A DNA stretch of 64,000 nt, taken from IMG/VR virus record IMGVR_UViG_3300036770_006296, positions 1 to 64,000 of that record. The stretch is one strand, 5' to 3'. Positions 1 through 64,000 of the stretch are shown in pieces. The notes under the pieces are model-generated. The model was given only the letters and a program-made list of their open reading frames with translations, searched no databases and had not been told where the DNA came from. Within the stretch, counting starts at the first letter, position 1, and each line of letters opens with the position of its first letter. The position numbers and the translations under genes were made by a program.

Positions 1-2
1 AA

Positions 3-3000
3 AATCAGTTAACCACATTTAATGGTGTTAATTACCAGGTTGGTATATTTGATAAGAAGGGGGATTACTTAATAGATTATTATAAAAATCCAGAAACACA
101 AATAGGATTCGAAGATTTTATAACTAATGGATTTAGAAATAATGGTGTGTTAAGCTACAAGCTTTTAAATCTAGAATTCTTGTTCAATGATAACGATTCT
201 ACTAACTACACTATAAATAGATATTTTGGTTTATATGTTAATGCACCAGAAATAGCTAAATTTAAGATAGACGGAGACGCTCTTTATAAAAGTCAGGGCT
301 CGTCAGGTAATACCCCAGTACCAGAAAAAAATAATAAAGGATACTACTTCCAAGAAACTTCGTATTACCAATATAATGATAACGGGGTAAGATTATATTT
401 AGAACCTAATTACATCACAGGAATTATACCAAACTCCGATGATGTAAACATACTCGAGGAGACAAAACTTTTTTGGATAAAAGATAAGAATGATAATTTT
501 CACTCATTAAAAAGATATGAAGATTATGGGAATTCTTCACCAGATCCTTTGTATTCTGTTTACGGGATAAACGGATATGAGAACCAATTAGTAATACAGG
601 ATACTTCCATAGATTTATCACTGCTATCGGGAAAGGACACAGACACAAAAAAACAATATCCAGCAGTAACTACTGGGCAAAAAGGGAGAGGGTATAGTGT
701 TATTAGAATAGCGGGAGAGCTAAATAACTATAACGAGAATTCATTTATATTTTATAATCCTCTAGGGTATCATGGATTACCTGGAGCTAAATATGACATA
801 ATAAGAGCATCAGATCTTTCCTCCACTATTGATGAGTGGGGGCCAGGAAGTTTCTATGCTCAGGATGGAGTTTACTACTACCACCCATTTGGGACGAATG
901 AAAAAATTGCCGAGGCTTTAACTGGGATTTTTAACAGCTTTAATTATAACTCTTTCGAAGCATTTAATTCAGGAGATGAAGTTGTAATAAGAACCAATGC
1001 TACAGGTGTACAGGAAAACACTAAGTATTATTTAGACTTTTTCCAAAACTTTACAACACTCCAAAGAATGCCAGACCTGAAAAGGGGTATAGTGTTTATA
1101 AACGAAAAAGATGTCTGTGACATAAATCAAAGACAATCCTTTCTTGGAGGATCTAATTATTCCAATACAAGAGTTAAAGTTAAAATAGAGGATGCAAATA
1201 AGATAGAGGTAGGTAAAACTTTTATAGAAACTATAAAAAGTACATCTACTGATTCATTTAATAATATACCAGAATACTCTAATAAGGGAGCTTCGGTTGT
1301 TGTTGGAAAATATAGATTTGTTGATCAATATGCTAGGGATGAGAAAGGTGAAATAGTAGGACTTAAAGATTTTGAAACCCATGCCACTCTTGAAATAGCT
1401 AATTTTACTGAATCTATAGCTTTTGGTACATCAGGGTCTATTTCTGCCTTTAATACTTATGACGTTTCTCTAGGTATTTTTTCTTTCTATGGATTAAGAG
1501 AAATCGATATGGATTTCTGGTATAGCCAATATGGATATACACCAACCCCTGAATATTATAAACATTTAGATGTGCAACCTTCTGGGATAACTAAAATAAT
1601 TCCAGGAAAAACTTATTTTGTTTCTAATGGAGCATTCATAGATTATGATGGAAACACGATAGCTGGCCCTGATTTCTTTGAAGGTGTAGTAGGTGAGGAA
1701 GAATACACATTAGCGACAGGATCGACTGGAGCAGAGTCTAATGTTTTCCCTACTCTATCATCTAGAGGCAACATTACAGTTGGAGTTACTCCTAGTAATT
1801 TCGATTATTCTTTTTATCCAGATTTAGATGCCTTTCCTGGATTTTATGGAATACAATCTCTTCAGTTTATCGATAATGAGATAGGGCTAGATACAAAATA
1901 CAAGCAGTTAAATTTCGGTAAACTAAATTCTGAATATGACTACACACAGGACAACTATAATCCAGCGTTTGCCACAAACAGTAGAGTTAGTCCTTATATA
2001 ACTAAATGGGTCTATAGGGGAGGAACAGATGTTAGAGGAAACGGATACAGATTAAATGCTAACATAGCTTTTAGTCCTTTAAATTTTTCACCCAGCTTCT
2101 TCAGGAGATCACAGGATCCTCAGTACTTTACCCACGAATGGTATCAGTTACAAAAACCTCCTTATTCTTTCCCCGAAGAAAGCTTACATTCGGATAAGAA
2201 CTATTTGGCTAGAGAGATCAATCAGTCGTTCTTGTCTAATGCAAATCCAGCTTTAAGGGATTATTTCCTTGATTATTTTTCTATAGAGGGTGACGACCTA
2301 GCACAATATTATACAGGAAGCACAACAATAAACAAAATAGGACTAACTGAAAGATATTCAGTGTTTGATTTTAATACTGGCAGTAAATTTTCGGAGACAT
2401 TATTTAGAGGAGCTAAAGTAAGGATTAAAAGAACCTTTACCGACTATGCTCAGGGTGAATCTACTAAATACGTTGAGGACGATAGATTTTACGATGACTA
2501 CAAGTTTTCTTGTGTTATCGTGCCAATAAGAAATATAGTAGATGAGATACAAACTCCTGTTAAAGTAAAAGTAATAGAGAATAGAACATTTAAGAATATA
2601 ACTTTTATTGTTGAGGTTTTAATTGATGATGCTAGAGTTTTAAATTTTGAAGATATAAGTCCAGAAAATCAGTATTTAGATTTGGATTATTTCTTATTAT
2701 ACTCCCTAAAGGATAAGCTAGACAGTTCTTATTTTTCTACCGTTGTTAGTACTTCTCTTCCTTCTGGATTAGTAGAATTACCAACAGTGGGGGATATAAA
2801 ATTATCTTCTGCTCTCAATATATCATCTGCACCTAATATACAGGGATTATTTTCGACCGTTAATTCGGGTACAGTAGGAAACGAGGGTGAAATTTATATC
2901 ATCCCTAATCCTGATTATGAAACTGACCTAAGAGACGAGGTAAACTTTACTTATCTCCCGTCTGTTCAACCTGATCCCGTTTCTGGACCAGACTCTACTA

Positions 3001-4784
3001 GTCCTGGATCTTTCTATGGAATTGCTGGTCCTTCACCTTACAGCGGCTACACTCTTCCTTTTCCTACTGGTGTTGGACAGAGTGTTATAAATTTCACTAA
3101 TACACAGCCAGGATATGAGTTTAATTTTAGTGATATCGGTATCCCCGGTCCTGTTAATATACCAACCATAGCAAACTATTCATCGCTTTTAAATATTCCT
3201 ATTTACCAAAGACAGGGAGGAATTGGCTACTGGGAAAATATATTGGAAAAAATATCTTTTGCTAATCTTTCCTTATGGGTAAATACAGGATATCCTTACA
3301 TAGACTATTTAACTTATGAATGGGATGAATCAACAGGTACTACAAAGGTATTAGAGAATCAGTTTGTTTTAGAGTTTATAAAACCTTCATTCTTTGAACA
3401 GGACACTGTTATTGTTCCTGTAGAAATAACTGATAAACCTCAGGAGCTAAGCGTGTTTAATGTAGGATACGAAACCGAAGATGTTGAGGGGGAGAGCGAG
3501 CTTTATAGATATGGAGGCGAATACGTCCCTAGCTTTAGAGAGGTTTTAAATTTTGAGAATGTAAAATATGATGTTCCTGAATGGACAATACCGAACTATA
3601 ATACATTTACCGTAAAGATAATTGAAAAGCCTGAAAAATCATCATCTTATGATATTGGATCTACAAGCTGTTTAGAAATAAATAGTGTATCACAAGAAGA
3701 AATAAATTTAATTAAGGGAGTAACTTATTATTTTGATCTTAGTGATTCTAGTAATACAGGATATCAGATATATTTTTCAGAAGGACAAATTGGTAACGAC
3801 ATCTCCAATGATTCAATAACACAGGGATATACATTAGTTGGTACGCCAGGAACTACAGGAGCTTATGTAGAATTTAATGTACCTTATGATTTACCATCTC
3901 CTGTCTATTACGTAGCAGAGGGCGGAAAATACATGGGTGGAAATATAAAAGTAATAGATTCTATAGAGTACTCCTACTGTTCTTTTGGACCATATAAAGA
4001 TAATTTTGGGGTATCTAGAAATGTTAATTATTATAAGTATTCTCCTCAGTGGATATTTAGAATAGGACAGAATTCTCCTTACAACCCGGTTTACAACATC
4101 ATAGGTGAAACCCCAGTAGATAAAAGGAATCTTTCTATTTTTGAAAGCTCATGGGATCCTGGCTTTTATAGAGAATATACGGGTCCTACTGGATATGTAA
4201 ACCTACCAGGTACAAGAGTAATGAAGGAACAGAAATCTTTCTTTGGTAGCAAATTTATGCAGACCCCAGATTTAATAAATTCTCAAAAGCAGTTAGTATA
4301 TCCACAGTCCTTAAAAGATGTTCTTGATCTAAATTATAATAACTATCCTAACTATGAAATACTATGGGAAAATAACCCGATTGAATTAAAAGGTGTTATT
4401 TTAATGGATAGAATGTTAAATAGATATTTCCTAGAAAATGGAGGAAAAGAATCGTTTAATAAATTTATAATTCCTGAATTTGGATTTGGTAGTACATCCG
4501 ATATCGATGATGATTTTAAAGAATATATGAATCAAAATATAATTCCTATATTCCAATCCAAACTAAACAGAGGATATCTTAAAAAAATACCAATCACTGC
4601 AAACGAGACACTAGTGCCGGTGATAGGAAATTTAGCAGACTATCAGAAATTGATTAATGGATATTTCAATTCGGGGGAGGTCAGATACACTAAAGTAAAT
4701 GATCTAAGATATGAATTTAGAATTCCTAAAGATCCTTCTTTTAACTATTCTGTCTGTTTCTCTATAGATATAGGAAAAATTTAA
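3..4784 (+). CDS. Large virion structural protein (baseplate/tail-associated), 5'-truncated by the window edge
   Basis: The frame is open from position 3, upstream of the GTG at 147 used by the ORF track. It is longer than 1545 aa, rich in Y/N/G/S/T, contains a cupredoxin-like module typical of phage virion proteins (about 3703-3957), and lies next to a tail fibre gene. Confidence 0.6.
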   Translation, partial: NQLTTFNGVNYQVGIFDKKGDYLIDYYKNPETQIGFEDFITNGFRNNGVLSYKLLNLEFLFNDNDSTNYTINRYFGLYVNAPEIAKFKIDGDALYKSQGSSGNTPVPEKNNKGYYFQETSYYQYNDNGVRLYLEPNYITGIIPNSDDVNILEETKLFWIKDKNDNFHSLKRYEDYGNSSPDPLYSVYGINGYENQLVIQDTSIDLSLLSGKDTDTKKQYPAVTTGQKGRGYSVIRIAGELNNYNENSFIFYNPLGYHGLPGAKYDIIRASDLSSTIDEWGPGSFYAQDGVYYYHPFGTNEKIAEALTGIFNSFNYNSFEAFNSGDEVVIRTNATGVQENTKYYLDFFQNFTTLQRMPDLKRGIVFINEKDVCDINQRQSFLGGSNYSNTRVKVKIEDANKIEVGKTFIETIKSTSTDSFNNIPEYSNKGASVVVGKYRFVDQYARDEKGEIVGLKDFETHATLEIANFTESIAFGTSGSISAFNTYDVSLGIFSFYGLREIDMDFWYSQYGYTPTPEYYKHLDVQPSGITKIIPGKTYFVSNGAFIDYDGNTIAGPDFFEGVVGEEEYTLATGSTGAESNVFPTLSSRGNITVGVTPSNFDYSFYPDLDAFPGFYGIQSLQFIDNEIGLDTKYKQLNFGKLNSEYDYTQDNYNPAFATNSRVSPYITKWVYRGGTDVRGNGYRLNANIAFSPLNFSPSFFRRSQDPQYFTHEWYQLQKPPYSFPEESLHSDKNYLAREINQSFLSNANPALRDYFLDYFSIEGDDLAQYYTGSTTINKIGLTERYSVFDFNTGSKFSETLFRGAKVRIKRTFTDYAQGESTKYVEDDRFYDDYKFSCVIVPIRNIVDEIQTPVKVKVIENRTFKNITFIVEVLIDDARVLNFEDISPENQYLDLDYFLLYSLKDKLDSSYFSTVVSTSLPSGLVELPTVGDIKLSSALNISSAPNIQGLFSTVNSGTVGNEGEIYIIPNPDYETDLRDEVNFTYLPSVQPDPVSGPDSTSPGSFYGIAGPSPYSGYTLPFPTGVGQSVINFTNTQPGYEFNFSDIGIPGPVNIPTIANYSSLLNIPIYQRQGGIGYWENILEKISFANLSLWVNTGYPYIDYLTYEWDESTGTTKVLENQFVLEFIKPSFFEQDTVIVPVEITDKPQELSVFNVGYETEDVEGESELYRYGGEYVPSFREVLNFENVKYDVPEWTIPNYNTFTVKIIEKPEKSSSYDIGSTSCLEINSVSQEEINLIKGVTYYFDLSDSSNTGYQIYFSEGQIGNDISNDSITQGYTLVGTPGTTGAYVEFNVPYDLPSPVYYVAEGGKYMGGNIKVIDSIEYSYCSFGPYKDNFGVSRNVNYYKYSPQWIFRIGQNSPYNPVYNIIGETPVDKRNLSIFESSWDPGFYREYTGPTGYVNLPGTRVMKEQKSFFGSKFMQTPDLINSQKQLVYPQSLKDVLDLNYNNYPNYEILWENNPIELKGVILMDRMLNRYFLENGGKESFNKFIIPEFGFGSTSDIDDDFKEYMNQNIIPIFQSKLNRGYLKKIPITANETLVPVIGNLADYQKLINGYFNSGEVRYTKVNDLRYEFRIPKDPSFNYSVCFSIDIGKI

Positions 4785-4801
4785 TAGAGGGATGGATTTT
4801 T

Positions 4802-4810
4802 GATATATAA
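4802..4810 (+). promoter_or_regulatory. Putative phage late promoter GATATATAA
   Basis: Intergenic, just upstream of the ATG at 4828. The same motif recurs before many putative late genes. Confidence 0.6.
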
Positions 4811-4827
4811 TGTAACTATAAAAAGAG

Positions 4828-7596
4828 ATGCCACAGATTAATATACTAAATATTTTACAAGGAGACGCACAGTCTACCATAGTTGATAAATTAAATTATA
4901 ACTTCGATCAAATACTTAGTGCAGGTGGAGGACCACAAGGAGCCCAAGGATTGATAGGTCCTACGGGACCCATAGGACCTCAGGGTCCACAGGGGGTTCA
5001 GGGAGTTCAAGGGCCTTCTGGAACTAAATGGTTCGTACAAGACACGTCACCTGCATCTGGAGGCATAACCGGGGCTAACCCGTGGACATTTCCGACACTT
5101 GGTGATTATTGGTTAGATCCGGACTCGGCAAATCAGGATGTTTATGTGTTCACTGCCACTGGATGGGTTAATACTGGATATGGATTAAATGCAGGGGAGC
5201 TATTTCAAAATGTAACTCCTATTAATATAATTGGTGGAGCAACTGCACAAGCTATATTAATAGCAGGTGCAACTTCAGGTGATAAGGGACTAGTTCTATC
5301 TGATTCTACTATTAATGGATACACTCCAGGTGGAACTGCAATAGACAATCTAAACTTCGAAAATGCAAAGTTAAAGATTGCTACTAAAGATGCCAGAACA
5401 AAACTAATAAGCTTTGCTAGATCTACTTTCGACATAAGCCCAAGTGGATCCGGTTCGACCGGAAGTTTTTACAATCCGTATTTTTCTTGGGATCTTTCTG
5501 TTAATCCATCTGGATCTACCGGCGTAGGATTAGGATTTTATAATCTTAGCTTCGTAAATCCAAAGGGATCTATAGGAATAGTATCCAATGGAGCAACTGC
5601 TGAATCCGGTATAAATATGCTGAGCAGTAGCGAGATAACTGCAACTTCATCTAGTGATAATATCTTACTTAAGACATCTTCAATTAATAAAGGAACTTTT
5701 ATAGATGCCAGTACTAATGGCGGATTTTTAGAGCTTTCTAATAATACATCAACCCCGGTTAATCAAGCTGACGCCCCTATTTTTGCTAACTCTACTGGTG
5801 TAGGATTAGGACTAGGGACAGGACAGTTTAAACATGTTGGTGTTTCTGTTGATAATCGAAGATTGGCCGTTAATGGTAACGTAAGTATAGGAACAGGATC
5901 TGCTCCTCATACATCTTCCTTATTTGTGGGGGAATCAGGAACACCTAATTATAATAAAGGTGTTTTATTTGCAGAGGGACATGCTATGTTCGGATATACA
6001 AACCCGACCGGAGATAGCTCAGGCGGATTACAAACTACTGGCCCTTCTGAATTAGCCGGAAGATATCCTCAGTTATTTGTTACATCCCCTAACTATGGTC
6101 CTGGTATACAAATAAAAACTAAGGGTGCTAATTACTCACCTAGAACTATAATAGGTGACGGCATCTTTGACGGATCTGGAACCGGCCCTAGTATAGTCCA
6201 AGAATTTTTTGCAGGGACTGGGTATAATCTAGGCTCATTTAATCAACCTTTAATAAATTACACACAGAAGATATCAAATGTCTCTAACTCTGGGGCTTCT
6301 GGTCCTGTTTTTTCAGTTACGACATTTGTAAACGGCGGTGTTTATAATTATGTTAATGCAGCATACAGAACTCTTATAGAAACTAAAAATTCTAATAGGA
6401 GATTAGAAATCATGTCCAATGGTACTGGTGGAGGAAACACCATTACTATGGGAACAATAAATAGCTCCTTATTATCAATCTATGGAGCTTCTGGAAGTAC
6501 AACAGGAGGAGTTTCTATCGGTGTTAACTCAAATATATCTCCAGAATTAGCTTCTCTAACAGGTGCAACATTTAGAGTAAACAATAGAGCTAATCACAGC
6601 TTATATGTTACAGGGGTTCAAACAATAGGTACAGATGATCCTCGTTCTTTATTTAATCTCGGAGCGACAGGAAATAATGCTGCTGTTGGCGGAAACTCTT
6701 TACTAAAAGTACACAGAAATTTATATTCAACAACTGTTACGCCATTTGGAAAGGGTACTTTTGCAGGGGGTCTTTCTGTAAACAATTATCCGAATGGAAT
6801 AGAAATAACTTCTATCGTTCCTCTCAATCCTTCTACAGGTCCTAGTGCTAATGATTCGGTTGCTATTGCTGTAGGTGCATCTACCGGAACATCACCTTTT
6901 ACTCAAGCCAACACTACTGGATTCTTCGTTTCCAATTTAGGTACAAACATATCAATAGGTCAGTCGATAGATTATAGCGCTGCGATAGGGGTATCTGGAG
7001 CTGGATCGGATTTTGCTATTAAAGCAAAAGGAGCAGTTGGAGTAACTGGTAACGTTTCAGTAAAAGGTGATGTTGGTATAACTGGTGGCGTTGGTGTAGA
7101 GCTAACAGGTGGTGAATTTTTTGATTGTTTCGGTACAACAGCATCAAATCCAGATATACGAATTACTTCTACTGGAAGGGTGTACAATCCAACTAAAAGT
7201 TTACATCATAACACAACAACAGATCCACCGGGAGGTGTCGTCTATGTAGGACCAGGAGACGAAGTTATTTCATCTGGGGTTTTTAGTTACACCTCATCTG
7301 GAACAGTCGCTGGTACATGGATGAAAGTCGGTCAAGTGATACATGTAGCTGGTAGATGGTCTAGGACCGGATCAGATCAATTTTACCTTCCCGTTCAACC
7401 ACAAGCAGGTTCTTCAATTGGTACTCTATTCGGAGTTTGTTACCTTGCCATATCTCAGCCAAATACTTGCTATGGTGTTAGAGCAATAGCTACCCCTGGT
7501 CCTCCACCGACATTTAATGCACAAATATATAATAACGGGTTGGGTCTTCCGGCTAATGATGATTACTATTTTACTCTTCAATACGTAATAGCATAA
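4828..7596 (+). CDS. Tail fibre-like protein with a collagen-like segment
   Basis: N-terminal G-X-Y run (GPQGAQGLIGPTGPIGPQGPQGVQGVQGPSG) followed by a long G/S/T-rich beta-type body (e.g. GNVSIGTG, GAVGVTGNVSVKGDVGITG). Confidence 0.7.
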   Translation: MPQINILNILQGDAQSTIVDKLNYNFDQILSAGGGPQGAQGLIGPTGPIGPQGPQGVQGVQGPSGTKWFVQDTSPASGGITGANPWTFPTLGDYWLDPDSANQDVYVFTATGWVNTGYGLNAGELFQNVTPINIIGGATAQAILIAGATSGDKGLVLSDSTINGYTPGGTAIDNLNFENAKLKIATKDARTKLISFARSTFDISPSGSGSTGSFYNPYFSWDLSVNPSGSTGVGLGFYNLSFVNPKGSIGIVSNGATAESGINMLSSSEITATSSSDNILLKTSSINKGTFIDASTNGGFLELSNNTSTPVNQADAPIFANSTGVGLGLGTGQFKHVGVSVDNRRLAVNGNVSIGTGSAPHTSSLFVGESGTPNYNKGVLFAEGHAMFGYTNPTGDSSGGLQTTGPSELAGRYPQLFVTSPNYGPGIQIKTKGANYSPRTIIGDGIFDGSGTGPSIVQEFFAGTGYNLGSFNQPLINYTQKISNVSNSGASGPVFSVTTFVNGGVYNYVNAAYRTLIETKNSNRRLEIMSNGTGGGNTITMGTINSSLLSIYGASGSTTGGVSIGVNSNISPELASLTGATFRVNNRANHSLYVTGVQTIGTDDPRSLFNLGATGNNAAVGGNSLLKVHRNLYSTTVTPFGKGTFAGGLSVNNYPNGIEITSIVPLNPSTGPSANDSVAIAVGASTGTSPFTQANTTGFFVSNLGTNISIGQSIDYSAAIGVSGAGSDFAIKAKGAVGVTGNVSVKGDVGITGGVGVELTGGEFFDCFGTTASNPDIRITSTGRVYNPTKSLHHNTTTDPPGGVVYVGPGDEVISSGVFSYTSSGTVAGTWMKVGQVIHVAGRWSRTGSDQFYLPVQPQAGSSIGTLFGVCYLAISQPNTCYGVRAIATPGPPPTFNAQIYNNGLGLPANDDYYFTLQYVIA

Positions 7597-7601
7597 AATT
7601 T

Positions 7602-7817
7602 ATGAATAAAGAATGGTTCATACAAAGATATTCGGATATACACGATGATCTGAATAGACTTGAAAGAGAGATAGAAGAGCATTTGAAAGATAAAAAAGAT
7701 CTATTAGAAAACGATCAAAAATTGGAAGACCTAAAAATAAAAACAATTGAGACAATAGATCTACTAAATAAAACAAGAGAAGATGAAAGAAGAATCTTTA
7801 ATTACCAAAATTCTTAA
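7602..7817 (+). CDS. Small charged coiled-coil hypothetical protein
   Basis: 71-aa ORF with heptad-like E/K/L pattern, located between the fibre gene and a membrane protein gene. Confidence 0.5.
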   Translation: MNKEWFIQRYSDIHDDLNRLEREIEEHLKDKKDLLENDQKLEDLKIKTIETIDLLNKTREDERRIFNYQNS

Positions 7818-8580
7818 AAGAAAAGATATAGTGCTTGTTGCAGTTATTGCAATATTGCTCTTATTGCTATTTAGACAGTGTAGTAGCAACGCAGATCTTA
7901 AGTCTCAGATGTTTATACAGAATCACAATCTAGATGCACTAAAAGACACTGTAAGGCTTCAAAAAAACAGAGCGGGTGAGGACATGTATGTTAGAAAAAC
8001 CCTTCTTGCTTCTAAGAAAAATTTAGAGGATCTAAATAAGAATCTTGCGGAGGAGCTTAAAAAAGTTAAAGGACAGGTTATTGTTATACATGACGTAGAA
8101 ACTGTTGTTGAGACGGACACTCAATATGTTAATAATTATTTAACTGTTTATGCTGACGGTAGCTATAGTCTAGACTGGAAATTTGATAGTACATTTTCGG
8201 AAAATAACTATAGAAAATTCTCGGGTAACAGCTTCTTCAAAATAGATTCAACCACTAACAAGGTGATCCCTGGTACAACTAGAATCAACGAGGATGAGAT
8301 GGGATTTTCTTTTGTAACTGGGATAAGAGAAAAAAATAAATCTTTAGAGATTTTTGTAACTCCTAAATATCCAGGGATGAAGATAACAGATATTGAAGGA
8401 GCAATTATCGATCCTTATAAATCTACTGTTCTAAAGAACATGTTTCCTAGTAAGAAATTCTCCGTTGGTCCTTATGTTGGGGTTGGTTTAGGTGCTGGTT
8501 ATGGTATAAACGGAAAACCAATAATGGGTGCAATGTTTAACGTCGGGGTGGGTATACAATATTCTATCATTAAATTTTAA
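7783..8580 (+). CDS. Membrane-anchored coiled-coil protein with C-terminal amphipathic beta strands (spanin-like candidate)
   Basis: N-terminal TM segment (IVLVAVIAILLLLLF), a coiled coil, and a C-terminus FSVGPYVGVGLGAGYG...FNVGVGIQYSIIKF ending in an aromatic residue. Confidence 0.45.
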   Translation: MKEESLITKILKRKDIVLVAVIAILLLLLFRQCSSNADLKSQMFIQNHNLDALKDTVRLQKNRAGEDMYVRKTLLASKKNLEDLNKNLAEELKKVKGQVIVIHDVETVVETDTQYVNNYLTVYADGSYSLDWKFDSTFSENNYRKFSGNSFFKIDSTTNKVIPGTTRINEDEMGFSFVTGIREKNKSLEIFVTPKYPGMKITDIEGAIIDPYKSTVLKNMFPSKKFSVGPYVGVGLGAGYGINGKPIMGAMFNVGVGIQYSIIKF

Positions 8581-8582
8581 GC

Positions 8583-8591
8583 GATATATAA
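8583..8591 (+). promoter_or_regulatory. Putative late promoter GATATATAA
   Basis: Intergenic, immediately before the ATG at 8595. Confidence 0.55.
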
Positions 8592-8594
8592 ACC

Positions 8595-10928
8595 ATGGCT
8601 TATACCTCGACAGAAAGATTTATAAAGTTTGGTAGTTACTTATTAATGGAGTATGACTACACGACTGCACCAACTCCAGAGATTTATTATGTTAACACGG
8701 GTAATCCTGCTATAGGATACGAGAAGATTGTTAATGGATACTTCAATAATTCGGTTCAGATATTAAATAACCCAGCATCCGAATTCACAACTGGAAACGT
8801 AAGAGATCTTAGTGTTGTTCAAACAGATAAAAATAGATTTGTAACATTAGATCAGGATTATTTAGTTCCTTATCTAGACACGGATCCTAAATTAACTTCA
8901 GTAAACAATCTGCCGGTAGTATTTCCTTCCAATATAGGGGTTTACTATGACACTATAAAATTTCATATAGTAGCAGGATACAATTTCGAAAACATAGATG
9001 GCATAATAATAAAAGGAGAATTTCAGGAGAGGACAGGAAAGAAAGCAACTATATTTCAGAGATTAATAACTAAATCTGACACTTCTTCTGTGGTGCTTAA
9101 TCCTAATCCTATCTATTTAGGTGGTGCTCTTTATGATCATTATATAGAGGTAAAGATTCCTGCTTATGCTAATATGGTTTATGAGTTTGATATATTAGCA
9201 AACACTCCAGCACAGGCAAACACTTTAGCAGCTAAGATATCTTCAGACGGAAATGGATTTTTAAAGGACGCTCCGATAAATGTTTCCTTGTATGAGATAA
9301 CACAGTCTGTTCTTAAAAATGGATATGAAAATTATATAGCGCAGTTAAGGAGTTCTTTGTCTGTAATACCCAAGGATAATTTTTCTTCCTTAGCTGCTGT
9401 TATCCAACAGAATCAATTCTATAATTATCTAGAATTTTATCCAACTTGGGATGGAAATTTTTTAGAAGATTTTCTAAACGCTGAAGGTAAGGTTGGAAAC
9501 ATTTATTATGTGATAAATGAAATAGAAGTTAAAGAGCAAGTTGGACTAACATATATTACAACATATAGCTTCAGTAACACACAGACACAAGATTTCAATG
9601 CTCCTAGTATATTTAGACCTATTCTTATAAATCCGTTGACCACTTCTTTCTTAGTTAACTACACTATGAGATTAGTTAACAGAGGAAATCAGAATCAAAT
9701 AATCAGAAGATCGTCTATTAGTTCTTTTGATGTAAACAAATACGGGAAAGAAAACAACGTTATCTCTCTTACTACTGGAGCTTATTCACAGAAGGTTTAT
9801 AATAAAATAGTTCAAGCACCAAACGTTGTATCTGGCGGAATTATGCCAAATCCTGCTGCTCCTATAGAAAAAAGAATTCCAGTTTTTTATAAGGATAACA
9901 ACATATCAATAACAAAAGAAACACTGGTAATAGATAGGAATGGTGATTTGATATCAGAAACATCCGTTCCTGGTGCAACCCAAATATTTGGACAGGGTAA
10001 AGGAAAAATAGTTGTTGATCCTTTTGATAACTTCTATAAGTTTACAGTCTATAATTACAAGGAAGGAACATCTCCTGAAATAATAGATCTAGGAACATCT
10101 CTAAGCTATTATATAGTTTTTCTTGATAGCAGCGGACAAAGTGTAAGAGTTGAAAATATAAAAAATAAATCTACCGTTTCTAATCCTTCTGCTGGACAGA
10201 TAGCATTTAAAGTTGTAGACACTAATTCTAAAAAAGTATTAGGGTTTACATCCAGAGATTTTTATATTATAACAAAAACACCCGATGGAACTGAAACTAA
10301 GCTATATTCTGGATCTTGGGAAACCCAGGCAGAATACATAGCAAGAACAAGTGTTACCACTGGAGAAGTTACACCAGCTACAGGTGGAGTTACAGGAGCT
10401 ACTGTTGTTACTACTACAGACGTGGCAGTTACCGGATCGACTGGAACAACCGGGACCAGTACCACTGAAGGAAATCAGAGAATTTCTAAAGTTCCTTTAA
10501 CAAAACTAGTTAATCTTAAAAAGCCTTATCCTTTAGGAAGTAGTTCTATTTTAAGTGTTAAACCTGCATCTCTCTTAAATACAACAGGAGGTTTCGTAAA
10601 AACTGGAAAAGGTGAAACTACTACGCCTTTAAAAAGCAGCGTACAGGCTAATAATATAAACATTGATGCTTTGGCGGATTCTATATCAGGAAGAGAATCT
10701 CAGGGCTTAAACGTGCAGAAGGTTGTTAATTATTATTTTACTCCAGGAGCTCCAGGTGCTAATTTATTTAAAGGACTTAAAGCAGCTCAGTTCTTAACAG
10801 CAGCTCTTCAAGTTCACCCAAAACTAGAAAATGGGGCATTCGACCAAAAATATATACAATACTGTAACGCTTTAGGGTTCCCAGTTACTGATGATCCTAA
10901 TTCTGCTAAAAATAATCCTAATAAATGA
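8595..10928 (+). CDS. Putative virion structural protein
   Basis: 777 aa, beta-rich, with a T/G/V-rich linker near the C-terminus. It sits in the structural cluster behind a GATATATA motif. Confidence 0.5.
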   Translation: MAYTSTERFIKFGSYLLMEYDYTTAPTPEIYYVNTGNPAIGYEKIVNGYFNNSVQILNNPASEFTTGNVRDLSVVQTDKNRFVTLDQDYLVPYLDTDPKLTSVNNLPVVFPSNIGVYYDTIKFHIVAGYNFENIDGIIIKGEFQERTGKKATIFQRLITKSDTSSVVLNPNPIYLGGALYDHYIEVKIPAYANMVYEFDILANTPAQANTLAAKISSDGNGFLKDAPINVSLYEITQSVLKNGYENYIAQLRSSLSVIPKDNFSSLAAVIQQNQFYNYLEFYPTWDGNFLEDFLNAEGKVGNIYYVINEIEVKEQVGLTYITTYSFSNTQTQDFNAPSIFRPILINPLTTSFLVNYTMRLVNRGNQNQIIRRSSISSFDVNKYGKENNVISLTTGAYSQKVYNKIVQAPNVVSGGIMPNPAAPIEKRIPVFYKDNNISITKETLVIDRNGDLISETSVPGATQIFGQGKGKIVVDPFDNFYKFTVYNYKEGTSPEIIDLGTSLSYYIVFLDSSGQSVRVENIKNKSTVSNPSAGQIAFKVVDTNSKKVLGFTSRDFYIITKTPDGTETKLYSGSWETQAEYIARTSVTTGEVTPATGGVTGATVVTTTDVAVTGSTGTTGTSTTEGNQRISKVPLTKLVNLKKPYPLGSSSILSVKPASLLNTTGGFVKTGKGETTTPLKSSVQANNINIDALADSISGRESQGLNVQKVVNYYFTPGAPGANLFKGLKAAQFLTAALQVHPKLENGAFDQKYIQYCNALGFPVTDDPNSAKNNPNK

Positions 10929-11476
10929 TTTTAAATGTCAGGCAAAACGGCTTCATATTTAATTTCCCTAAGGGATTTATTTTACCAGAAGTCGTTCAAA
11001 AATATGAAAAGTATATCAATAGGATGCCTATTCCTTATGATACTGTAGATAGCTTTATAAACGCTACGATACAGCAGGTTAACTTCCCAACTCTAAGAAC
11101 TATAGATTCAGTAGAACAGATTAGACCAGGTGGATTTAAGCAGACTTATAAAAGTGCAACAACTCTTCAGAATTTAATTCAGAGAGACTTCACAGTAACT
11201 TTTAAGCTAGGCGAGGGATTTATAAACTATTGGGTTTTATATGAGAACATTATAAAGTTCCTAGACTTCCAAAATCCTAATGAATATCTTCCGGATTTTA
11301 GATTATTGCTTTTAGATAATGATGGTATAGTTATGGCTAGTGTACTTTTACAACAGCCGATATACACATCATTGTCGGAGATACAATTAAATTATGCTAG
11401 TACTACTCCTCAATTTTCCACTTTTAGTATAGGCTTTAAATGCAACTACATTAATCTTAATCTTGAAATCGGATAG
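10925..11476 (+). CDS. Putative tail tube/tube-initiator-fold structural protein
   Basis: 183 aa; the pattern QQVNFPTL...RDFTVTFKL...YWVLYE...FSTFSIGFK loosely resembles T4 gp19/gp48/gp54-fold proteins. Coupled to the previous gene by an ATGA overlap. Confidence 0.3.
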   Translation: MILNVRQNGFIFNFPKGFILPEVVQKYEKYINRMPIPYDTVDSFINATIQQVNFPTLRTIDSVEQIRPGGFKQTYKSATTLQNLIQRDFTVTFKLGEGFINYWVLYENIIKFLDFQNPNEYLPDFRLLLLDNDGIVMASVLLQQPIYTSLSEIQLNYASTTPQFSTFSIGFKCNYINLNLEIG

Positions 11477-12149
11477 AATAATAGGTATAGATTTTTCGTT
11501 GAATTCCCCTGGTATTTGTATATTGGAAGAAACATCTTGTAAATGGGTTAGTCTACACAGAACTAAAAACATTATAGATAAGATGCTGAAAAAAGAGGGA
11601 TCGCCTTTTCATGTGTTGAATGATAGTAAATCAATAGATATAAATATAATCGAGAAAAAAGAATTTAAAGGCGAATATCACATAATAGAAAGGGACAAAA
11701 TAGTAAATGCAGTTTATTTTTCTGAAAAACTAATAGATTTAATTGATCCATATTTAAGTGAGAAAACTATAGTTGGTATGGAGGGACTTTCGTTTGGATC
11801 TTCAGGTAATTCTCTTATTGATATTTCTATGACTACTGCTTTGGTTAGATCTGCTATAATAAAAAAGATAGATCCTAATAATTTTTTTGTCCTATCACCT
11901 ACGACAATTAAAAAATATGCTTTAAAGGGAAACTCTAAGAAGGATGAATTATATAATACATTAATAGAGAAAAGAATGGATGACGATAGGCTTAAGCCAT
12001 TTTTGAGTATTTTGAAAGAATATAGGGATTCGTGGGTAAAAGGAACTAATAAAGTGGAAGGACCTTGTTCTGATTTAGTAGATGCAACATGGATATCTTT
12101 ATTCGTTGAGGAAAATTTAGAGAAACTTTTATCTGGTAAGAAGGTATAA
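11463..12149 (+). CDS. RuvC-like Holliday junction resolvase (RNase H fold)
   Basis: Acidic RuvC motifs IIGIDFSLNSPG, MEGLSFGS, SPTTIKKYA.KGN..KDE and DLVDA. Confidence 0.75.
   Translation: MKSDRIIGIDFSLNSPGICILEETSCKWVSLHRTKNIIDKMLKKEGSPFHVLNDSKSIDINIIEKKEFKGEYHIIERDKIVNAVYFSEKLIDLIDPYLSEKTIVGMEGLSFGSSGNSLIDISMTTALVRSAIIKKIDPNNFFVLSPTTIKKYALKGNSKKDELYNTLIEKRMDDDRLKPFLSILKEYRDSWVKGTNKVEGPCSDLVDATWISLFVEENLEKLLSGKKV
12122..12149 (+). promoter_or_regulatory. Putative early/middle promoter GAAAC-N16-GGTATAA upstream of the SSB gene
   Basis: Same bipartite motif and spacing as the copies at 26039, 28886, 37476, 44287 and 53636. Confidence 0.55.
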
Positions 12150-12189
12150 GTATTAAATAATAAGTAATAATTTAAATAATTTAAGTATC

Positions 12190-13155
12190 ATGGAAGAAAA
12201 TTTTGACATTTTTAATCTGGACAATGAGGCATTTGTTAAACAAGAAGTTAAAAAGGACGAGGATGAATCCCTCTATAAGCCTTACCCCGAATTAGGTAAA
12301 GATGGGGTTTACAAATCTTTGGTTAGATTTTTACCAAACATTACAAATCCAAAAAAATCGAAAATTCACCAATACTACGTTTGGTTGAAAGACCCGGTAG
12401 ATGGAACAAATCACAAAGCTATTTGTCCATCAACAGTGGGAAAAAAATCAATTCTTAAAGACCTCTTCTGGAAGCTTAAGAATTCTCCTTCTGCTAAAGA
12501 TCAAGAGATTTCTAAATCTTTCTCTAGAAAAGAAGATTTTTATTCTTTAATTCAGGTAGTTAAAGACGCAAACCGTCCAGACCTTGAAGGTAAGATTATG
12601 ATCTTCAAATTCGGTAGAAAAGTTAACGATCTTATTGAACAGCAAATTAAACCAGAATTTGGTAATCCTTCAAATCCTTATGATTTGTTTGAGGGTAAGA
12701 ACTTTGGTATTCAAGTAAGAAAAGTAGGGGAGTGGAACAACTATGATCTTTGCCAATTCGTTGGAGATAAAATGCCAATCATGATTGACGGAGAAGCAGT
12801 AGAGAAAACAGAGAAGGGAAGAGATATCGTAACTAAATATCTTAAGACAGGTCCTTTGGATCTAGAAAAATATGACTATAGTGATTGGTCTGATGAAGAA
12901 TCTGAAAAGATCATGAGAATTGTTAGAAATACTATTCCTGATGGAAGAATGGTTTCTGAGATTATCGGATCTAGCTCTGATTCTAAAACATCTTCAGCAC
13001 CAACGGTTTCCGCAGATGATTTCTATGAGCAAGCTAATTCAAGATCAACCACATCAACAACTGATGATGATGTTGAGGAAGCACCTGCAAAACCTGCTAA
13101 GTCCTCACCTAAAAAATCAGCACCGTCTCTTGACGATCTTTATAACGATCTATAA
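12190..13155 (+). CDS. Single-stranded DNA-binding protein, T4 gp32-like
   Basis: LVRFLP, IMIFKFGRKV..LI, PYDLFEGKNF.I.VRKVGEWNNYD.CQF, and an acidic tail ending LDDLYNDL. Only one of the T4 zinc-site cysteines is apparent. Confidence 0.85.
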   Translation: MEENFDIFNLDNEAFVKQEVKKDEDESLYKPYPELGKDGVYKSLVRFLPNITNPKKSKIHQYYVWLKDPVDGTNHKAICPSTVGKKSILKDLFWKLKNSPSAKDQEISKSFSRKEDFYSLIQVVKDANRPDLEGKIMIFKFGRKVNDLIEQQIKPEFGNPSNPYDLFEGKNFGIQVRKVGEWNNYDLCQFVGDKMPIMIDGEAVEKTEKGRDIVTKYLKTGPLDLEKYDYSDWSDEESEKIMRIVRNTIPDGRMVSEIIGSSSDSKTSSAPTVSADDFYEQANSRSTTSTTDDDVEEAPAKPAKSSPKKSAPSLDDLYNDL

Positions 13156-13173
13156 TTAAAATAATGGATTGTT

Positions 13174-14247
13174 ATGGAATCAAAGGCTATAAGTGGTCTA
13201 TCAGTAGATAGAGTAAAAGGAATAGTATCTTCCGCTCTACTTAAGTTCTTTGGAAACGATTCTCAGAGATTAAAAATCTATCAAGGGGGCAACAGATTAA
13301 ATTTCTGTTGCCCTTATTGTGGAGACTCTAAGGATGCTAAAAAGAAAAGAGGTAATCTATATCTAGACACTTTAACTTACAAATGTTATAATGGAGGTTG
13401 TGGTATTTTCAAAAATCTCAACCAATTCACAAGAGATTTTGAAATACAATCAATGCTTTCTTCTGATGAAATATCGGAGATAGCAGAAATCTCTAGAAAT
13501 TCCACTATAAGGAAAAAGATAAGAAACTCCCTGGATTATTTCTTTGCTGAAAATTACAAAGATATACTTGTTGATCGCGAGGAGTTTAAAGAAAAACTTG
13601 GCTTGATTGAAACGCAAGGAACATACGGGGAGAAGTGGTTAAAGGAAAGGAATCACATTGCCGATGATAAATTTCTATGGGATCCTTATAGGAGAAATCT
13701 CTATCTTTTAAATTTATCTGGAGACGAGAAAAAGATTTTAGGTCTCCAGATTAGACCTGTCGTAAAAAAGAATGGGGGAAGTAAATACTACACATATAAG
13801 TTAAGTGGCATTTATAAGAATCTATTAAAAATAACAGATCCTGACACAATCTTAAAAGCCGAAGAGGTTGATCCAATATCTAATGTTTTTGGATTTTCTA
13901 CTGTCGATCTAGATTCTATGATAACAACTTTTGAAGGTCCATTGGATGCTTGGCTTTGTCCTAATGCAATAGCTTTATGTTCAATAAACAATCCATTCCC
14001 TTTTGATGTGTCCAATAAAAGATGGATGCTAGATGGTGACGATATTGGAAGACAAAAAGCTAGGGAGTTTTTAGAAAAGGGTGAACAGGTTTTTCTTTGG
14101 GGGAGATTTATAAAAGAATGTGATTTACCAGAAAGAAGCAAATGGGATTTAAATGATGTGGTTAACTATGTCAGATCCACCGGAAAAAAGATAAGGAGAT
14201 TAGATAATTACTTTTCTTCCGATAAATGGGATATTATAGATATATGA
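13174..14247 (+). CDS. DNA primase (T4 gp61/DnaG-like)
   Basis: Zinc finger CCPYCGDS...KCYNGGC and TOPRIM motifs FEGPLDA and LDGDDIG. Confidence 0.85.
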   Translation: MESKAISGLSVDRVKGIVSSALLKFFGNDSQRLKIYQGGNRLNFCCPYCGDSKDAKKKRGNLYLDTLTYKCYNGGCGIFKNLNQFTRDFEIQSMLSSDEISEIAEISRNSTIRKKIRNSLDYFFAENYKDILVDREEFKEKLGLIETQGTYGEKWLKERNHIADDKFLWDPYRRNLYLLNLSGDEKKILGLQIRPVVKKNGGSKYYTYKLSGIYKNLLKITDPDTILKAEEVDPISNVFGFSTVDLDSMITTFEGPLDAWLCPNAIALCSINNPFPFDVSNKRWMLDGDDIGRQKAREFLEKGEQVFLWGRFIKECDLPERSKWDLNDVVNYVRSTGKKIRRLDNYFSSDKWDIIDI

Positions 14248-14435
14248 AAAAGGCTAAGAAGAACAACAACAAGATAAAATTTCCTATTGATATTAAAGGA
14301 GATTTAGAGCTACCTGAATTTGATATTTCTGAAAACTTTTCGATTCCTAAACTAAAAAATAAGATAAGTTCCGAAGTGAAAGAAATATCTAAAACTAAAA
14401 AAAATAATAAATGTCAGAGCAACAGCCTAATGTAG
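14226..14435 (+). CDS. Small basic hypothetical protein
   Basis: K/N-rich 69-aa ORF filling the gap between primase and the UvsY-like gene; the true start may be the second Met. Confidence 0.4.
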   Translation: MGYYRYMKKAKKNNNKIKFPIDIKGDLELPEFDISENFSIPKLKNKISSEVKEISKTKKNNKCQSNSLM

Positions 14436-14878
14436 ATAAAAAAGATTTCGCTAGGGATTTTCAGCTAGAGAGAGAAGAATGGACGGAGAAAATAAGAGTT
14501 CTCTCCGTCAGAATGAAAAATATAAAAGAGCTAGCGGAGGTTCAAGTCGAATTGTATTCAAGCAGACAAATGCTTCTTGAAATGTATTCTAAGCTGGGTC
14601 AAGTGATGGTAAAATTAAACTCTAAATACAGAAGAGATAAAGCTGAAAGACTAAGATATTATTCGGAGTCGGTTCAGGTTAAATACGGGGCAAACGAAAA
14701 GACACCTTTAATAGAGGGAGACCTTTCTGAGCTAAAAGAAAGAATGGATCTTGTCGATGGACAAATCTCTTTTTTCAACGAGACTATGAAAACCGTGGAT
14801 CACATGCTCTACGGGGTGAAGTCAAGAATATCACTGGAAGAATATTTAAGATCTGGTGCTGTTAGAAATAATTACTAA
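14411..14878 (+). CDS. uvsY: UvsY-like recombination mediator
   Basis: All-helical 155 aa. The C-terminus IEGDLSELKERMDLVDGQISFFNETMKTVDHMLYGVKSRISLEEYLRSG parallels the T4 UvsY C-terminus, and the gene is directly upstream of uvsW. Confidence 0.6.
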   Translation: MSEQQPNVDKKDFARDFQLEREEWTEKIRVLSVRMKNIKELAEVQVELYSSRQMLLEMYSKLGQVMVKLNSKYRRDKAERLRYYSESVQVKYGANEKTPLIEGDLSELKERMDLVDGQISFFNETMKTVDHMLYGVKSRISLEEYLRSGAVRNNY

Positions 14879-14880
14879 TA

Positions 14881-16422
14881 ATGTTAAGATTTGTAGTAAG
14901 TGAAGATAATAATTGGTTAAGCTTAGTAGACTATTCAGAAGATTTTGAAAGAAAACAGATAGAAATATCTTTAACTAAGAAAATACACAACCATTTTTTT
15001 CATCCCCTTGTTAAGAAAAAACATTGGGATGGGTCTATATGCTTTGTGGATAAAAAATTACCCGTCTGGAGAGTTCCTATAGGTCTTTGGTCTGAGGTAT
15101 ATCAGATCTGCGAAAAATACAAGATAGAAGTAAACATTGAGGGATTAGAGAGATTAATAGATTCGGGTTTCACTCTAGAATCTTATACTGATTGGTGTAA
15201 CGAGTTCTTTAAAGATGGTGTCGGTGGAGATCCTAATAAAATGCCTAGGGATTACCAAATAGAAACAGCTTGGAAGATAATAAAATTTAAACTTTCAGTT
15301 TCAGAAGTTGCAACAAGCTCAGGTAAAACATTAATTGCTTTTATGGTAATGGCTTACCTAAAAGAGGTAATGAAAGTTAAGAAATTCTTAATGATTGTTC
15401 CTAATACGAATCTTGTTATACAGGGATCTGAAGATTTTGAAGAATATGGACTTGAAAAATTAGAGGACTGTGAAATTCAACAGATACATGGAGCAAATAA
15501 GAAAAAAATATCAGGGGGATTAATGATAGGAACATATCAATCCCTTGTAAAAATGGAACCCGAATTTTTTGATGATGTTGAAGCAGTTTTTGTTGATGAG
15601 TGTCACCAGGCACAAAGCGCATCTATAAAAAAGGTTGTTGCTGTATGTAAGGATTCTAAATGGAGATTTGGTTTATCCGGAACACTAGCAAATAAAAACA
15701 CTGCAGAATATTTGACCATCCAGCAATTCCTCGGTCCTCTTATAATGGAGATATCTCCTAAGTTTTTATTCGATAACAAATATGCTACCCCAGTTTCGAT
15801 TAAGATCGTAAAAATGGACTGGATGGATGACGAGATAAAAGAAAAGCTATCATCCCTTAAAGAGAACAAGACTGAAATGGAAGGTAATGAGATCTTTAAT
15901 CTGGAAAGAAAATTAGTTGTTGGTTCAGATAAAAGACTTAACTATATAATAGATTTTGTTCTCAAAACATCAAAGAACTCATTAATACTTTTCCAATCTG
16001 TTGGAGAAGGCTACGGCAAGAAGATTTATGATGGAATAAGGGAAAGAACTAATGATAGGGAGGTCTACTATATTGATGGGGATACCGATCCTGACAAAAG
16101 AGACATATTTACTAAGAGGATGGAGGAAGGAGTTAACAAAATAATGGTTGCTTCTTTTGGTACTATGTCCACTGGTATATCAGTAAAAAACATTCACAAT
16201 ATATTCTTAACCGAATCATATAAGTCGGAGGTACTTATAAAGCAGAGTTTAGGAAGGGGCATGAGATTGTTCGAGGGTAAGGAGAAAGTTAACATAATAG
16301 ATTTCGTAGATGATTTTGCTTGGGGCGGAAAAGAGAACTATTTGCTAAAGCATTCGAAGGAAAGAATAGAAATTTATAAAAGGGAACATTTCGATTATAA
16401 AATTTATAATGTCAAAATTTAG
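14881..16422 (+). CDS. uvsW: UvsW-like SF2 DNA helicase
   Basis: PRDYQ, ATSSGKT (Walker A), VDECH (motif II), LSGT, STGISVKNIHN and QSLGRGMR. Confidence 0.9.
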   Translation: MLRFVVSEDNNWLSLVDYSEDFERKQIEISLTKKIHNHFFHPLVKKKHWDGSICFVDKKLPVWRVPIGLWSEVYQICEKYKIEVNIEGLERLIDSGFTLESYTDWCNEFFKDGVGGDPNKMPRDYQIETAWKIIKFKLSVSEVATSSGKTLIAFMVMAYLKEVMKVKKFLMIVPNTNLVIQGSEDFEEYGLEKLEDCEIQQIHGANKKKISGGLMIGTYQSLVKMEPEFFDDVEAVFVDECHQAQSASIKKVVAVCKDSKWRFGLSGTLANKNTAEYLTIQQFLGPLIMEISPKFLFDNKYATPVSIKIVKMDWMDDEIKEKLSSLKENKTEMEGNEIFNLERKLVVGSDKRLNYIIDFVLKTSKNSLILFQSVGEGYGKKIYDGIRERTNDREVYYIDGDTDPDKRDIFTKRMEEGVNKIMVASFGTMSTGISVKNIHNIFLTESYKSEVLIKQSLGRGMRLFEGKEKVNIIDFVDDFAWGGKENYLLKHSKERIEIYKREHFDYKIYNVKI

Positions 16423-16429
16423 GAAATAG

Positions 16430-16438
16430 GATATATAG
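16430..16438 (+). promoter_or_regulatory. Putative late promoter GATATATAG
   Basis: Intergenic, upstream of a gene with the packaging-tag-like N-terminus. Confidence 0.55.
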
Positions 16439-16455
16439 AGTAGAAATAAAGCACT

Positions 16456-17064
16456 TTGATGTATAAAATTAAAAACTTCAAGGATTTTTGCCAAATTAAT
16501 GAGTCTAATGAGGATCTTTTCTTCAGAAGACATTTGGGAAGTAATGCCTCTACTTATGAAGATAGAGCTAAGAACCACTATGATTTAGGCAGTAATCCCA
16601 CTGTCCTACAGAAAACTCGAGACTTTTTCCAAAAAATGGAAAATAGAATAAACAGAGCGGCAGAAATAGGAAAGCAACAGGTAAGGCAAAACAGAGCGAC
16701 AAGAACTCACGGAGGTCCAGACACAGGATTTGAGATACTCTTTGGGGCTTTATCAGTTGTGCCCAATGTATTAAAAAGAGTATTTGGTCCTACTAAATAT
16801 GAATTCACTAAAAAATCTCCTAGCGATGAGAAAGTGGATATAGAATTCATGAGGCACACAAATGAAGACTTTGCACAAAATGAACTTCCTGCTATAAAAA
16901 CGGAAGATCAATTAGCAGATCATATAGGTGATCTTTATAATAGAGGTGACGTAGTAATGGGACAAGTTCCTGTATTAGATGATATAGCTAGAAATAGGGT
17001 AAATCTCTATTATCAACATCAGGCAAATCCAGCTCAGCCTATATTCCAAACAAATAATGTATAA
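16456..17064 (+). CDS. Hypothetical protein with CTS-like N-terminus (putative internal head protein)
   Basis: Begins KIKNFKDFCQINES. Confidence 0.5.
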   Translation: MMYKIKNFKDFCQINESNEDLFFRRHLGSNASTYEDRAKNHYDLGSNPTVLQKTRDFFQKMENRINRAAEIGKQQVRQNRATRTHGGPDTGFEILFGALSVVPNVLKRVFGPTKYEFTKKSPSDEKVDIEFMRHTNEDFAQNELPAIKTEDQLADHIGDLYNRGDVVMGQVPVLDDIARNRVNLYYQHQANPAQPIFQTNNV

Positions 17065-17067
17065 AAA

Positions 17068-17913
17068 ATGAAAAAATTCTCTTCAGCAGTAGAAAAAAAG
17101 AAGCAAGAACTAAAAGAAAGCCAAGTAGTTAATGAAAGAAACATGTACCTTGAGTTCTCTAAAAAATATCACAAAAAACATGGGGTTTCAGGACCTTTCG
17201 ATAAAAAATTCCAAGGAGATAAAAAAGCTCAGGAAGAATACATGGAAGGCCTATCTAAAGCTTGGAGTGATTATAAAAAAGAGAAGGGTATAAAACCTAA
17301 ATCTACTGGATCAAAATTTGACTTTGCTAAAAAGAAAATAAATGAGTCTAAAGCTCTTGAAATGGCTAAGAGCATGATAGGTGACGGAGGAGATCCTAAT
17401 TATCATTTCGTAACAATGTGTGACGACTTCTATTTTGAAAAAGGCGGGGAAATGATCAGATACAGTAAAGACATGATGTCCGCTCCACTTAAAGTGAAAA
17501 CCACTCCAGATTTAGGAGCTTACACTTTTGGGCCTTTTGCTAATTTAGATGAGTCTAAAATGTTTGCAGCAAGTATAGAATTAGACGAGATCAATGGTCC
17601 TAGAATGGTAACAATCGAAGACAGAAAAACCGGAGACGTCTATTGTAAATATTTAACTTGTAAGATGCAGCCAGTCTGGAACGAGATAGAGGAAGAAGAA
17701 ATAGAGGACGAGGAAGAACTTGAAGATCCAAATTCTGGGTATACTTACGGAGAGGAGCATGATGGTCACCCGGAGGAAACAGAAGACAGCTACGACGATG
17801 AAGATGAGGATGAAGATGATGAGTACGCTGCTACTATTCCTCAAGGGGATGACGATGAGGTCGAAGATGAAATTGAAGACGACGAAGACGAGGACGAATA
17901 CGACGAGGAATAA
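17068..17913 (+). CDS. Hypothetical protein with basic N-terminus and very acidic C-terminal tail (scaffold/core-like)
   Basis: LKES and INES sites, and a D/E-dominated C-terminal region of about 75 aa. Confidence 0.45.
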   Translation: MKKFSSAVEKKKQELKESQVVNERNMYLEFSKKYHKKHGVSGPFDKKFQGDKKAQEEYMEGLSKAWSDYKKEKGIKPKSTGSKFDFAKKKINESKALEMAKSMIGDGGDPNYHFVTMCDDFYFEKGGEMIRYSKDMMSAPLKVKTTPDLGAYTFGPFANLDESKMFAASIELDEINGPRMVTIEDRKTGDVYCKYLTCKMQPVWNEIEEEEIEDEEELEDPNSGYTYGEEHDGHPEETEDSYDDEDEDEDDEYAATIPQGDDDEVEDEIEDDEDEDEYDEE

Positions 17914-17918
17914 TAAAA

Positions 17919-18362
17919 ATGTTTGGCCCTATACAAAGTACCGCACTTTATCCGGTTTTACAACACTACACAGGATGTAAGATACATTCAATCTCACCAG
18001 ATGGGGATGATTTTTCATTTAGAACATTTCTAGGGGAAAGAGGAATACTTACTGAGGATACTACCGGAAATTGGAACATTACTATAGGAAAAGAGCTTGT
18101 ATACACGATCGAAAAGGATATCTTTAAGGTATTGATTAAGCCAGATAAAAAAAGCTCTTTAGAAGACTATATAGACATATTAAATGACTTAAATAACAAT
18201 CCAGACGTAAGCTATAGATCCAGGATTTTGGTAGCAAATATCATGAAATTTTTAGAGGAATATATAATAAGTTCTGATTTTGTCCCAAAGAAAAATTTAA
18301 GGATAGGACATCTTTTGATTTGTAATTTAAAAGGTAGAAAAATTATTAATTGTTTAAACTAA
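17919..18362 (+). CDS. Hypothetical protein
   Basis: 147-aa ORF in a tight operon arrangement. Confidence 0.5.
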   Translation: MFGPIQSTALYPVLQHYTGCKIHSISPDGDDFSFRTFLGERGILTEDTTGNWNITIGKELVYTIEKDIFKVLIKPDKKSSLEDYIDILNDLNNNPDVSYRSRILVANIMKFLEEYIISSDFVPKKNLRIGHLLICNLKGRKIINCLN

Positions 18363-20365
18363 TGGCTGGAATAAAATATTTAACGGACATATACGAAAAA
18401 AAAGGAAAGTCCTTTATTGAAAGCCTTTTCAATAAAAATTTAACTGTAACGGAAAATCTAGACGGTCCTTCTTTTTCTTTTGAAAGAGATTTTACTGGCG
18501 ATAACATATCTTTCTATAAAAAGGATCAAGATAATCCTATAACCAAGGTGGATAGGATATTAATGAGATATTACGAAAAGCCCATAAGCTATATAGAATC
18601 TCTATCTCTTGAAATCACAGATCAACTTCCTAAGGGATGGAGATTCGGAATGGTTTACTTTCCTAACAAAAAGCCAGTCAGAATTGAATACGATAGGATA
18701 CCAAAGAATCATCTTGTTTTAACACATGTTGTTGTTAGGGATGAATTTGGTGATATCATTAAAAATTTACAGGATAGGAATGAGCTCGATGAATGGGCGG
18801 ACAAGCTAGGAGTTGAAAGATCACCTATTATATTCCAAGGTAAACTTGATAGGGATCAAAAGATAGCTATAATGGATTTCCTTTCCACCCCATTAGCAGA
18901 TCTTAAAAATAAATTCCAGACCTCTAGTTTTAGTAACTATCTAATTTCAATCTTAAATAAAAAAGTAGAAAGAACAACACTTGGTAAGGATTTACAAGGT
19001 GAGATAGATTCCCTAGTTTTTAGATTCGAGGATGAAGACGGAAAAGAGGAAACTGTTTTAGCAAAAATGGTTGACCCTATTTTTCATGAGATAAACAGAA
19101 GCAGAAAAGTTACTCAAACATCTTATTTTCCTAGTGATGTTTATTCTTTGTGTCTTATAGATGTAATGAATTTTATACTAGAGACAGGAGTAGAAAACTT
19201 TATGGCTGAAGGCAATGATCCAGAGGAAAGATACATCAGTTTTGTTTTTGATGTATTTAAGAAGTTTGTATACGAGGAGGGTGAGAAATATGTAGGTGCA
19301 GATTTTCAAAAACCAGAATACTTGAAAACCGAAGGATTTGAAATAAATAAGGATTTAATAACTGACGAAGAAATTTTAAAGTCTATAGAAGACGACGAAG
19401 TTTATATAGACATTCTACAAATGATCCTTAACTCTTTTAGAAAGCTTAAAAGAAAACCACATGGATTTTTTACAGAGGGGCTAATCCAGCAATTTAATAT
19501 GCTAGTTGAAGATATTGCTAGCTATATAAACGCCAAAAAGAAAGATTTAGTTGAAGAGTCTTTAGGAGTTCCCAGCTTTGTTTGGTTTAAAAAAGTCGGT
19601 AGTAAATTTAATCCGATAATGAGTGACGAGGATGAAATAGACGAACTAGAAGAAATCATAGAAGGTTCTTCTTCTGGAGATGTTCTACCTCTTAATGAAT
19701 CTGAAATCCCAGAGACTATAACTGAAGACGAGAAGAAAGAAGACGCTTCAGAATTTTTCTCATTTAAGGATTTTAAAAAGGTAGTAGCTACACACAAAGA
19801 AAAAAAGAAGATAAAGATATTAAACGAGAATAGCCAGAAGGTAAATATTGTAATAGGTAAATTTCAGCCATTTAACAATGGGCATTTAAAAATGTGTACA
19901 AGATTAAAGAAGGAAAACAATTTACCGGTATTTCTATGTGTAGTACATCCTGGAAGTGAGCCAGGATCTAAATATCCATTCTCTGAGGATTTAATAAAAA
20001 AATCTATAGGTGCTTTAACATCAGAGAACAACAAACTTTTTGCTGGATATGAAATAATTCCGTCCAACCTTTTGGAGGATGCTCTAAATGCAGTAGTAAA
20101 ACATGCTAATCCTGCTTCTATATGTATAGGGGAAAGGGATTTTGAAAATATGATTCTTCAAAGAGAATGGGTAAGAAATAAATATGATTTAGAAGGAGGA
20201 GATATAGAAATATACAAAACACCGCAATGGTCAAATAATAATGATATTAGAACCTATATAAAAGATGGGGATTTCCAGCAATTTAAAAGTAAAGTCCCTA
20301 AATCTGTAGCGGTTCTTTTCAATGAATTTACTAAACAAATAAACGGATCCGAGAAGGATATATAA
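18350..20365 (+). CDS. Fusion of an RNA-ligase-like nucleotidyltransferase fold (degenerate) and a HIGH-superfamily cytidyltransferase-like domain
   Basis: N-terminal VTENLDG in the position of ligase motif I (K-x-D-G), and later IDSLVFRF/LAKMVD. C-terminal IVIGKFQPFNNGH resembles GRFQPxHxGH. Confidence 0.6.
   Translation: MFKLMAGIKYLTDIYEKKGKSFIESLFNKNLTVTENLDGPSFSFERDFTGDNISFYKKDQDNPITKVDRILMRYYEKPISYIESLSLEITDQLPKGWRFGMVYFPNKKPVRIEYDRIPKNHLVLTHVVVRDEFGDIIKNLQDRNELDEWADKLGVERSPIIFQGKLDRDQKIAIMDFLSTPLADLKNKFQTSSFSNYLISILNKKVERTTLGKDLQGEIDSLVFRFEDEDGKEETVLAKMVDPIFHEINRSRKVTQTSYFPSDVYSLCLIDVMNFILETGVENFMAEGNDPEERYISFVFDVFKKFVYEEGEKYVGADFQKPEYLKTEGFEINKDLITDEEILKSIEDDEVYIDILQMILNSFRKLKRKPHGFFTEGLIQQFNMLVEDIASYINAKKKDLVEESLGVPSFVWFKKVGSKFNPIMSDEDEIDELEEIIEGSSSGDVLPLNESEIPETITEDEKKEDASEFFSFKDFKKVVATHKEKKKIKILNENSQKVNIVIGKFQPFNNGHLKMCTRLKKENNLPVFLCVVHPGSEPGSKYPFSEDLIKKSIGALTSENNKLFAGYEIIPSNLLEDALNAVVKHANPASICIGERDFENMILQREWVRNKYDLEGGDIEIYKTPQWSNNNDIRTYIKDGDFQQFKSKVPKSVAVLFNEFTKQINGSEKDI
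20357..20365 (+). promoter_or_regulatory. Putative late promoter GATATATAA overlapping the upstream stop codon
   Basis: The motif ends in the TAA of the preceding gene and precedes the peptidase gene. Confidence 0.55.
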
Positions 20366-20382
20366 GTTAATTAAAAAGATGA

Positions 20383-21243
20383 ATGAAAAGAATATTATCC
20401 TTTAATGACTTTGCAATTTTTGAATATAACACTTTTAACTACACTCCAGGAGATAAGTTAAATGAAGCTATATACCTAGACGAAAGAGAGAAAAGACCAG
20501 TAGACGAAGCGGCACTCAAGAAAATGAAAGCCTGCGTGTTTTTCTTAAACGGATCTTATCCGTTTTTTTCATCAATGCTATCTAGATTGATAATCAGAGA
20601 AAACAGAAATCTTAGATTTAAAACAATGGCAACTGACGGTGTTAGTATACACTATGATCCTGATTTTGTAAATGAGCACAGCGATGCAGAGATAATGTGG
20701 GTAATAGCACATGAGGTTTTACATAATACTCTACTTCACTTCCTAAGATGCCCTAAAGATAAAACTAAAGCGGGTGTATGGAATGTTGCAGCAGATTATG
20801 CACTTAACCAGGTATTAACTCCGATAGACCCAGGAACAATAAACACCGCTAAACCTGAACCTGTATCTAAGGGAGGAGTAGGAAAAATGGTGAAGGGTTC
20901 TTTATATCCAGGATGCGGGCACGTTTCTTACGATCGTGAGTTTGTTAACAGAAGTGCAGAATGGATATACGAAAAACTTTTAGCTAATGGATATGTTCCT
21001 GAGCCAGGTGAAGATACACCACCACCCCCACCACCCCCACCACCTCCACAGGATCCTGTAGTTGGTGATATCATATATGATAAAGATAATGATTCTTATG
21101 GTATAATTAAATCTATAGACGATTCTTCAGGCGAGCTTGAGTATGATCCTATACCTAAAAATAAGGTTAAAGAATACTTACAAAGAAAAGCTAAGGGTGA
21201 GAATATATTGGGAGACGATATAGAAAAAGAATTAGACTTCTAA
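20383..21243 (+). CDS. DUF2201-N-like HExxH metallopeptidase (stand-alone N-half)
   Basis: TMATDG..IHYDPDFV, VIAHEVLHNTLLH and WNVAADYALNQ, then a poly-Pro linker and a short SH3/KOW-like C-terminus. CTS-like N-terminus MKRILSFNDF. Confidence 0.8.
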   Translation: MKRILSFNDFAIFEYNTFNYTPGDKLNEAIYLDEREKRPVDEAALKKMKACVFFLNGSYPFFSSMLSRLIIRENRNLRFKTMATDGVSIHYDPDFVNEHSDAEIMWVIAHEVLHNTLLHFLRCPKDKTKAGVWNVAADYALNQVLTPIDPGTINTAKPEPVSKGGVGKMVKGSLYPGCGHVSYDREFVNRSAEWIYEKLLANGYVPEPGEDTPPPPPPPPPPQDPVVGDIIYDKDNDSYGIIKSIDDSSGELEYDPIPKNKVKEYLQRKAKGENILGDDIEKELDF

Positions 21244-21256
21244 TTTAATACGTTCT

Positions 21257-22240
21257 ATGAAAGCTAAGATAACTGACGTTAAAATACAAAAACTCCAGGA
21301 AGATGGAGGAGGGGGAGGAGGAAAGGGCCCAAGGAATCCTAAAAATGTAGAAGTTTGGCCAGGAGATGTTAATGATGTACCGGATAGGGACGAAGATGGA
21401 AACATCAAAGGAGATGACGTAGAAGGAGATTTTAAAAGATATTCCGGACCTAAAACAGATCCTGGATATAATCCAGGAGAAGTACTTAGACCTGGAGAAT
21501 TAGGGGATGTTGGAGATGGTGGAAATATAGACCCAGATAAGATAGCTGAGGAATGGGATGATATAACTAGAATAGCAACCACGGGAGGAAGTGCTCAACC
21601 ACCTCCTTCTATAAGAAGAGCTTTAACTAAACTAAAAGAGCCTGTTATTGACTGGAGAGCTGAGTTGGATAAATTTATAGATCAGGCAATATCCAAATCT
21701 AAGTACACATTGCCGGTTAGAAGATTTTTAGGAGCTGGGAAAGCACAGTATGGATATAAGAAATATAAAGAGGATTTTCAAAATATAGTTATTGCTATAG
21801 ATACATCCGGTTCTATTATTGATCCTTTATTAAAACAATTTATTTCAGAGGTCATTAAAATAACCGAAATATACAAACCCGATGAAACGACAATAATATA
21901 TTGTAGCGACAATATAGATAATATAGATACATTCGGTGTGGGTGAAGAGCCAGATTTAAATAAGATAGCATCAACTGGAGGAAACTATGAAGGATTCCAT
22001 CCACCTTTTAAATGGGTACAAAAAAATATGATTGACGAGGGAAAAACACCTTCGGTTTTTATTTATTTTACTGATGGATATGCAGATTTTCCACCACCCG
22101 AATATTATGATATAGAGAATTATTCAGATAGGTGTATTTGGGTACTCATTTCTTTTAATGATGAACCATTTCCTAGACCCGTTCCTTTTGGTGAAAGAAT
22201 AGATATAGTTTTAGCCAATAATAACGTAAAAAGAATTTAA
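21257..22240 (+). CDS. VWA-domain protein (DUF2201 C-half-like), copy A
   Basis: IDWRAEL, MIDAS motif AIDTSGSI, and TGGN...IYFTDG. Confidence 0.8.
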   Translation: MKAKITDVKIQKLQEDGGGGGGKGPRNPKNVEVWPGDVNDVPDRDEDGNIKGDDVEGDFKRYSGPKTDPGYNPGEVLRPGELGDVGDGGNIDPDKIAEEWDDITRIATTGGSAQPPPSIRRALTKLKEPVIDWRAELDKFIDQAISKSKYTLPVRRFLGAGKAQYGYKKYKEDFQNIVIAIDTSGSIIDPLLKQFISEVIKITEIYKPDETTIIYCSDNIDNIDTFGVGEEPDLNKIASTGGNYEGFHPPFKWVQKNMIDEGKTPSVFIYFTDGYADFPPPEYYDIENYSDRCIWVLISFNDEPFPRPVPFGERIDIVLANNNVKRI

Positions 22241-22243
22241 TCT

Positions 22244-23251
22244 ATGAAAGCAAAAATAACAGGCGTAAGAATTCAGCAAATGAAAGAATCCGGTGGTGGT
22301 GGTGGGGGAGGAGACGTAGAGGGGGACGACTTCGGTATCAGAAATCCTGAAAATGTCGACGAGTGGAAAGACGATGTTCCTGATGGGGATACTCCTGAAA
22401 GAGACAAAGATGGTAAAATAAAAGAGGAGGATTCCGAGTTCAAAAGATCTGATAGATCCGGAGGTGGTGGAGGTCCAGCTCCTGACGGATACAATCCTGG
22501 TGAAGTTCTTAGACCTGGGGAGTTGGGGGATCTTGGTGGAGACAGTGGACTTAACGGAGAAGCATTAGCTGAAGAATGGGAAGATATTACTAGAATAGCT
22601 GCAGCAGCGGGTAACGTTCCAGCATCTATAAAAAGAGCACTGACCAAAGTTAAAAGACCTGTTATTGATTGGAAGGCTGAATTAGCTAAGTATATAGACG
22701 AGGCAATAGCTAAATCTAAATATACATTACCAGCTAGAAGATTTTTAGGAGCGGGAAAAGCACAATATGGATATAAGAAATACAAAGAGGATTTCGAAAG
22801 CGTGGTTGTTGCAATAGATACTTCCGGATCTATCACTAGAGAAATGATAGAACAATTTTTAGGGGAGGTTATGAATATAACACAAGCATATACCCCTAAG
22901 AAAACCATTATATTATACTGCGACACCCAAGTTTACGAGCCGGATATATTAGAGCCAGGAGACACTCCTGATTTTAATAAAATAGCCGGAGGTGGTGGAA
23001 CATATTTTTGGCCTCCATTCAAATGGGTAGAAAGAAATTTAATAGAAGAAGGCGAAAAACCGACAGTATTTATATACTTTACTGACGGTGAAGCAAACTT
23101 CCCGTCTGCGGATGACTATGAGATTTCTCAATATGAAAATAGATGTATTTGGGTATTTCTCACATTTAATGATGAACCCTATCCAAACCCGCAACCTTTT
23201 GGCGAGAGAATAGACATAGTACTTGCCAATAAGAATGTAAAAAGAATATAA
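22244..23251 (+). CDS. VWA-domain protein (DUF2201 C-half-like), copy B; tandem paralog
   Basis: AIDTSGSI, GGGGT.F and IYFTDG; long near-identical blocks shared with copy A (e.g. RRFLGAGKAQYGYKKYKEDF, YNPGEVLRPGELGD). Confidence 0.8.
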   Translation: MKAKITGVRIQQMKESGGGGGGGDVEGDDFGIRNPENVDEWKDDVPDGDTPERDKDGKIKEEDSEFKRSDRSGGGGGPAPDGYNPGEVLRPGELGDLGGDSGLNGEALAEEWEDITRIAAAAGNVPASIKRALTKVKRPVIDWKAELAKYIDEAIAKSKYTLPARRFLGAGKAQYGYKKYKEDFESVVVAIDTSGSITREMIEQFLGEVMNITQAYTPKKTIILYCDTQVYEPDILEPGDTPDFNKIAGGGGTYFWPPFKWVERNLIEEGEKPTVFIYFTDGEANFPSADDYEISQYENRCIWVFLTFNDEPYPNPQPFGERIDIVLANKNVKRI

Positions 23252-23257
23252 AAAGTA

Positions 23258-23266
23258 GATATATAA
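23258..23266 (+). promoter_or_regulatory. Putative late promoter GATATATAA
   Basis: Intergenic, before the AAA+ gene. Confidence 0.6.
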
Positions 23267-23284
23267 AGAAAATAAAAAAATAAA

Positions 23285-24889
23285 ATGGGCAAAAGAATTT
23301 ATAATTTTAACGAGTTTGTCAATGAATCCTATATGAGTGAGGGATTTTTCTCTGATTTGGGATCGAAAATATCATCATGGGCAAAAAGTTTATATAATGC
23401 AGTTAAGTCAGGATTAGTTAGATTGATATCATCAGGACCTAAGAAAGGAACCCCTAGGGTGGCATTGTTTGACGATAGCAAGAGTGATTCAATCTTAAAT
23501 CAGGTTAACAATTTCTACAAAGGTACTGAATTCTATAATATGAATAACCTTGAGATCCCTGAGACCCTTGAAGAAAGCTTCTTATGGGAAGATGCAGTTC
23601 CTTTAACTTATCCTATAGAAGACGACGTACCAAACTATTCTGAACAGGAGATAAAAGAGACTATTAAAAGAAACATGAGAGATATCTTTAGAATTGCAGA
23701 TGAAATGGAAGCAGCTAAAGAATCTGGAGCATCTGATGACGAGTTAGATGATATTTACAGAGGAATTCTAGATGTTAAACCAATATTCATATACGGAGCT
23801 CCAGGGATTGGTAAAACTCAAATAGTAGCCCAAGTTTGTGACGAATTAGGAAAAGAATTATACGGACATAAACTATCTTTAGTTAACGTAGATGGTGAGA
23901 ACGCAGAGCCTGTTGATTTTGCTGGGGTACCTAGTGTAGTAGATATTGAATCACCAAATGAAGAAAACCCAATTGGAAGAGGTGTTACCAGATCTAATAT
24001 TAATGTTGATATACTCCCTTATGATAACGGAAAAAATCAAAAAGGGGGAATCCTATTCATCGACGAGTTAAACCGTATGCCTAAAGAAGTTATTAAGATA
24101 TTTATGAAACTTGCTCAGTCCAGAAGAATCGGTAACAATTATAAGGTTCCTTCTAGATGGTATATCGTTGCAGCAGGTAACCGAAAAGAAGATGATAGAG
24201 GAAATATCGAAGAATTAGGTACTGCTCTTAGAGACAGATTCGAAGCTGTTAACTTTGTACCAACTATAAAAGGATTTAGAGGATATATCGAGGGAAGCAG
24301 ATACAAAGACGTTGTTCTTCCAGAGCTTCTAGATTTCTTAGAATTCCAGCCAGTATACTTCCATAATTTGGATCCGGCTCTTAAGAAAACAAAATATCCA
24401 ACTCCTAGGGCTTGGGTAGATGCTTCGAACTCTTTAAGAAGAGTTATTAGAGAATTGGAAGCTAAAGGAGTTACAAAGATTCCGGAAGATGTGATAAGAA
24501 AAGAATTCTCTAAAAATGTTGGATATGATGCAACATCAGCTTTCTTGAATTTCTACAAGATTGCTAAAGATATTCCAGTAAAAGATCTTATTCTACCTTA
24601 CACGGATCCCGATAAAGCTCCAGTTCCTGCGGATAAAGGGGATAGACCAGATTATACACACGCTTTATTTGGAGCGGTTATGAGAAAAAGCACAGAGATG
24701 CAATTAACACCTAAAGAGGTTTGTAATTATGCTAAATGGTTAGAAAGAATTGATAAAGAGGAAGAAGGAGCAGCACAGATTACAACTTTCTTTAAGCTTC
24801 ATCCAGAATTGGCAAAAGATCCTGCAATGTACTCTTGCTTAGGACCTTTGGCTGATAAATGGGGAGCTAAAGTTGGACAAGAGTTCTAA
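23285..24889 (+). CDS. MoxR-type AAA+ ATPase, locus 1
   Basis: Walker A GAPGIGKT, Walker B ILFIDE, AAGNR, ALRDRF and PTPRAW. CTS-like N-terminus IYNFNEFVNES. Confidence 0.85.
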   Translation: MGKRIYNFNEFVNESYMSEGFFSDLGSKISSWAKSLYNAVKSGLVRLISSGPKKGTPRVALFDDSKSDSILNQVNNFYKGTEFYNMNNLEIPETLEESFLWEDAVPLTYPIEDDVPNYSEQEIKETIKRNMRDIFRIADEMEAAKESGASDDELDDIYRGILDVKPIFIYGAPGIGKTQIVAQVCDELGKELYGHKLSLVNVDGENAEPVDFAGVPSVVDIESPNEENPIGRGVTRSNINVDILPYDNGKNQKGGILFIDELNRMPKEVIKIFMKLAQSRRIGNNYKVPSRWYIVAAGNRKEDDRGNIEELGTALRDRFEAVNFVPTIKGFRGYIEGSRYKDVVLPELLDFLEFQPVYFHNLDPALKKTKYPTPRAWVDASNSLRRVIRELEAKGVTKIPEDVIRKEFSKNVGYDATSAFLNFYKIAKDIPVKDLILPYTDPDKAPVPADKGDRPDYTHALFGAVMRKSTEMQLTPKEVCNYAKWLERIDKEEEGAAQITTFFKLHPELAKDPAMYSCLGPLADKWGAKVGQEF

Positions 24890-25162
24890 ATGAAAAAATA
24901 TAGTCAAATAAAGGAGGGTCATACCTATAAGTATGACCTTTCTAATAGTAAGAAACTTCTAGAGGAAGCCATGGAAAAGATAAACATGGTTAAAGAAGAA
25001 TTTTCTAAGCTAGATGATATAGACTTACAAGAACTCGAGGAAGGTTGGAATCTTATAGATAAATACTACGGAAACGTTGTTAGAGGAGAGATATTCAAAA
25101 GAAATAAAAAAAGGTATATCCCAAACACTTCTGCAGTTTTTCCAAGAAAAGGAGATAGTTAA
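24890..25162 (+). CDS. Hypothetical protein
   Basis: 90-aa helical ORF abutting the AAA stop codon. Confidence 0.5.
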   Translation: MKKYSQIKEGHTYKYDLSNSKKLLEEAMEKINMVKEEFSKLDDIDLQELEEGWNLIDKYYGNVVRGEIFKRNKKRYIPNTSAVFPRKGDS

Positions 25163-25164
25163 CT

Positions 25165-25701
25165 ATGAAACATATAAAATTATTTGAGCATTTTTTAATG
25201 GAAGAGGATGGATTCGGTAGAGACTTCTTTGTTAAAAGGAAGGACGGAAAAGTTTCCAAATACTATTTTAAAATAGAAGGTGAGGAAGAAAATCTAGGAT
25301 TCATTATCAATATAGGCAAACTTTCACGAGGATCTTCTATAGATGAAGCAGAAAATAGCTATTGTGTTGTATCGGCAGAACCAATTAAAATCGGAATACT
25401 TGATGACTATTTAGTAAATGATACAGATTATAAGTCTAGAGAGGATGACGATTTTAATCTCACTAGATCAGAGTTTATGAGATTTTATAGAATCTTAAGT
25501 GAAACAATAAAAGACTATTTACAAAATAATCCTAAGGTCTCTAAAATCTATGACGAGATTACAATGAATCTAAATGTAGATTTCTCTGAGTATAAAGACA
25601 GGGTAGAAACATTAATGGGAGAATGGAGCTACGAAAAATGGAGCGTTCAGGAAGGACCGGATGATGAAACTTTAATTTATACTAGAAGGGACCATGACTA
25701 A
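25165..25701 (+). CDS. Hypothetical protein with CTS-like N-terminus
   Basis: Begins MKHIKLFEHFLMEE. Confidence 0.5.
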   Translation: MKHIKLFEHFLMEEDGFGRDFFVKRKDGKVSKYYFKIEGEEENLGFIINIGKLSRGSSIDEAENSYCVVSAEPIKIGILDDYLVNDTDYKSREDDDFNLTRSEFMRFYRILSETIKDYLQNNPKVSKIYDEITMNLNVDFSEYKDRVETLMGEWSYEKWSVQEGPDDETLIYTRRDHD

Positions 25702-26005
25702 TAATATTCTTTCATATAAAGAATTTATAAATGAATCCAGGATTCCAATAGCTTGGGCTAAGCCATCGGCTACAACAATAAAGGTTCTTTCTTTTATAGG
25801 GGAGAAAGAAAAAGTAACCAAAAGAGAACTCACGGAATTCATAGATAGCATACCGGAAGACGCTTCTGGAAAAAAGCCTTCTATGAACTGGGTTAGGGGT
25901 CAAAAAAAGTATATCAAATATAAAGTCCAAGAGGAGGAAGCAAACTATTTCTCACTAACAACTCTAGGTAAAAGAATCCTAAAAGCATCTAGCGTAAACG
26001 AATAA
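25694..26005 (+). CDS. Putative winged-helix DNA-binding protein with CTS-like N-terminus
   Basis: ILSYKEFINES leader; KVLSFIGEKEKVTKRELTEFI...YFSLTTLGKRIL matches the wHTH pattern. Confidence 0.5.
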   Translation: MTNNILSYKEFINESRIPIAWAKPSATTIKVLSFIGEKEKVTKRELTEFIDSIPEDASGKKPSMNWVRGQKKYIKYKVQEEEANYFSLTTLGKRILKASSVNE

Positions 26006-26038
26006 ATCTTATATTTTTTACTAAATCCTTTAAAAAAT

Positions 26039-26067
26039 GAAACATTTTAATAGATTTGCAGTAGAAT
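26039..26067 (+). promoter_or_regulatory. GAAAC-N16-AGTAGAAT promoter, overlapping a Bacteroidota-type TAGATTTG element (26051-26058)
   Basis: Intergenic, upstream of the Hc1-like ORF. Confidence 0.5.
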
Positions 26068-26083
26068 AATAAAATATTTAACA

Positions 26084-26263
26084 ATGGAAAATTACGAAAA
26101 AATCAAGGAATTAGTAGAAAGCATGTCTAAAGATATGGAAGCTTTTTACGTAAAAGGTAACAAGTCTGCTGGTACACGTGTAAGAACAGCTTGTCAAGAG
26201 CTTAAGAAATTAGCTCAAGATTTAAGAGTTAACGTACAAGAAACTAAAAACACCAAAGCTTAA
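26084..26263 (+). CDS. Histone H1-like (Hc1 family, short Bacteroidota type) protein; absent from the ORF track
   Basis: Translates as MENYEKIKELVESMSKDMEAFYVKGNKSAGTRVRTACQELKKLAQDLRVNVQETKNTKA (59 aa), with the GNKxAGTR.R signature. Confidence 0.75.
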   Translation: MENYEKIKELVESMSKDMEAFYVKGNKSAGTRVRTACQELKKLAQDLRVNVQETKNTKA

Positions 26264-26268
26264 TCTTT

Positions 26269-26499
26269 ATGAGTTACTATATTTGTAAAGTTAGCTTTTT
26301 TACTGGTGAGGTTTCTAAAAGTACTGGTAAGGCAAAGGCATCTAGATCTGAAATACTTGTAGAGGCGGAGAGTGTAACTGATGCTGAAGCAACTCTTCAC
26401 AAGCACTTAGCTGGTGATAATGCAACTGCTCATTTAGATTTCGAGGTTACTTCAGTAGCACAGTCTAAAATCGAGTCTGTAGTACAGATTAGAGGTTAA
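26269..26499 (+). CDS. DUF4494-like protein
   Basis: YYICKV...ILVEAESVTDAEA...FEVTSV pattern resembles the Bacteroidota/crAss-type DUF4494 family. Confidence 0.55.
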   Translation: MSYYICKVSFFTGEVSKSTGKAKASRSEILVEAESVTDAEATLHKHLAGDNATAHLDFEVTSVAQSKIESVVQIRG

Positions 26500-26506
26500 A
26501 AAACAT

Positions 26507-26541
26507 AATCCCCGATGATATATAATCTATCGGGGATTTTT
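26507..26541 (+). terminator. Intrinsic terminator hairpin with GATATATAA in its loop
   Basis: AATCCCCGAT (26507-26516) / ATCGGGGATT (26529-26538) is a perfect 10-bp inverted repeat followed by a T-run. Confidence 0.7.
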
Positions 26542-26564
26542 GTATTCCCTAATTAAATTAAACT

Positions 26565-26738
26565 ATGGGAAAACCTAAAAAAAAATCTGCGGAGACCAGT
26601 TCATATGAACCTCCTGTTTCGCCAGTAAAAATACCAAAGGGGGATACTGGGTTTAATATAGTTAAAAATAATTACAGAAGATTTATTTGGACCTGGAATC
26701 AATACACGGATAAAAAACCCAAGTTTCAAAAAACGTAG
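26565..26738 (+). CDS. Small basic hypothetical protein; absent from the ORF track
   Basis: 57-aa ORF MGKPKKKSAETSSYEPPVSPVKIPKGDTGFNIVKNNYRRFIWTWNQYTDKKPKFQKT that fills the gap after the late motif. Confidence 0.45.
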   Translation: MGKPKKKSAETSSYEPPVSPVKIPKGDTGFNIVKNNYRRFIWTWNQYTDKKPKFQKT

Positions 26739-26742
26739 TAAT

Positions 26743-27087
26743 ATGCCAGCAGTTTCTAAAACACAACAGAGATTAATGGGACAAGCTCACGGAGTCAGAA
26801 AATTCTTGGACACCAATGGGAAAGAGGGTTTGAACCCAAGAAAGATTGATTCAGCATACAGAGAAACTATAGTGGAGATAGCTAAGAACATGAAGAAAAA
26901 AGCTCTTAAGGATTACGCTAGCACTAAACACGCTAACCTTCCGGAAGAAGTTGAGGAAGTAGAAGAGGGAATTGCTACTATAATACCACATCTTAGTCCT
27001 GAGTCTAATAAGCCTAAGAAATCTAAAGCAAGAAAGATGCAGAATCTTTCCGATTATAGAGAATTTGTAACTAAAATAAAAAAATAA
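26743..27087 (+). CDS. DUF3008-like small basic protein
   Basis: MPAVSKTQQRLMGQAHG N-terminus and ...LKDYASTKHANLPE. Confidence 0.55.
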   Translation: MPAVSKTQQRLMGQAHGVRKFLDTNGKEGLNPRKIDSAYRETIVEIAKNMKKKALKDYASTKHANLPEEVEEVEEGIATIIPHLSPESNKPKKSKARKMQNLSDYREFVTKIKK

Positions 27088-27088
27088 T

Positions 27089-27556
27089 ATGAGTGAAGAT
27101 TGCGGATGTGGCGGAGTCACAGATAATATCAGAAGCTATGATTCACATAGAGCTTCTAAATACGACCAAGATCCTTTAGTTGGTAAGAGAGTTTCTCTTA
27201 TAGATGGAAGAAGCGGAAGAGTTGATGATTCTATTAGAAACAGCGTTGGTGAGGTGATAGGATATGTTATAGAAGGTGAAAGAGGTATGTATAGGGTGTT
27301 TAAGGATAAGATCTCTAGCGAGCTTGAAGAAAGCGGAGGTGCCATGGCTTCTTTAGCTGGAACCCCTGGAATGGGTAACGTTGTGCCTCCTGGACCAGGG
27401 AGAACTGGATCAGGAGATCAATTTCCTAGTTTAACTGTGGGTACACCTGCAGCTAAAAAAAAGAAGAAAAAGGTTTCTAAAGAAACACCTAATCCAATAA
27501 GTAATTCGTTGATGGATTTTAAAACATTCCAAAGAGCATCGAAATCGAACCAATAA
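27089..27556 (+). CDS. Hypothetical protein with an SH3/KOW-like segment
   Basis: LVGKRVSLIDGRSGRV...VIGYVIEGERGMYRVFKDKI, then a G/P-rich linker and a C-terminal LMDFKTF. Confidence 0.4.
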   Translation: MSEDCGCGGVTDNIRSYDSHRASKYDQDPLVGKRVSLIDGRSGRVDDSIRNSVGEVIGYVIEGERGMYRVFKDKISSELEESGGAMASLAGTPGMGNVVPPGPGRTGSGDQFPSLTVGTPAAKKKKKKVSKETPNPISNSLMDFKTFQRASKSNQ

Positions 27557-27581
27557 TATTTATTTTTCTTAATTTAGCTAT

Positions 27582-27968
27582 GTGCAAAGAATTAAGATAA
27601 TACAGGAAGAATATGCTAATGATCCTTGGAAGGTTTTAGTATGTTGTATATTACTTAATCAAACTAGTAATAAACAAGTAAGACCTTTAATAGAAAATTT
27701 CTTTAAAAAATGGCCAAATTCTAAATCCTTGATATGGGAGGATGATTTGGTCATTTCCGATTTTATAAAAACCACAGGATTCCAAAATGTGAAAGCAAAG
27801 AGAATAAAAAATTTCTCCAGTGCATGGGAATCAGGAGTAAGAGATCCTTTTAAATTTCCTGGTATAGGAGATTATGGAAGGGAAGCCTGGAGGATCTTTG
27901 TAACCAAAGACATATCATTTATTCCTAAGGATAAGAAGCTTAAAATGTATTTAGAATCGATTCAGTAA
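27582..27968 (+). CDS. MBD4-like HhH-GPD DNA glycosylase (minimal catalytic domain)
   Basis: IQEEYANDPWKVLVCCILLNQTS...FFKKWP...GFQNVKAKRI..FS...PGIGDYGREAWRIF parallels the MBD4 glycosylase domain. Confidence 0.75.
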   Translation: MQRIKIIQEEYANDPWKVLVCCILLNQTSNKQVRPLIENFFKKWPNSKSLIWEDDLVISDFIKTTGFQNVKAKRIKNFSSAWESGVRDPFKFPGIGDYGREAWRIFVTKDISFIPKDKKLKMYLESIQ

Positions 27969-27978
27969 TATATACTAC

Positions 27979-28560
27979 ATGAATCATTTATTTACGTTTC
28001 AACAGCTTTTTGAAAAGCTTCAAATGGTAACAGCTAACTGGGCAATAGTAAGCAACGAATCTTCTTTTGAAAAGAAAGACGAGAATGGATATTTAGTTTT
28101 TAGTAAAAATGGAACATTCTCAATTATATACAACAAGAAAAAGGAGAACGAAGAAGCTAGAATAGAATTTTATTCTAGTAAAGAAAATTCAACAGATAAA
28201 AAATCAGTTTGTGAGTGTAAAATAACTACTACTTCAGGATCTGACAGAGTAAAAAAAGGATTTCCTGATATCACGCCAGATAATATGTGGGATATATTGG
28301 TGACTTTCTTTGATTACAGTGATCTTGAGAAAGTAGATAAAAATGCGGTAGATGTATTTATGATGGGATTCACTAAATCTATCAAAGAGGTTAATAAGAG
28401 TGAGGAAAAAGATCAGCTATCCCCATCATTTAAAGTTTTCTATAAATATTTAAGCGAGTGGAGCAAGAAATCTAAAGAAATTCCTCCGGTTACCACTGAC
28501 GAGTATAATTTCATGGATATAGTAAACAAATTTGCTTCCTATTTTAAATCAAACAAATAA
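27979..28560 (+). CDS. Hypothetical protein with CTS-like N-terminus
   Basis: Begins MNHLFTFQQLFEK and is preceded by AATATATAC (27967-27975). Confidence 0.5.
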   Translation: MNHLFTFQQLFEKLQMVTANWAIVSNESSFEKKDENGYLVFSKNGTFSIIYNKKKENEEARIEFYSSKENSTDKKSVCECKITTTSGSDRVKKGFPDITPDNMWDILVTFFDYSDLEKVDKNAVDVFMMGFTKSIKEVNKSEEKDQLSPSFKVFYKYLSEWSKKSKEIPPVTTDEYNFMDIVNKFASYFKSNK

Positions 28561-28866
28561 TTAGATTGATTCTTTCTTTTTGAGTTGTTCTAGATAGTCT
28601 TTCCAGACAAGTCCGCCCTCTTTAATTCCTGCTTTTTGAAATTTATGTAGCTCTGCTCTTTTAGACATTATATAGGAAGCTATAATTGCGTCCTTCAATT
28701 CTATTTCTTTACGATCTAGCATTTCCTGAACCTTTTTAATTGATTTCATTGCTTCATCCCTGTTAGCAAATCTAAGGCCTGGAGTATACTTCCTTTCTCC
28801 GTCAAAAGGATTTACGTCTTTTAGGTATACATCCTCGAATAATTTGAAAGATAGAATTTTTTTCAC
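28561..28866 (-). CDS. Hypothetical protein with CTS-like N-terminus (minus strand)
   Basis: Begins MKKILSFKLFED (GTG start). GAATATATAA lies on the minus strand at 28870-28879, and the stop abuts the stop of the upstream plus-strand gene. Confidence 0.6.
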   Translation of the reverse strand: MKKILSFKLFEDVYLKDVNPFDGERKYTPGLRFANRDEAMKSIKKVQEMLDRKEIELKDAIIASYIMSKRAELHKFQKAGIKEGGLVWKDYLEQLKKKESI

Positions 28867-28885
28867 CTATTATATATTCCTTTTT

Positions 28886-28914
28886 GAAACCTCTTCCCTA
28901 TAACACTATAAAAT
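28886..28914 (+). promoter_or_regulatory. GAAAC-N16-TATAAAAT promoter upstream of the polB N-half
   Basis: Same spacing as the other copies; also readable as TTGAAA-N17-TATAAA. Confidence 0.5.
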
Positions 28915-28918
28915 AGAT

Positions 28919-30325
28919 ATGATCATAGATATTGAGAATACAGGAAATGGATTATCTGTTTCACATTACACTGAGGAAGGGGAAGTTAATTTATTGAAAA
29001 TTCAGGTACCAAAGCATCTACAATTTGTTTGGCAAAAAACATCGGAGAACGACAAAAGTAAAGATAAGGAATGGAGGTCATGGGACAATTTTCCTGTGAA
29101 GAAAGTCACCACTAGCAAGTTTGACAAATATAGAGTGGTAGAAATATTAGAAGCGATAGATCCCGAAATAACAAAACCACTTTGGGATTACCAAACTCCT
29201 AAAAAATACTTTGTCGATATAGAGGTTGAGATCACTGACAATCGTGCGGATTCTTTAGATACTGAAAATTCTAAGAACCGGGTGCTTTCAATAGGGATGG
29301 CTTCTTCTCACGGAAAGATTCTGGTTATTGGACTCGAAGATATTCCGCAGGATAAAATATTAAAAATAGAAAAAAGGATAAAGGAACACTTTAAGGATCA
29401 GCCAGGAGAATGGACTTTTAATTATAGGAAGTTCGAGACTGAGTTCGATATGCTTTACACTTTCTTCTCTAAGCTAGTTCCTAAAATGCCTTTAATAACT
29501 GGATGGAACTGGTTTGGGTATGACTGGCCTTATCTTATCAATCGAGCAAAAAGATTAGGAATAGATCCAAAGATAGCTTCACCCAGTGGGATTCTCTTAG
29601 GAATGAACCAGATTCCGATGCACATACTAATGGTTGACTACCTGGACATCTATAAGAAATGGGATAGGGTTATAAAAATCAGAGAATCTAACTCATTAGA
29701 CTATGTTGCTAATCAAGCTATAGGGATAAAAAAGATTTCTTATAACGGAACATTAAAAGATTTATATGAATCAGATTTTGAGACATTTATCTTTTATAAC
29801 GCAGTCGACTGTGCTTTAGTTCATTATATAGATAAAAGGCTGGACACGCTTTCAACTTTCTTTAAAATTGCCGAAGTTAGTAGAGTGGAAATAAACAGAG
29901 CCCTATCACCTGTGTGGACCACTGAGGTACTGATGCTAAGAAAATTCCTGGAAAGAAAAAGAGTTATTGTCAACGAGAGAAAAGGAGAATCACATGTAAA
30001 GTTTGAAGGAGCTTATGTTAAGAAGCCAGAAAAAGGATTATATGAATGGATCGCTTGTTTTGACTTTGCCTCACTATATCCTAACACGATGATGCAATGG
30101 GGAATTTCACCAGAGGCTTATATTGGGAAGAATTTAAAAGAAATACCAGAAGGTGCAATTAAAACATCTTCAGGTGCGGTGTTTTACAACAAAGATGGGC
30201 AAGAACCTATACTAAGAGAAATATTAAAAGGACTTTATGCACAAAGGAAAGCTACTAAGAAAAAATATTTTGAGTGTGAAAAGGAAATAGAAAAAATTAA
30301 AAAAGCAATAAAATCAAAATCATAA
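28919..30325 (+). CDS. polB: Family B DNA polymerase, N-terminal half (3'-5' exonuclease plus motif A)
   Basis: ExoI FVDIEVE, ExoII ITGWNWFGYDWPYL, ExoIII YNAVD and motif A FDFASLYP. Ends in the first fingers helix (LYAQRKATKKK); motifs B and C are absent. Confidence 0.9.
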   Translation: MIIDIENTGNGLSVSHYTEEGEVNLLKIQVPKHLQFVWQKTSENDKSKDKEWRSWDNFPVKKVTTSKFDKYRVVEILEAIDPEITKPLWDYQTPKKYFVDIEVEITDNRADSLDTENSKNRVLSIGMASSHGKILVIGLEDIPQDKILKIEKRIKEHFKDQPGEWTFNYRKFETEFDMLYTFFSKLVPKMPLITGWNWFGYDWPYLINRAKRLGIDPKIASPSGILLGMNQIPMHILMVDYLDIYKKWDRVIKIRESNSLDYVANQAIGIKKISYNGTLKDLYESDFETFIFYNAVDCALVHYIDKRLDTLSTFFKIAEVSRVEINRALSPVWTTEVLMLRKFLERKRVIVNERKGESHVKFEGAYVKKPEKGLYEWIACFDFASLYPNTMMQWGISPEAYIGKNLKEIPEGAIKTSSGAVFYNKDGQEPILREILKGLYAQRKATKKKYFECEKEIEKIKKAIKSKS

Positions 30326-30328
30326 ATT

Positions 30329-30793
30329 ATGGCAAACACAGATAACAAATGTTCAGATCTTCCGGTGGAGGATTTTTACACAGGGTCGGAAGACACTTTA
30401 GGATTAGTTTATAACAAACAAAAAGAACTTCAGGAAAGATATGGGTTCGATTTCAAGGATTGGTCCATCAAGCAAATAGCAGATTTTTGGATGGTCAATA
30501 AGCATGCTCTTGGCGACGAGTTGAACGAAATGTTTGATGCACTAGGAGGAATCAATGATGGTATAGGATCTGCTGGTTGGAAATACTGGAAAGGTGACAA
30601 CAAAAAAACGGAGACTATGAAAATCTCAGATCTTTCAGAAGCCGACAAATTAGAGCTATATTATGAATGGATAGATGGATTACATTTTTACATGAATTTC
30701 GCTATTTCTATCGGTATGACAAGTAAGGATATTGTTAATCTTTATATGGCAAAAAATTCTGAAAATCACGACCGTCAGGAGAGAGGATACTAA
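30329..30793 (+). CDS. Dimeric all-alpha dUTPase/dCTPase (T4 gp56/dUTPase_2-like)
   Basis: [21 protein letters not shown] and [16 protein letters not shown]. Confidence 0.8.
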
Positions 30794-30812
30794 TATATAT
30801 AATAAAAAATTC

Positions 30813-31793
30813 ATGGAAAAATTACTAACACCAAACCCTAGGAGATTCTCATTGTTTCCTGTTCAGCACCACGATATGTGGACAATGTATAAAACTGCAG
30901 AAGCATCTTTTTGGACTGCTGAGGAAATAGATCTAGCTCAAGATATAACGCACTGGAGAGATAAATTAAACGATAATGAGAGATATTTTATTAAGCATGT
31001 TATTGCTTTCTTTAATAACTCCGATGGGATTGTTAATGAAAATCTAGCTGCAAACTTTTTTAATCAAGTACAATACCCAGAGGCAAGATGCTTTTATGGA
31101 TTTCAATTAGCAATAGAGAACATTCACGGAGAAACCTATTCTCTTCTTATTGATTCCTATATAAGAGACGAAGAAGAAAAGGAACATCTATTTAATGCTA
31201 TCGATACTGTTCCTTCAGTCAAAAGAAAAGCTGATTGGGCTATGAAATGGATAGAGAAAGGGTCATTCATAGAAACATTAATTGCTTTTGCTGCGGTGGA
31301 AGGAATCTTCTTCTCCGGATCATTTTGTTCCATCTTCTGGTTAAAGAAAAGAGGACTAATGCCGGGTCTATGTTTTGCTAATGAACTAATATCTAGGGAT
31401 GAAGGATTGCATTGTGATTTTGCTTGTTTACTTTACACTAGCCACATCGAAAACAAACTTCCGGAAGAAACAGTTGTCGAGATAATTAGTGAAGCTGTAG
31501 AGATCGAAAAAGAGTTTGTTACTTCGTCATTACCTGTAAGACTTATTGGAATGAATTCTGATCTTATGTGCCAATATATAGAATTTGTTGCAGATCGTCT
31601 ACTAATTTCTCTAGGATGTAATAAGATATACAACACTAAATGTCCTTTTGATTTCATGGTTAACATAGCCCTTGAAAACAAGGGTAACTTCTTTGAAGGA
31701 AGAGTGGGTTCATACCAAAAATCCGGTGTTATGGACAGTACTAAAGATAATAAGGATTCTGGCAAAGCCTTTACAATGGATGCTGACTTTTAA
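30813..31793 (+). CDS. nrdB: Ribonucleotide reductase class Ia beta subunit
   Basis: [21 protein letters not shown] (radical Tyr), [10 protein letters not shown] and ISRDEGLH. The likely start is the ATG at 30813; the track starts at 30732, overlapping the dUTPase gene. Confidence 0.95.
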
Positions 31794-31843
31794 TTTAGTA
31801 ACAGATCCCAATCGAATATATATAAGGCATATAATTAACAACT

Positions 31844-32170
31844 GTGGCTCAGAAAACTAGATCTCAATTTAAAGTAATATTTTCTCAGGGAAATATCCCA
31901 ACTCAGCAGGATTTCCATGACTTTATAGATAGTTATTGGAACTTGCCTGATGATGGTTCTTTTACTGGGATAACTGGACCTTCCGGACCTACTGGTGCTA
32001 CTGGGTTCGGTGTACAAGGAGCAACCGGGCCAACAGGATCTACTATGCTAACATCAGTACCTAGCGCAACTTCCTCAACAGGAACAACTGGAAATTACGC
32101 AGCTGCTTCCGGATCCTTTTATTTTCATGATGGATCTCAATGGTGGGTTATCAATGGTACTGGTTTCTGA
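31844..32170 (+). CDS. Small collagen-like virion decoration/fibre protein
   Basis: N-terminal FSQGNIPTQQDFHDFIDS module and GPSGPTGATG...GATGPTG repeats; preceded by GAATATATATAA (31814-31825). Confidence 0.55.
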   Translation: MAQKTRSQFKVIFSQGNIPTQQDFHDFIDSYWNLPDDGSFTGITGPSGPTGATGFGVQGATGPTGSTMLTSVPSATSSTGTTGNYAAASGSFYFHDGSQWWVINGTGF

Positions 32171-32277
32171 TTTTTATTTATTGGTATCCTCAAAGGGATA
32201 AAACCAACGATTTTAAAAAAAAATTAAAACAAGGGAAACTAATTGTCGATTAAAAAATAAAAAAATAAACTTGTAAA

Positions 32278-34644
32278 ATGGAAGTAATAAAAAGAGATGG
32301 CTCTAGAGAAAGAGTAAAACTGGACAAGATCCTTAGTAGGGTTAAGAAACAGTGTTATGGATTAAATATGGATTATATAGAGCCGATGGAGATAGCCAAA
32401 AAGGTTATTCATGGTCTTTATGACGGAATTACATCTATTGAATTAGATACATTGGCGGCGGAAACAGCTGCAGCACTAACTCCGACACACCCAGATTATT
32501 CTATACTCGCTTCTAGAATTTGTGTTACCTCCTTACATAAAAGAACACCAAAAAGTTTTTCACAGGTTATTGAGCAACTCTATAATTACATTGATCCTAG
32601 AACAGGATTAAAAGCACCTATGATTGCTGATGATGTCTACGAGATCATCATGAATAATTCAAAAGATATAGATTCTCAAATAATAACAGATAGAGATTTA
32701 GAATACGATTATTTTGGATTTAAAACTCTAGAAAAATCATATCTATTAAAAATAGATGGTCTTCCCGCAGAAAGACCGCAGCAAATGTTAATGAGAGTAG
32801 CTATAGGAATTCATAAAAATGATTTGCCCTCCGCTTATAAGACCTATGATTTAATGAGTCAGGGATATTTTACTCACGCGACACCTACATTGTTTAACTC
32901 TGGTACTAGGAGACCTCAACTTTCTTCTTGTTTTTTAGTTTCGATGGATGATGATTCAATCCAAGGGATTTATAAAACACTCTCTGATGTAGCTCAAATT
33001 TCTAAGAATGCGGGAGGTATTGGATTACACATACACAACGTAAGAGGTACAGGAGCTTACATTAGAGGCACTAACGGAACATCTAATGGTATTATTCCGA
33101 TGCTTAAGGTTTTCAATGAGACTGCAAGATACGTTGACCAAGGAGGAGGAAGAAGAAAAGGATCATTTGCTGTTTATCTAGAGCCTTGGCACTGTGACGT
33201 TGAAGATTTTTTAAATCTTAGAAAAAATCACGGTAAGGAAGAAATGAGAGCCCGGGATCTTTTCTTGGCTTTATGGACTCCTGATTTATTTATGGAAAGA
33301 GTAAAAGAAAATGGAGACTGGACATTGTTTTCACCAGATGAGGCACCAGGATTAGACGATGCTTATGGAGAAGAGTTCAATAAGCTTTATACTAAATATG
33401 AAAACGAAGGAAAGGGAAGAAAGACAGTAAAAGCCCAAGACCTTTGGTATAAAATTATTGAAGCACAAATAGAAACAGGAACTCCTTATATTCTTTACAA
33501 GGATTCTGCAAATATTAAATCTAATCAGAAAAATTTAGGAACTATTAAATCTTCCAATCTTTGCACCGAGATCATCGAGTACTCAGATTCAAAAGAAACT
33601 GCAGTTTGTAATTTAGCTTCTATTGCACTGCCTAAATTTATTACCCCTGGTAAGAAACCTAAATACGATCTTAATGCACTTAAAGATATAGCTTACACGG
33701 CTACAATAAATCTTAATAGAGTAATAGACGTTAATTATTATCCTACTAAAGAGACCAAGACTTCTAATATGAAGCACAGACCTATAGGTATAGGCGTACA
33801 GGGATTAGCAGATACTTTTGCTATATTAAAAATACCTTTCGATTCCGAAGAAGCTAAACAATTAGATAGGGATATTTTTGAAGCTATTTATTATGGCGCT
33901 ATGTGTGCATCAGTGGATCTTGCAGAAAAAGAGGGAGCATACCAATCTTTTAAAGGATCTCCTCTATCTAAAGGACTATTCCAGTTTGATTTATGGAATG
34001 AATCTCCAAGCACAAGATGGGATTGGGAAGCTTTAAGAGAAAGAGTAAAAACACACGGAGCTAGAAACTCATTATTGCTTGCCCCGATGCCTACAGCATC
34101 TACAAGTCAAATACTAGGTAACAATGAATGTTTTGAACCATTTACATCTAATATCTACATTAGAAAAACACTATCCGGAGAATTTCCAGTAGTTAACAAG
34201 CACTTAGTTAAAGAGTTAGTCAAACTAGGTATGTGGAGTGAATCACTTAGAGATAAGATAATTATCAATAACGGATCGGTCCAGGACATAAAAGAAATTC
34301 CAGACGAAATTAAGGAAATTTATAAGACTGCTTGGGAAATGAGCCAAAAGGTTATTATAGACCACGCAGCAATAAGAGCACCTTTCATTTGTCAAAGTCA
34401 AAGTATGAACTTATTTGTACAGGACGCAAATTTTGCTAAACTCTCTTCCGCACATTTTTATGGATGGTCTAAAGGATTAAAAACCGGAAGCTATTATATC
34501 AGAACTAAAGCTGCTACAACTGCTATAAAAGGATTAGGGATAGATACTAATAAGCAGGAAGATATAAAATCAGAGGATGAAAATTACAGCGACTTAGTTT
34601 GTAGTATAGATAATCCTGAAGATTGTCAAGCCTGCGGATCATAA
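32278..34644 (+). CDS. nrdA: Ribonucleotide reductase class Ia alpha subunit with ATP cone
   Basis: VIKRDG ATP cone, [41 protein letters not shown] and C-terminal CQAC. Confidence 0.97.
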
Positions 34645-34652
34645 ATAATATT

Positions 34653-35312
34653 ATGGAAGGAAAAAAGAATACCACTAAAAAAATAACAAACTTTAAAGAT
34701 TTCGTAAAAGATCACGGAGACATTGATGGTAAAGAAAATCTTGAAGAAATACCTTGTATAATTTTAGCTGGTCCTCCTGGGTGTGGCAAAGGAACACAAT
34801 CGAAAATAATATCTAAAGGTATGAGATGGAAACACGTTTCTACTGGCGATATATTAAGAGCTTCTGATGATAAAGAAATTAAAAAGATGATGAAGACTGG
34901 GGAATTACTTCCTGACGAATTAGTAGGAAAAGAACTAATCTCCTATCTTAAAGATTACTCTAAGCATCACGATCCTAAAGGATTTATATTTGATGGATAT
35001 CCAAGAAATCTTGCACAGAGAGATATTTTTGAAGAAATATGTAGAGTAAACAAATTAAAGCTTGTATATGTTTTCTTTTTAAACGGACCTGAGGATTTAT
35101 TAAAGAAGAGAATTATTAACCGAGGTAAATCATCGGGAAGATCAGACGACAAAAGCGAGAAAGCTTTTGAAAAAAGAATGAAAGAATATAATGAGCAGAC
35201 ACTTCCTATGATAGAATCAATGAGAAATGGTGGGAACTTTCTAGAAATATCTGCTACTAAAGATCTCGAGGATGTTTCTTCTTTAATATTTAAGAAATTG
35301 AATGAAATTTAA
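34653..35312 (+). CDS. adk: Adenylate kinase, short (LID-less) type, with an N-terminal extension
   Basis: GPPGCGKGTQ, HVSTGDILR, GFIFDGYPRN and GRSDD. The likely start is the ATG at 34653. Confidence 0.9.
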   Translation: MEGKKNTTKKITNFKDFVKDHGDIDGKENLEEIPCIILAGPPGCGKGTQSKIISKGMRWKHVSTGDILRASDDKEIKKMMKTGELLPDELVGKELISYLKDYSKHHDPKGFIFDGYPRNLAQRDIFEEICRVNKLKLVYVFFLNGPEDLLKKRIINRGKSSGRSDDKSEKAFEKRMKEYNEQTLPMIESMRNGGNFLEISATKDLEDVSSLIFKKLNEI

Positions 35313-35348
35313 TTTATAAACTAGTCTATAACTATTAAAAACAATAAA

Positions 35349-36581
35349 ATGGATAATGTCGAAAAAGAATCCCCTGTTGAAAATCGGGAAATAAATCAAC
35401 CAACACAACCAACTATCTGTTTAACTATGATAGTTAAAAACGAATCTCAAGTAATTAGAAGATGTATAGATTCGGTAAAAGATTATATCAGCTATTGGGT
35501 TATTGTAGACACAGGATCTACTGACGGAACACAAGATCTCATTAAAGAAATCATGGCTGAGTATAACATTCCCGGTGAACTACACGAAAGACCTTGGGTT
35601 GATTTTGGACACAATAGAACTGAAAATCTACGATATGCTAAGGATAAGGCAGATTACCGATTAATAATAGATGCGGATGATGTACTTTTCGTTGAAAATC
35701 CTGAAGTTAATCCATTCTTAAATGTAACCAAGGATTTCTATAAAATAAAAATAAGATTAGGTTCATTAGCATATTATAGATCTCAACTAATCAGAGGGGA
35801 TCAAGATTGGAAATATGTTGGTGTTTTACACGAATATCTTTCTGGACCAGAAGACATGGATCTCGAGGAGGACTTTTTAGAAGGAGTAGAAATGCACGCT
35901 TCAGTTTCGGGACACAATAGAGACATTAAAGGTAAAGACAAATACTATAATGATGCTTTAATTTTCGAAAAGGCTATTTTAACTACACCAAAAGAAGAAC
36001 TTCCCATAGATTTAGAAAGAAGATATGTCTTCTATATGGCACAAAGCTATAGAGATGCTGGAATGCACGAAAGATCTATCGAAGCTTATCAAAGAAGAGC
36101 TGATCTAGGAGGATGGAACGAAGAAGTTTATATTTCTAAATATTGGATTGCTAGACAAAAGCAGACAATGCAAAAACCCGACGAGGAAATAATTGATGCT
36201 TATTTAAAAGCTTGGGAATACAGACCAAATAGACTTGAATCATTATATCACCTTATTAAATTTCTAGGAAGTAGAAAGAGATATGCTTTAGCTTTTGCTC
36301 TGTCTGCAATAGGAATGAAAACTGGACCATGCTCAGATATCCTTTTCGTCGAAGATGAAATTTGGAAATGGAGAATGCCTGATGAATATTCAGTACTTGC
36401 TTACTATAACGGAAATGCAGAGGAAGCACGTAAGACTACAAGTATTATAATTAATTCCCCAGTATTCCAAAAAATAACTAAGGGTGAGCAAGATAGAATC
36501 CTTAAGAATTTGGATTTCTATAAAAAAGCTATAGACCGAAATACAGAAGAAGAGCCTAAAGAGGAATTACAGGAATCTTAG
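35349..36581 (+). CDS. GT2 glycosyltransferase with a C-terminal TPR-like domain
   Basis: CLTMIVKNE, VDTGSTDGT, IDADD and GVLHE, followed by TPR-like helices (FYMAQSYRDAG..E.SIEAY, AYLKAWEYRPNRLE). Confidence 0.85.
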   Translation: MDNVEKESPVENREINQPTQPTICLTMIVKNESQVIRRCIDSVKDYISYWVIVDTGSTDGTQDLIKEIMAEYNIPGELHERPWVDFGHNRTENLRYAKDKADYRLIIDADDVLFVENPEVNPFLNVTKDFYKIKIRLGSLAYYRSQLIRGDQDWKYVGVLHEYLSGPEDMDLEEDFLEGVEMHASVSGHNRDIKGKDKYYNDALIFEKAILTTPKEELPIDLERRYVFYMAQSYRDAGMHERSIEAYQRRADLGGWNEEVYISKYWIARQKQTMQKPDEEIIDAYLKAWEYRPNRLESLYHLIKFLGSRKRYALAFALSAIGMKTGPCSDILFVEDEIWKWRMPDEYSVLAYYNGNAEEARKTTSIIINSPVFQKITKGEQDRILKNLDFYKKAIDRNTEEEPKEELQES

Positions 36582-36589
36582 AGAATGTA

Positions 36590-36598
36590 GATATATAA
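36590..36598 (+). promoter_or_regulatory. Putative late promoter GATATATAA
   Basis: Intergenic, before a CTS-tagged ORF. Confidence 0.6.
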
Positions 36599-36614
36599 CA
36601 TAAAAAGTTATATA

Positions 36615-37097
36615 ATGAGAATTCTAAGATTTGTGGATTTTTTAAATGAGTCTGTTTATAACGTAGGAATTCCTCTTTACAGAGGATCTAGCTTCCAACC
36701 GGAAAGAACAATAAAAAGGAATAAGTTTATTGGGGAGCTTCAGGATTTCCTTACTCAAGTTGCTAACGGTACGCTTTCTGAAATCACAGTAATAGCTGAA
36801 ATACCAACACAAGGTAAGAACGCACCACAATATCTAAAAGATATTTATGCTGAAATGGGATACGATCCTAGCAGAGATCAGGAAGATATGTATGACCCAG
36901 AGACTGATGTTTACATGGGAGATAGAAGCAGAACAGCAGATGAACCTTCTAGAAATATATTCGTAGACTCTGAGTTTATTGTTAAAGATGTTGATCAGAC
37001 AAAAGGAGTTATTATTGCAGTTCCTTATTCTTTAAAAAGAAAGAATGTTACTGTAGAATTAACCCCCGATATGATTGACGAGGCTTACGTTAAATAA
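36615..37097 (+). CDS. Hypothetical protein with CTS-like N-terminus
   Basis: Begins MRILRFVDFLNES. Confidence 0.5.
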   Translation: MRILRFVDFLNESVYNVGIPLYRGSSFQPERTIKRNKFIGELQDFLTQVANGTLSEITVIAEIPTQGKNAPQYLKDIYAEMGYDPSRDQEDMYDPETDVYMGDRSRTADEPSRNIFVDSEFIVKDVDQTKGVIIAVPYSLKRKNVTVELTPDMIDEAYVK

Positions 37098-37115
37098 TTT
37101 AGCACTTACTAATAC

Positions 37116-37475
37116 ATGGATTTTGATGATTTTTATATAGCAAAAATCGGAGACCATACTTTCATATTAGAAGATTGCAAAGACTTTCCAAAAGGACTTT
37201 CAGAAAGAGAGCATCTCCTCGAAAATGAGGGGATGCTTTTTAAGTTTAATGATCCTGGACATAGGTCCTTTCATATGAAAGGATGTTTAATACCTTTAGA
37301 TATTATCTTTATTAAAAAAGGAAGAGTTGAAAAAATATACCACAACTGTAATCCATGTGAGCTTAATGAGTGTGATCAATTTGAACACGAAGATGCTGAT
37401 ACAGTAGTCGAGCTTATGGGAGGAACTTGCAAGAAAAATAACATCAACGAGGGGCTCATCTACAGGCTCATGTAA
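37116..37475 (+). CDS. DUF192 family protein
   Basis: KGLSERE.L.ENEGMLFKF......FHMKGCLIPLDIIFI...VVELMGG. Confidence 0.8.
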   Translation: MDFDDFYIAKIGDHTFILEDCKDFPKGLSEREHLLENEGMLFKFNDPGHRSFHMKGCLIPLDIIFIKKGRVEKIYHNCNPCELNECDQFEHEDADTVVELMGGTCKKNNINEGLIYRLM

Positions 37476-37504
37476 GAAACTTTTCTCCCTTATTCATTTA
37501 TAAT
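37476..37504 (+). promoter_or_regulatory. GAAAC-N16-TTTATAAT promoter upstream of the topoisomerase II B subunit
   Basis: Bipartite motif with conserved spacing. Confidence 0.55.
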
Positions 37505-37510
37505 CAATAT

Positions 37511-39298
37511 ATGTCATCAAAAAAAGAGATACAAGTTCTCTCTGAAAGAGAACACATTTTATTGAGACCTACTGTTTATGTAGGTAGTGTTAAGCCAACT
37601 GACGAAAAGGTTCCTATAATAAGAAATAACACACTTTTTATTGAATCTAAGAAGATTTCGGTGGGAATGTATAAGTTATTTGACGAAGTGTTTTCTAATG
37701 CGTTAGACGAAGCTAAAAGGATGAAAGGCAAGATGAAGACCATTGGGATATGGGTTCATTCTAAAGATAACAAAATATCAATTACTGACACAGGTAATGG
37801 ATTTTATAAAGGGACCGAAATTAACAAAGTTAGTGGTAAAACTAATATTGAAACAGCAGTTTCCCAATTAAGAGCTGGGTCTAATTTTGAAAATGATGAT
37901 ATCGAAGAATCCCTAGTTGGTACTAATGGTATGGGGGTTAGTCTTGTCAATGTGCTCTCTAAATATTTTTCCATAGAAACTATAAATGATAAGTATCATT
38001 ATTTTCAAGAATGGAAAGATTACGAAGGCAGCAGTCCAAAAATAACTAAGAACACAATAAAGTCTAAAACCGGAACAACTGTGACTTTTAAACCTCTCTC
38101 AGAAGTTTTCGGAGGCGATAAATGGGACAAAGAAGTTCTATCATCCATATTGATTCTTAAATATGACCTCATAAAAAGAGACCCGATACTTAGTAATTTA
38201 ACTATAAATGTTAACTGGGATGGAGAGGATATAGATTTAAACACAAGATTTATATCTGAGGACTCTTTTAAGATTAACACTGATATAGGACAGATAACCA
38301 TTTGGGAAAAATATGAGGGATCTGGATCTATTAGTTTTGTTAATTCCGCTATGTGCACTGGAATACATCAGAAGATAGTAAATGACTTTGTAAACTCTAA
38401 GTTGGAAGACACATTAGGACATCATTTTTATGACGCAATGATCGTTTTGAATCTTCCTCCTAAGTATGTTAAATTTGGAGACCAGAACAAAACTAGGTTT
38501 GTAACAACAAGAGAGGAGATAGAAAATCTTCTTATGAACAAATTCGGATCTAAACTCCAGGGATTTTTCAAAACTGAAATTTTTGAAAGGATCTTAAAAA
38601 AAGTGGAGGAGAGAAAGAATGATGGATATGTAAAAAAGTTAAGAGCAGAAAAAAGGAAGGTTAATTTAAAACATTCCCATAAATATTTTCCAGCACAGAA
38701 ATCATTAGCTGAGAATCTTTTTATAGTTGAGGGATTATCTGCGATGGGATCTATACTTCAAAAAAGAAATCCTAAGGAAGACGGGGTATATGCTCTAAAA
38801 GGAAAAATAAAAAACTGTAAAAATATAGGAGATCTATCTGACAACAAAGAGATATTAGAACTAATGCAAATATTAGGTCTTGATCCCACTGCTAGAAACA
38901 TAGAGACAGTAGGATATAAAAGAATTGTTATAGCTACAGATCCAGATCCAGATGGATCACACATTACTTCCCTACTTATAAATCTTTTCTATAAATGGTT
39001 TCCTATGATTATAAGATCAAGGAGACTTAGTTTTTTAAAGATCCCTTTAGTTTCTGTTGGAGATTCTAAAAAAAGAAAATACTATTGGGATATGGATGAA
39101 TTCAAAAAAGCAAAGCCTAGCGGAAATATTAGATATCTAAAAGGACTAGGATCTCTTTCACTAGATGATTGGGAATGGGTGATGAGTGATAAAACACTTA
39201 TATCAATAGAAGAAAGCGAGGATAGTAAAGAAAAACTAGAAATGGCTTTTGGAGATTCATCAGAATTAAGAAAAAAATGGCTTTCGAATGTTAAGTAG
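37511..39298 (+). CDS. Type IIA DNA topoisomerase, ATPase+TOPRIM subunit (GyrB/ParE; T4 gp39+gp60-like)
   Basis: EHILLRP.VYVGS, DEVFSNALDE, DTGNG, GTNGMG, EGLSA, ALKGK, DPDPDGSH and YLKGLG. Confidence 0.93.
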   Translation: MSSKKEIQVLSEREHILLRPTVYVGSVKPTDEKVPIIRNNTLFIESKKISVGMYKLFDEVFSNALDEAKRMKGKMKTIGIWVHSKDNKISITDTGNGFYKGTEINKVSGKTNIETAVSQLRAGSNFENDDIEESLVGTNGMGVSLVNVLSKYFSIETINDKYHYFQEWKDYEGSSPKITKNTIKSKTGTTVTFKPLSEVFGGDKWDKEVLSSILILKYDLIKRDPILSNLTINVNWDGEDIDLNTRFISEDSFKINTDIGQITIWEKYEGSGSISFVNSAMCTGIHQKIVNDFVNSKLEDTLGHHFYDAMIVLNLPPKYVKFGDQNKTRFVTTREEIENLLMNKFGSKLQGFFKTEIFERILKKVEERKNDGYVKKLRAEKRKVNLKHSHKYFPAQKSLAENLFIVEGLSAMGSILQKRNPKEDGVYALKGKIKNCKNIGDLSDNKEILELMQILGLDPTARNIETVGYKRIVIATDPDPDGSHITSLLINLFYKWFPMIIRSRRLSFLKIPLVSVGDSKKRKYYWDMDEFKKAKPSGNIRYLKGLGSLSLDDWEWVMSDKTLISIEESEDSKEKLEMAFGDSSELRKKWLSNVK

Positions 39299-39317
39299 AG
39301 TTATCTAACAATAAGTA

Positions 39318-39326
39318 GATATATAC
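39318..39326 (+). promoter_or_regulatory. Putative late promoter GATATATAC
   Basis: Immediately before the ATG at 39331. Confidence 0.55.
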
Positions 39327-39330
39327 AAAG

Positions 39331-40077
39331 ATGATTTTAAGGTTAAAAGATTTTGTTAGTGAGCAAGAAAACGTAGGAGCTGAAACTCCTCAAAGCTCTC
39401 TTTCTACTAGTTCTAGTAAGAACCTAAAGATAAATTGGACTAAGCCAGACCTAGCTATGGAGATTGATCACTATGACGATAAAGCAAAATTAGAGTTTTA
39501 TCAGCACAACATAACTATAGGAAACAAGGACATTGGTAAAACATCCCCAAGAGCAACTAAATTTTATAAATATATTTCAGAGCCTTTTAGAAAGGGTCAC
39601 TTTGAAAATATTCCAATAGTTTCTGAAGGGAGCTTTGATGTTAACAGTATACAGAACTTTATGGTTTATGAATACGACAACATCGTAAACGGAGCATACG
39701 GAAGAGCATATGGTGATGTACTTATAAAAACAACCGAAGAATTAAAGAAAAGTGGATCTATAAGTTTACCTGCTCCGATCGTAATAAAATTTATAAACTT
39801 CGGAGAAACTAGAACATCAGAGGAAGCAAGCTATTATCTATTCTCCGGAAACAGAGTCGCTAACTTGGCTCTTCAATATAACATACCTATAAAAGCATGG
39901 GTTGTTGACCTAATTCCTTCCAGAAGGGATGTTAGACAATTTGCAGATCAATCTGGTGCTTCTGCAAATCCTACTAAATTTAAGAAGCTTCTTAGAAGAG
40001 AAACAGGGAAAGAAAACATCGACGACTTAAATGCTAGGGAAAGATTCAAAATCATCCAATCCCTTAAGAATTTTTAA
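39331..40077 (+). CDS. Hypothetical protein with CTS-like N-terminus and a possible ParB/Srx-like domain
   Basis: MILRLKDFVSEQ leader; LPAPIVIKF...YYLFSGNRVANLA...IKAWVV resembles a ParB-N core. Confidence 0.4.
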   Translation: MILRLKDFVSEQENVGAETPQSSLSTSSSKNLKINWTKPDLAMEIDHYDDKAKLEFYQHNITIGNKDIGKTSPRATKFYKYISEPFRKGHFENIPIVSEGSFDVNSIQNFMVYEYDNIVNGAYGRAYGDVLIKTTEELKKSGSISLPAPIVIKFINFGETRTSEEASYYLFSGNRVANLALQYNIPIKAWVVDLIPSRRDVRQFADQSGASANPTKFKKLLRRETGKENIDDLNARERFKIIQSLKNF

Positions 40078-40091
40078 TCTACCTTTATGGT

Positions 40092-41009
40092 ATGAAATAC
40101 AACACTAGAATGGGTTATTGTTGTCTTTGTCTTTCATTAGAAAAAGAAAAAGTCACAACAAACAGAGGAATGGTAAAAAAGACGTTCCTAGAAAAGGGAC
40201 TTCCTTACGTCTCTGAACTTGCTGTAAAGAACACGGAAGATCTTATAAGAATAATAAATTTTAACGCCAAAAGTGGAATTAGAATGTATAGGATGAGTTC
40301 TGATATGTTCCCTTGGATGTCTGAATATGAAATATCTGATCTACCGGACTACGAAATCATAGATCTTAACCTTAAAATAGCTGGAGATATAGCTAGGGCT
40401 ATGGACCAGAGACTAAGCTTCCATCCGTCTCCATATTGTGTAATTGCTTCAGAAAATCCATCTGTTGTTGAAAAATCTATAAAGGAACTCAGACAACACG
40501 CAGAGATAATGGATCTAATGGGATTAGAAAGAAGCCACAAGTATCCAATAAACATACATATAAACACAACTAAGCCTTCCAAGGAAGATGCTGCTAAAAG
40601 ATTTTTAAAATCTTTTGAACTACTTCCTGAGGGGGTAAAGAAGAGATTGGTTGTTGAAAATGACGATAAGAAAAGCCAGTTCACTCCTACTGATTTGTAT
40701 AATATGATATATAAAGAGTCAGGGATTCCTATAACATATGATTTTTTACATCATAAATGTAATCCGGACGAGATATCTGAAGAAGAAGCTTTAGATCTTT
40801 GTATATCAACATGGCCCGAAAATACAATAGCTCTAACTCATTTTTCAGATTCTAGAAAACTTTACGAAGATTCTGGTGCTAAAGAGGTAGCACACTCCGA
40901 TTGGATTTGGAGTAAAATAGAAACTTATGGTCGAGTTTTCGATATAGAATTAGAGGTCAAGATGAAAGATCTTGCCTTACTGAAATATTTAGAGGAATGG
41001 AAGGAATAG
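40092..41009 (+). CDS. uvsE: UV-damage endonuclease (UvsE/UVDE)
   Basis: MGYCC, YRMSSDMFPW, RLSFHPSPY, RLVVENDD, YDFLHH, HFSDS, HSD, IELEVKMKDLAL. Confidence 0.92.
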   Translation: MKYNTRMGYCCLCLSLEKEKVTTNRGMVKKTFLEKGLPYVSELAVKNTEDLIRIINFNAKSGIRMYRMSSDMFPWMSEYEISDLPDYEIIDLNLKIAGDIARAMDQRLSFHPSPYCVIASENPSVVEKSIKELRQHAEIMDLMGLERSHKYPINIHINTTKPSKEDAAKRFLKSFELLPEGVKKRLVVENDDKKSQFTPTDLYNMIYKESGIPITYDFLHHKCNPDEISEEEALDLCISTWPENTIALTHFSDSRKLYEDSGAKEVAHSDWIWSKIETYGRVFDIELEVKMKDLALLKYLEEWKE

Positions 41010-41212
41010 AAGAAATAGATTTATCCAAATCTAAATGGAACCCAGAAAATGAGATTTATCTCATGTCTGTCGTAGAAGGTATAAAAGAAAATTATCCTCA
41101 GATAGATCTGGACGAAGAGCTAAAAGAATCTGGTTATTCAATAGACGAATTAGCAGATTCTAAAATTATTGTTTCATTTATGAAAAAGCTCAATGAAAAA
41201 TATCCAGATTAA
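40997..41212 (+). CDS. Small acidic hypothetical protein
   Basis: 71-aa ORF overlapping the end of uvsE. Confidence 0.45.
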   Translation: MEGIEEIDLSKSKWNPENEIYLMSVVEGIKENYPQIDLDEELKESGYSIDELADSKIIVSFMKKLNEKYPD

Positions 41213-41348
41213 TGCTTGTGCTATTAAAAAGGATATCTTTTATGGCTCTTGCTTTAGCTAGCGGGTTTTTTATCTATGCTCTTTTATTTCTGATAGAGTT
41301 TCCTAAAATAATTTCTGGTATTTTTTATTCTTTTAAAAAACATTAAAG

Positions 41349-42386
41349 TTGATTAATTACTACGAAATTTTAGGCGTCCAAGAAAATGCCGACCAGGAGT
41401 CTATAAAGAAAGCTTACAGACAAATGGCTAAGAAATTCCACCCCGACCGGAACAAAGATCAAGGGGCGGAGGAAAGGTTCAAGAAAATTACAGAAGCTTA
41501 TGAAAACATAGGAGATCCTACTAAGAGGAGAGAATATGACAATAAGAGAAATTTTAAAGATCATTTCTTCGGCGGGTTTGAAAATTTTAATCACTGGAAT
41601 CAAAAAGATCCTTTTGCAAGCCACTATAATCCAGGATTTCCTCAAGATCCTAAGGGAGGACACATTAGTATCACGCTAAAAGTGACATTGAATGATGTGC
41701 TAAATGGAGTAGAGAAGAAAATCAAATTAAAAAGAGATAAAAAATGTAAATCATGTGAAGCCACGGGAGCAGAAGGAGGTGCGTCCTTTCAAACTTGCGG
41801 AAATTGTAACGGAACTGGACAAATTACAATAAATAAAACCAATGGATTTGTACAGATTCATTCAGTTACCGTTTGTAATATTTGTAGAGGCAATGGGAAA
41901 ACTATACTGGAATATTGTATGAGCTGTCTAGGTAAGGGATTGATAGCAGAAGATGATCTGATTGATATAAATATACCCGCAGGATCTTCAGATGGAATGC
42001 AATTTGTAGTGGCAAATAAAGGAAACGAGGGTAAAGGAAACGGATTACCAGGGGATCTTTATGTGAAGATAAGTGAGATCGAGAATGAAAATTTTGTGAG
42101 AAGAGGAATCGATCTTATATCAGCAAAACAAATAACCTTTATAGACGCTGTTCTTGGAACTAATATAGATGTTGAGATGCCGGACGGGGAGGAATTAAAA
42201 GCTATTATTTCCCCAGGTACAATTCCGGGTACCATCCTTAAATTTTCTCAAAAAGGAATACCTAATATGGGATACGGAGGCAGGGGAGATTTCTTGGTGG
42301 AAATAAACGTAAAGATTCCTTCAGATCTTAATAAGGAAGAAATAAGATTCATGGAGGAGTTAAGAGAGTACGATATGTTTAAATAA
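41349..42386 (+). CDS. dnaJ: DnaJ (Hsp40) co-chaperone, full type I architecture
   Basis: J-domain with HPD, a G/F-rich region, four CxxCxGxG-type repeats (CKSCEATG, CGNCNGTG, CNICRGNG, CMSCLGKG) and a C-terminal domain. Confidence 0.92.
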   Translation: MINYYEILGVQENADQESIKKAYRQMAKKFHPDRNKDQGAEERFKKITEAYENIGDPTKRREYDNKRNFKDHFFGGFENFNHWNQKDPFASHYNPGFPQDPKGGHISITLKVTLNDVLNGVEKKIKLKRDKKCKSCEATGAEGGASFQTCGNCNGTGQITINKTNGFVQIHSVTVCNICRGNGKTILEYCMSCLGKGLIAEDDLIDINIPAGSSDGMQFVVANKGNEGKGNGLPGDLYVKISEIENENFVRRGIDLISAKQITFIDAVLGTNIDVEMPDGEELKAIISPGTIPGTILKFSQKGIPNMGYGGRGDFLVEINVKIPSDLNKEEIRFMEELREYDMFK

Positions 42387-42395
42387 ATTTAATTA

Positions 42396-42722
42396 ATGAT
42401 GGAATTCTTTTTTTATATACTTGCAGTTTGGGGACTAACCCACATACTAGTAGCATCCAAAATAATGGAACCCACTAGAAATTGGCTTCTTATAAAAGCT
42501 CCCTTTTTTGGAGATATGCTTAATTGCTACCAGTGCACCTCCTTTTGGTCATCTATGATTTTATACTTTATGTTTAACGACTTAAATGTGGGGGGACTCT
42601 ACTTTTATCTTAATGGAATCAAAATAGGATTTGATTTCTTATTAATTTCTTTTATTGGATCTGGTATAGTGTCATTTATATCCATAATAATGTCAATCCT
42701 GATAAATAAATCTAAAGGATAG
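42396..42722 (+). CDS. DUF1360-like membrane protein
   Basis: Hydrophobic helices with LAVWGLTHIL...MLNCYQCTSFW. Confidence 0.6.
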   Translation: MMEFFFYILAVWGLTHILVASKIMEPTRNWLLIKAPFFGDMLNCYQCTSFWSSMILYFMFNDLNVGGLYFYLNGIKIGFDFLLISFIGSGIVSFISIIMSILINKSKG

Positions 42723-42727
42723 GTTTC

Positions 42728-42736
42728 GATATATAC
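42728..42736 (+). promoter_or_regulatory. Putative late promoter GATATATAC
   Basis: Immediately before the ATG at 42740. Confidence 0.55.
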
Positions 42737-42739
42737 ATT

Positions 42740-44287
42740 ATGGAAAGAAAAGTATTATCATTTAGCCAATTTTTAAATGAACAAGAAACCGGAACAACCG
42801 GAGCCACAGGATCTTCAGATTCGGGAAATCTAGGTAGACCTGAAACGGAAAGAGAAGCAAAATCAAGGATCGCAAAAAATATAGTACAATCTGTTTTTGG
42901 CGATATAGGAGGAAGTGGTGGTGTTGATAGTTATATCGACCAAACTAAAGAGGTAAAAGAATCTTTACCTTACAAAGGATGCGGAGTATCTGATCCATAT
43001 AAATTAGAGAAGACCCCTCTTTCTGTAATGACTATTAAGCTGCTTCTTAATTATTTACAAGAGAAAAAAGTTGGTGACTATACAAGAGTTATAAACGAAC
43101 TAAATGAGAAGAGAGCGGTAATAATTGGTATAAGAAATAGAATAGCAACAAAAAAGGAAAGTGCAAATCAAGATAGATTTTGTGATGCCTTATATTTCAT
43201 ACCTGGCAATGCAAAAGATGGAACTGAAAGTGCTGGCGCTACTGGAGCTACCGGAGCTACTGGAGCATCGTCTGGTTTTATGCAACAAAAGAAAAATGAA
43301 TCTCTATCCCTTTACGACTACATAGAACAAAGAATAACGGAATTAGAAACGGTTTCTGAATCTGGACTTTGGACATTTGAGGATTTTGCTCGGATGAACG
43401 GGGAAAGAGAATTTTTAATTAAAAATAGGGATCTTTTAGAGTCCGGAGAAATATCGGAGAATGATTTCGTAGAGTTATACGAGGATTTCTTAGGGATAGG
43501 CGGATTCTTTAAAGGAGCTTGGGATAAAGGAAAACAAGCGGTTAACTGGGTAGGTAAGAAACTTGGATTGGTCGACGATAAACCTAAAACCGGGAAAGTT
43601 GATATGGATAGTGAGGACGATACTAAATCTTCTTCACAAAAACAATCTGGTGCTGCCGGTGCTACTGGTGCTACTGGTGCTACTGGTCCAACTCCCCCAT
43701 CTGACTTAGGTGATAAAATTGAACCATACCAAATAACAACAGTTGCTAGTTTAGCTTACTATGGTAAAAAGCCTATGAATCCTAAAGGTGTAGGTATTAA
43801 GCTACCTGGGGATACTCTTTATGTATTACAGGAAAGTACATTAGGAGGAAAAACTAAATATAAGATGATGGTGGAGGCCGAAAAAATTAAAGTAGGCAGA
43901 TATCCTATAGGGGTTACTAAATATGAAACCTATAAACCAGCTGAAACATATACCGAAAGTTGTGGAATGCAAATACACAGATCCTCAACTAAAGGCGTAG
44001 GGGTTTGTATAGGACCCTGGTCAGCAGGATGCCAAGTATTTTCTGATTATGCTGAATGGCAAGAATTTATATCTAAAGCTGAAAAGGAATCGATGAATGC
44101 CTCAAAATTCCTATATGGATTGATCCAACTGGATGACATACCAGAGGAAGTATTAAAGTCTGCAATAATTGGTTTACCGTATAGCCCTCAACAAGAACAA
44201 CAACCTGTTGCTCAAAACGTTACAGGCGGAACTCAAGTAAAAGGATCAGGAAAAGACGTAAGAAAGGTCGGTTTTAACGAGGAATAG
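42740..44287 (+). CDS. CTS-tagged protein with an L,D-transpeptidase (YkuD)-like catalytic motif and GAT repeats
   Basis: VLSFSQFLNEQ leader; IIGIRN...RFCDALY; GMQIHRS...PWSAGCQV (His...Cys); two (GAT)n linkers flanking an insertion. Confidence 0.55.
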   Translation: MERKVLSFSQFLNEQETGTTGATGSSDSGNLGRPETEREAKSRIAKNIVQSVFGDIGGSGGVDSYIDQTKEVKESLPYKGCGVSDPYKLEKTPLSVMTIKLLLNYLQEKKVGDYTRVINELNEKRAVIIGIRNRIATKKESANQDRFCDALYFIPGNAKDGTESAGATGATGATGASSGFMQQKKNESLSLYDYIEQRITELETVSESGLWTFEDFARMNGEREFLIKNRDLLESGEISENDFVELYEDFLGIGGFFKGAWDKGKQAVNWVGKKLGLVDDKPKTGKVDMDSEDDTKSSSQKQSGAAGATGATGATGPTPPSDLGDKIEPYQITTVASLAYYGKKPMNPKGVGIKLPGDTLYVLQESTLGGKTKYKMMVEAEKIKVGRYPIGVTKYETYKPAETYTESCGMQIHRSSTKGVGVCIGPWSAGCQVFSDYAEWQEFISKAEKESMNASKFLYGLIQLDDIPEEVLKSAIIGLPYSPQQEQQPVAQNVTGGTQVKGSGKDVRKVGFNEE

Positions 44288-44315
44288 AAACTTTAATCCA
44301 TTATCCCAGTATAAT
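44287..44315 (+). promoter_or_regulatory. GAAAC-N16-AGTATAAT promoter upstream of the topoisomerase II A subunit, clamp and polB C-half
   Basis: Bipartite motif with conserved spacing. Confidence 0.6.
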
Positions 44316-44338
44316 TTTCATCAGTGAAAATATTTTAA

Positions 44339-45754
44339 GTGGATAAGAGGATAACAATTTCAGATCAGATAAATCAGGATTACCGTAAGTACGCATTATA
44401 CGTTATTCAAAGCAGAGGCATTCCTAATTTCTATGATGCACTAACACCTGTACAAAGACTAATTCTTCAGAATTCCCCGAGTAACTTCAAAAAAACAGTA
44501 GGTGTAATAGGTGAAGTTTTTAGTACTGGCTTATACCATCATGGTGATTCTTCAATGGCTCAAGCCATATCCAAGTTAGCGAGGCCTTTTTCGTGTGCTG
44601 AACAGATATTATTGGGAGATGGATTTTTTGGAAGTCCAGTCAATCCAGTTCCATCTGCTCCTAGATACACCCAGGTAAAAATCTCTAATAAGTATAAAGA
44701 GATAATAGAAAAATATAAGGATCTAAATGTACCCAACGAGGAGGGTGGATTTGATTGGATCCATGTTGACTATCCTGTGGGTCTTTCCACTCACATTGTT
44801 GGGATAGCAGTTGGATATAAATCTAACGTGCTTCCACGAAAGCCTGAAGATATAGTTGCATACATAACAGGAAATAAATCTAAGAAATTAAAACCATATT
44901 TTAGGGGATTTAAAGGAAAGGTAACAAGAATGGATTCTCTTAAATCAGCTTGGCTTATAGAAGGGGACACTGAAATAGATGTTACAACTAGAACATTCAA
45001 GATAAACTCTATATCACCCCTTCAGAGATATGAATCTTTTTTTATTAGGCTCAACAACATTCTGGAAAGAAAATCCCTTAATTACAAGATGGATAATTTC
45101 TCAACTGATGAAGTTAAGATCACGATAAAGTTTAGGTGCACAGATCAGGAATTCAAGGAAGTCTCAGATCTAATAGCTAAAGAAACAAAACAGATAGTTA
45201 CTGAAAATATAGTTTTCGTGCGGGATGGATCGGTCTTGGAATATGATTGTATAGAAGATTATTTAGAAGACTTCATTGTACACAGGGAAAGAACTATTTT
45301 AAAAAGATATGAGAGGGATCTACTTTATCTTGACGATGAATTAGAATTTTTAGAAGCTAAGCTTAAATTTCTTATTTTTATGCAGGAAAGGAAGAGAGGA
45401 GTTGATGAGGTTTCAGCATTTCTTAGCGATTATAAAAGGGAAATATCCAGAAGGCTAGAATCCATATCTTTAATAAAGCTAACAAAGGAGGAAATAATTA
45501 AGACAAAAGAAGAAATTAATTCAATAAAATCTGATATAAAGATTAAGAATCAAGAAATAAAGAAACAAAGAGATAGAGTTAAAGTTATCGAAAAAGAAAA
45601 TTCTTTATTAAAAAAGAAAACGACTTCAAGAACAACTTCGCTCTTAGGAGAATTAAAAGAAGAATTTCATAATGGAATAAGAATATTTGATCCAGAAGAA
45701 GAAATAATAGAAGAAGTAGAACAAGAAAACGAATTAAATATAGAAAATGAGTAA
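44339..45754 (+). CDS. Type IIA DNA topoisomerase, breakage-reunion subunit (GyrA/ParC; T4 gp52-like)
   Basis: YRKYALYVI..RGIP...DALTPVQRLIL, YHHGDSS, GDGFFGS and SAPRYT (catalytic Tyr); no gyrase CTD. Confidence 0.92.
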   Translation: MDKRITISDQINQDYRKYALYVIQSRGIPNFYDALTPVQRLILQNSPSNFKKTVGVIGEVFSTGLYHHGDSSMAQAISKLARPFSCAEQILLGDGFFGSPVNPVPSAPRYTQVKISNKYKEIIEKYKDLNVPNEEGGFDWIHVDYPVGLSTHIVGIAVGYKSNVLPRKPEDIVAYITGNKSKKLKPYFRGFKGKVTRMDSLKSAWLIEGDTEIDVTTRTFKINSISPLQRYESFFIRLNNILERKSLNYKMDNFSTDEVKITIKFRCTDQEFKEVSDLIAKETKQIVTENIVFVRDGSVLEYDCIEDYLEDFIVHRERTILKRYERDLLYLDDELEFLEAKLKFLIFMQERKRGVDEVSAFLSDYKREISRRLESISLIKLTKEEIIKTKEEINSIKSDIKIKNQEIKKQRDRVKVIEKENSLLKKKTTSRTTSLLGELKEEFHNGIRIFDPEEEIIEEVEQENELNIENE

Positions 45755-46514
45755 GAAACAAGCAACTTGGAATTTTAGGATTACTAATCCTGCCAATTTT
45801 ATGTCTTTCCTTAAAAAATTAAAATTGGTAGACAAAAGCGTTCCTCTAGAAATAGAAGGAGGTAATTTATTTGCTAAAGTAAGAACACCAGATAAATCTG
45901 TTATTAAGTATGTCAGTGTGGATATTAATGATATACTGGAAGGAGATTTTCCTCCAAATAGATTAAAAATAGGTATTCTTGAGATAAGTAAGTTAATCGA
46001 TGTGTTTAAATATTTTGGACCGGAAGAAGAACTTAACTTGACAGTTGATTCCCAGCCTTATGATTCAGATCTAATCGCAACGGGATTAAAATTCTCTTCT
46101 TCATCATTAAACATATTTGTTAAATGTGCAGATATAAGTTTACTTGCTTATATAGACGATAATATACAAAGGCAGATACATTCAACTGAAGGATCGGAAG
46201 TTAATTTTGAAATATCAAAAGAAAACTTCCAAAAAGTATCTTCATTAACGGGGATAGAATCTAACTCTGAAGAACTCCTAAATTTTGATATCGAAGAAAA
46301 TGGGGTGACTATCAGAGGAAATTCATTCCAATACAATTTAATAAAAGGCAAAAAGCCTAATGGATTTTCTAGCTCTAGTGTTTATACAATCTACAAAAAC
46401 CAATTCTCTTATATAGATCAGGAAAATTCGGAGATACACTTCCATGACAATAGAATATTAGTTAAATCAACCGAATCTGATTCTATAATAGCAATAGGTT
46501 TAGTAGAGGTATAA
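45747..46514 (+). CDS. Putative sliding clamp (T4 gp45/PCNA-like)
   Basis: 255 aa with a repeating beta-alpha-beta pattern; KIGILEISKLIDVF resembles gp45 AIYDLxxFL; sits directly upstream of the polB C-half. Confidence 0.55.
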   Translation: MSKKQATWNFRITNPANFMSFLKKLKLVDKSVPLEIEGGNLFAKVRTPDKSVIKYVSVDINDILEGDFPPNRLKIGILEISKLIDVFKYFGPEEELNLTVDSQPYDSDLIATGLKFSSSSLNIFVKCADISLLAYIDDNIQRQIHSTEGSEVNFEISKENFQKVSSLTGIESNSEELLNFDIEENGVTIRGNSFQYNLIKGKKPNGFSSSSVYTIYKNQFSYIDQENSEIHFHDNRILVKSTESDSIIAIGLVEV

Positions 46515-46515
46515 G

Positions 46516-47685
46516 ATGGAAGAAATAGATTACATGTCAATGAGCTTGGAAGAGCTCAATCAAAAACTGCAGGAGTTCCAAAAAAAATCCTCCGATTTTT
46601 ACAATACTGAACAGGGCATTAAACTAACTCTTAATAGTATATACGGAGCGACGGGAAATCAATACTTTGCTCTTTTCAATCCGGACGTAGCAGAGAGTGT
46701 AACTCTACAAGGTCAAGATATATGGAAATTTGCAGAGAAAATAGTTAACAAGTACTTCAATGAGATGTGGCACCTTGACACTGAGCTTCATGAGAAGATG
46801 GGTGTTAGGAACGTAAGAAAGATTACTCTTGATTTTATTATATACGGGGACACTGACTCTAACTATATAAACCTTGGAGCAGTAATGGACTCTTGTGAAT
46901 TTGATTACGATCCTTTTGATTTCGTAAAAAAACTCAACGATTATAGGCTCAAGGACTACATAAAAAAATGTTACGACATCTATTCTAAGAAATGGAATAC
47001 TGAGAACTATCAAGACTTTGAACTGGAAAGTTTATCTTATGCAGGTATATTCTTAGGAAAAAAGAAATACGTACTACACATAGCATGGCAAGATCCTAAT
47101 AAGGATTTATTCCCTAGACTATCTAAAATTAAATCCACAGGTATCGAATTAGCACAGGGAGGTACTGCTCCTTTTGCTAGGGAGAAACTAACATTCCTCC
47201 TTAGACATATCTTTGAAAAGGGTAAGTCATTTGATATAAGGGAATTTGTAAAGATACTGAAGGATATCAAGAATGAATTTAAAGTACAAAGTCCGGATCA
47301 AATATCAATAGGTACTTCAGTTAACAATATAGAAAAGTTCATAGTAAATGATACAAGTAAGTTCGAGGTTGCTAAGGGATGTCCAATGCACGTTAGAGCT
47401 GCTGGATATCATAACTATATCTTGAATAATTCTAAACATAAAGCAAAGTACAGCTTAATAAGATCCTCTGAGAAGATAAAATACTATTACGTTAAAGTTA
47501 ACAACGAAAGGGAGAATAACGTATTCGGATATCTTAATGGTTCTTATCCCTACGAGTTTGCTCCTCCTGTTGATTTCGACGAGCAGTTTAATCGAGTTAT
47601 CCTTGATCCTATAAATAGATTCATTGAAGCTATGGGATATACACCGCTTTCTCCTAATCTTTTACTAGTTAGGGCTCTTTTTTAA
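46516..47685 (+). CDS. polB: Family B DNA polymerase, C-terminal half (motifs B and C, thumb)
   Basis: KLTLNSIYG (motif B), YGDTDS (motif C), KKKYV, KSTGIE and HVRAA. Confidence 0.9.
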   Translation: MEEIDYMSMSLEELNQKLQEFQKKSSDFYNTEQGIKLTLNSIYGATGNQYFALFNPDVAESVTLQGQDIWKFAEKIVNKYFNEMWHLDTELHEKMGVRNVRKITLDFIIYGDTDSNYINLGAVMDSCEFDYDPFDFVKKLNDYRLKDYIKKCYDIYSKKWNTENYQDFELESLSYAGIFLGKKKYVLHIAWQDPNKDLFPRLSKIKSTGIELAQGGTAPFAREKLTFLLRHIFEKGKSFDIREFVKILKDIKNEFKVQSPDQISIGTSVNNIEKFIVNDTSKFEVAKGCPMHVRAAGYHNYILNNSKHKAKYSLIRSSEKIKYYYVKVNNERENNVFGYLNGSYPYEFAPPVDFDEQFNRVILDPINRFIEAMGYTPLSPNLLLVRALF

Positions 47686-47728
47686 TTCTTTGCATATTAC
47701 CATAATGTTTTTTTGCTGCTTCTAGTTG

Positions 47729-47737
47729 GATATATAA
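47729..47737 (+). promoter_or_regulatory. Putative late promoter GATATATAA
   Basis: Intergenic, before AAA+ gene 2. Confidence 0.6.
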
Positions 47738-47756
47738 GATATCTAAAAAAATAAAG

Positions 47757-49250
47757 ATGTCTAAAAGAATAAAAAATTTCTCAGATTTTGTTAATGAATC
47801 ATACAGTCCTTCAAAATTAGACGAAGGGTTTCTTTCAACTATAAAGGATTATGCAAAAAGATTTTTTGGTTGGACTGGTAAATTTTTAAAGAGTCTAGCA
47901 CAGGGATTAATAGAGCCTATTCCTTATGGTCCTAAGAAAGGACTTCCTACTATTATGCTTTTCTTACCTGAAAATGGGTCTATCTACAAACAGATGACAG
48001 AATTTGAAATGGGTGTTAATCCTATAAAAGAAGCAAGGATACCTTTGGAATATACAGGAGAAGATCAGAGTGTAAGAAACATCTCTGCTGATCAATTAAA
48101 GCAAGATGTAATAAGATTATATAGAAGTAAAGAAAGAGGTGGTAGGGCTAAGCCTATCTTTATTTACGGAGCTCCTGGTATTGGTAAAACAGAAATAGTC
48201 GGACAAGCAGCTGATGAATTGGGTGTTCCGGTAATGAAGCTAGATTTACAATTTATGAATCCGGAGGATTTCTTAGGTATTCCTAGTAGACACGATATAG
48301 AGCCAGTTCAGGTAGAAGGTGGAAAATTGATTAGTTCAGGTAAAGGATTTACAAGATCTAATCCACCAATTTTACTTCCAACTGACAACGGTAATGAAGA
48401 TAGAGGAGGTATAATATTTATGGATGAGATGAACAGAGCTAATAAAGCAGTTCTTAACTCCATTATGCAATTTGTACAAAAAGGAGAAATAGGTCCTTAT
48501 AAATTACCAGATAGATGGGTGATTGTAGCAGCTGGTAACAGACCAGAAGAAGCTGAAGGTGTTGCTGATTTCGACTTTGCATTAGCAGACCGATTCACTA
48601 TTAAAAACTACGTCCCTACAATCGAGGGATATGCTTCTTGGGCTGATAAGAACGAAAAGATCCTTCCAGAGTTAGTTACTTTCTTAACGTTTAACCAAGA
48701 TTACTTCCATAATCTAGATGCCGATAAAAAATCTCTTAACTATCCTACGCCTAGATCTTGGACCGACGGAGCATTAATACTCCACGACGAGATCCAATAT
48801 AAAGGAGTAGATTCTTGGAGAGATATTTCTAGGCAAGATATATTAGACATCTTCTACGATCAAGTTGGTCCCGAAGCAGCTGGTAAATTTGTAGCTTACT
48901 TAGACATTTTAAGAAAAGTTACGGATTCTGATATGGAAGATATGATCAACAATCCTATGTCTGCTAAAATGGTACCAGAGGCACAATCCACAAAGAGCGT
49001 ACTTTATGGACTTATAGAAATGGTGATGAAGAGAGTTAAATCGTATGACACACAGAAATTCTATAACGTTATGGAGTATTTCAATAGATACAACGAGCTG
49101 GAACCGCTAAGCTGGCTATATAAAGATATCTTATCTAAATATCCTCAGTTCAAATTTGGAGGAAGTTCTAACACTCCGGAGGATGAATTAAAACACAAAG
49201 CAGCCTTAATGATTACAAAAGGAGCTAAAGATAAAGGTCTACAAGGATGA
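47757..49250 (+). CDS. MoxR-type AAA+ ATPase, locus 2
   Basis: GAPGIGKT, IIFMDE, AAGNR, ALADRF and PTPRSW; leader IKNFSDFVNES; shares a GPKKG-containing N-domain with the locus 1 ATPase. Confidence 0.85.
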   Translation: MSKRIKNFSDFVNESYSPSKLDEGFLSTIKDYAKRFFGWTGKFLKSLAQGLIEPIPYGPKKGLPTIMLFLPENGSIYKQMTEFEMGVNPIKEARIPLEYTGEDQSVRNISADQLKQDVIRLYRSKERGGRAKPIFIYGAPGIGKTEIVGQAADELGVPVMKLDLQFMNPEDFLGIPSRHDIEPVQVEGGKLISSGKGFTRSNPPILLPTDNGNEDRGGIIFMDEMNRANKAVLNSIMQFVQKGEIGPYKLPDRWVIVAAGNRPEEAEGVADFDFALADRFTIKNYVPTIEGYASWADKNEKILPELVTFLTFNQDYFHNLDADKKSLNYPTPRSWTDGALILHDEIQYKGVDSWRDISRQDILDIFYDQVGPEAAGKFVAYLDILRKVTDSDMEDMINNPMSAKMVPEAQSTKSVLYGLIEMVMKRVKSYDTQKFYNVMEYFNRYNELEPLSWLYKDILSKYPQFKFGGSSNTPEDELKHKAALMITKGAKDKGLQG

Positions 49251-50308
49251 GAAAGCTAAACGAAAACAAATATAAAACCGGAAAAGTAATAACATCTTTC
49301 TCTAATTATGTTAGATTCATAAACGAATCATCCTTATATGATCCGGATGAGGTCAACAAAAAAATAAGAAGGGTTATACTTTGGTTAAATATAAACCAGG
49401 GATTTTATGCTGAGCTTCTTAGCCATGTAAATATATTTGGATCTAGCGATCTTAATCCTAAAACAATGTGTACAAACGGTAGGGATATAATATTCCATCC
49501 TGAATTTGTTATGAGACAATCTGAGCCAGCTTTGAGATTTGTCCTTTGTCATGAAATATTACATTGCATAGGTGATCATATGAATAGGAGAGGAAGCAGA
49601 GATCCTATGGGATGGAACATAGCTTGTGACTATGCAATAAATCCATTACTCAAGGATGAAGCCGGATTCGAATTTCCCGTAGATGAAAACGGTAATAGAG
49701 AAGGATTATATGATTCAAGGTTCGAAGGGATGAGGGCAGAAGACATATATGATGCACTAGAAGAATCAGGAGAACTGAAAAAATTAATAGGAGACTCTAA
49801 AGTACAAAAGACTGTAGAGACTACAGGTAAAGTTGAAGATGAGGATAAAGAATTAGCAGACCCTGACGAAGAAATGGTGATACAAAAAGGGGATGACCCA
49901 GGAGAAGAGGGAGAAGATGGAGAACCAGGAGAAGATGGAGAACCAGGAGAAGATGGAGAGCCAGGAGAAGATGGAGAACCAGGAGATCAGCCAGGAGATC
50001 AGCCAGGAGATCAACCAGGAGATCAACCAGGAGATCAACCAGGAGATCAACCAGGAGACCAGCCAGGAGATCAACCAGGAGATCAACCAGGAGATCAACC
50101 AGGAGATCAACCAGGAGATCAACCAGGAGATCAACCAGGAGATCAACCAGGAGATCAACCAGGAGATCAACCAGGAGATCAACCAGGAGATCAACCGGGT
50201 GGAGATAAAAAGAGTCTTCCAAGAGTTGGCCAGAAGGTAATAACAAAAGACGGAAGGGAAGGAACTATAACTAAGGTTTATCCTAACGGAGATATAGAAA
50301 TTTCTTAA
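49247..50308 (+). CDS. DUF2201-N-like HExxH metallopeptidase (stand-alone N-half) with a repeat linker, locus 2
   Basis: TMCTNG..I.FHPEFV, VLCHEILHC..DH and WNIACDYAINP, then (GEDGEP)4(GDQP)18 and an SH3/KOW-like C-terminus. Confidence 0.8.
   Translation: MRKLNENKYKTGKVITSFSNYVRFINESSLYDPDEVNKKIRRVILWLNINQGFYAELLSHVNIFGSSDLNPKTMCTNGRDIIFHPEFVMRQSEPALRFVLCHEILHCIGDHMNRRGSRDPMGWNIACDYAINPLLKDEAGFEFPVDENGNREGLYDSRFEGMRAEDIYDALEESGELKKLIGDSKVQKTVETTGKVEDEDKELADPDEEMVIQKGDDPGEEGEDGEPGEDGEPGEDGEPGEDGEPGDQPGDQPGDQPGDQPGDQPGDQPGDQPGDQPGDQPGDQPGDQPGDQPGDQPGDQPGDQPGDQPGDQPGDQPGGDKKSLPRVGQKVITKDGREGTITKVYPNGDIEIS
49910..50197 (+). repeat. In-frame tandem repeats: 4 x 18 nt (GEDGEP) then 18 x 12 nt (GDQP)
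   Basis: Units ggagaagatggagaacca (49910-49981) and ggagatcaacca (49982-50197), with only synonymous variation. Confidence 0.95.
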
Positions 50309-50310
50309 TT

Positions 50311-51249
50311 ATGTTTATAAAAAACGGAGATTATTCAGTAGTATCTGACGACAAGAATAAAGAAAATGGAAAACCTGGGGATCAAAGAAAATCTTCTGGA
50401 GGAGAGGCCGAATTTTCAGATACCCCTGAGACAATGACTGACATACCTAAAGTGGGTCAAGAAACTCCTGGTATAAAAACATTCAGAGATTTTGAGGGAC
50501 CACAAGATTCCAAGGAAAAAGCTAAAGAGATAAAACCTAATAAGCCATCTAAAATATTTAAGGGTGATCTTCCAAAAAGAAATTGGCAGGATATAGCTAA
50601 TCAGGCTATGTCTAGAAATAAAGTTAGTGACAAAGCTAAAAGACTAATAAAAGCTTTAAAAACCAGTGAGCCTTTAGTTGATTGGAAGAAAGAGCTTAAA
50701 AAATTCTTTGATAACACTTTTAAATCCGATGAATGGGTTCTTCCTAATAAAAGATTCCTTGCTGGAGGTGACATGATATACGGGAGAAGAAACGTAGGTG
50801 ATGACACTTTAAAAACTATAGTTGCCGCAGTTGATACATCTTCATCTATTTCAAAAGAACAGATAAAGGTATTTATCAACGAAATAATGTATCTCACAAA
50901 AACATTTGATGCTGATAAAACTATAATCATATACTGTAGTGATCATATAGACAATATTGATATAGTTAAAAAGGGAGGATCTCCAGATCTAACAAAGATA
51001 GCTTCAACCGGTGGAAACGCGGAAGGATTTATACCGCCATTTCAGTGGGTAGAAAAAAATAAGATCAAGCCATCCGCATTTATTTATTTAACAGACACAG
51101 GAGGAGAAATGCCAGACCCTAGTAAATATGGTATAAATAAATACAGAAAGAAGGTGCTTTGGTTTATATGTTCTCCTGAAATGTATAATCCACCATCCTT
51201 CGGCAAGATACTTTTTGCCCCTGTGGGATCCATAAAAGTTAAAAGATAG
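50311..51249 (+). CDS. VWA-domain protein (DUF2201 C-half-like), locus 2
   Basis: VDWKKEL, AVDTSSSI, TGGNAEGF and IYLTD. Confidence 0.8.
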   Translation: MFIKNGDYSVVSDDKNKENGKPGDQRKSSGGEAEFSDTPETMTDIPKVGQETPGIKTFRDFEGPQDSKEKAKEIKPNKPSKIFKGDLPKRNWQDIANQAMSRNKVSDKAKRLIKALKTSEPLVDWKKELKKFFDNTFKSDEWVLPNKRFLAGGDMIYGRRNVGDDTLKTIVAAVDTSSSISKEQIKVFINEIMYLTKTFDADKTIIIYCSDHIDNIDIVKKGGSPDLTKIASTGGNAEGFIPPFQWVEKNKIKPSAFIYLTDTGGEMPDPSKYGINKYRKKVLWFICSPEMYNPPSFGKILFAPVGSIKVKR

Positions 51250-51250
51250 T

Positions 51251-52108
51251 ATGAAAAATTTAGTAGGATTTAATCTTTTTGAAAGTTATAGTTTTGATTA
51301 TAACGATGCTTTTTTAAATAAGGACTACGAAAAACATCTGAATATTGCTTTCATGGGAATGGCTAGAGCTAACGAGGATAAAAATTTCTTAAGATGGCTT
51401 CTATATTATTCTTATTTGGATGCTATTTATAGCTTAGGTTTAACGAGGTCTGACTATGAATACATGGGTAAACTTGTAGATAAACCATATCCCGAAGGTT
51501 TTTTAACTAGCTTCGATTTCAAGACAGAGCTAGACTCACTTGGAATGAAGAGTGTGTCTTGGCTTAGTAAGAATTTTTTAGCTGAAAAAATAAAAAGATT
51601 ACCGGCAGAAACCCCAGTGATAGGGATGGAAACAAAAAATATTTTGGCTTCTTCTATACGAGAGTCTATAATAAATGCAACAACCGATATTTTCTTACCT
51701 TCTAACATTAATAACATACAGAAGTTAAAATATCTAGATTATGTAAAAAAATACACAAAGGAATCATACTTTAATTCTTTGCTTGTTGATGATATAGTAG
51801 TTAGTCAAATAGATAAAAATTTTAAATCAGCTTCTGATCTTTATAAGGGAATGGAATTCTCAATTGATTTAGGGAAAAGACTATTTAATTTTCTTAAGAT
51901 ATTTTCTATTCACAATATGGAATATTTTAAGAATATTCCACTCCCTGAGAGGATGGCAAATTATGTAGTTTTATACTTCAAAGAGTCTGAAGATTCGTTT
52001 AAAGCTGCAGATGAACTTAGAAAATCTAATGTAGGGATATATAACAGAATAAAAGATCTTTTACCTAATATAGACACTGCAGCAGATCTAGGAGATCTAG
52101 GATTTTAA
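51251..52108 (+). CDS. Hypothetical helical protein with CTS-like N-terminus
   Basis: Begins MKNLVGFNLFES and ends AADLGDLGF. Confidence 0.5.
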   Translation: MKNLVGFNLFESYSFDYNDAFLNKDYEKHLNIAFMGMARANEDKNFLRWLLYYSYLDAIYSLGLTRSDYEYMGKLVDKPYPEGFLTSFDFKTELDSLGMKSVSWLSKNFLAEKIKRLPAETPVIGMETKNILASSIRESIINATTDIFLPSNINNIQKLKYLDYVKKYTKESYFNSLLVDDIVVSQIDKNFKSASDLYKGMEFSIDLGKRLFNFLKIFSIHNMEYFKNIPLPERMANYVVLYFKESEDSFKAADELRKSNVGIYNRIKDLLPNIDTAADLGDLGF

Positions 52109-52127
52109 AAATAAATAAAACAAAAAG

Positions 52128-52574
52128 ATGACTTTCGACGAATTCAAAGACAAAGGAACAGAATTAGAAATGGACCTAGATATGGTTACAAGAAAAACCA
52201 AATCTTTAGGATCATCATCTGATATTGATGATCATTTCATAAACCTTCTTTTATTCCAAGCACAGCTTAAAATAATGCACTGGGGTACAGAATCATATGC
52301 TCAGCACAACGCATTCGGAGATACTTATGGAAGTATCGATGAAGGCTTAGATGCTTTAGTAGAATCATATCAAGGATATCACGGAAGAATAGATTTCGGG
52401 TGTGGATGTGAGTTTATAAGTTTTAAAAACGTTGAGTGCGACTCTTGGCTTAATTCTATGCTAGAATGTCTAGATAACTTAAGGGGAATGTTAAAAGAAT
52501 CAGATTTACAAAATCTTATTGATGAGCTAATAGCAGCAGTTTCTAAACTTAAATATCTATTAACTCTTAAATAA
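52128..52574 (+). CDS. Ferritin/Dps-like four-helix protein (DUF5856-like)
   Basis: LKIMHWGTESYAQHNAF...YGSIDEGLDALVESYQG...LQNLIDE......KLKYLLTLK. Confidence 0.75.
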   Translation: MTFDEFKDKGTELEMDLDMVTRKTKSLGSSSDIDDHFINLLLFQAQLKIMHWGTESYAQHNAFGDTYGSIDEGLDALVESYQGYHGRIDFGCGCEFISFKNVECDSWLNSMLECLDNLRGMLKESDLQNLIDELIAAVSKLKYLLTLK

Positions 52575-52625
52575 CATTTTTTTCATAGGGGGTATTTTTA
52601 TATCTTTGTTAAAACATTGTACGCT

Positions 52626-53633
52626 ATGAAAATAATGAATTTTAGTCAATTTATAAACGAGAGCTATTCAGAATTCAATGAATTGCCTAAAGCTGTTAAG
52701 GACTTCTTTATTGATGGTGCTAGAAAAAATATCCTCTCGAAGGTTATAGGACTTAGAAATTTTTCTATATCCCTTGAAGGCGATAGAATTTATTTTACTA
52801 TAAATGGCAGAAAGATATTGTTCCCGTTTGTTAATTATATAGACGGAGAAGTCGTACCAAATACTAATAATCTTAAAAACCTTACATTAGTTGAGAACTT
52901 TTATAGGGATTTAGGATTGAACTATTCAACTGGAAAGTATCACCAAGATATAAAGAAAAGAATAGAAATTGAGGAGGGAACTTATACCCCTATCGAGGGT
53001 GTTGACTATAGGATAATGGATAGCGGAGAAAAATGGAATTTTATACGTAGTGTAGACCTAAATCTAGAAGCAATAATCTATATAATGTTCAATTCTTTAA
53101 GAGAAGTGGTAAAGGAGGATATTCCAGTTCTAAACCCCTTCACTGATATAGATTTAAATAATAATCCTTTAATTAAAATATTAGAAAAGCTTGGAGCTTA
53201 TATAGATACAAGCGAAGCTAGAAGGAAAAAAGGAATACTAAGATTTTCTATTAAAGACCTTAACTATGGTTTGATAATTCAGCCTAATGGTTATATCAGA
53301 AGGGACCTTGGAGATAAAACACCTGTTCTTAGCTCCAAGATGGAGATATCAGGTCCCATGTATACTGAGGATGATTTAAATCTGAAGCTTAGCTATTTAA
53401 TAGGATATCTTATGAAGGATTTACTTGTTTACAAGTTCAATGTTCCAGTAAAAGATGCAAACAAACTATGTAAATCTTATGTTTCTGGCGATCTGGATTC
53501 ATATAGTAATTTACTCTCGCAGATAGCATCAACGAATCCTCAGATCTCTGCCATGATGCCAGACCCTAACGCCGTATTAGATCCAGAGGTTAAAAAGGGT
53601 GCGTCTATGTTAAGCCGCTTCGGTTTGTTCTAA
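52626..53633 (+). CDS. Hypothetical protein with CTS-like N-terminus
   Basis: Begins MKIMNFSQFINES (ATG at 52626) and ends KKGASMLSRFGLF; TATCTTTG lies upstream at 52601-52608. Confidence 0.5.
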   Translation: MKIMNFSQFINESYSEFNELPKAVKDFFIDGARKNILSKVIGLRNFSISLEGDRIYFTINGRKILFPFVNYIDGEVVPNTNNLKNLTLVENFYRDLGLNYSTGKYHQDIKKRIEIEEGTYTPIEGVDYRIMDSGEKWNFIRSVDLNLEAIIYIMFNSLREVVKEDIPVLNPFTDIDLNNNPLIKILEKLGAYIDTSEARRKKGILRFSIKDLNYGLIIQPNGYIRRDLGDKTPVLSSKMEISGPMYTEDDLNLKLSYLIGYLMKDLLVYKFNVPVKDANKLCKSYVSGDLDSYSNLLSQIASTNPQISAMMPDPNAVLDPEVKKGASMLSRFGLF

Positions 53634-53635
53634 TT

Positions 53636-53664
53636 GAAACTTAACCAATCAACATCCGTATAAA
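53636..53664 (+). promoter_or_regulatory. GAAAC-N16-CGTATAAA promoter
   Basis: Intergenic; TGAAAC-N16-CGTA matches the ECF-sigma-type arrangement. Confidence 0.6.
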
Positions 53665-53682
53665 AGACATATTTTTTAGATT

Positions 53683-54042
53683 ATGTCATTTCACAAAAGG
53701 TACTATAATTGGGACAAAATAATGGACTACGCTAAAACCCACGATTTTAATGGTTTTGATTTATGGATATCAAAACCAGAGGCTCATATACTTCAGGACA
53801 ATGAATCTAATGATTTCTTCAAAGCATATTTTTGTTATGAAAGCGACGACAGCAGAAACACTCTTTTTGATTGTCTTAAATCAGAGCCTACTGAATTTGT
53901 AAGGGATATTATAAAGTGTATAAATGTCGTAATGGATAAAAGAAATCAAGAAATACACAAAGAGTCTATTGAAATTTATCGAGATCTGTTTATAGTTAAA
54001 TGGGACACATTAGCAGATAAATATAAATCATTAATATTTTAA
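53683..54042 (+). CDS. Hypothetical protein
   Basis: 119-aa ORF behind the GAAAC promoter. Confidence 0.5.
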   Translation: MSFHKRYYNWDKIMDYAKTHDFNGFDLWISKPEAHILQDNESNDFFKAYFCYESDDSRNTLFDCLKSEPTEFVRDIIKCINVVMDKRNQEIHKESIEIYRDLFIVKWDTLADKYKSLIF

Positions 54043-54047
54043 ATAAG

Positions 54048-54305
54048 ATGGAAGAAAAAACACTAAAAGTAGATCTTAGTTCTACACCTTGGATTAAATG
54101 CGAGGGAGGTAATATGTTATGGGAATCATCCATGCTTTTTAAAAGACTGTCCCCACTTATGAGCCCTTCTGGGAAGGAAGAGCTTATGCCCGCCGAGGTA
54201 ATTACTTGTAAGAAATGCGGTAAAGTTCCTAAATTTTTCTTTGATGCTGCTAAGGGTATTCCTGAAGAGCTTAAATCAACATGTCACACCGACATAATAT
54301 CATAA
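54048..54305 (+). CDS. Small zinc-ribbon-like protein
   Basis: WIKCEGG...ITCKKCGKV. Confidence 0.45.
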   Translation: MEEKTLKVDLSSTPWIKCEGGNMLWESSMLFKRLSPLMSPSGKEELMPAEVITCKKCGKVPKFFFDAAKGIPEELKSTCHTDIIS

Positions 54306-54380
54306 AATAAACATTTTTACAGAATCGTTTTTTTCTTGTATCCATTTACTCTACCTTTGGGTAAACTAAAAATAAAAAAA

Positions 54381-54710
54381 ATGGAAAGAAAAGAAATGAA
54401 AGTCATGCTGACTAACTACGCAGCTAAAGCTGGTAAATTTGCCTTAATAGGGGGAATCTTTATTTTAGGATACGTTTGCTCCGATGTTTATCACAGGATA
54501 ATTAAAGCAGAATCACAAAAAACTGAGGAGGCTTCAATCCCTAAGTTAACCAAAAAGATTGATAAGATATCAGTAGCCATAAACGAAAGAAATGAGCTAA
54601 TGATTATCGACCGTACAGATGGTAGCTATGAGATTTACCAGGACTCAATAGGTCGATGTATATTTAATCTTTATGCAAACGGTATCCAAACTAAATACCA
54701 GAATCCATGA
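54381..54710 (+). CDS. Single-TM hypothetical membrane protein
   Basis: FALIGGIFILGYV segment; likely start is the ATG at 54381; TACCTTTG lies upstream at 54352-54359. Confidence 0.5.
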   Translation: MERKEMKVMLTNYAAKAGKFALIGGIFILGYVCSDVYHRIIKAESQKTEEASIPKLTKKIDKISVAINERNELMIIDRTDGSYEIYQDSIGRCIFNLYANGIQTKYQNP

Positions 54711-55237
54711 AAACCTATTCTTTAGTATTAAAGATAGGATTAGTAGGCATTTTAACAGTCCCATTAAGGCTATATTTTGAGTCTAATGAGATAAAAAGGA
54801 TAAATTATAATGTAAACCATGGGAGCGTTATTTTAAACGCTCCTACGGCTGTTAAAATGTTTAATTCTATCGAGGTATACTCCAAAAAATATGATATACC
54901 TTTAAAGTATGCGTTGGGTATTGCCTATGCAGAAACAAGATATCAAGGACCTTTTCATTGGTCTTATAACCCTCAGCAAAAATCTTCCGCAGGAGCATTA
55001 GGTCCTATGCAAATAATGCCAGGCACCGCTAATTATGTATGGGGAAGGCAAATACCGAAGGATCAATTGATTTCTGATATCGATTTTAATGTTGAAACTT
55101 CAATGAAGGTTTTGAGAAGACTACACGACAAGTATGGCAATTGGAAGCTAGTTTTTGGGTGCTATAATACTGGAAGACCTTGCATCAATGGTTATGCTGA
55201 AAAAGTTTATAATTTTAATCCAAAATCTAAAAAATGA
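54707..55237 (+). CDS. Soluble lytic transglycosylase (SLT) domain protein with an N-terminal hydrophobic anchor
   Basis: IAYAETRY (catalytic Glu), SSAGALGPMQIMPGTA and CYNTG. Confidence 0.85.
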   Translation: MKTYSLVLKIGLVGILTVPLRLYFESNEIKRINYNVNHGSVILNAPTAVKMFNSIEVYSKKYDIPLKYALGIAYAETRYQGPFHWSYNPQQKSSAGALGPMQIMPGTANYVWGRQIPKDQLISDIDFNVETSMKVLRRLHDKYGNWKLVFGCYNTGRPCINGYAEKVYNFNPKSKK

Positions 55238-55935
55238 AATATGTATCGATTGATTTAGAAACAACTGGACTTTCGTCGGAGAAGCACCAGATTCTTACGT
55301 TCTCTGGTATATTAGAGGACACAACAAAACTACTGAGCTATGATGATGCTCCTAAATTTAACATCTACGTGCTTAGGGAAGACATAACAGGAAGTCCTTT
55401 TGCTATAAACATGAATTCTGAAATTATAGAGAGAATTTCTAAATACATGAACACTAAAGAGCAATCTGAAAAAATGATACAAAGGAGGATCGTTGATGGC
55501 GTTTTTCTCTATGAGCACGAAATACCTTTTTATCTTTATTTATGGTTCTTAGTTTACCACGAGGGTAAAGAAGAGTTCGAGGAATTATTGGATTCAGAAG
55601 ATTGGGGAAATAGAAAAAACCCGCGTCTCATCAGTAAAACAAATGACATAAAGCAAAGTAACAGCAATCAAAAAATAGGATGTAACGTAGCTGGTAAGAA
55701 CTTTTCTAGCTTTGATAAAAAATTCATTGATAAGATTGAAAAAATTTACGATTTTATCTATTTTAGACAAAGAGTATTGGATCCTAGCGCACTCTATATA
55801 GATTGGGAAACCGATGCAACATCACCGGATCTTAGTACTTGTAAAAAAAGAGCAGGTCTGGATGAATTTGTTTCACATGAATCATTAGATGATGCTTGGG
55901 ACGTGATACAATTATTTAGAAAAAAATATAAATGA
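55234..55935 (+). CDS. DEDDh 3'-5' exonuclease (DnaQ-like)
   Basis: SIDLETTG, AGKNFSSFD and HESLDDA. Confidence 0.8.
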   Translation: MKYVSIDLETTGLSSEKHQILTFSGILEDTTKLLSYDDAPKFNIYVLREDITGSPFAINMNSEIIERISKYMNTKEQSEKMIQRRIVDGVFLYEHEIPFYLYLWFLVYHEGKEEFEELLDSEDWGNRKNPRLISKTNDIKQSNSNQKIGCNVAGKNFSSFDKKFIDKIEKIYDFIYFRQRVLDPSALYIDWETDATSPDLSTCKKRAGLDEFVSHESLDDAWDVIQLFRKKYK

Positions 55936-55965
55936 AATGTTTTATTGAATTATAGAAGTTAAAAG

Positions 55966-56205
55966 ATGAGAATAATAGAAGACTCCCGATTTATTTTAAT
56001 ATTTTTAGCAACAGTGACCCTTATTCTGCTAATGATATCCAAAAGGGGAAAGTGTGAGTACAGAGTAATTCTTAAAGATAAGGAGGTTATTCTGTCAAGG
56101 AGAGTAAATTTTTACGAGAATGGATACGTCGATATAAGAAAATGTGACGGGAATTCTATAATAATCTATGATAGAGAGATAGACACAGTAAAAATAATAA
56201 AATAA
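55966..56205 (+). CDS. Small membrane-anchored hypothetical protein
   Basis: N-terminal TM FILIFLATVTLILLMI. Confidence 0.45.
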   Translation: MRIIEDSRFILIFLATVTLILLMISKRGKCEYRVILKDKEVILSRRVNFYENGYVDIRKCDGNSIIIYDREIDTVKIIK

Positions 56206-56206
56206 C

Positions 56207-56443
56207 ATGCTCAATATAATTGCATACGTAGGATCTTTTTTTATACTCGTCTCCTTCATGCTAAAGGATCAGATAAAACTGAGAATATTGAACTCCATAG
56301 GAGCTTCTATATTTGTTTATTATTCTTTTTCCAAAGGTGATTATCCTGTTATCTTCATTAACACATCTATAGTTTTAATAAATATTGTTTATATACTAAA
56401 AAACACCCGATGGAAAAAAGATATCAAGAATGTAATCCATTAG
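56207..56443 (+). CDS. YgjV-like/PQ-loop-type three-TM membrane protein
   Basis: IIAYVGSFFILVSF...KLRILNSIGASIFVYY.....YPVIFIN..IVLINI. Confidence 0.6.
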   Translation: MLNIIAYVGSFFILVSFMLKDQIKLRILNSIGASIFVYYSFSKGDYPVIFINTSIVLINIVYILKNTRWKKDIKNVIH

Positions 56444-56643
56444 AAAAATTATGGAGAAGGAGACATTATCTAAAAATACCCTTTAGATGGATTGGGTGGA
56501 AACTTTTTTCTAAAGATAAGCAATTAAACGGAAAAACCACATGGAGACTTCTAATAGGGATGGCACAAAGTGATATGCGTTGGTACTATACAGAGGATGA
56601 GCTGGGTGATGTATTTGAGAAGAGGATAAAAAAGAAGAAATGA
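56410..56643 (+). CDS. Hypothetical protein
   Basis: W-rich 77-aa ORF overlapping its neighbours. Confidence 0.45.
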   Translation: MEKRYQECNPLEKLWRRRHYLKIPFRWIGWKLFSKDKQLNGKTTWRLLIGMAQSDMRWYYTEDELGDVFEKRIKKKK

Positions 56644-57206
56644 AAGTATATTTAGTAGAAAGTATGCTTAAAGGCGGAAGATATTTTAATGACGAAAATT
56701 CATTAATAAATTTTTTAGCAGCAGAAAAGAATAAGAAAAAAACAACCACAGAATACAACGTAAAAGTAATAGAGGGGGATGTAGTTAAAGAGTGTATTGG
56801 GGAGCTTTACTTAAATGATATCTCGTCTAGTAATATAGAAAAAGCAGAAGATAAAGTACTTCTTAGTATGCTAGAAGATTTTAAGAATCTTTTCAAAGAA
56901 TTAGCACCAAATAATTATAAAAAAGACAAATTTTTAGTTAGTCTGGGGATTATTCCTATTAATAAAAAGGAGATTAATAAATTCTTCAAAAAATGGGAAA
57001 TTTATTTGGTTTATGAGGTATCTAGTAAGATTGAGTGGTATCGATGTATACTGGGGATTTATTCGTACGAAAAAGTTGAGCCTTATCACATAAGAGAATT
57101 TATATACAAGAACGGCACTAACAATCTTGGGAGATGTAAAACTTCTGAAGAAACTGTAAAAAATTTCAATAAGGCGAAATCTGAATCCACTAAAAAGCCC
57201 TCATAA
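56640..57206 (+). CDS. Hypothetical protein
   Basis: 188-aa ORF whose stop codon lies in the terminator loop. Confidence 0.5.
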   Translation: MKVYLVESMLKGGRYFNDENSLINFLAAEKNKKKTTTEYNVKVIEGDVVKECIGELYLNDISSSNIEKAEDKVLLSMLEDFKNLFKELAPNNYKKDKFLVSLGIIPINKKEINKFFKKWEIYLVYEVSSKIEWYRCILGIYSYEKVEPYHIREFIYKNGTNNLGRCKTSEETVKNFNKAKSESTKKPS

Positions 57207-57217
57207 GAGGGCTTTTT
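57192..57217. terminator. Bidirectional intrinsic terminator
   Basis: AAAAAGCCCTC-ATAA-GAGGGCTTTTT between convergent genes. Confidence 0.85.
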
Positions 57218-57238
57218 CATTTTCATTTATTATCTGGA

Positions 57239-57775
57239 TTAATAACCACCTCCGAAGATGTGAGTTTTGTAGTATGATCTATCTTTCTTAATGGCTGGGT
57301 GTTGTTTTCCACCTTCCCATTTTGATTTTTTAAGCATTTCTCTAATTTTTGGATCATTTTTAATATCTTCAGCAACTTTAGAAGTTAGTTCTTCTTGTCT
57401 GTCGATAAGGGTCGGATCTTTCTTGATCATTTCTTTAACTCTCTGCTCAGCTTCAGTTTTAATCCATTGCTTATTAGTTCTCCAACCTTCTAGCCAAGTA
57501 CCTCCCAAAGCTAATGTAACAAGTCCTGCAATTACGCTAGGGAAAAGAATAAAGAAATCTGTGATTGTTAAAAGTCCATCAGATCCTAAAAATTCATAAA
57601 CTCTTCCTTCGTGCATTCCTTCTTCTTCCAAGTCAGATTGCACCATTCTTAAAAGTTCTTCCGGATCCACTCCCATTCTAGCAGCAGCGTCTCTCACAAA
57701 GTTTTTAGATACTGGTTTTAATCCTTCGTTCATTCCTTTTCCTAGGAAATTTTCGAATTGTTCTATATTTATCAT
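57239..57775 (-). CDS. CTS-tagged protein with a hydrophobic segment (minus strand)
   Basis: MINIEQFENFL...MNEG leader and TM-like FFILFPSVIAGLVTLALGG; GATATATAG lies on the minus strand at 57795-57803. Confidence 0.6.
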   Translation of the reverse strand: MINIEQFENFLGKGMNEGLKPVSKNFVRDAAARMGVDPEELLRMVQSDLEEEGMHEGRVYEFLGSDGLLTITDFFILFPSVIAGLVTLALGGTWLEGWRTNKQWIKTEAEQRVKEMIKKDPTLIDRQEELTSKVAEDIKNDPKIREMLKKSKWEGGKQHPAIKKDRSYYKTHIFGGGY

Positions 57776-57857
57776 CTTGTTATGCTTTTTATAACTATAT
57801 ATCTCTTCCTAGGTAAGATTTTAATGTATGGATATATAAGGTAAATAATATATAGTT

Positions 57858-58013
57858 ATGAAATTTAAAAATTCATGGAAATCCAACACTAAACAATGGG
57901 ACAAGCTTCAAATAAATGTTAGAGTTGGAGCAGTTACAGTATTTAGTCTCGACCTTGACTGGTCTAAAAGAAAGTTTGCTCTTTCTATAATGAACTTTAA
58001 AATAAGCAACTAA
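57858..58013 (+). CDS. Small hypothetical protein; absent from the ORF track
   Basis: 51 aa, MKFKNSWKSNTKQWDKLQINVRVGAVTVFSLDLDWSKRKFALSIMNFKISN, behind GATATATAA (57831-57839) and abutting the next gene. Confidence 0.55.
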   Translation: MKFKNSWKSNTKQWDKLQINVRVGAVTVFSLDLDWSKRKFALSIMNFKISN

Positions 58014-58014
58014 A

Positions 58015-58521
58015 ATGAGTTCAATAAAAAGATTTGAACAGTTTCTTAATGAAGAAAAATGGATCAAAGGCGCTATAGAACATCCAGGAGCTCTTAGAAG
58101 ACATTTTCATAAGAAGGAGGGAGAAAAGATCACTAAAACTGAAATAGGTGATGAAATTGCCGATCTTATGAGAAAAGATATGGACAAGAAAAAACCTGGT
58201 GCTCAGTTAGGTAAAAGAGATGCTACTCTTTACAAAAGACTTCAATTAGCAAAAACCCTCAGAGGTATGAATGAGGATCACGATGAGATGGATAATTATA
58301 TGTTCTTTGCAAATGTTTCTAATATAAAAAGAATGTGTGAGGAGATATTACAAATGGATCCTTCACAAGTTGATTCGCTTCTTAGTGACGGACACGGATG
58401 GGCTACTGATCACATAGCAACTTCTAAAGATGATGTTGAAGAAGTTTATGGATTTTTAAAATCCTCAATGGAATTACATCATGATGAAGAGGGAATGATC
58501 TCCGATGGAGAGGAATGTTAA
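58015..58521 (+). CDS. Hypothetical protein with CTS-like N-terminus
   Basis: MSSIKRFEQFLNEE leader; basic KWIKGAIEHPGALRR domain; internal MNE site; acidic C-domain. Confidence 0.55.
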   Translation: MSSIKRFEQFLNEEKWIKGAIEHPGALRRHFHKKEGEKITKTEIGDEIADLMRKDMDKKKPGAQLGKRDATLYKRLQLAKTLRGMNEDHDEMDNYMFFANVSNIKRMCEEILQMDPSQVDSLLSDGHGWATDHIATSKDDVEEVYGFLKSSMELHHDEEGMISDGEEC

Positions 58522-58537
58522 GATAAAAAATAAAAAA

Positions 58538-60694
58538 ATGAAATACCTTTCTTTATTTGATGATTATAAATTATCCGAAGAAGAATCCTACCTGTTTGAT
58601 AATGATTCATTGTTTGAGTCTAAAATAAACCAGATGATGTCACTTAGACAAAATGGGTGTGCAGCTGGTATGGATCTTAATGAATTTAAGTCAGCTTTTA
58701 GAAGAGATTCTTTACTTGAGAATAGGGGATATGAAGAATCTGAGGCCTTATTAGAAAAAGCCCATAGCGTATATGAACTAGGAATGCTACAAGAATCTAA
58801 ATCACATTGGTTTGATGATGATAAACCCCTTATGTATGAACACTCCAAGGGGGTTATTTCTTATCTAGAATTTGAAGGTAATATACTTTTATTTAAAGAG
58901 GGTGAAGCTTTTGCAATCACTGAAAAATCGCTAAGGATGCTTAAAGATAACGATCAATCAATCAATGAGGATCTTTTTAATGAAGTGATAGGAGGTAAAT
59001 TATATGAGTATTCATTTAGCGATTTCTGTGGAGATGTGTGGAGTGGAGTAAAATCAGGAGCTAAATGGGTAGACAGAAACATAGTGCAGCCTGCTAAAAA
59101 AGTTGTTACTGAATATGTAATAGATCCTTTAAAACAATTGTGGGATAATCTAACTGATGGCGCTAAAAAACTTTACCAATTTGCCAAGAAAGTTATGAAT
59201 GCTATAGCATCTTTTGTTTCTGAGAATTGGCAAGACATTCTATTCTATGTTTCTGTCGCTTTACAGGTTATTGCCGGTATAATAGCTTTTATTCCTGCAG
59301 CTGGTCAAGTCGCAGGACCTGTTCTGTTGATAATAGCAGGAGCTATACAAATAGGAACCGGAGCGTATGATATTTACGAAGGTGTAAAAATAACGAGAGA
59401 GTGCCCAACTGATCCTATAAAAAAAGCTGCACCGGAATTTATAAAAGGTGGAGCTAAACTTCTGGGAGGTGGTGTTAGTTTGTTATTAGGTATACACGAT
59501 GTATCTACTAGTGCTAAAGCAGCAATACCAGGAGCAGCAGCTACCAGTACTGCAGTTGCAGTTCCTGCAAAGGCTTGGGTTAAAACAACTACTGCAGGAT
59601 TAAGCAAGGCTGGAGCAGCTGTGGGTATGTTCGAAACCCTTATTAAATTTTTAATTGATTCTGCTGGAACTGCTGCTAGTAAAGCCGTTACCAAAAAAGT
59701 AGCAACTACCGGCGGAAAATATGTTGCACAGAAAACTTCACTACTAGCTGGTGAAGCCCTAACTAAAGCAGGAGCTGAGATACTGGGAAAAAAATTAGGG
59801 GATAAAGCTAATGAATCTGCAATTCCTATGTTATGTATAGCTGGACAATACGCTTTAGGGTGGTTATGGGACATTATATTATCTGCAGTTTCTGGAATAG
59901 GTAAATTAATTAATGGCATACTGGATTTACCAACTAGAACAGTTAAAGCCATAGACAATTTTAATAGAGAATATTCCGATAGTGCATTTGGATGGATAGT
60001 AGGAGGAGCATTAAAGCTTTTTGTGAAACCAGTTGCTAAAGTTCTCTCCTGGTTTTGTGAAAATAAAATAAAACCCTTAGTTAAGCCCGTTACTGACTGG
60101 ATGATTGGATTAGGTAAACATAACAAATCCATAAAGCAATCAGTGGAGGGTAACGCATCTTTAAAAGCTGCAGTTAGCGGAGGAAAAATACCTCAACCTA
60201 AGGGAGGAATACCACAAGAAAAAGTTACTGTAACAGAAAAAGATAAAAGTAATCTTGCTAAAATAATGGCGTCTGAATCTGGGAAAGCTTCAGATAAATC
60301 CATAGCTAAATCAAGTGGATTTTACAATGAAAAATTCAAGAAAATTCAATCGGATATACAATCGAAGATTAAGAAACAACAGGAAAAACTTTATAAAGAT
60401 AAATTCCCAGGCATTTTAAAGAATGAAGCTAAAGGTAAATGGCACACCCTAAAGGATGGAACTTTATGTTTCGAATTTAAATCAGATTCTGCAAAAGGCT
60501 CTGTAATACTTTATAATAACGGCAGGTATATGGTTAGCGACGGTCCTAATAAAGGGGCCAAAGGAAACTATACAGCAAAAAATAATATCGATATACAACC
60601 ACCTAAAGGAGGATTTAAGAATCCAAAGAAGGAAGGCAAGAAGAACGAATCTAGAAACTATATAAGAACTTTCGAATCCTTCTCTTTCTCCTAA
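58538..60694 (+). CDS. Large CTS-tagged protein with hydrophobic/amphipathic helices, paralog A (ejection/pore-forming candidate)
   Basis: MKYLSLFDD leader (ATG at 58538); W-spaced amphipathic helices; TM-like ILFYVSVALQVIAGIIAFIPAAGQVAGPVLLIIAG. Confidence 0.5.
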   Translation: MKYLSLFDDYKLSEEESYLFDNDSLFESKINQMMSLRQNGCAAGMDLNEFKSAFRRDSLLENRGYEESEALLEKAHSVYELGMLQESKSHWFDDDKPLMYEHSKGVISYLEFEGNILLFKEGEAFAITEKSLRMLKDNDQSINEDLFNEVIGGKLYEYSFSDFCGDVWSGVKSGAKWVDRNIVQPAKKVVTEYVIDPLKQLWDNLTDGAKKLYQFAKKVMNAIASFVSENWQDILFYVSVALQVIAGIIAFIPAAGQVAGPVLLIIAGAIQIGTGAYDIYEGVKITRECPTDPIKKAAPEFIKGGAKLLGGGVSLLLGIHDVSTSAKAAIPGAAATSTAVAVPAKAWVKTTTAGLSKAGAAVGMFETLIKFLIDSAGTAASKAVTKKVATTGGKYVAQKTSLLAGEALTKAGAEILGKKLGDKANESAIPMLCIAGQYALGWLWDIILSAVSGIGKLINGILDLPTRTVKAIDNFNREYSDSAFGWIVGGALKLFVKPVAKVLSWFCENKIKPLVKPVTDWMIGLGKHNKSIKQSVEGNASLKAAVSGGKIPQPKGGIPQEKVTVTEKDKSNLAKIMASESGKASDKSIAKSSGFYNEKFKKIQSDIQSKIKKQQEKLYKDKFPGILKNEAKGKWHTLKDGTLCFEFKSDSAKGSVILYNNGRYMVSDGPNKGAKGNYTAKNNIDIQPPKGGFKNPKKEGKKNESRNYIRTFESFSFS

Positions 60695-60720
60695 GGAATA
60701 TATAAAGTAAAATGATAAGA

Positions 60721-62823
60721 ATGAAATACCTATCACTATTTGATGATTTTGACCAAATTGAAGAATCATACTCCTTTGATAACGATTCCTTATTAGAATC
60801 AAAATTGAATCAGATGAGTTCGCTAAAAGAAAGCTGCATGGCAGCATGGGACTTTGGAACATTTAGTGATTTTTTCAATGGATTCATTAATGAGAGCGTA
60901 TCTGATATCGAAAGAGAATTACTTTTAGAAAAAGCATATTACACATATGAGTTAGGCGTATTATACGAGCACAATAAAGATTGGTTTAATAGCAAGGATA
61001 ATATCTACTATCTGGAAGACAATTCTAATGATGTACCAAGGGCTATTCTTTTTAAAGATAATAGATTACATATAATATCCGGTGAAACTATATCCAAATT
61101 AAAAGAGGGATTAGATACTCTTAATGAGGGATTTTTTGGGGATTTAATAGACGGAGCAGCCAATCTAATAGGAAAAGGAGTAAAGGCAGTTAAAGGAGCT
61201 GTTAAAAAATACGTAGTGGAACCCGTCAAGAAAGCAGCTGCTTATGTTGGTGACAAGGTATCTAAAGCTTGGGATGCTTTATCAAGTGGAGCTAAAGCCG
61301 TTTGGGAATTTGGTAAAAAAATAGCTTCTGCAGTTGCTGCTTTTGTTAGCGAGGATCCAATAAATGCAATAGCAATAGGATTAATGATTATATCTGGTAT
61401 AATCTCTTTTATACCTGCTGCAGGTACAGTTATTGGACCAGTCCTCATGGTGATAGCAGGAGTTTTACAGCTATATACAGGAGGAAGAGATTTAGTAAAA
61501 GCTAGTAAAGAGGTGGGATCAGCAGAAAAGGTTGTTGATATATTAAAAGGAGGCACCAAAATTATATTTGGGTCTGCTAGCTTATTGTTAGGAATAAAAG
61601 ATATTGTAACATCAGCTGCATCTGCCCTTCCCGGAATGGGAGCAACCGGCGTTGCTATAAAATCATCAGTTACTAGCTGGGCAACAAACTTCAGTAAAAC
61701 TGCTTTTGGCGCACCTGCAAGTAAAGGAATAGGAGCAGCTTTAGGATGTTCCGCTTGGATTTCTGAATTTTTCTCTACCCTCTGTCTTAATGCTCCCTTT
61801 ATGAAAAAATTTGTAGATGTGGCAGCAGATGGTTCTAAGGTTATAAATAAAAAATGGCTGGATGTAGGAACCAAAATTGCTAATGCAGGAGCAGGAAAGG
61901 GTGTAGAAGCCGTAACTGCTACAGATAAAAAACAAAATGCAAGTCTAGATTTAGACTCATATAACAATCATTTGGACGAAGATAAAGGCGGGGGATCATG
62001 GGGATTCGGAGAACTTGTAGTAAACTTCCTAGCCTATGTGGGAAAAGCATGTTTCTCGTGGTTATTTAAAGCTATTACCGGTGCTTTATCAGGGATAGGC
62101 AAGCTTATAAATGGAATAATGGATCTTCCCTCGAGAATAACAAAGGGAATAGATTCATTTAGAGAAAAATATAAATCATCCTTCATAGGAGGTATTCTAT
62201 CAGGGGCTCTTGCAACATTTGTAAGACCTTTTTCTAGCGTTGCATCTAAAGTGATAGATGGATATGTTAAACCAATAGTTAAACCGGTTACAGGTTGGAT
62301 GATAGATCTTGGTAAAAAAGAGGCATCTATTTCAGCTAAAATAAAAGCTAATCCAGTACTGGCAAAACCTCCTATACCAGGAGTAAAAGACCCAGGTAAA
62401 GTAACTATCCCACAGAAAAAAGTTGAGATATCACCTAAAGATCAGGCAGCTATAAAGAAAATCGGAGTTACTGGAGTAAAAACAATGGTTAAATCTGGAG
62501 GTGGATCGGAAAAAATGGTGGAAAAGATCAACAAAGCTCAGGATGAATTCAAAAAGAAATTTCCTGGGGTTTCTAAAGAAAAAGGATCCTGGGGACAAAG
62601 TCCTAGCGGTAAAGCAACTTACACCATAAAATCAAAAGAAGCAGAAGGCTCAGTTACCCTGTTCAATGACGGTAAATACACAGTTGTAACAGGTCCCAAC
62701 AAAAAAGCTAGAGGGGAATTTAAAGCCGACAAGGGAATAAAATTGATGGAGCCTAAGGATGGATGGAAGAAAAAGAATGAATCTAGAAGATATGTTCTAC
62801 CTATAAATTCTTTCTTGGGTTGA
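60721..62823 (+). CDS. Large CTS-tagged protein with hydrophobic/amphipathic helices, paralog B
   Basis: MKYLSLFDD leader; IAIGLMIISGIISFIPAAGTVIGPVLMVIAG; colinear similarity to paralog A; preceded by GAATATATAA (60696-60705). Confidence 0.5.
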   Translation: MKYLSLFDDFDQIEESYSFDNDSLLESKLNQMSSLKESCMAAWDFGTFSDFFNGFINESVSDIERELLLEKAYYTYELGVLYEHNKDWFNSKDNIYYLEDNSNDVPRAILFKDNRLHIISGETISKLKEGLDTLNEGFFGDLIDGAANLIGKGVKAVKGAVKKYVVEPVKKAAAYVGDKVSKAWDALSSGAKAVWEFGKKIASAVAAFVSEDPINAIAIGLMIISGIISFIPAAGTVIGPVLMVIAGVLQLYTGGRDLVKASKEVGSAEKVVDILKGGTKIIFGSASLLLGIKDIVTSAASALPGMGATGVAIKSSVTSWATNFSKTAFGAPASKGIGAALGCSAWISEFFSTLCLNAPFMKKFVDVAADGSKVINKKWLDVGTKIANAGAGKGVEAVTATDKKQNASLDLDSYNNHLDEDKGGGSWGFGELVVNFLAYVGKACFSWLFKAITGALSGIGKLINGIMDLPSRITKGIDSFREKYKSSFIGGILSGALATFVRPFSSVASKVIDGYVKPIVKPVTGWMIDLGKKEASISAKIKANPVLAKPPIPGVKDPGKVTIPQKKVEISPKDQAAIKKIGVTGVKTMVKSGGGSEKMVEKINKAQDEFKKKFPGVSKEKGSWGQSPSGKATYTIKSKEAEGSVTLFNDGKYTVVTGPNKKARGEFKADKGIKLMEPKDGWKKKNESRRYVLPINSFLG

Positions 62824-62840
62824 AAACAATTTATTAATTA

Positions 62841-62849
62841 GATATATAA
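62841..62849 (+). promoter_or_regulatory. Putative late promoter GATATATAA
   Basis: Intergenic, before the ATG at 62866. Confidence 0.6.
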
Positions 62850-62865
62850 AACATAAAAAAACAAA

Positions 62866-64000
62866 ATGAAAAAACAAGTATTATCTTTCAACGAATTTAT
62901 ATTCGAAGCTTATAATTCAGTATCTAGAATAATGGAAGGAGAAGTATCCGGAGCTGAAGAATTGATAGAAGCTATAAGTAAATTGGACAAAGCCGGATTA
63001 TCAGCAGAGGCCAAGAAACAGTTAGGCAATTTATCAGGAATAGCTAAAGCAGTTCAAACTACTGAAAATCCAAATGCCGAGAAACATCTAGGAGAAGGCT
63101 TACTAGGGGTTTTGGATAATCTAACAACAACCGGTGTTGAAATAACAGGTATCGTATCAAAGGTTAATACTATTACCTATGACAATCTAATTGCTGGGCA
63201 TGTTTTACTGGAGGATGATAAAAGAGTTAATCTATTGGATTTCTTATATCTTATTAATAGTGAAAACTGTTACAGTAAAATCAATATAGGAGCTTTTGAG
63301 GAAGATGGAAAATTAGAATGGAGCAAGATTCAAACTGATAGAAGATTTACCTTAGCAATGGAGGATTACAGGAAAACAGCAGGTGGCAAAAGATTGAAAC
63401 CTGGAGCAGCTAAATTTGGCAACTTTATTGGATCTTTCTTTTCAAGAGACCCTAATGTTGAGAAAAAAACTAAAGATAGTGTTTACTTAACAGGATCTGG
63501 ATTATTAGGAAATGAAGTTATAACAGGTATCGAAAGCGGAGTTATAAAGACAGAAAAATCTGTTTCCACTTATAAAGATATGGCTCTTGGAGGTAAAAGT
63601 AAAAAAGGAAGAGATAAAAAAGGGTTTTCTAATATTGGAGGAGATAAGAGCGTAATTACTGGATATAATATTGCTCTTCCTTTAGGTGCTGAACTAACGC
63701 CCAATCAAAAATTCCCAACTAAAGGAGCTACTAAAGTATCTAAGAATCCTAAGGCTTACTTTAGTCTTGTTCTTTATACTATGGGACAATCAGAAAAATC
63801 AAATAGAGAAATACCATTTAGTGATTTAGTACTCATAGAAAAAATGAGACCTACTGGCGAAACTATCGTTGAATATACGCTTGATATGTACAACAATGAC
63901 GAAAATGGTAAGCCTCTATTATTTGCTGTGGATTCATCAGTACTTACTGCAGCAGGGAAGGACAACATTAAAGCTGCCATAGAGCAATTTTATGCAATTG
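62866..64000 (+). CDS. CTS-tagged protein running off the right edge, with the probable start of an OmpA-like peptidoglycan-binding domain
   Basis: Read by hand as open from the ATG at 62866 (MKKQVLSFNEFIFEA...) to the window end (...LLFAVDSSVLTAAGKDNIKAAIEQF); not in the ORF track because it has no stop in the window. Confidence 0.6.
   Translation, partial: MKKQVLSFNEFIFEAYNSVSRIMEGEVSGAEELIEAISKLDKAGLSAEAKKQLGNLSGIAKAVQTTENPNAEKHLGEGLLGVLDNLTTTGVEITGIVSKVNTITYDNLIAGHVLLEDDKRVNLLDFLYLINSENCYSKINIGAFEEDGKLEWSKIQTDRRFTLAMEDYRKTAGGKRLKPGAAKFGNFIGSFFSRDPNVEKKTKDSVYLTGSGLLGNEVITGIESGVIKTEKSVSTYKDMALGGKSKKGRDKKGFSNIGGDKSVITGYNIALPLGAELTPNQKFPTKGATKVSKNPKAYFSLVLYTMGQSEKSNREIPFSDLVLIEKMRPTGETIVEYTLDMYNNDENGKPLLFAVDSSVLTAAGKDNIKAAIEQFYAI

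What the first reader, a model, noticed from the sequence alone, without database searches (positions are those of the whole stretch)
18350..20365. Apparently catalytically dead ligase fold fused to a HIGH-type nucleotidyltransferase
The N-domain has TENLDG (18449-18466) where ATP-dependent ligases have the adenylated Lys (E-K-x-D-G). Downstream motifs also lack the usual acids (WRFGMVY, IDSLVFRF), while a motif-V-like Lys is kept (LAKMVD). The C-domain has GKFQPFNNGH, with Asn where HIGH/HxGH enzymes have the first His. The fusion may be a pseudo-enzyme nucleic-acid- or nucleotide-binding scaffold. It contains internal LNES/LNEN sites and an FSFKDF tag-like segment, and lies directly upstream of the peptidase-VWA-AAA locus.
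Basis: partly seen in the sequence, partly recalled or inferred. Interest (0 to 1): 0.6.

Follow-up and report, generated by a model that had tools for sequence, protein, structure and literature searches.

The report
Dead RNA-ligase domain fused to adenylyltransferase
A jumbo-phage replication-module protein carries an RNA-ligase-2-like domain that has lost its catalytic lysine and two other catalytic motifs, yet is kept by strong selection and fused to an NMN-adenylyltransferase-like domain; it belongs to a large, undescribed phage family that has lost this lysine repeatedly.

Summary
The ORF (ATG 18362 to 20365, 667 aa) has three parts:
- An N-terminal domain with the T4 RNA ligase 2 nucleotidyltransferase fold (Z 12.0 to 1s68).
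- A helical domain and an acidic disordered linker.
- A C-terminal archaeal-NMNAT/NadM/PPAT-like HIGH-family domain (Z 15.5 to 1f9a).

In this lineage the ligase domain reads:
- Motif I: TENLDG, where the sister clade has SEKLDG.
- Motif III: FGMVY, where relatives have FGMEY.
- Motif IV: IDSLVF, where relatives have IEGVVF.
- Motif Ia: Arg changed to Lys.

These changes are derived and are present in 108 of the 121 closest proteins. The domain is still under purifying selection (dN/dS 0.01-0.08) as strong as on the C-domain. It is therefore a retained pseudo-ligase, not a decaying one.

The family has 610 representative clusters, almost all from uncultured large phages. Its motif I lysine changed at least 11-14 times.

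The Asn in GKFQPFNNGH sits at a position that varies T/H/N/S across the family, and PPAT has Thr there. The GH histidine is kept.

Adjacency to the peptidase-VWA-AAA genes is not conserved family-wide.

The most likely function is a non-catalytic nucleic-acid-end or nucleotide-binding module tethered to a probably active adenylyltransferase. The substrate is unknown.

The parts
18362..20365 (+). Whole gene (667 aa plus stop). The ATG at 18362 overlaps the upstream stop as TAATG. The ORF lister's TTG at 18350 is probably not used.
18362..19126 (+). Rnl2-type nucleotidyltransferase-fold domain (residues 1-255), catalytically degenerate
   Evidence: Z 12.0 to 1s68. Foldseek E 8.6e-8 to 2hvr. PF09414 hits in relatives. 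dN/dS 0.01-0.075.
18449..18466 (+). Motif I, TENLDG: Asn32 stands where T4 Rnl2 has the AMP-accepting Lys35
   Evidence: hhalign register
18512..18523 (+). Motif Ia equivalent, FYKK: K53 and K54 align to T4 Rnl2 K54 and R55. R-to-K at position 54 is fixed in this clade.
18638..18658 (+). Motif III, WRFGMVY: Val98 where K-bearing relatives have Glu (FGMEY; T4 Rnl2 E99)
18713..18730 (+). Motif IIIa equivalent, LVLTHV: Thr121 and His122 align to T4 Rnl2 F119 and D120. The aromatic residue is absent family-wide.
19004..19027 (+). Motif IV, IDSLVFRF: Asp-Ser where relatives have Glu-Gly (T4 Rnl2 E204-G205)
19058..19078 (+). Motif V, LAKMVDP: Lys235 is kept (matches Rnl2 K225). Position 237 (matches K227) is Val or Ile family-wide.
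19127..19621 (+). All-helical domain (residues 256-420), occupying the place of the Rnl2 C-terminal domain. No convincing structural match.
   Evidence: best Z 4.3
19622..19822 (+). Acidic linker of low model confidence (residues 421-487). dN/dS 0.09-0.2.
19748..19831 (+). Clade-conserved short motif SEFFSFKDFKKVVATHKEKKKIKILNEN at the linker/C-domain junction.
19823..20362 (+). HIGH-family (archaeal NMNAT / NadM / PPAT-like) nucleotidyltransferase domain (residues 488-667)
   Evidence: Z 15.5 to 1f9a. PF01467 E 0.002, 18.9 bits, below the 21-bit cut-off. TIGR00125 E 2.4e-5. phrog_395 cytidyltransferase E 3e-5. dN/dS 0.014-0.064.
19856..19885 (+). HIGH-type motif GKFQPFNNGH: Asn at the variable first position, the GH histidine kept
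20228..20260 (+). WSNNNDIRTYI: a degenerate equivalent of the second ATP-binding signature (SGTEVRRR in M. thermoautotrophicum NMNAT; ISATKVR in other family members). Ser and Arg630 are kept.

Best explanation
The gene encodes a two-enzyme-fold protein that descends from a fusion of an Rnl2-type RNA ligase with a NadM/archaeal-NMNAT-type adenylyltransferase. This fusion is widespread in uncultured large phages and sits in their replication/recombination gene block. In this phage's lineage the ligase half can no longer form the lysyl-AMP intermediate: K to N in motif I, E to V in motif III, EG to DS in motif IV, R to K in motif Ia. It is therefore not a ligase. It is nonetheless conserved as tightly as a working enzyme, so it most likely serves as a non-catalytic module. 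That module would bind a nucleic-acid end or nick, or an adenylylated or dinucleotide ligand, or a partner protein, and would bring the C-terminal domain to it. The C-terminal domain keeps the essential GH histidine, the G-K-F-Q-P-F scaffold and the distal Ser...Arg. It is probably still a nucleotide-binding, likely active, adenylyltransferase; its acceptor substrate is unknown. Shown: the folds, the motif states, the derived and recurrent loss of the lysine, the purifying selection and the synteny. Inferred: loss of ligase activity (from the established roles of these residues), retained binding function, activity of the C-domain, and any coupling between the two domains.
For: Folds. Motif states and their polarity: the window's clade has N / V,T,L,A / DS, while its sister clade P0110-P0113 and the surrounding group have K-D-G / E / EG. 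The Asn state is present in 108 of the 121 closest proteins, down to 61% identity. Established residue roles in T4 Rnl2: K35 carries the AMP, E99 and R55 hold the ribose, and K225 and K227 hold the phosphate (PMC3149579). Motif I lysine mutants lose ligation steps 1 and 2 in every ligase tested (PMC3514331). Selection: dN/dS within the Asn clade is 0.013-0.075 for the ligase-like domain, 0.014-0.064 for the HIGH domain and 0.09-0.2 for the linker. The lysine changed state at least 11 times on supported branches, and 14 times on all branches, of a 153-representative tree. Many K-less lineages keep a fully canonical C-domain (GRFQPFTLGH ... ISATKVR). Half of the old pocket is kept: E31 in 149 of 156 members, G35, K53, D64-R65, K235 and D238-P239. 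Synteny with a gp32-like SSB, a primase-like protein and a UvsW-like helicase is conserved across distant members.
Against: There is no biochemical evidence. K54, a clade-specific R-to-K change at the Rnl2 R55 position, cannot be formally excluded as an alternative nucleophile. The C-domain scores below the Pfam and NCBIfam family cut-offs. Its second signature is degenerate (SNNNDIR), so it may also be inactive. In some sister lineages the GH histidine is lost as well (NNGD, NNGN), which shows the family can dispense with C-domain catalysis too. The whole family lacks the Rnl2 F119 aromatic and the K227 lysine, so even the K-bearing members may not be orthodox ligases.
Confidence: 0.55

Rival explanations
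1. Division of labour: the HIGH-family domain adenylylates a 5'-phosphate nucleic-acid end directly, using the same chemistry as NMN + ATP -> NAD+ (an A5'pp5'N linkage). The lysine-less ligase domain then performs only ligation step 3, sealing the pre-adenylylated end. The protein would be a ligase that bypasses the lysyl-AMP intermediate.
For: Motif I lysine mutants of several ligases still seal pre-adenylylated substrates: MthRnl K97A fully, T4 Rnl2 K35A partially, and Chlorella virus ligase K27A (PMC3514331). The Rnl2 mutants R55K and K227Q lose self-adenylylation but keep step 3 (PMC3149579). The window protein naturally has K at the R55 position, and the whole family has V or I at the K227 position. 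The fusion is the dominant architecture and the lysine is lost repeatedly within it. K-less lineages commonly keep a canonical HIGH domain.
Against: This clade has also lost the motif III Glu (a ribose contact) and the motif IV Glu-Gly, which step 3 would be expected to need. Lysine loss shows no association with presence of the C-domain in independent contrasts (1.1 pairs one way against 0.9 the other). Some K-less lineages also lose the GH histidine (P0115, P0117). No HIGH-family enzyme is known to me that adenylylates polynucleotide 5' ends.
Confidence: 0.15
2. Fully non-enzymatic scaffold: both domains are pseudoenzymes. The protein is a structural or adaptor component of the phage replication/recombination machinery, comparable to the non-catalytic tail-fibre-attachment role of T4 RNA ligase 1 (that role is from my own knowledge, not tested here).
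For: Across the family both active sites decay in various lineages (motif I, III and IV; HIGH motif variants NNGD, NNKH, TIDD, TKRL). The C-domain's second signature is degenerate here, and the domain falls below the family cut-offs. The gene has a conserved place next to helicase, SSB and primase genes. The linker carries a conserved short motif suited to protein-protein contact.
Against: GKFQPFNNGH is conserved in all but one of the members of this clade examined (one reads NKGH). The distal Arg630 is nearly invariant. The C-domain has very low dN/dS. This pattern is what a working nucleotide site gives.
Confidence: 0.15
3. Ordinary NAD+ salvage enzyme: the protein is the phage's NMN adenylyltransferase, as JGI annotates several relatives, and the N-terminal domain is only a regulatory or oligomerisation appendage.
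For: The closest structures are archaeal NMNAT and NadM. The sequence alignment to M. thermoautotrophicum NMNAT spans the whole domain, including GDW/GDF and LPxSV. JGI names several relatives 'nicotinamide mononucleotide adenylyltransferase'.
Against: No NadV/NAPRTase was found in the 206-kb record. Surveyed phages that carry NadM always carry NadV (PMC9503650). No Nudix domain is present. The gene lies in the replication block, not with NAD genes. PPAT and NadD match equally well, so substrate cannot be read from the fold. The record is only about 81% complete, so the absence of NadV is not proof.
Confidence: 0.1

Closest known systems
T4 RNA ligase 2 (Rnl2, gp24.1; PDB 1s68, 2hvq, 2hvr), Pfam RNA_ligase PF09414
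   Same: The adenylyltransferase fold matches (Z 12.0, 190 residues). The motifs are collinear at almost the same residue numbers: 32/35, 54/55, 98/99, 121/119, 216/204, 235/225. The nucleotidyltransferase domain is followed by a helical domain. K-bearing relatives keep EKxDG, E, EG and one motif V Lys.
   Different: The window protein has N, V and DS at the catalytic positions and does not itself match PF09414. The family lacks the F119 aromatic and the K227 lysine. Its helical domain (165 aa) has no clear match to the Rnl2 C-domain. It carries a C-terminal HIGH-family domain that Rnl2 lacks.
Archaeal NMN adenylyltransferase / NadM adenylyltransferase domain (PDB 1f9a, 1m8f, 2qjo)
   Same: The fold matches over the whole domain (Z 15.0-15.5). 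The G-[KR]-x-Q-P-F-x-x-G-H motif, the GD[FW] and [LV]PxSV C-terminal elements and the distal Arg are shared.
   Different: The first motif position is Asn, not His. SGTxxR is degenerate (SNNNDIR). There is no Nudix domain as in NadM, and no NadV partner was found in the genome. The scores are below the curated family cut-offs.
Phosphopantetheine adenylyltransferase (PPAT/CoaD; PDB 1b6t, 9xwq)
   Same: The fold match is equally good (Z 14-15). Its signature is TxGH rather than HxGH: GSFDPLTNGH aligns to GKFQPFNNGH. This shows the first His is dispensable in an active member of the superfamily.
   Different: The C-terminal elements resemble NMNAT rather than PPAT. No CoA-pathway context is present.
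Snurportin-1 m3G-cap-binding domain (PDB 1xk5)
   Same: It is a covalent-nucleotidyltransferase-type fold (Z 5.3 to the N-domain). The PDB entry describes it as a cap-binding domain bound to an m3GpppG dinucleotide. It is thus a precedent for this fold serving as a binder of a 5'-5'-linked dinucleotide end.
   Different: It is only a distant structural relative and is eukaryotic. It is related to capping enzymes rather than to Rnl2. No sequence similarity was detected.
Engineered adenylation-deficient ligases (T4 Rnl2 R55K / K227Q / K35A; MthRnl K97A)
   Same: The natural protein carries equivalents of these substitutions: K at the R55 position, V at the K227 position, and no motif I Lys (PMC3149579, PMC3514331).
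   Different: The laboratory mutants keep the motif III and IV acids and still seal pre-adenylylated ends. The window protein has lost those acids as well.

Membership tests
ATP-dependent RNA ligase, Rnl2 type (covalent nucleotidyltransferase superfamily; PF09414) | Adenylyltransferase (nucleotidyltransferase) fold | tested here: met
   Z 12.0 to 1s68 and 11.5 to 2hvq. All other top hits are ligases or capping enzymes. Foldseek E ~1e-7.
ATP-dependent RNA ligase, Rnl2 type (covalent nucleotidyltransferase superfamily; PF09414) | Motif I KxDG with the lysine nucleophile | tested here: not met
   The motif is ENLDG, with Asn32. This is conserved in 108 of the 121 closest proteins. The sister clade has EKLDG.
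ATP-dependent RNA ligase, Rnl2 type (covalent nucleotidyltransferase superfamily; PF09414) | Motif III Glu (nucleotide ribose contact) | tested here: not met
   The window has FGMVY; the clade has V, T, L or A; relatives have FGMEY.
ATP-dependent RNA ligase, Rnl2 type (covalent nucleotidyltransferase superfamily; PF09414) | Motif IV Glu-Gly | tested here: not met
   The window has IDSLVF; relatives have IEGVVF. G217S is fixed in 42 of 43 clade members.
ATP-dependent RNA ligase, Rnl2 type (covalent nucleotidyltransferase superfamily; PF09414) | Motif V KxK | tested here: inconclusive
   One Lys (K235) is kept. The second position is Val or Ile family-wide. The register was inferred from the strand/helix boundaries and hhalign, not from a residue-level superposition.
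ATP-dependent RNA ligase, Rnl2 type (covalent nucleotidyltransferase superfamily; PF09414) | Match to the Pfam RNA_ligase model | tested here: not met
   There is no PF09414 hit for the window protein even at E 10, and none in the whole 206-kb record. Thirteen of 19 relatives do hit.
ATP-dependent RNA ligase, Rnl2 type (covalent nucleotidyltransferase superfamily; PF09414) | Self-adenylylation and strand sealing | not testable with these tools
   This needs a biochemical assay.
HIGH-signature nucleotidyltransferase superfamily (PF01467; NMNAT / NadM / PPAT) | Rossmann-like nucleotidyltransferase fold | tested here: met
   Z 15.5 to 1f9a, 153 of 164 residues, rmsd 2.5 A.
HIGH-signature nucleotidyltransferase superfamily (PF01467; NMNAT / NadM / PPAT) | (H/T)xGH signature | tested here: inconclusive
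   The signature here is NNGH. The GH His is kept. The first position is N here and T/H/N/S across the family. The PPAT precedent has T. Whether Asn supports catalysis is untested.
HIGH-signature nucleotidyltransferase superfamily (PF01467; NMNAT / NadM / PPAT) | Second ATP-binding signature (ISxTxxR / SGTxxR) | tested here: inconclusive
   The window has WSNNNDIRTYI: Ser and Arg630 are kept and the rest has changed. Other family members have ISATKVR.
HIGH-signature nucleotidyltransferase superfamily (PF01467; NMNAT / NadM / PPAT) | Score above the curated family cut-off | tested here: not met
   PF01467 scores 17-18.9 bits against a 21-bit cut-off. TIGR00125 scores 24.4 against 27.7. The NMNAT equivalog models score far below their cut-offs.
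NadM (bifunctional NMNAT-Nudix) NAD salvage enzyme | Fused Nudix domain and a NadV partner in the genome | tested here: not met
   No Nudix domain was found in the protein. No PF04095 match was found in the 206-kb record, which is about 81% complete.

The most novel reading that the evidence does not exclude
The protein is an RNA-5'-end-directed adenylyltransferase. The dead ligase domain, whose ancestors held an A5'pp5'N-RNA intermediate, would bind an RNA (or DNA) 5' end. The tethered NMNAT-like domain would then build or remove a 5'-5' pyrophosphate-linked cap on it, for example NMN + pppA-RNA -> NAD-capped RNA, or ATP + pRNA -> AppRNA. This would be the first post-transcriptional NAD-capping (or ligase-independent 5'-adenylylating) enzyme. 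A 2021 review states that no such enzyme had been identified and that NMNATs are the candidates (PMC8131947).
Probability: 0.08. Interest if true: 0.9.

Novelty: new variant of a known kind. Interest (0 to 1): 0.6.

Why it matters
Two points make this worth attention.

First, it is a clean natural case of a pseudo-ligase. The nucleophile and two acidic motifs are gone. The loss can be placed against an intact sister clade. The domain has been held under strong purifying selection through divergence to about 61% identity. Pseudoenzymes derived from the ligase/capping-enzyme fold are rare, and their roles are instructive.

Second, the family is large: 610 clusters at 50% identity, essentially only in uncultured large phages. 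It sits in the replication module and is named, if at all, only 'NMN adenylyltransferase' or 'hypothetical protein'. I found no paper describing the Rnl2-HIGH-domain fusion.

The repeated loss of the ligase lysine, with the adenylyltransferase signature usually kept, suggests the two folds cooperate in a way that does not need lysyl-AMP chemistry. That idea leads to simple, decisive assays. It touches two open questions: ligase-independent 5' adenylylation and post-transcriptional NAD capping.

If the protein is only a scaffold, it is still a conserved, unexplained component of jumbo-phage replication.

Tried and rejected
- **Sequence search of the PDB.** A profile of the N-domain alignment A2 gave no hit even at E 10. 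hhalign of the family profile against T4 Rnl2 was weak (probability 0.8-6%) but in motif register. The fold assignment therefore rests on the structure searches.
- **A relocated catalytic lysine.** Positions fixed differently between the Asn clade and its K-bearing or K-to-M (P0114-P0117) relatives include only R54K, E317K and R410K. K at position 54 is common in K-bearing members too (47 of 119). In independent contrasts it tended to accompany lysine loss, but not significantly (4.6 against 0.3 pairs, median p 0.125). No model coordinates were available to measure distances.
- **Lysine loss tied to the HIGH domain.** Independent contrasts showed no trend between lysine loss and presence of the C-domain.
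- **Other ligase or NAD genes in the phage record.** There was no PF09414, PF01068, PF01653 or PF04095 match. The record is about 81% complete, so these are absences in what is held, not in the phage.
- **C-terminal extensions of the 800-1288 aa family members.** No Pfam family scored at E 0.1 or better apart from chance-level hits.
- **Upstream ORFs as a split ligase.** The three small ORFs 16456-18362 are unrelated by eye to the 421-aa KxDG protein found upstream of the LR756500 homologue, have no Pfam family, and a search with that protein finds nothing in this genome.
- **Clamp-binding idea for the FFSFKDF motif.** No gp45-type clamp was detected in the record, so no complex prediction was run.
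- **Cellular homologues.** A scan of 185,579 species genomes gave two hits, both on metagenome-assembled contigs.
- **Literature.** Searches for the fusion found nothing.
Full report
**What is there**

The window is the first 64 kb of a 206,617-bp IMG/VR virus record, estimated about 81% complete. It has 32-38% GC and genes almost all on the + strand.

The finding's ORF runs 18350-20365. The ATG at 18362 overlaps the stop of the upstream ORF as TAATG. Identical database proteins are 667 aa and begin MAGIK. I therefore take 18362-20365 as the gene. Residue numbers below are for the 667-aa protein.

**Genomic setting**

Upstream lie a gp32-like single-strand-binding protein, a primase-like protein, a UvsW-like helicase and three small ORFs with no family match. 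Downstream lie a DUF2201_N metallopeptidase-like gene, two DUF2201 VWA-like genes and a MoxR-type AAA ATPase. Further along are DNA polymerase, ribonucleotide reductase and topoisomerase II genes. The gene sits in the replication block of a large T4-like or jumbo phage.

The only relatives in the GenBank phage collection are six uncultured 'huge phage' genomes of 462-735 kb. A scan of 185,579 prokaryote species genomes found two contigs of metagenome-assembled genomes and nothing else.

**Domains**

An AlphaFold model of the whole protein (pLDDT 76) and one of residues 1-421 alone (pLDDT 86, pTM 0.81) show four parts:
- An alpha/beta domain, residues 1-255.
- A helical domain, residues 256-420.
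- A low-confidence acidic linker, residues 421-487.
- A Rossmann-like domain, residues 488-667.

In an exhaustive structural comparison against 48,161 PDB representatives, residues 1-244 match best to the T4 RNA ligase 2 adenylyltransferase domain (1s68: Z 12.0, rmsd 3.7 A, 190 residues). Next come Naegleria RNA ligase (Z 11.1), fungal tRNA ligase (10.9), trypanosome editing ligase (10.9) and T4 Rnl1 (8.7). DNA ligases score Z 6-8.5 and capping enzymes Z 5-6. Foldseek agrees, with T4 Rnl2 at E 5e-8 to 1e-7.

The window protein gives no Pfam hit in this domain. Thirteen of 19 relatives' N-domains hit RNA_ligase PF09414, best E 2.3e-6.

The helical domain has no convincing match (Z at most 4.3).

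The C-domain matches M. jannaschii NMNAT at Z 15.5 (153 residues, rmsd 2.5 A). M. thermoautotrophicum NMNAT, NadD, NadM and PPAT are tied within one Z unit. Weak sequence hits point the same way: PF01467, TIGR00125, phrog_395 and PDB NMNAT and PPAT chains.

**The ligase motifs**

The table aligns the window protein with its relatives and with T4 Rnl2, which was fetched from the T4 record.

| Motif | Window protein | K-bearing sister clade | T4 Rnl2 |
|---|---|---|---|
| I | TENLDG | SEKLDG | EKIHG, K35 |
| Ia | FYKK | FYKR | AKR, K54-R55 |
| III | FGMVY | FGMEY | FGEF, E99 |
| IIIa | LVLTHV | same as window | YVFDII, F119-D120 |
| IV | IDSLVF | IEGVVF | EGYVLK, E204 |
| V | LAKMVDP | VAKIVDP | IKCK, K225 and K227 |

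Published work on T4 Rnl2 assigns the following roles. K35 carries the AMP. E99 and R55 hold the ribose. F119 stacks on the adenine. K225 and K227 hold the phosphate (PMC3149579).

The window protein therefore lacks the nucleophile and the two conserved acids, and it has Lys for the motif Ia Arg. It keeps E31, D34, G35, K53, D64-R65, K235 and D238-P239, which are nearly invariant in the family. Two Rnl2 residues are missing from the whole family, not only from this clade. The F119 aromatic is Thr or Ser, and K227 is Val or Ile.

**Polarity and persistence of the loss**

A word-index search with the N-domain found 655 relatives at 90% clustering, nearly all of them 630-680-aa fusions. Of the 121 closest proteins (the window's own plus the 120 closest clusters), 108 carry ENLDG, down to 61% identity.

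A full HMM search of 1.84 billion representatives found 610 clusters at 50% identity. They fall into three length classes: about 400 aa, about 600-690 aa, and 800-1288 aa.

Among 156 aligned members the motif I residue is K in 119, Q in 13, N in 11, M in 6 and D in 5.

On a FastTree of 153 members, built without the motif I columns, the window's clade (N; V or A; DS) is sister to P0110-P0113 (K-D-G, E, EG). Both are nested in a group that is canonical throughout. Lysine is also the state in all outgroup ligases, so the Asn is a derived loss.

The K / non-K state changes at least 14 times on the tree, 11 of them on well-supported branches. Motif III Glu and motif IV Glu each change about 24 times.

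The huge phage LR756500 carries an independent example: ENLDG, FQY and DS together with GRFQPFTLGH.

**Selection**

I took gene sequences from 11 related IMG/VR contigs, all from the Asn clade. Nei-Gojobori dN/dS values were as follows:

| Region | dN/dS |
|---|---|
| Ligase-like domain | 0.013-0.075 |
| Helical domain | 0.02-0.18 |
| Linker | 0.09-0.20 |
| HIGH domain | 0.014-0.064 |

The degenerate ligase domain is thus as constrained as the C-domain. It has a function.

**The C-domain signature**

GKFQPFNNGH is conserved in all but one of the members of this clade examined (one reads NKGH) and in most of its K-bearing sisters, two of which read GKFQPFSNGH. Across the family the first signature position is T (27), H (22), N (10), S (2) or Q (1). 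By HMM alignment the final His is kept in 86 of 101 members.

The best PPAT match aligns GSFDPLTNGH to the window's motif, and M. thermoautotrophicum NMNAT aligns GRMQPFHRGH. An Asn at the first position is therefore no evidence of inactivity.

The second signature is degenerate here: SNNNDIR against SGTEVRR in the NMNAT and ISATKVR in many family members. Ser and a nearly invariant Arg630 remain. I judge this domain as probably nucleotide-binding and possibly active. The substrate is unknown, because NMNAT, NadD and PPAT match equally well.

Several lineages do lose the GH histidine (NNGD, NNGN, TIDD and others). Many K-less lineages keep a fully canonical TxGH ... ISATKVR domain.

**How it most likely works**

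Shown: the two folds, the lost ligase residues, the strong constraint and the conserved replication-module position.

Inferred: the N-domain cannot form lysyl-AMP and so cannot ligate. This follows from the universal requirement for the motif I lysine in ligation steps 1 and 2 (PMC3514331). It is probably retained as a binding module for a nucleic-acid end or nick, an adenylylated or dinucleotide ligand, or a partner protein. It would be tethered by a flexible acidic linker to a HIGH-family adenylyltransferase.

A precedent for this fold working as a binder appears in my own hit list. The snurportin m3G-cap-binding domain, solved with an m3GpppG cap dinucleotide, matches at Z 5.3.

**Rivals**

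- **Division of labour.** The HIGH domain would make the A5'pp5'N-activated end and the lysine-less domain would do only step 3. This is attractive because lysine-less and R55K/K227Q-type ligases still seal pre-adenylylated ends (PMC3514331, PMC3149579). This clade has also lost the motif III and IV acids, and lysine loss does not track presence of the HIGH domain.
- **Plain NAD salvage.** No NadV and no Nudix domain were found. Surveyed phages with NadM always have NadV (PMC9503650).
- **Wholly non-catalytic scaffold.** This remains possible.

The adjacency to the peptidase-VWA-AAA genes holds in the window and in a sister contig (L002). It is absent in another family member (L003), while the helicase-side synteny is kept. 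I see no support for a functional link.

'FSFKDF' is part of a clade-conserved motif, SEFFSF[KRND]xFKKV..T.KEKKKIKILNE, at the end of the linker. 'LNES' falls on a conserved [LI]xES spot in the linker. These may be short interaction motifs. Nothing indicates a tag or a cleavage site.

**Novelty**

Full-text searches found no description of an Rnl2-HIGH-domain fusion or of this family. Sources name relatives only 'hypothetical protein' or 'nicotinamide mononucleotide adenylyltransferase'.

I class it as a new variant of known kinds: a pseudo-ligase derivative of Rnl2 fused to a HIGH-family nucleotidyltransferase.

The most novel reading not excluded is an RNA-5'-end-directed NMNAT-type enzyme, doing NAD capping or ligase-independent 5' adenylylation. 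No post-transcriptional NAD-capping enzyme had been identified as of a 2021 review (PMC8131947). I give this reading about 8%.

**Limits**

- There is no biochemistry.
- The tree is a FastTree of 153 of the 610 representatives.
- The motif V and IIIa register rests on secondary-structure boundaries and a weak profile alignment.
- The virus record is incomplete, so absences of genes are provisional.

Noticed in passing
L018:4707-5972 (LR756500.1, directly upstream of the family member at L018:6004-7965): A 421-aa protein carries a canonical-looking ligase motif I (SEKLDG) and a C-terminal EGIVF...KLTG. It sits immediately upstream of the K-less fusion in a 462-kb huge phage. It has no Pfam family and no homologue in the window's genome. 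The same phage also has a LigA-type adenylation domain (L019).
   Followed up: partly
window 19748-19831: A conserved short motif, SEFFSF[KRND]xFKKV..T.KEKKKIKILNE, lies in an otherwise variable acidic linker. It is shared in weaker form (NEFFAYxDFKKVIKT) with the K-bearing sister clade. It could be a protein-interaction motif. A clamp-binding role was considered, but no gp45-type clamp was found in the record.
   Followed up: partly
window 20383-24889 and 47757-49250: Three consecutive DUF2201-type genes are followed by a MoxR-type AAA ATPase. The first has the metallopeptidase-like N-domain and the other two have the VWA-like domain. A second ATPase of the same PHROG (phrog_1297) lies 23 kb downstream. 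PHROGs labels the DUF2201 genes 'HNH endonuclease', which the Pfam hits do not support.
   Followed up: no
window 16456-18362: Three small ORFs (202, 281 and 147 aa) between the helicase and the fusion gene have no family match. They are syntenic in a sister contig (202, 254 and 148 aa in L002). The 281-aa protein ends in a roughly 80-residue run that is almost entirely Asp and Glu.
   Followed up: partly
whole record G000 (206,617 bp): No ATP- or NAD-dependent DNA ligase, no PF09414 RNA ligase and no NadV were detected in the 81%-complete record, although it has a full replication module. The phage either relies on the host ligase or encodes one in the missing part.
   Followed up: partly
proteins P0125, P0126, P0144, P0148, P0149, P0151, P0206 (family members of 1000-1288 aa): Long family members carry 350-650 extra C-terminal residues after the HIGH domain. 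These have no Pfam match. In L003 such a long form is followed directly by the Hc1/DUF4494 genes, with no DUF2201/AAA module.
   Followed up: partly
L021 (CALAZP010000190.1, 64-kb contig of an 'uncultured Saprospirales bacterium' MAG): This is one of only two matches among 185,579 species genomes. It is probably a phage contig binned into a MAG, and is a weak hint at a Bacteroidota host.
   Followed up: no
window 147-4784 and 28919-30325: A 1545-aa ORF at the window's start has tail-fibre family hits in residues 1157-1267. A 468-aa ORF matches only part of the DNA polymerase families, so the polymerase may be split.
   Followed up: no

What the first reader, a model, noticed from the sequence alone, without database searches (positions are those of the whole stretch)
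21050..21300. Both peptidases end in a truncated SH3/KOW-like barrel at the split point, a possible strand-complementation docking site
The locus 1 peptidase ends VVGDIIYDKDNDSYGIIKSIDDSSGELEY.., and the locus 2 peptidase ends RVGQKVITKDGREGTITKVYPNGDIEIS*. Each is about three strands of an SH3-like fold placed after a long spacer. The cognate VWA proteins begin with a short beta-prone peptide followed by a flexible linker (MKAKITDVKIQ, MKAKITGVRIQ, MFIKNGDYSVV). That peptide could complete the barrel and non-covalently re-join the split protein. ORF 27089 carries a similar but apparently more complete domain (VGKRVSLIDGRSGRV...).
Basis: inference. Interest (0 to 1): 0.6.

Follow-up and report, generated by a model that had tools for sequence, protein, structure and literature searches.

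The report
Split KOW clasp joining phage proteins
In this large phage, a protease-plus-adaptor protein that is normally one chain is encoded as two genes, and each half carries one piece of a tiny beta-barrel (KOW type) that most likely snaps together to re-join them; I found no published description of such a natural clasp.

Summary
The window is the first 64 kb of a 206.6 kb phage record. It holds two MoxR-ATPase / zincin-peptidase / VWA modules of the DUF2201 family, and in both the usually fused peptidase-VWA protein is split into two genes.

- **Locus 2:** the peptidase ends, after an 18-copy tandem-repeat spacer, in a 28-residue tail. Homologous tails hit Pfam KOW above its cut-off but cover only the first half of whole-domain KOW profiles. 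The stop codon lies 2-5 residues after an invariant G-D-I in 117 homologs.
- **Partner peptide:** 108 of 109 partner VWA proteins begin with a roughly 12-residue hairpin-like motif followed by a low-complexity linker.
- **Fused relatives:** tail and hairpin are absent from 43 fused homologs and from 84 fused viral ORFs, including a fused trio in the same clade.
- **Adaptor genes:** two lineages insert a small gene made of hairpin plus tail between the peptidase and the VWA gene.
- **Structure predictions:** the hairpin is disordered when folded alone. The tail-hairpin complex prediction gave only weak support (0.38 against 0.02 for controls).
- **Locus 1 (the flagged coordinates):** it has a different, conserved tail of three strands plus a helix and its own conserved N-peptide. 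Its binding was not tested.
- **ORF 27089:** the claimed resemblance is not significant.

Verdict: a docking clasp is likely; barrel completion is plausible but unproven.

The parts
20383..21243 (+). Locus 1 zincin peptidase (P0001, 286 aa), the N-terminal half of a split DUF2201 protein. It has an HExxH motif at H110/E111/H114.
   Evidence: PF13203 at 67 bits, profile positions 10-134. H110, E111 and H114 are invariant in A2 and A5.
21019..21057 (+). Proline-rich spacer in front of the locus 1 tail
   Evidence: A 9-nt tandem repeat lies at 21019-21049. The translation shows a poly-Pro run. The pLDDT dips to 54 in this block.
21058..21240 (+). Locus 1 C-terminal tail (residues 226-286): three beta strands (to nt 21153), a helix (21157-21192) and a short extension
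   Evidence: AF2 predicts E230-233, E238-245, E252-257 and H259-270 at pLDDT 77-85. G228, G240 and D246 are conserved across 79 homologs. The type-1 tail HMM hits only this ORF in the 206 kb record.
21257..22240 (+). Locus 1 VWA protein a (P0002, 327 aa). The N-peptide is residues 1-16 (21257-21304) and is followed by a Gly run.
   Evidence: PF09967 at 48 bits plus the end of the PF13203 profile. The N-peptide motif is conserved in all type-1 partners.
22244..23251 (+). Locus 1 VWA protein b (P0003, 335 aa), a tandem paralog 59% identical to P0002. It has a near-identical N-peptide (22244-22291) and a Gly run.
23285..24889 (+). Locus 1 MoxR-like AAA+ ATPase (534 aa)
   Evidence: AAA_5 at 38 bits and AAA at 29 bits. 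The same gene order is seen in L091-L109.
47757..49250 (+). Locus 2 MoxR-like AAA+ ATPase (P0008, 497 aa)
   Evidence: AAA_5, AAA and bpMoxR. phrog_1297 at E 4.6e-52.
49247..50308 (+). Locus 2 zincin peptidase (P0004, 353 aa), the N-terminal half of a split DUF2201 protein
   Evidence: PF13203 at 87 bits, profile positions 14-184. A1 shows H102, H106 and H111 invariant and E103 nearly invariant.
49901..50196 (+). Low-complexity spacer encoded by tandem repeats (18-nt x 4.3 and 12-nt x 18.3). Its length varies between relatives.
   Evidence: TRF. Relatives are 300-370 aa long with differing repeats.
50222..50305 (+). Locus 2 KOW half-domain tail (residues 326-353, about three strands). The stop codon follows directly.
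   Evidence: Invariant G, V, G and G-D-I. Homologous tails hit PF00467 above its cut-off and only the first half of the whole-domain KOW profiles. The type-2 tail HMM hits only this ORF in the record.
50311..50349 (+). N-terminal hairpin-like peptide of the locus 2 VWA protein (residues 1-13), the proposed strands 4-5
   Evidence: The motif is present in 108 of 109 full-length partners. G6 is nearly invariant. pLDDT is below 50 when the protein is folded alone. The hairpin HMM hits only this site in the record.
50311..51249 (+). Locus 2 VWA protein (P0005, 312 aa)
   Evidence: PF09967 at 52 bits plus the end of the PF13203 profile.

Best explanation
Both loci encode a MoxR AAA+ ATPase together with a DUF2201-type zincin-peptidase/VWA co-chaperone. 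In this phage lineage that co-chaperone has been cut into two genes inside its variable linker.

The two products are held together non-covalently by a small clasp. The peptidase carries, at the end of a flexible spacer, the first three strands of a KOW/SH3-like barrel. The VWA protein starts with a hairpin of about 12 residues, followed by its own flexible linker. Tail and hairpin pair by beta-strand complementation. In locus 2 this most likely forms one five-stranded KOW-like barrel. In locus 1 the N-peptide would add to a unit of three strands plus a helix. Either way the result is the tethered peptidase-linker-VWA architecture of the fused relatives.

The two loci use different tail/peptide types, which would keep the two machines apart. 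In locus 1, two VWA paralogs share one peptide type and could alternate on one peptidase.

Shown here: the split, the conservation of both elements, their restriction to split forms, the adaptor genes, and the disorder of the peptide when folded alone.

Inferred: physical binding, the barrel geometry and the specificity.
For: 1. The split is real and lies in the linker part of the PF13203 profile.
2. The type-2 tail is present in 117-119 of 120 peptidase homologs, and the protein always ends 2-5 residues after G-D-I. The tail is as conserved as the catalytic core, while the spacer is a fast-changing tandem repeat. Synonymous differences sit inside conserved tail codons.
3. Homologous tails pass Pfam KOW (29-31 bits against a cut-off of 22.3) but match only the first half of the whole-domain KOW profiles.
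4. The hairpin motif is present in 108 of 109 full-length VWA partners. More than 27 distinct tail-hairpin neighbour pairs were read on contigs.
5. Neither element occurs in 43 fused homologs, and no tail occurs in 84 fused ORFs of viral loci, whereas 24 distinct split ORFs all carry a tail. This includes the fused trio P0212, P0221 and P0225. P0221 is 46% identical to the peptidase P0004 and 59% identical to the VWA protein P0005. The trio lies in the same SH-aLRT 98 clade as the split forms.
6. Adaptor genes exist. L017, L171 and L172 carry a 119-122 aa ORF made of leader, hairpin, linker and KOW tail between the peptidase and the VWA gene. L190 and L193 carry a 49-aa ORF made of hairpin plus a KOW tail (29.5 bits), with ATGA overlaps on both sides.
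7. The N-peptide has pLDDT below 50 when P0005 is folded alone, so it does not pack on its own VWA domain.
8. The predicted complex of tail (P0004:318-353) with N-peptide (P0005:1-30) scored ipSAE 0.38 against a best control of 0.02, verdict 'weak support'. The runs agree in at least 97% of their contacts and the partner pLDDT is at least 62. The mark was reached by 58 of 80 solved complexes and by 2 of 110 mismatched pairs. At 0.60 or under, however, it was reached by only 7 of those 80 solved complexes and by both mismatches that passed. My own alignments were used, so these counts hold only roughly. Tail pLDDT was 76-77 with the cognate peptide against 62 with unrelated peptides. Peptide pLDDT was 62 against 44 with an unrelated chain 1.
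9. Type 1: the tail and the N-peptide are conserved across 17 distinct split loci.
Against: - The complex prediction is only a weak pass. By the tool's own calibration such passes are more often wrong than right unless the prior is high, and no interface was returned.
- The window's own tails do not reach Pfam KOW.
- The hairpin shows no sequence likeness to the second half of any KOW profile.
- The locus 1 tail is predicted with fair confidence without any partner. It may therefore be an autonomous mini-domain, and its pairing was not tested.
- The apparent covariation (E or I after G-D-I against Y or F in the hairpin, 29 of 30 concordant) rests on only 1-2 independent changes.
- Homology between the two tail types is not established.
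- There is no experimental evidence of any kind.
Confidence: 0.6

Rival explanations
1. Tail and N-peptide are independent handles. Each binds a third partner, such as the MoxR hexamer, a capsid or scaffold component, or a substrate, rather than binding each other.
For: KOW and SH3-like modules are general protein- and nucleic-acid-binding modules (own knowledge). The complex score is only weak. The locus 1 tail is predicted folded without a partner.
Against: Fused relatives sit in the same clade and keep both the peptidase and the VWA domain, yet they lack both elements. That is unexpected if the elements served a third partner; whether these relatives sit beside a MoxR ATPase was not checked. 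The adaptor ORFs consist of exactly hairpin plus tail. Each element is single-copy per module in the 206 kb record.
Confidence: 0.2
2. The conserved ends reflect constraints at the nucleotide level, such as a ribosome-binding site, translational coupling or an RNA structure at the gene junction, and not a protein function.
For: The N-G-D codons are nearly identical in DNA in several relatives and contain GGAG. The locus 1 junction folds somewhat better than shuffled sequence (z -2.41).
Against: The GGAG lies 19 nt from the start codon. Intergenic spacing ranges from -8 to +17 nt, and the reading frames differ between relatives. Conservation covers about 28 and 12 residues at the amino-acid level, with synonymous changes. 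The locus 2 junction has no RNA structure signal (z -0.46).
Confidence: 0.07
3. The two ORFs are joined into one chain by recoding (frameshift or read-through) or by protein splicing, so no docking is needed.
For: The genes abut. In the window and in L011 the VWA gene is in the -1 frame relative to the peptidase.
Against: Across relatives the VWA frame is 0, 1 or 2, the gaps range from -8 to +17 nt, and each VWA gene has its own start codon. There are no intein-like end residues: the tail ends I-E-I-S and the VWA protein starts M-F or M-L.
Confidence: 0.03

Closest known systems
Fused MoxR AAA+ / vWA co-chaperone with an N-terminal metallopeptidase domain, described in group 2.2 jumbo phages (Iyer et al. 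2021, Viruses 13:63, PMC7824862; Pfam PF13203 + PF09967)
   Same: It has the same domains (zincin peptidase, helical connector, VWA-like domain) next to a MoxR-type ATPase. It is also found in large phages.
   Different: Here the peptidase and the VWA domain are separate genes, and each carries an extra terminal element (KOW half-domain, hairpin) that the fused forms lack.
KOW motif / KOW domain (PF00467; NusG, Spt5, ribosomal protein L24)
   Same: Homologous tails score 29-31 bits against the KOW motif with the conserved glycines.
   Different: Only about the first three strands are present in the chain. The protein ends where whole-domain profiles are half matched. The context is a protease tail, not transcription or the ribosome.
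Docking domains at the C- and N-termini of PKS/NRPS subunits, including beta-hairpin docking domains (review PMC9113145)
   Same: Short terminal elements on consecutive gene products ensure ordered, specific non-covalent assembly (abstract seen). Here they likewise occur only where the chain is broken.
   Different: The fold and the enzymes are unrelated. Here the two elements look like two parts of one ancient domain.
Donor-strand complementation in chaperone-usher pili, and engineered split domains such as split GFP and SpyTag-type tags (own knowledge)
   Same: An incomplete beta fold is completed by strand(s) supplied by another chain.
   Different: This would be a natural clasp of about 28 plus 12 residues on soluble phage proteins. 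The binding has not been shown.
Chromodomain-like peptide binding, in which three strands plus a helix are completed by a ligand strand (own knowledge)
   Same: The locus 1 tail is predicted as three strands followed by a helix.
   Different: No sequence or fold match was obtained. This is an analogy only.

Membership tests
DUF2201 MoxR-associated peptidase-VWA (PF13203 + PF09967) | Match to the metallopeptidase domain above the curated cut-off, with an HExxH motif | tested here: met
   P0001 scores 67 bits and P0004 87 bits against a cut-off of 23.2. The HExxH motif is conserved: both His are invariant in both alignments, and the Glu is invariant in A2 and nearly invariant in A1.
DUF2201 MoxR-associated peptidase-VWA (PF13203 + PF09967) | Match to the VWA-like domain above the curated cut-off | tested here: met
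   P0002 scores 48, P0003 68 and P0005 52 bits against a cut-off of 26.4.
DUF2201 MoxR-associated peptidase-VWA (PF13203 + PF09967) | An adjacent MoxR-type AAA+ ATPase | tested here: met
   ORFs 47757-49250 and 23285-24889 match AAA_5 and AAA.
DUF2201 MoxR-associated peptidase-VWA (PF13203 + PF09967) | Peptidase and VWA in one polypeptide, as described for jumbo phages | tested here: not met
   They are separate ORFs with their own start and stop codons. Frames and gaps vary among relatives.
KOW (PF00467) | Profile match above the gathering score | tested here: inconclusive
   The window's own tails give no KOW hit at E up to 10. Alignable tails of homologs 43-48% identical in sequence score 29-31 bits against a cut-off of 22.3.
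KOW (PF00467) | A complete five-stranded barrel within one chain | tested here: not met
   The tail is 28 residues long. It matches only positions 1-23 of 46 (KOW5_SPT5) and 3-32 of 55 (KOW4_SPT5), and the stop codon lies 2-5 residues after G-D-I.
Terminal docking elements of split multi-subunit proteins | Elements at the C-terminus of the upstream product and the N-terminus of the downstream product, present only when the chain is broken | tested here: met
   All 24 distinct split ORFs in viral loci carry a tail, and none of the 84 fused ORFs or 43 fused homologs does. The hairpin is present in 108 of 109 split partners and in none of 43 fused homologs.
Terminal docking elements of split multi-subunit proteins | Physical, cognate-specific binding | tested here: inconclusive
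   The predicted complex scored 0.38 against a best control of 0.02, verdict 'weak support'.
Split intein | Catalytic end residues (a C, S or T nucleophile at the junctions and a terminal Asn) | tested here: not met
   The tail ends I-E-I-S (or I, V, N, E in relatives), and the partner starts M-F, M-L or M-K.
Programmed frameshift or read-through fusion | A constant frame relation between the two ORFs | tested here: not met
   The VWA frame relative to the peptidase is 0, 1 or 2, and the gaps range from -8 to +17 nt.

The most novel reading that the evidence does not exclude
Phages of this group use a family of natural split-KOW clasps: a tail of about 28 residues that pairs with a hairpin of about 12. 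These would act as modular, orthogonal heterodimerisation tags that wire together subunits of MoxR chaperone/protease machines. Under this reading there are at least two non-cross-reacting types in one genome, alternative clients on one hub (the two VWA paralogs of locus 1), and free-standing hairpin-linker-tail adaptor proteins that can extend the chain.
Probability: 0.4. Interest if true: 0.75.

Novelty: new variant of a known kind. Interest (0 to 1): 0.62.

Why it matters
If the clasp is real, it shows how a gene fission can be tolerated: each fragment keeps half of a tiny domain that re-associates. That makes the evolution of split genes directly testable in a family that has fused, two-part and three-part members.

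It would also supply very small natural protein-protein tags, with two apparently orthogonal types in one genome. These could be useful for protein engineering.

Finally, it suggests that the phage MoxR-VWA-peptidase machine is assembled from exchangeable parts. That bears on its still unknown role, which has been proposed to be virion assembly (PMC7824862).

Tried and rejected
- **Pfam on the window's own tails and N-peptides:** no KOW hit. Only weak YajC (E 0.027) and chance hits came up.
- **ORF 27089 (P0006):** no Pfam family. The tail HMM gives E 0.62 over 14 positions. The Atlas search returned only its own unnamed viral cluster. The likeness was dropped.
- **Profile-profile comparison of the two tail types:** P 0.0026, probability 11.5%. 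This is too weak to claim homology.
- **Covariation between the residue after G-D-I and the hairpin aromatic residue:** 29 of 30 pairs are concordant, but there are only 1-2 phylogenetically independent pairs, so it is not testable.
- **Foldseek of the P0001 model against the PDB:** only weak matches of the peptidase core, to selecase (4qhi, E 8.9e-3) and to the SprT-type entry 6mdx. Nothing usable came up for the tail.
- **PDB sequence search with the family profile:** nothing below E 0.38.
- **RNA structure at the junctions:** none at locus 2 (z -0.46). Locus 1 has a modest hairpin (z -2.41).
- **Recoding or intein explanations:** rejected on frames, gaps and end residues.
- **Literature searches:** they found the fused phage system (PMC7824862) and PKS/NRPS docking domains (PMC9113145), but no report of a split KOW clasp.
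- **Not run because of job caps:** the locus 1 tail with its N-peptides, swapped pairs, and the adaptor proteins in complex prediction.
Full report
**What the window is.** The window is bases 1-64000 of a linear IMG/VR virus record of 206,617 bases, estimated 81% complete. It has about 34% G+C, and almost all genes lie on the + strand. It contains two modules of the same kind.
- Locus 1: peptidase 20383-21243 (P0001), VWA-a 21257-22240 (P0002), VWA-b 22244-23251 (P0003), AAA+ ATPase 23285-24889.
- Locus 2: AAA+ ATPase 47757-49250 (P0008), peptidase 49247-50308 (P0004), VWA 50311-51249 (P0005).

Pfam places the peptidases in PF13203 (DUF2201_N, 67 and 87 bits) and the VWA proteins in PF09967 (48-68 bits). 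The ATPases are MoxR-like. The peptidases stop at PF13203 profile positions 134 and 184, and the VWA proteins resume at about positions 163/196-261. The family's usual single chain is therefore cut inside its variable connector. The fused form beside a MoxR ATPase has been described in jumbo phages, where a role in virion assembly was proposed (PMC7824862, read).

**The observation, locus 2.**
- P0004 ends with a spacer encoded by tandem repeats (an 18-nt unit x 4.3 and a 12-nt unit x 18.3), followed by a 28-residue tail and the stop codon.
- A word search found 346 relatives, and the best 120 listed are 280-390 aa long. Of these, 117 by a strict pattern (119 by eye) end with the same tail. 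The chain stops 2-5 residues after an invariant G-D-I, and in 114 of the 117 it stops after 2-3 residues.
- In an alignment of 20 diverse members, the tail's G, V, G and G-D-I are invariant. Its pairwise identity (0.52) equals that of the catalytic core (0.55), while the spacer is low-complexity and variable in length.
- Codon comparison with relatives shows synonymous differences inside conserved tail codons.
- Tails of one subfamily are 43-48% identical to P0004 over the whole protein and alignable with it column for column. They reach Pfam KOW at 29-31 bits (cut-off 22.3). They cover only positions 1-23 of 46 and 3-32 of 55 of the whole-domain KOW profiles, because the protein ends there.

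'Truncated KOW-like barrel' is thus a fair description, although the window's own tail does not reach the KOW threshold.

**The observation, N-peptides.**
- Of 109 full-length VWA relatives of P0005, 108 begin with the same motif of about 12 residues. The pattern is hydrophobic-hydrophobic-K-K/N/L-G-x-Y/F-x-hydrophobic-hydrophobic, and a low-complexity linker follows. The single exception is a near-match.
- Identity is 0.50 in the peptide, 0.26 in the linker and 0.65 in the VWA domain.
- More than 27 distinct neighbour pairs of tail and hairpin were read on viral and metagenome contigs.
- The VWA start lies from -8 to +17 nt from the peptidase stop, and in all three frames. The two are therefore separate genes, not a recoded fusion.

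**The observation, locus 1 (the flagged coordinates).**
- P0001 has a proline-rich spacer, then a tail with conserved G228, G240 and D246 across 79 homologs.
- AlphaFold2 with that alignment predicts three strands (230-233, 238-245, 252-257) followed by a helix (259-270) at pLDDT 77-85, then a poorly predicted extension.
- The protein therefore does not simply end after three strands. Many relatives do end just after the helix.
- All type-1 partners begin with their own conserved peptide, M-K-x-x-I/V-x-D/G/E-hydrophobic-R/K..., followed by a Gly- or Pro-rich linker. Both VWA paralogs of the window carry it.
- Likeness between the two tail types is weak (hhalign P 0.0026).
- ORF 27089 shares only the first 14 positions of the pattern (E 0.62). 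It has no family assignment.

**Evidence that tail and peptide belong together.**
1. *They occur only in split forms.*
   - HMMs of both tails find nothing in 43 fused homologs, and the hairpin HMM and a hairpin pattern also find nothing there.
   - Among distinct complete peptidase ORFs in viral loci, 84 are fused and lack a tail, and 24 are split and all carry a tail. Seven other ORFs were not classed. Six of these, 406-452 aa long, are most likely fused forms whose divergent VWA domain my HMM missed: two end in a typical VWA C-terminus, and the other four were not checked. One is a fragment.
   - The fused trio P0212, P0221 and P0225 are close kin. P0221 is 46% identical to P0004 in the peptidase part and 59% identical to P0005 in the VWA part. 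They lie in the same SH-aLRT 98 clade as the split forms, and they have an acidic linker but neither element.
2. *Adaptor genes exist.*
   - In L017, L171 and L172, which are independent contigs of 35, 69 and 188 kb, the peptidase ends in a type-1-like tail. A 119-122 aa ORF follows, made of a leader, a hairpin motif, a Gly/Pro linker and a type-2 KOW tail. The VWA gene with its own hairpin comes next.
   - In L190 and L193, a 49-aa ORF (L190:2524-2673) made of a hairpin motif, three connecting residues and a KOW tail (29.5 bits) sits between the peptidase and the VWA gene, with ATGA overlaps on both sides.
   - Proteins built from only these two elements are hard to explain unless the elements are a matched pair.
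3. *The peptide does not pack on its own protein.* In a model of P0005 alone, residues 1-32 have pLDDT below 50 while the VWA core reaches 80-92.
4. *Each element is single-copy per module.* Each HMM hits only its own site in the whole 206 kb record.

**The direct test.** I ran the predicted complex of the tail (P0004:318-353, 60-row alignment) with the N-peptide (P0005:1-30, 101-row alignment).
- The ipSAE score was 0.38 (three runs: 0.37, 0.38, 0.39) against a best control of 0.02. The verdict was 'weak support'.
- The runs agree in at least 97% of their contacts, and the partner pLDDT is at least 62.
- The mark was reached by 58 of 80 solved complexes and by 2 of 110 mismatched pairs. At 0.60 or under, however, it was reached by only 7 of those 80 solved complexes and by both mismatches that passed.
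- My own alignments were used, so these counts hold only roughly. No interface was returned.
- Both sides gained confidence with the cognate partner. The tail had pLDDT 76-77 against 62 with unrelated peptides. The peptide had 62 against 44 with an unrelated chain 1.

Given the comparative evidence the prior was high, so I read this as modest added support. It does not show the barrel geometry.

**Mechanism.** The most likely reading (confidence 0.6) is a docking clasp. Tail and hairpin associate by strand complementation and tether the peptidase to the VWA protein through two flexible linkers, which restores the fused architecture.
- For locus 2, three strands plus two make a KOW-like barrel. 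This step is inferred.
- For locus 1, the N-peptide would add to a unit of three strands plus a helix, by analogy only. This was not tested.
- The helical end of the PF13203 profile now sits on the VWA chain. It may supply a second, native interface. This too is inferred.

The rivals are listed with their evidence: independent handles for a third partner (0.2), nucleotide-level constraints (0.07), and recoding or splicing (0.03).

**Comparison with what is known, and novelty.** The module is a member of the DUF2201/MoxR family except for the one-chain feature, which is not met. The tail is KOW-like by homology to tails that pass Pfam, but it is not a complete KOW domain. Functionally the pair works like the docking domains of PKS/NRPS subunits (PMC9113145) or like donor-strand complementation (own knowledge). 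Four literature searches found no report of a split KOW clasp or of the split form of this phage system. That is a limited search, not proof of absence. I rate it a new variant of a known kind.

**Limits.**
- There is no experiment.
- There was one complex job, and it gave a weak pass.
- The locus 1 and swapped pairs were not run.
- The covariation test is underpowered.
- The tree cannot say whether the fused trio is a re-fusion or an ancestral form.
- No alternative genetic code was named.

Noticed in passing
Whole record G000. In the window: ORF starts at 16456, 20383, 23285, 25165, 25694, 36615, 39331, 42740, 47757, 51251, 52617, 58015 and 62866: More than 35 + strand ORFs begin with a shared leader of the form M-K/R-x-I/L-K-x-F-E/N-x-F, often followed by N-E-S. 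Both peptidases and both AAA+ ATPases have it, and the three VWA proteins do not. In flavour it recalls the T4 capsid-targeting sequence and its cleavage motif (own knowledge). If so, the clasp could carry the VWA proteins along with the peptidases. This was not tested.
   Followed up: partly
L017:2498-4750; L171 and L172:2124-4472; L190:1583-3629; L193:833-2870: These are three-part versions of the split. A small ORF (119-122 aa or 49 aa) made of a hairpin motif plus a KOW tail lies between the peptidase and the VWA gene. This is seen in two separate lineages and on several independent contigs.
   Followed up: yes
window 21257-23251: Locus 1 has two tandem VWA paralogs (59% identical) with near-identical N-peptides and Gly runs. 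Relatives L091-L099 have a single VWA gene before the ATPase.
   Followed up: partly
window 49901-50196: The spacer of the locus 2 peptidase is a near-perfect tandem array (a 12-nt unit x 18.3 at 97% match, plus an 18-nt unit x 4.3). Its length and unit differ between close relatives, so linker length evolves fast.
   Followed up: partly
window 50430-50490 (P0005 residues about 41-60): There is a second conserved motif inside the VWA linker (M-x-x-I-P-x-x-G...G-x-x-T-x-R, with P46 nearly invariant). Its pLDDT is intermediate (54-68) in the model of the protein alone. It may be another contact site.
   Followed up: no
window 21190-21310: The locus 1 gene junction folds better than shuffled sequence (z -2.41; 5 of 200 shuffles fold as well). 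A small hairpin spans the peptidase stop codon.
   Followed up: no
window 18350-20365: The 671-aa ORF upstream of locus 1 has a weak cytidylyltransferase-like C-terminal part (Pfam E 0.007; phrog_395 E 3e-5). Its N-terminal two thirds match no family.
   Followed up: no
window 58505-62823 and 62866 onwards (G000 62866-66268): Two pairs of neighbouring ORFs (58505/60712 and 62866/64988) share closely similar N-termini. This suggests tandem gene duplications.
   Followed up: no

What the first reader, a model, noticed from the sequence alone, without database searches (positions are those of the whole stretch)
20383..24889. Putative virion-packaged split metallopeptidase / twin VWA / MoxR AAA+ machine (locus 1)
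MoxR AAA+ genes normally pair with a VWA partner, and DUF2201-type proteins are single chains with an HExxH peptidase, a linker and a VWA domain. Here that protein is split into one peptidase gene (HEVLH) and two VWA genes (intact DTSGS MIDAS), followed by the ATPase. The peptidase and the ATPase have their own late-type promoters and capsid-tag-like leaders. This suggests an ATP-driven remodelling/proteolytic complex with exchangeable substrate adaptors, carried inside the head and possibly injected. The archaeal virus ATV uses a virion-associated MoxR/VWA pair, but this tagged, split, three-component form in a tailed jumbo phage is not something I can match to a described system.
Basis: partly seen in the sequence, partly recalled or inferred. 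Interest (0 to 1): 0.85.

Follow-up and report, generated by a model that had tools for sequence, protein, structure and literature searches.

The report
Split MoxR–VWA–peptidase module with capsid-tag leaders
An uncultured jumbo phage carries a known phage ATPase/adaptor/protease module in a split and duplicated form, and two of its parts bear a short N-terminal tag, resembling phage T4's capsid-targeting signal, that marks about a quarter of the genes here, so the machine may be loaded into the phage head.

Summary
Four co-oriented genes at 20383-24889 encode a zincin peptidase (HEVLH), two VWA proteins (DTSGS) and a MoxR-like AAA+ ATPase with intact motifs. The split is real: it recurs at a second locus (47757-51249), in about 80 protein clusters and in many independent assemblies. 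The twin VWA recurs in at least five assemblies but not in all close relatives.

The module is not new. It is the N4 gp24/gp25-type pair, and Iyer et al. 2021 already described it in jumbo phages and made the ATV analogy. The new features are the gene fission, the two loci, the mosaic second VWA and cassette-like exchange.

The peptidase and ATPase, but not the VWAs, each follow a conserved GATATATA element and start with a leader ([FY]-x-[DEQ]-F-[VIL]-N-E). About 18 of 69 window ORFs carry this leader. In related phages GATATATA precedes portal, prohead-protease and tail genes. The leader heads the small protein between portal and protease and resembles T4 ipII/ipIII.

Loading into the head is therefore plausible (about 0.5) but unproven. 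Injection is speculative. Verdict: a new variant of a known kind, of moderate interest.

The parts
20357..20364 (+). GATATATA promoter-like element of the peptidase-VWA1-VWA2 transcription unit. It overlaps the stop codon of the upstream gene.
   Evidence: The window has 15 sites, all in gene sense, and 13 lie just upstream of a start codon. This site is conserved in 6 of 6 relatives. In related phages the same element precedes portal, protease and tail operons.
20383..21243 (+). Stand-alone zincin peptidase (the N-terminal catalytic part of DUF2201). Parts: leader aa 1-14 (FNDFAIFE); catalytic domain aa ~30-205 with HEVLHNTLLH (aa 110-119) and WNVAAD (aa 133-138); a run of 10 Pro (aa 213-222); a small C-terminal beta-domain (aa 230-270).
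   Evidence: Pfam PF13203 E=2.7e-18 and phrog_1314 positions 11-154. Invariant residues from alignment A1. AF2 model pLDDT 86, with a disordered leader. Foldseek finds minigluzincin/SprT-like cores in PDB and phage DUF2201 proteins in BFVD.
21257..22240 (+). VWA1, the extra VWA-like adaptor paralog. It has no leader and no promoter of its own. MIDAS is DTSGS...STGGN...FTDG. Its central ~65 residues are locus-2-like, so it is a mosaic.
   Evidence: PF09967 E=1.7e-12. Alignment and sliding-window identity. Orthologs at 78-87% identity occur in twin-VWA loci of at least 5 assemblies.
22244..23251 (+). VWA2, the VWA-like adaptor that is orthologous to the single VWA gene of most relatives. MIDAS DTSGS...GGGT...FTDG is intact. 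It has a conserved basic C-terminal tail.
   Evidence: PF09967 E=1.1e-18 and phrog_1314 positions 172-390. It is 68-83% identical to the single VWA of L002-L006.
23258..23265 (+). GATATATA promoter-like element of the ATPase transcription unit.
   Evidence: It is conserved in 6 of 6 relatives even though the intergenic region has diverged and shifted.
23285..24889 (+). MoxR-like AAA+ ATPase. Parts: leader aa 1-14 (FNEFVNE), then a clade-specific N-terminal extension of ~165 aa, the AAA+ core and a helical C-terminal domain.
   Evidence: AAA_5 and phrog_1297. Motifs. AF2 pLDDT 81, best TM-scores to NorQ and CbbQ2. The family has more than 1,100 clusters, and 98 of the top 120 carry the leader.
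47729..51249 (+). Paralogous locus 2: GATATATA (47729-47736), ATPase 2 (47757-49250, with leader), peptidase 2 (49247-50308, leader after ~15 aa, HEILHCIGDH), and VWA 3 (50311-51249, DTSSS, no leader).
   Evidence: It is conserved in L014, L015, L016 and L019 and deleted in L020.

Best explanation
What it is. Locus 1 is a lineage-specific variant of the conserved phage MoxR-like AAA+ ATPase / DUF2201 (zincin peptidase-linker-VWA) module, the N4 gp24/gp25 type. In this clade of uncultured, probably Bacteroidota-infecting jumbo phages the DUF2201 gene has split in its disordered linker. One gene now encodes the peptidase and another the VWA protein. The whole module exists at two loci. In this sub-lineage locus 1 also carries a second, mosaic VWA gene.

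How it works, inferred by analogy with NorQ-NorD and CbbQ-CbbO. One VWA protein docks on the ATPase hexamer, and its MIDAS face binds an acidic residue of a target. ATP hydrolysis pulls or twists the adaptor and the target. The zincin, recruited in trans, cuts the remodelled target. VWA1 and VWA2 would be alternative adaptors.

Where it acts, inferred. The peptidase and the ATPase are transcribed from their own GATATATA promoters, the class that drives head and tail genes in related phages. Each starts with a ~14-residue leader that most likely acts as a T4-type capsid-targeting propeptide. The leader would deliver the protein to the prohead core and be removed after the Glu of [VIL]-x-E by a gp21-type prohead protease. 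The untagged VWA proteins would enter only by binding their partners.

Shown versus inferred. Shown: the sequence features, their conservation, their distribution and their genomic context. Inferred: packaging, cleavage, complex formation and the substrates.
For: Identity of the module:
- Pfam and PHROG hits.
- Adjacent ATPase plus fused DUF2201 in N4-like CB1, cyanophage S-TIM5 and LR756500.1.
- Iyer et al. 2021.
- ATPase fold closest to NorQ and CbbQ2. NorQD mechanism.

The fission is real and widespread:
- Locus 2.
- About 80 PF13203-only clusters.
- Relatives.

Catalytic, MIDAS and Walker motifs are intact.

Leader:
- Enriched at N-termini.
- Conserved at protein level, with synonymous codon variation.
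- Disordered in both AF2 models.
- Present on 98 of the 120 top ATPase clusters and across the split peptidase family.
- Present on 32-57 of 671 ORFs of LR756500.1, against 1 of 473 internal control segments.
- The strict core hits only ipII, ipIII and gp61.1 among 201 T4 proteins.
- It ends in x-X-Glu, as do sites cut by T4-type prohead proteases.
- It heads the ~115-aa protein between portal and prohead protease in about 20 of 20 head loci.
- LR756500.1 has a gp21-like protease, and its module sits next to a gp14-like neck gene.

Promoter:
- Positional specificity and conservation.
- Association with the leader, Fisher p = 8e-4.
- It precedes 23 of 39 protease genes, 15 of 44 portal genes and a tail operon.
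Against: - There is no proteomic or other direct evidence of packaging or cleavage.
- In N4-like phages the homologous pair are middle genes and were not found in virions. The ancestral role is therefore probably intracellular.
- The VWA proteins have no leader.
- A leader-like N-terminus also sits on an adenylate kinase, and on about a quarter of ORFs in a region rich in replication genes.
- The unbiased window-trained HMM ranks the T4 internal proteins poorly (E = 7-18).
- The regex test left open a position that is always Asn here but Ala/Lys in T4.
- The window's own head genes and prohead protease could not be retrieved. The link to head morphogenesis therefore rests on related phages.
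- Locus 2 is deleted in one close relative, so at least that copy is dispensable.
Confidence: 0.5

Rival explanations
1. The module is a purely intracellular assembly chaperone/processing protease, as Iyer et al. proposed for jumbo phages and as N4 middle-gene expression implies. It helps fold, assemble or trim virion or replication proteins in the infected cell and is never packaged. On this reading the shared leader has another role. It could be a docking tag for a phage-encoded chaperone (this phage has a DnaJ-like gene), a tag for a phage-made compartment, or a degron.
For: - N4 gp24 and gp25 are core genes, are middle transcripts, and are absent from the virion MS lists.
- S-TIM5 and N4-like homologs lack any leader.
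- The VWA subunits are untagged.
- An adenylate kinase carries a leader-like extension.
- Iyer et al. proposed this role.
Against: - The leader occurs together with T4-type head genes rather than with the module. T4 has the leader without the module, and N4 has the module without the leader.
- The leader heads the protein in the prohead-core gene slot.
- It ends in a prohead-protease-type site.
- Leader genes share the head and tail promoter.
Confidence: 0.33
2. The leader is the recognition tag of the module itself. Leader-bearing proteins would be substrates whose acidic leader is bound by the VWA MIDAS site and cut off by the DUF2201 zincin, with the ATPase driving turnover.
For: - MIDAS sites bind carboxylates, and the leader has conserved acidic residues.
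- Many leader genes cluster around both loci.
Against: - Leader and module have different phyletic distributions.
- T4 uses the same kind of leader with the serine protease gp21 and has no DUF2201.
- One relative has lost locus 2 but keeps its leader genes.
Confidence: 0.07
3. The split and the twin VWA are artefacts (frameshift or assembly errors at the poly-Pro and poly-Gly tracts) or decaying pseudogenes.
For: Homopolymeric codon tracts (10 Pro; 6-7 Gly) flank the junctions.
Against: - The same gene boundaries occur in dozens of independent assemblies and at a second locus.
- VWA N-termini (MKAKIT...) and peptidase C-terminal domains are conserved.
- All motifs are intact.
- The proteins have diverged by 13-40% and stayed open, which indicates purifying selection.
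Confidence: 0.01

Closest known systems
N4 gp24 (AAA+ ATPase) / gp25 (vWFA, DUF2201) pair of Schitoviridae, and the 'MoxR-vWA with N-terminal metallopeptidase' pair of group 2.2 jumbo phages (Iyer et al. 2021)
   Same: - Homologous ATPase (phrog_1297) and peptidase-VWA (phrog_1314) encoded side by side.
- The same catalytic, MIDAS and Walker motifs.
   Different: - Here the peptidase and VWA are separate genes.
- There are two loci, and a twin, mosaic VWA.
- The ATPase has a ~165-aa N-terminal extension.
- The ATPase and peptidase carry an N-terminal leader and have their own late-type promoters.
- N4's genes are middle genes without any leader.
NorQ-NorD and CbbQ-CbbO (MoxR AAA+ with a VWA adaptor)
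   Same: - They are the best structural matches of the ATPase (TM 0.53-0.59).
- The partner is a VWA protein with a MIDAS site.
- The likely mode of action is the same: one VWA per hexamer, and remodelling of the linker N-terminal to the VWA domain.
   Different: - Sequence similarity is low. No NCBIfam hit was found, and the Pfam AAA_3 and bpMoxR hits are below threshold.
- Those systems insert metals or reactivate enzymes and have no peptidase.
T4 capsid-targeting sequence of internal proteins IPII/IPIII (and IPI, Alt)
   Same: - An extreme N-terminal motif of ~10-16 residues shared by otherwise unrelated proteins.
- Core [FY]-x-[EQD]-F-[ILV]-x-E, ending in a Glu that fits prohead-protease cleavage.
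- Genes scattered and fast-evolving.
   Different: - This is similarity of a short motif only. Asn is invariant here where T4 has Ala/Lys.
- The HMM test was weak.
- The tag is on far more genes (about 25% of the window, 5-8% of LR756500.1) and on large enzymes.
- Function is untested.
ATV p618 (MoxR) / p892 (VWA), virion-associated chaperones of an archaeal virus
   Same: A MoxR-type ATPase plus a VWA protein encoded by a virus and linked to virion morphogenesis (cited).
   Different: - ATV has no peptidase domain.
- Homology to the ATV proteins was not tested here.
- The host domain and virion type are different.
Shigella phage pSb-1 stand-alone metallopeptidase (V5UNV5, 153 aa)
   Same: A peptidase-only DUF2201_N protein in a cultured N4-like phage, so fission of the fused gene has happened elsewhere.
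   Different: - It is much shorter, with no leader and no C-terminal beta-domain.
- Its genomic context was not examined.

Membership tests
MoxR-class AAA+ ATPase | Walker A, Walker B, sensor 1, Arg finger and sensor 2 are present | tested here: met
   GAPGIGKT, ILFIDE, AAGN, LRDRF and PTPR are invariant in alignment A2.
MoxR-class AAA+ ATPase | Family-specific profile match (Pfam AAA_3 or bpMoxR; NCBIfam) | tested here: inconclusive
   AAA_5 is above its cut-off. For ATPase 2, bpMoxR scores 25.7 and AAA_3 24.1, both below the 27-bit cut-offs. No NCBIfam hit was found. Some homologs carry precomputed AAA_3 or bpMoxR hits.
MoxR-class AAA+ ATPase | Fold closest to solved MoxR proteins, with beta-hairpin inserts | tested here: met
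   The best TM-scores and RMSD are to NorQ and CbbQ2. The model has hairpins at aa 215-238, before Walker B.
MoxR-class AAA+ ATPase | Encoded next to a VWA partner | tested here: met
   True at both loci and in all relatives.
DUF2201 (PF13203 + PF09967) peptidase-VWA protein | HExxH zincin domain with the family's invariant residues | tested here: met
   TMATDG, H110, E111, H114, H119, R122, W133, N134, D138 and N142 are invariant in 51 sequences.
DUF2201 (PF13203 + PF09967) peptidase-VWA protein | VWA-like domain with MIDAS DxSxS...T...D | tested here: met
   VWA2 has DTSGS, GGGT and FTDG. VWA1 and VWA3 have Asn in the aligned Thr column, in an S-T-G-G-N context.
DUF2201 (PF13203 + PF09967) peptidase-VWA protein | Both domains on one polypeptide | tested here: not met
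   The genes are separate at both loci and in about 80 clusters. This is a fission variant.
T4-type capsid-targeting sequence (CTS) | A 10-20-residue N-terminal motif shared by otherwise unrelated proteins | tested here: met
   About 18 of 69 window ORFs and 32-57 of 671 LR756500.1 ORFs carry it. It is absent internally.
T4-type capsid-targeting sequence (CTS) | Sequence resemblance to the T4 IP leaders | tested here: inconclusive
   The strict core picks ipII, ipIII and gp61.1 among 201 T4 proteins. The window-trained HMM gives only E = 7-18 for the IPs.
T4-type capsid-targeting sequence (CTS) | Ends in a prohead-protease site (x-X-Glu), and the genome encodes a gp21-type protease | tested here: inconclusive
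   The leaders end in [VIL]-N-E. A gp21-like protease is present in LR756500.1 and in related head loci. It could not be retrieved for the window's own genome.
T4-type capsid-targeting sequence (CTS) | The tagged protein is found in the capsid with its leader removed | not testable with these tools
   This needs virion proteomics or N-terminal sequencing.
ATV p618/p892-type virion MoxR-VWA chaperone | Homology to p618/p892 and association with virions | not tested
   The analogy comes from the literature only.

The most novel reading that the evidence does not exclude
This jumbo-phage clade uses a T4-like capsid-targeting leader to load a large, diverse cargo into the head. The cargo would include a complete ATP-driven remodelling protease: a MoxR hexamer, a zincin, and interchangeable VWA adaptors that ride in by binding. 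The phage would eject this cargo with the DNA as a programmable host-takeover or anti-defence machine. The VWA paralogs, and the exchange of whole cassettes between phages, would set target specificity.
Probability: 0.17. Interest if true: 0.85.

Novelty: new variant of a known kind. Interest (0 to 1): 0.55.

Why it matters
The MoxR/DUF2201 pair is one of the most conserved phage gene pairs with no known function. It is core in N4-like phages and widespread in jumbo phages and cyanophages.

A natural fission variant separates the catalytic subunit from the adaptor. It also supplies two adaptor paralogs and two loci. Together these make a ready-made genetic dissection of the machine, and they point to the VWA MIDAS face as the variable part that determines specificity.

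Independently, the leader and the GATATATA element define a predicted regulon of head-targeted proteins in a large uncultured phage clade. If that is confirmed, three things follow:
- T4's capsid-targeting mechanism would extend to distant jumbo phages.
- The contents of their capsids could be predicted from sequence alone.
- A portable packaging tag for large enzymes would become available.

Tried and rejected
- Megablast of the locus and of 25 kb of the window against GenBank phages found no match.
- PADLOC and NCBIfam gave nothing specific.
- PDB sequence searches found no homolog for the peptidase or VWA.
- The literature holds no characterization of DUF2201.
- The window-trained leader HMM against T4 did not rank the internal proteins highly. 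I kept this as evidence against the CTS reading and did not discard it.
- The idea of an mRNA-level leader was rejected, because codons vary synonymously and the motif's offset from the start codon varies.
- Recent gene conversion as the source of the VWA1 mosaic was rejected, because DNA identity is only ~70-72%.
- My earlier conclusion that the twin VWA is unique to this genome was withdrawn.
- The upstream walk by exact-protein look-up failed twice. Walking with the search for related loci reached only tail and baseplate genes.
- Loci L129-L146 turned out to be ordinary T4-like phages without leaders.
- The k-mer search for a shared promoter in LR756500.1 returned only paralogous upstream repeats.
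- A scan with the L179 protease did not retrieve the window's contig.
- tblastn with two other leader proteins found no cultured-phage homolog annotated as a virion protein.


Full report
**1. Observation**

- 20383-21243 (286 aa) matches the N-terminal, catalytic part of Pfam DUF2201_N (profile positions 10-134 of 271). It carries HEVLHNTLLH at aa 110-119.
- 21257-22240 (327 aa) and 22244-23251 (335 aa) match the last third of DUF2201_N plus the VWA-like DUF2201 domain. Each has DTSGS.
- 23285-24889 (534 aa) is an AAA_5/AAA ATPase.

PHROGs shows the same picture. The peptidase covers positions 11-154 of phrog_1314 and the VWA proteins cover 172-390. That family is mislabelled 'HNH endonuclease'; it is the fused DUF2201 family. 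The ATPase belongs to phrog_1297. Walker A, Walker B, sensor 1, the Arg finger and sensor 2 are all intact.

In a 51-sequence alignment all invariant residues of the peptidase family lie inside the peptidase ORF: TMATDG, H110, E111, H114, H119, R122, W133, N134, D138 and N142.

**2. The split is real and widespread; the module is known**

A second locus in the same window has the same fission in a different gene order: ATPase 47757-49250, peptidase 49247-50308, VWA 50311-51249.

The window is the first 64 kb of a 206.6-kb IMG/VR contig. Relatives keep the separate genes at both loci. A search of 5.8 billion proteins found about 80 clusters of peptidase-only proteins, on contigs up to 347 kb. 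The fused forms are more distant.

The fused pair sits next to its ATPase in N4-like phages (N4 gp24/gp25), in cyanophage S-TIM5 and in the 462-kb uncultured phage LR756500.1.

Iyer et al. 2021 already described a MoxR + (metallopeptidase-vWA) chaperone pair in jumbo phages. They proposed a role in virion assembly and processing and cited the ATV precedent. In N4-like phages gp24 and gp25 are two of 14 core genes. They are middle transcripts and are not among the virion proteins found by mass spectrometry. A peptidase-only homolog also exists in the cultured phage pSb-1.

The basic system is therefore known. The fission, the duplication and the tagging are what is new.

**3. Twin VWA and cassette behaviour**

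Five IMG/VR relatives have a single VWA gene, orthologous to VWA2. VWA1-type genes at 78-87% identity occur in at least five other independent assemblies, always in the order peptidase-VWA1-VWA2-ATPase.

VWA1 is a mosaic. Residues ~195-260, which include the MIDAS-loop segment STGGN, are 70-73% identical to the locus-2 VWA and only 33-47% identical to VWA2. The flanking parts are of locus-1 type. DNA identity is only ~70-72%, so this is not a recent conversion.

The locus has a history different from its flanks.
- L003 and L004 have flanking genes 93-98% identical to the window, but their cassette is 80-83% identical and has a single VWA.
- L021 and L023 have flanks at 77-88%, but their cassette is 86-90% identical and has the twin VWA.
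- In one close relative locus 2 is deleted down to a 140-aa remnant.

This is how exchangeable accessory cassettes behave.

**4. Structure and likely mechanism**

The peptidase model (pLDDT 86) has these parts:
- a disordered leader;
- a confident zincin core;
- a poly-Pro linker;
- a small C-terminal beta-domain.

Against the PDB it matches only minimal zincin cores: selecase, jannalysin and SPRTN. Against BFVD it matches phage DUF2201 proteins.

The ATPase model (pLDDT 81) also has a disordered leader, followed by a clade-specific N-terminal extension. Its core is closest to NorQ (TM 0.53-0.59) and CbbQ2 (TM 0.59).

In NorQ-NorD one VWA domain docks on the hexamer. A VWA finger enters the pore, the VWA C-terminus touches the post-sensor-1 loop, and the ATPase twists the linker N-terminal to the VWA domain.

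By analogy, VWA1 and VWA2 would be mutually exclusive adaptors of one motor. The long acidic, Gly-rich N-terminal linker of the VWA proteins would be the element that is pulled. How the separate peptidase is recruited is unknown. Its C-terminal beta-domain and the conserved VWA N-terminus (MKAKIT...) are candidate contacts; this is inference.

**5. Promoter**

GATATATA occurs 15 times in the window, always in gene sense. Thirteen sites lie 4-40 nt upstream of a start codon. The sites upstream of the peptidase, ATPase 1 and ATPase 2 are perfectly conserved in every relative, although the surrounding sequence has diverged. No VWA gene has one. Locus 1 is therefore two transcription units.

The same element heads the large tail/baseplate operon just upstream of the window in a 95%-identical relative. 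In 45 head-gene loci of the broader clade, 100 of 145 sites lie 45 nt or less upstream of a co-oriented start. The element precedes 23 of 39 prohead-protease genes and 15 of 44 portal genes. 'Late-type promoter' is thus a well-supported inference.

**6. Leader**

About 18 of 69 window ORFs begin with h-x-x-[FY]-x-[DEQ]-F-[VIL]-N-E. The strict core occurs at 7 N-termini and nowhere internally in 17,674 residues. Codons vary synonymously, so selection acts on the protein.

Leader genes are associated with GATATATA (8 of 12 genes with the element against 9 of 57 without, p = 8e-4). The gene starting at 62866 adds a further case.

The leader is on 98 of the top 120 ATPase clusters and across the split peptidase family. 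It is absent from the N4-like, S-TIM5 and cellular homologs.

In the complete genome of LR756500.1, 32-57 of 671 ORFs carry it (MKYI[KQ]EYE[ED]F[IL]xE), against 1 of 473 internal control segments. These genes form clusters of small paralogs. That genome has a gp21-like protease, a portal, gp4 and gp14, and its module lies next to the gp14-like gene.

T4 ipII and ipIII begin MKTYQEFIAEA in the database record. The window-derived core hits only ipII, ipIII and gp61.1 among 201 T4 proteins. An unbiased HMM does not rank them highly.

T4-type CTSs are 10-20-residue propeptides, and T4-type prohead proteases cut after Glu.

In head modules of the clade, the ~115-aa protein between portal and protease starts with the leader in essentially all 20 loci. 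That is the slot of T4 gp67/gp68.

Leader and module have different distributions: T4 has the leader only, and N4 has the module only. This argues that the leader belongs to the head-assembly system and not to the MoxR machine.

**7. Verdict**

- The module's identity and the fission are firm.
- Late-class transcription is well supported by context.
- Head targeting through a CTS-like leader is the best current reading (about 0.5) but rests on motif similarity and on context in related phages.
- Ejection and host targets are speculation.

This is a new variant of a known kind. The most interesting by-product is the predicted regulon of leader-tagged proteins.

Noticed in passing
window 16459, 25165, 25694, 36615, 39331, 42740, 51251, 52626, 57239(-), 58015, 58505, 60712, 62866 (gene starts): A family-independent N-terminal leader (h-x-x-[FY]-x-[DEQ]-F-[VIL]-N-E) heads about a quarter of the window's ORFs. 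Most of these have no database match. In 58505 and 60712 the leader starts at an internal Met, so their annotated starts are probably too far upstream.
   Followed up: yes
window 28919-30325 and 46516-47685: The family-B DNA polymerase is encoded as two separate genes 16 kb apart (N-terminal half phrog_2062, C-terminal half phrog_1918). In relative L020 the C-terminal half is further interrupted by a 380-aa ORF. LR756500.1 also has the polymerase in several pieces.
   Followed up: partly
window 34653-35312: An adenylate kinase (PF00406, E = 2e-32) has a ~30-aa N-terminal extension with a degenerate leader (KKITNFKDFVKD). A nucleotide kinase would be an odd capsid cargo. This is either a decayed tag or a hint that the leader has a wider role.
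   Followed up: no
window 58015-58521: Immediately after its leader, this protein has a sub-threshold match to the fusellovirus VP2 family of virion DNA-binding proteins (PF25632, E = 9e-5, 23 bits against a cut-off of 27). It is 63% identical, leader included, to a protein of the 642-kb phage LR756502.1.
   Followed up: partly
window 26084-26263 and 26269-26499: Precomputed Pfam hits on the orthologs suggest a chlamydial Hc1-type histone-like protein (PF07432) and a DUF4494 protein just downstream of locus 1.
   Followed up: no
window 8583, 39318, 42728 (GATATATA sites): At three genes the promoter-like element ends only 4-5 nt before the ATG. These transcripts would be leaderless or nearly so. 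At the other genes the spacer is 17-21 nt.
   Followed up: no
window 26510-26545: One GATATATA copy sits in the loop of a perfect hairpin (CCCCGAT...ATCGGGG) followed by a T-run. It looks like a terminator that contains the promoter motif.
   Followed up: no
L004:1296-4084 (relative of window 14881-16422): In one relative the replicative helicase gene is interrupted by a 289-aa ORF, an intein- or homing-endonuclease-like insertion, which splits it into 336-aa and 312-aa parts.
   Followed up: no
L020:7950-8372: Locus 2 is deleted in a close relative. The remnant is an in-frame 140-aa ORF that joins the first ~76 aa of ATPase 2 (with leader) to the last ~72 aa of the VWA protein.
   Followed up: yes
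window 41213-42386: This is a DnaJ-type J-domain protein. The ORF called from its first ATG starts inside the domain (HPD motif near its N-terminus), so the true start lies upstream. Phage-encoded DnaJ/DnaK were reported for the aquatic 'moraphage' lineage of Bacteroidota jumbo phages (PMC12619734), which may be related.
   Followed up: no
window 42740-44287: This leader protein has a disordered Gly/Ser/Thr-rich linker. Its C-terminal domain (aa ~322-469, phrog_3000) is shared with crAss-like and Pseudoalteromonas phages, and one of those homologs is annotated as peptidoglycan-binding.
   Followed up: partly
T4 (NC_000866) 18966-19130, gene 61.1: The uncharacterized 54-aa T4 protein gp61.1 starts MKTFKEFIKED. 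It was the best T4 match to the leader HMM and is very close to the ipI-III leaders. It may be an unrecognized CTS-bearing protein.
   Followed up: no
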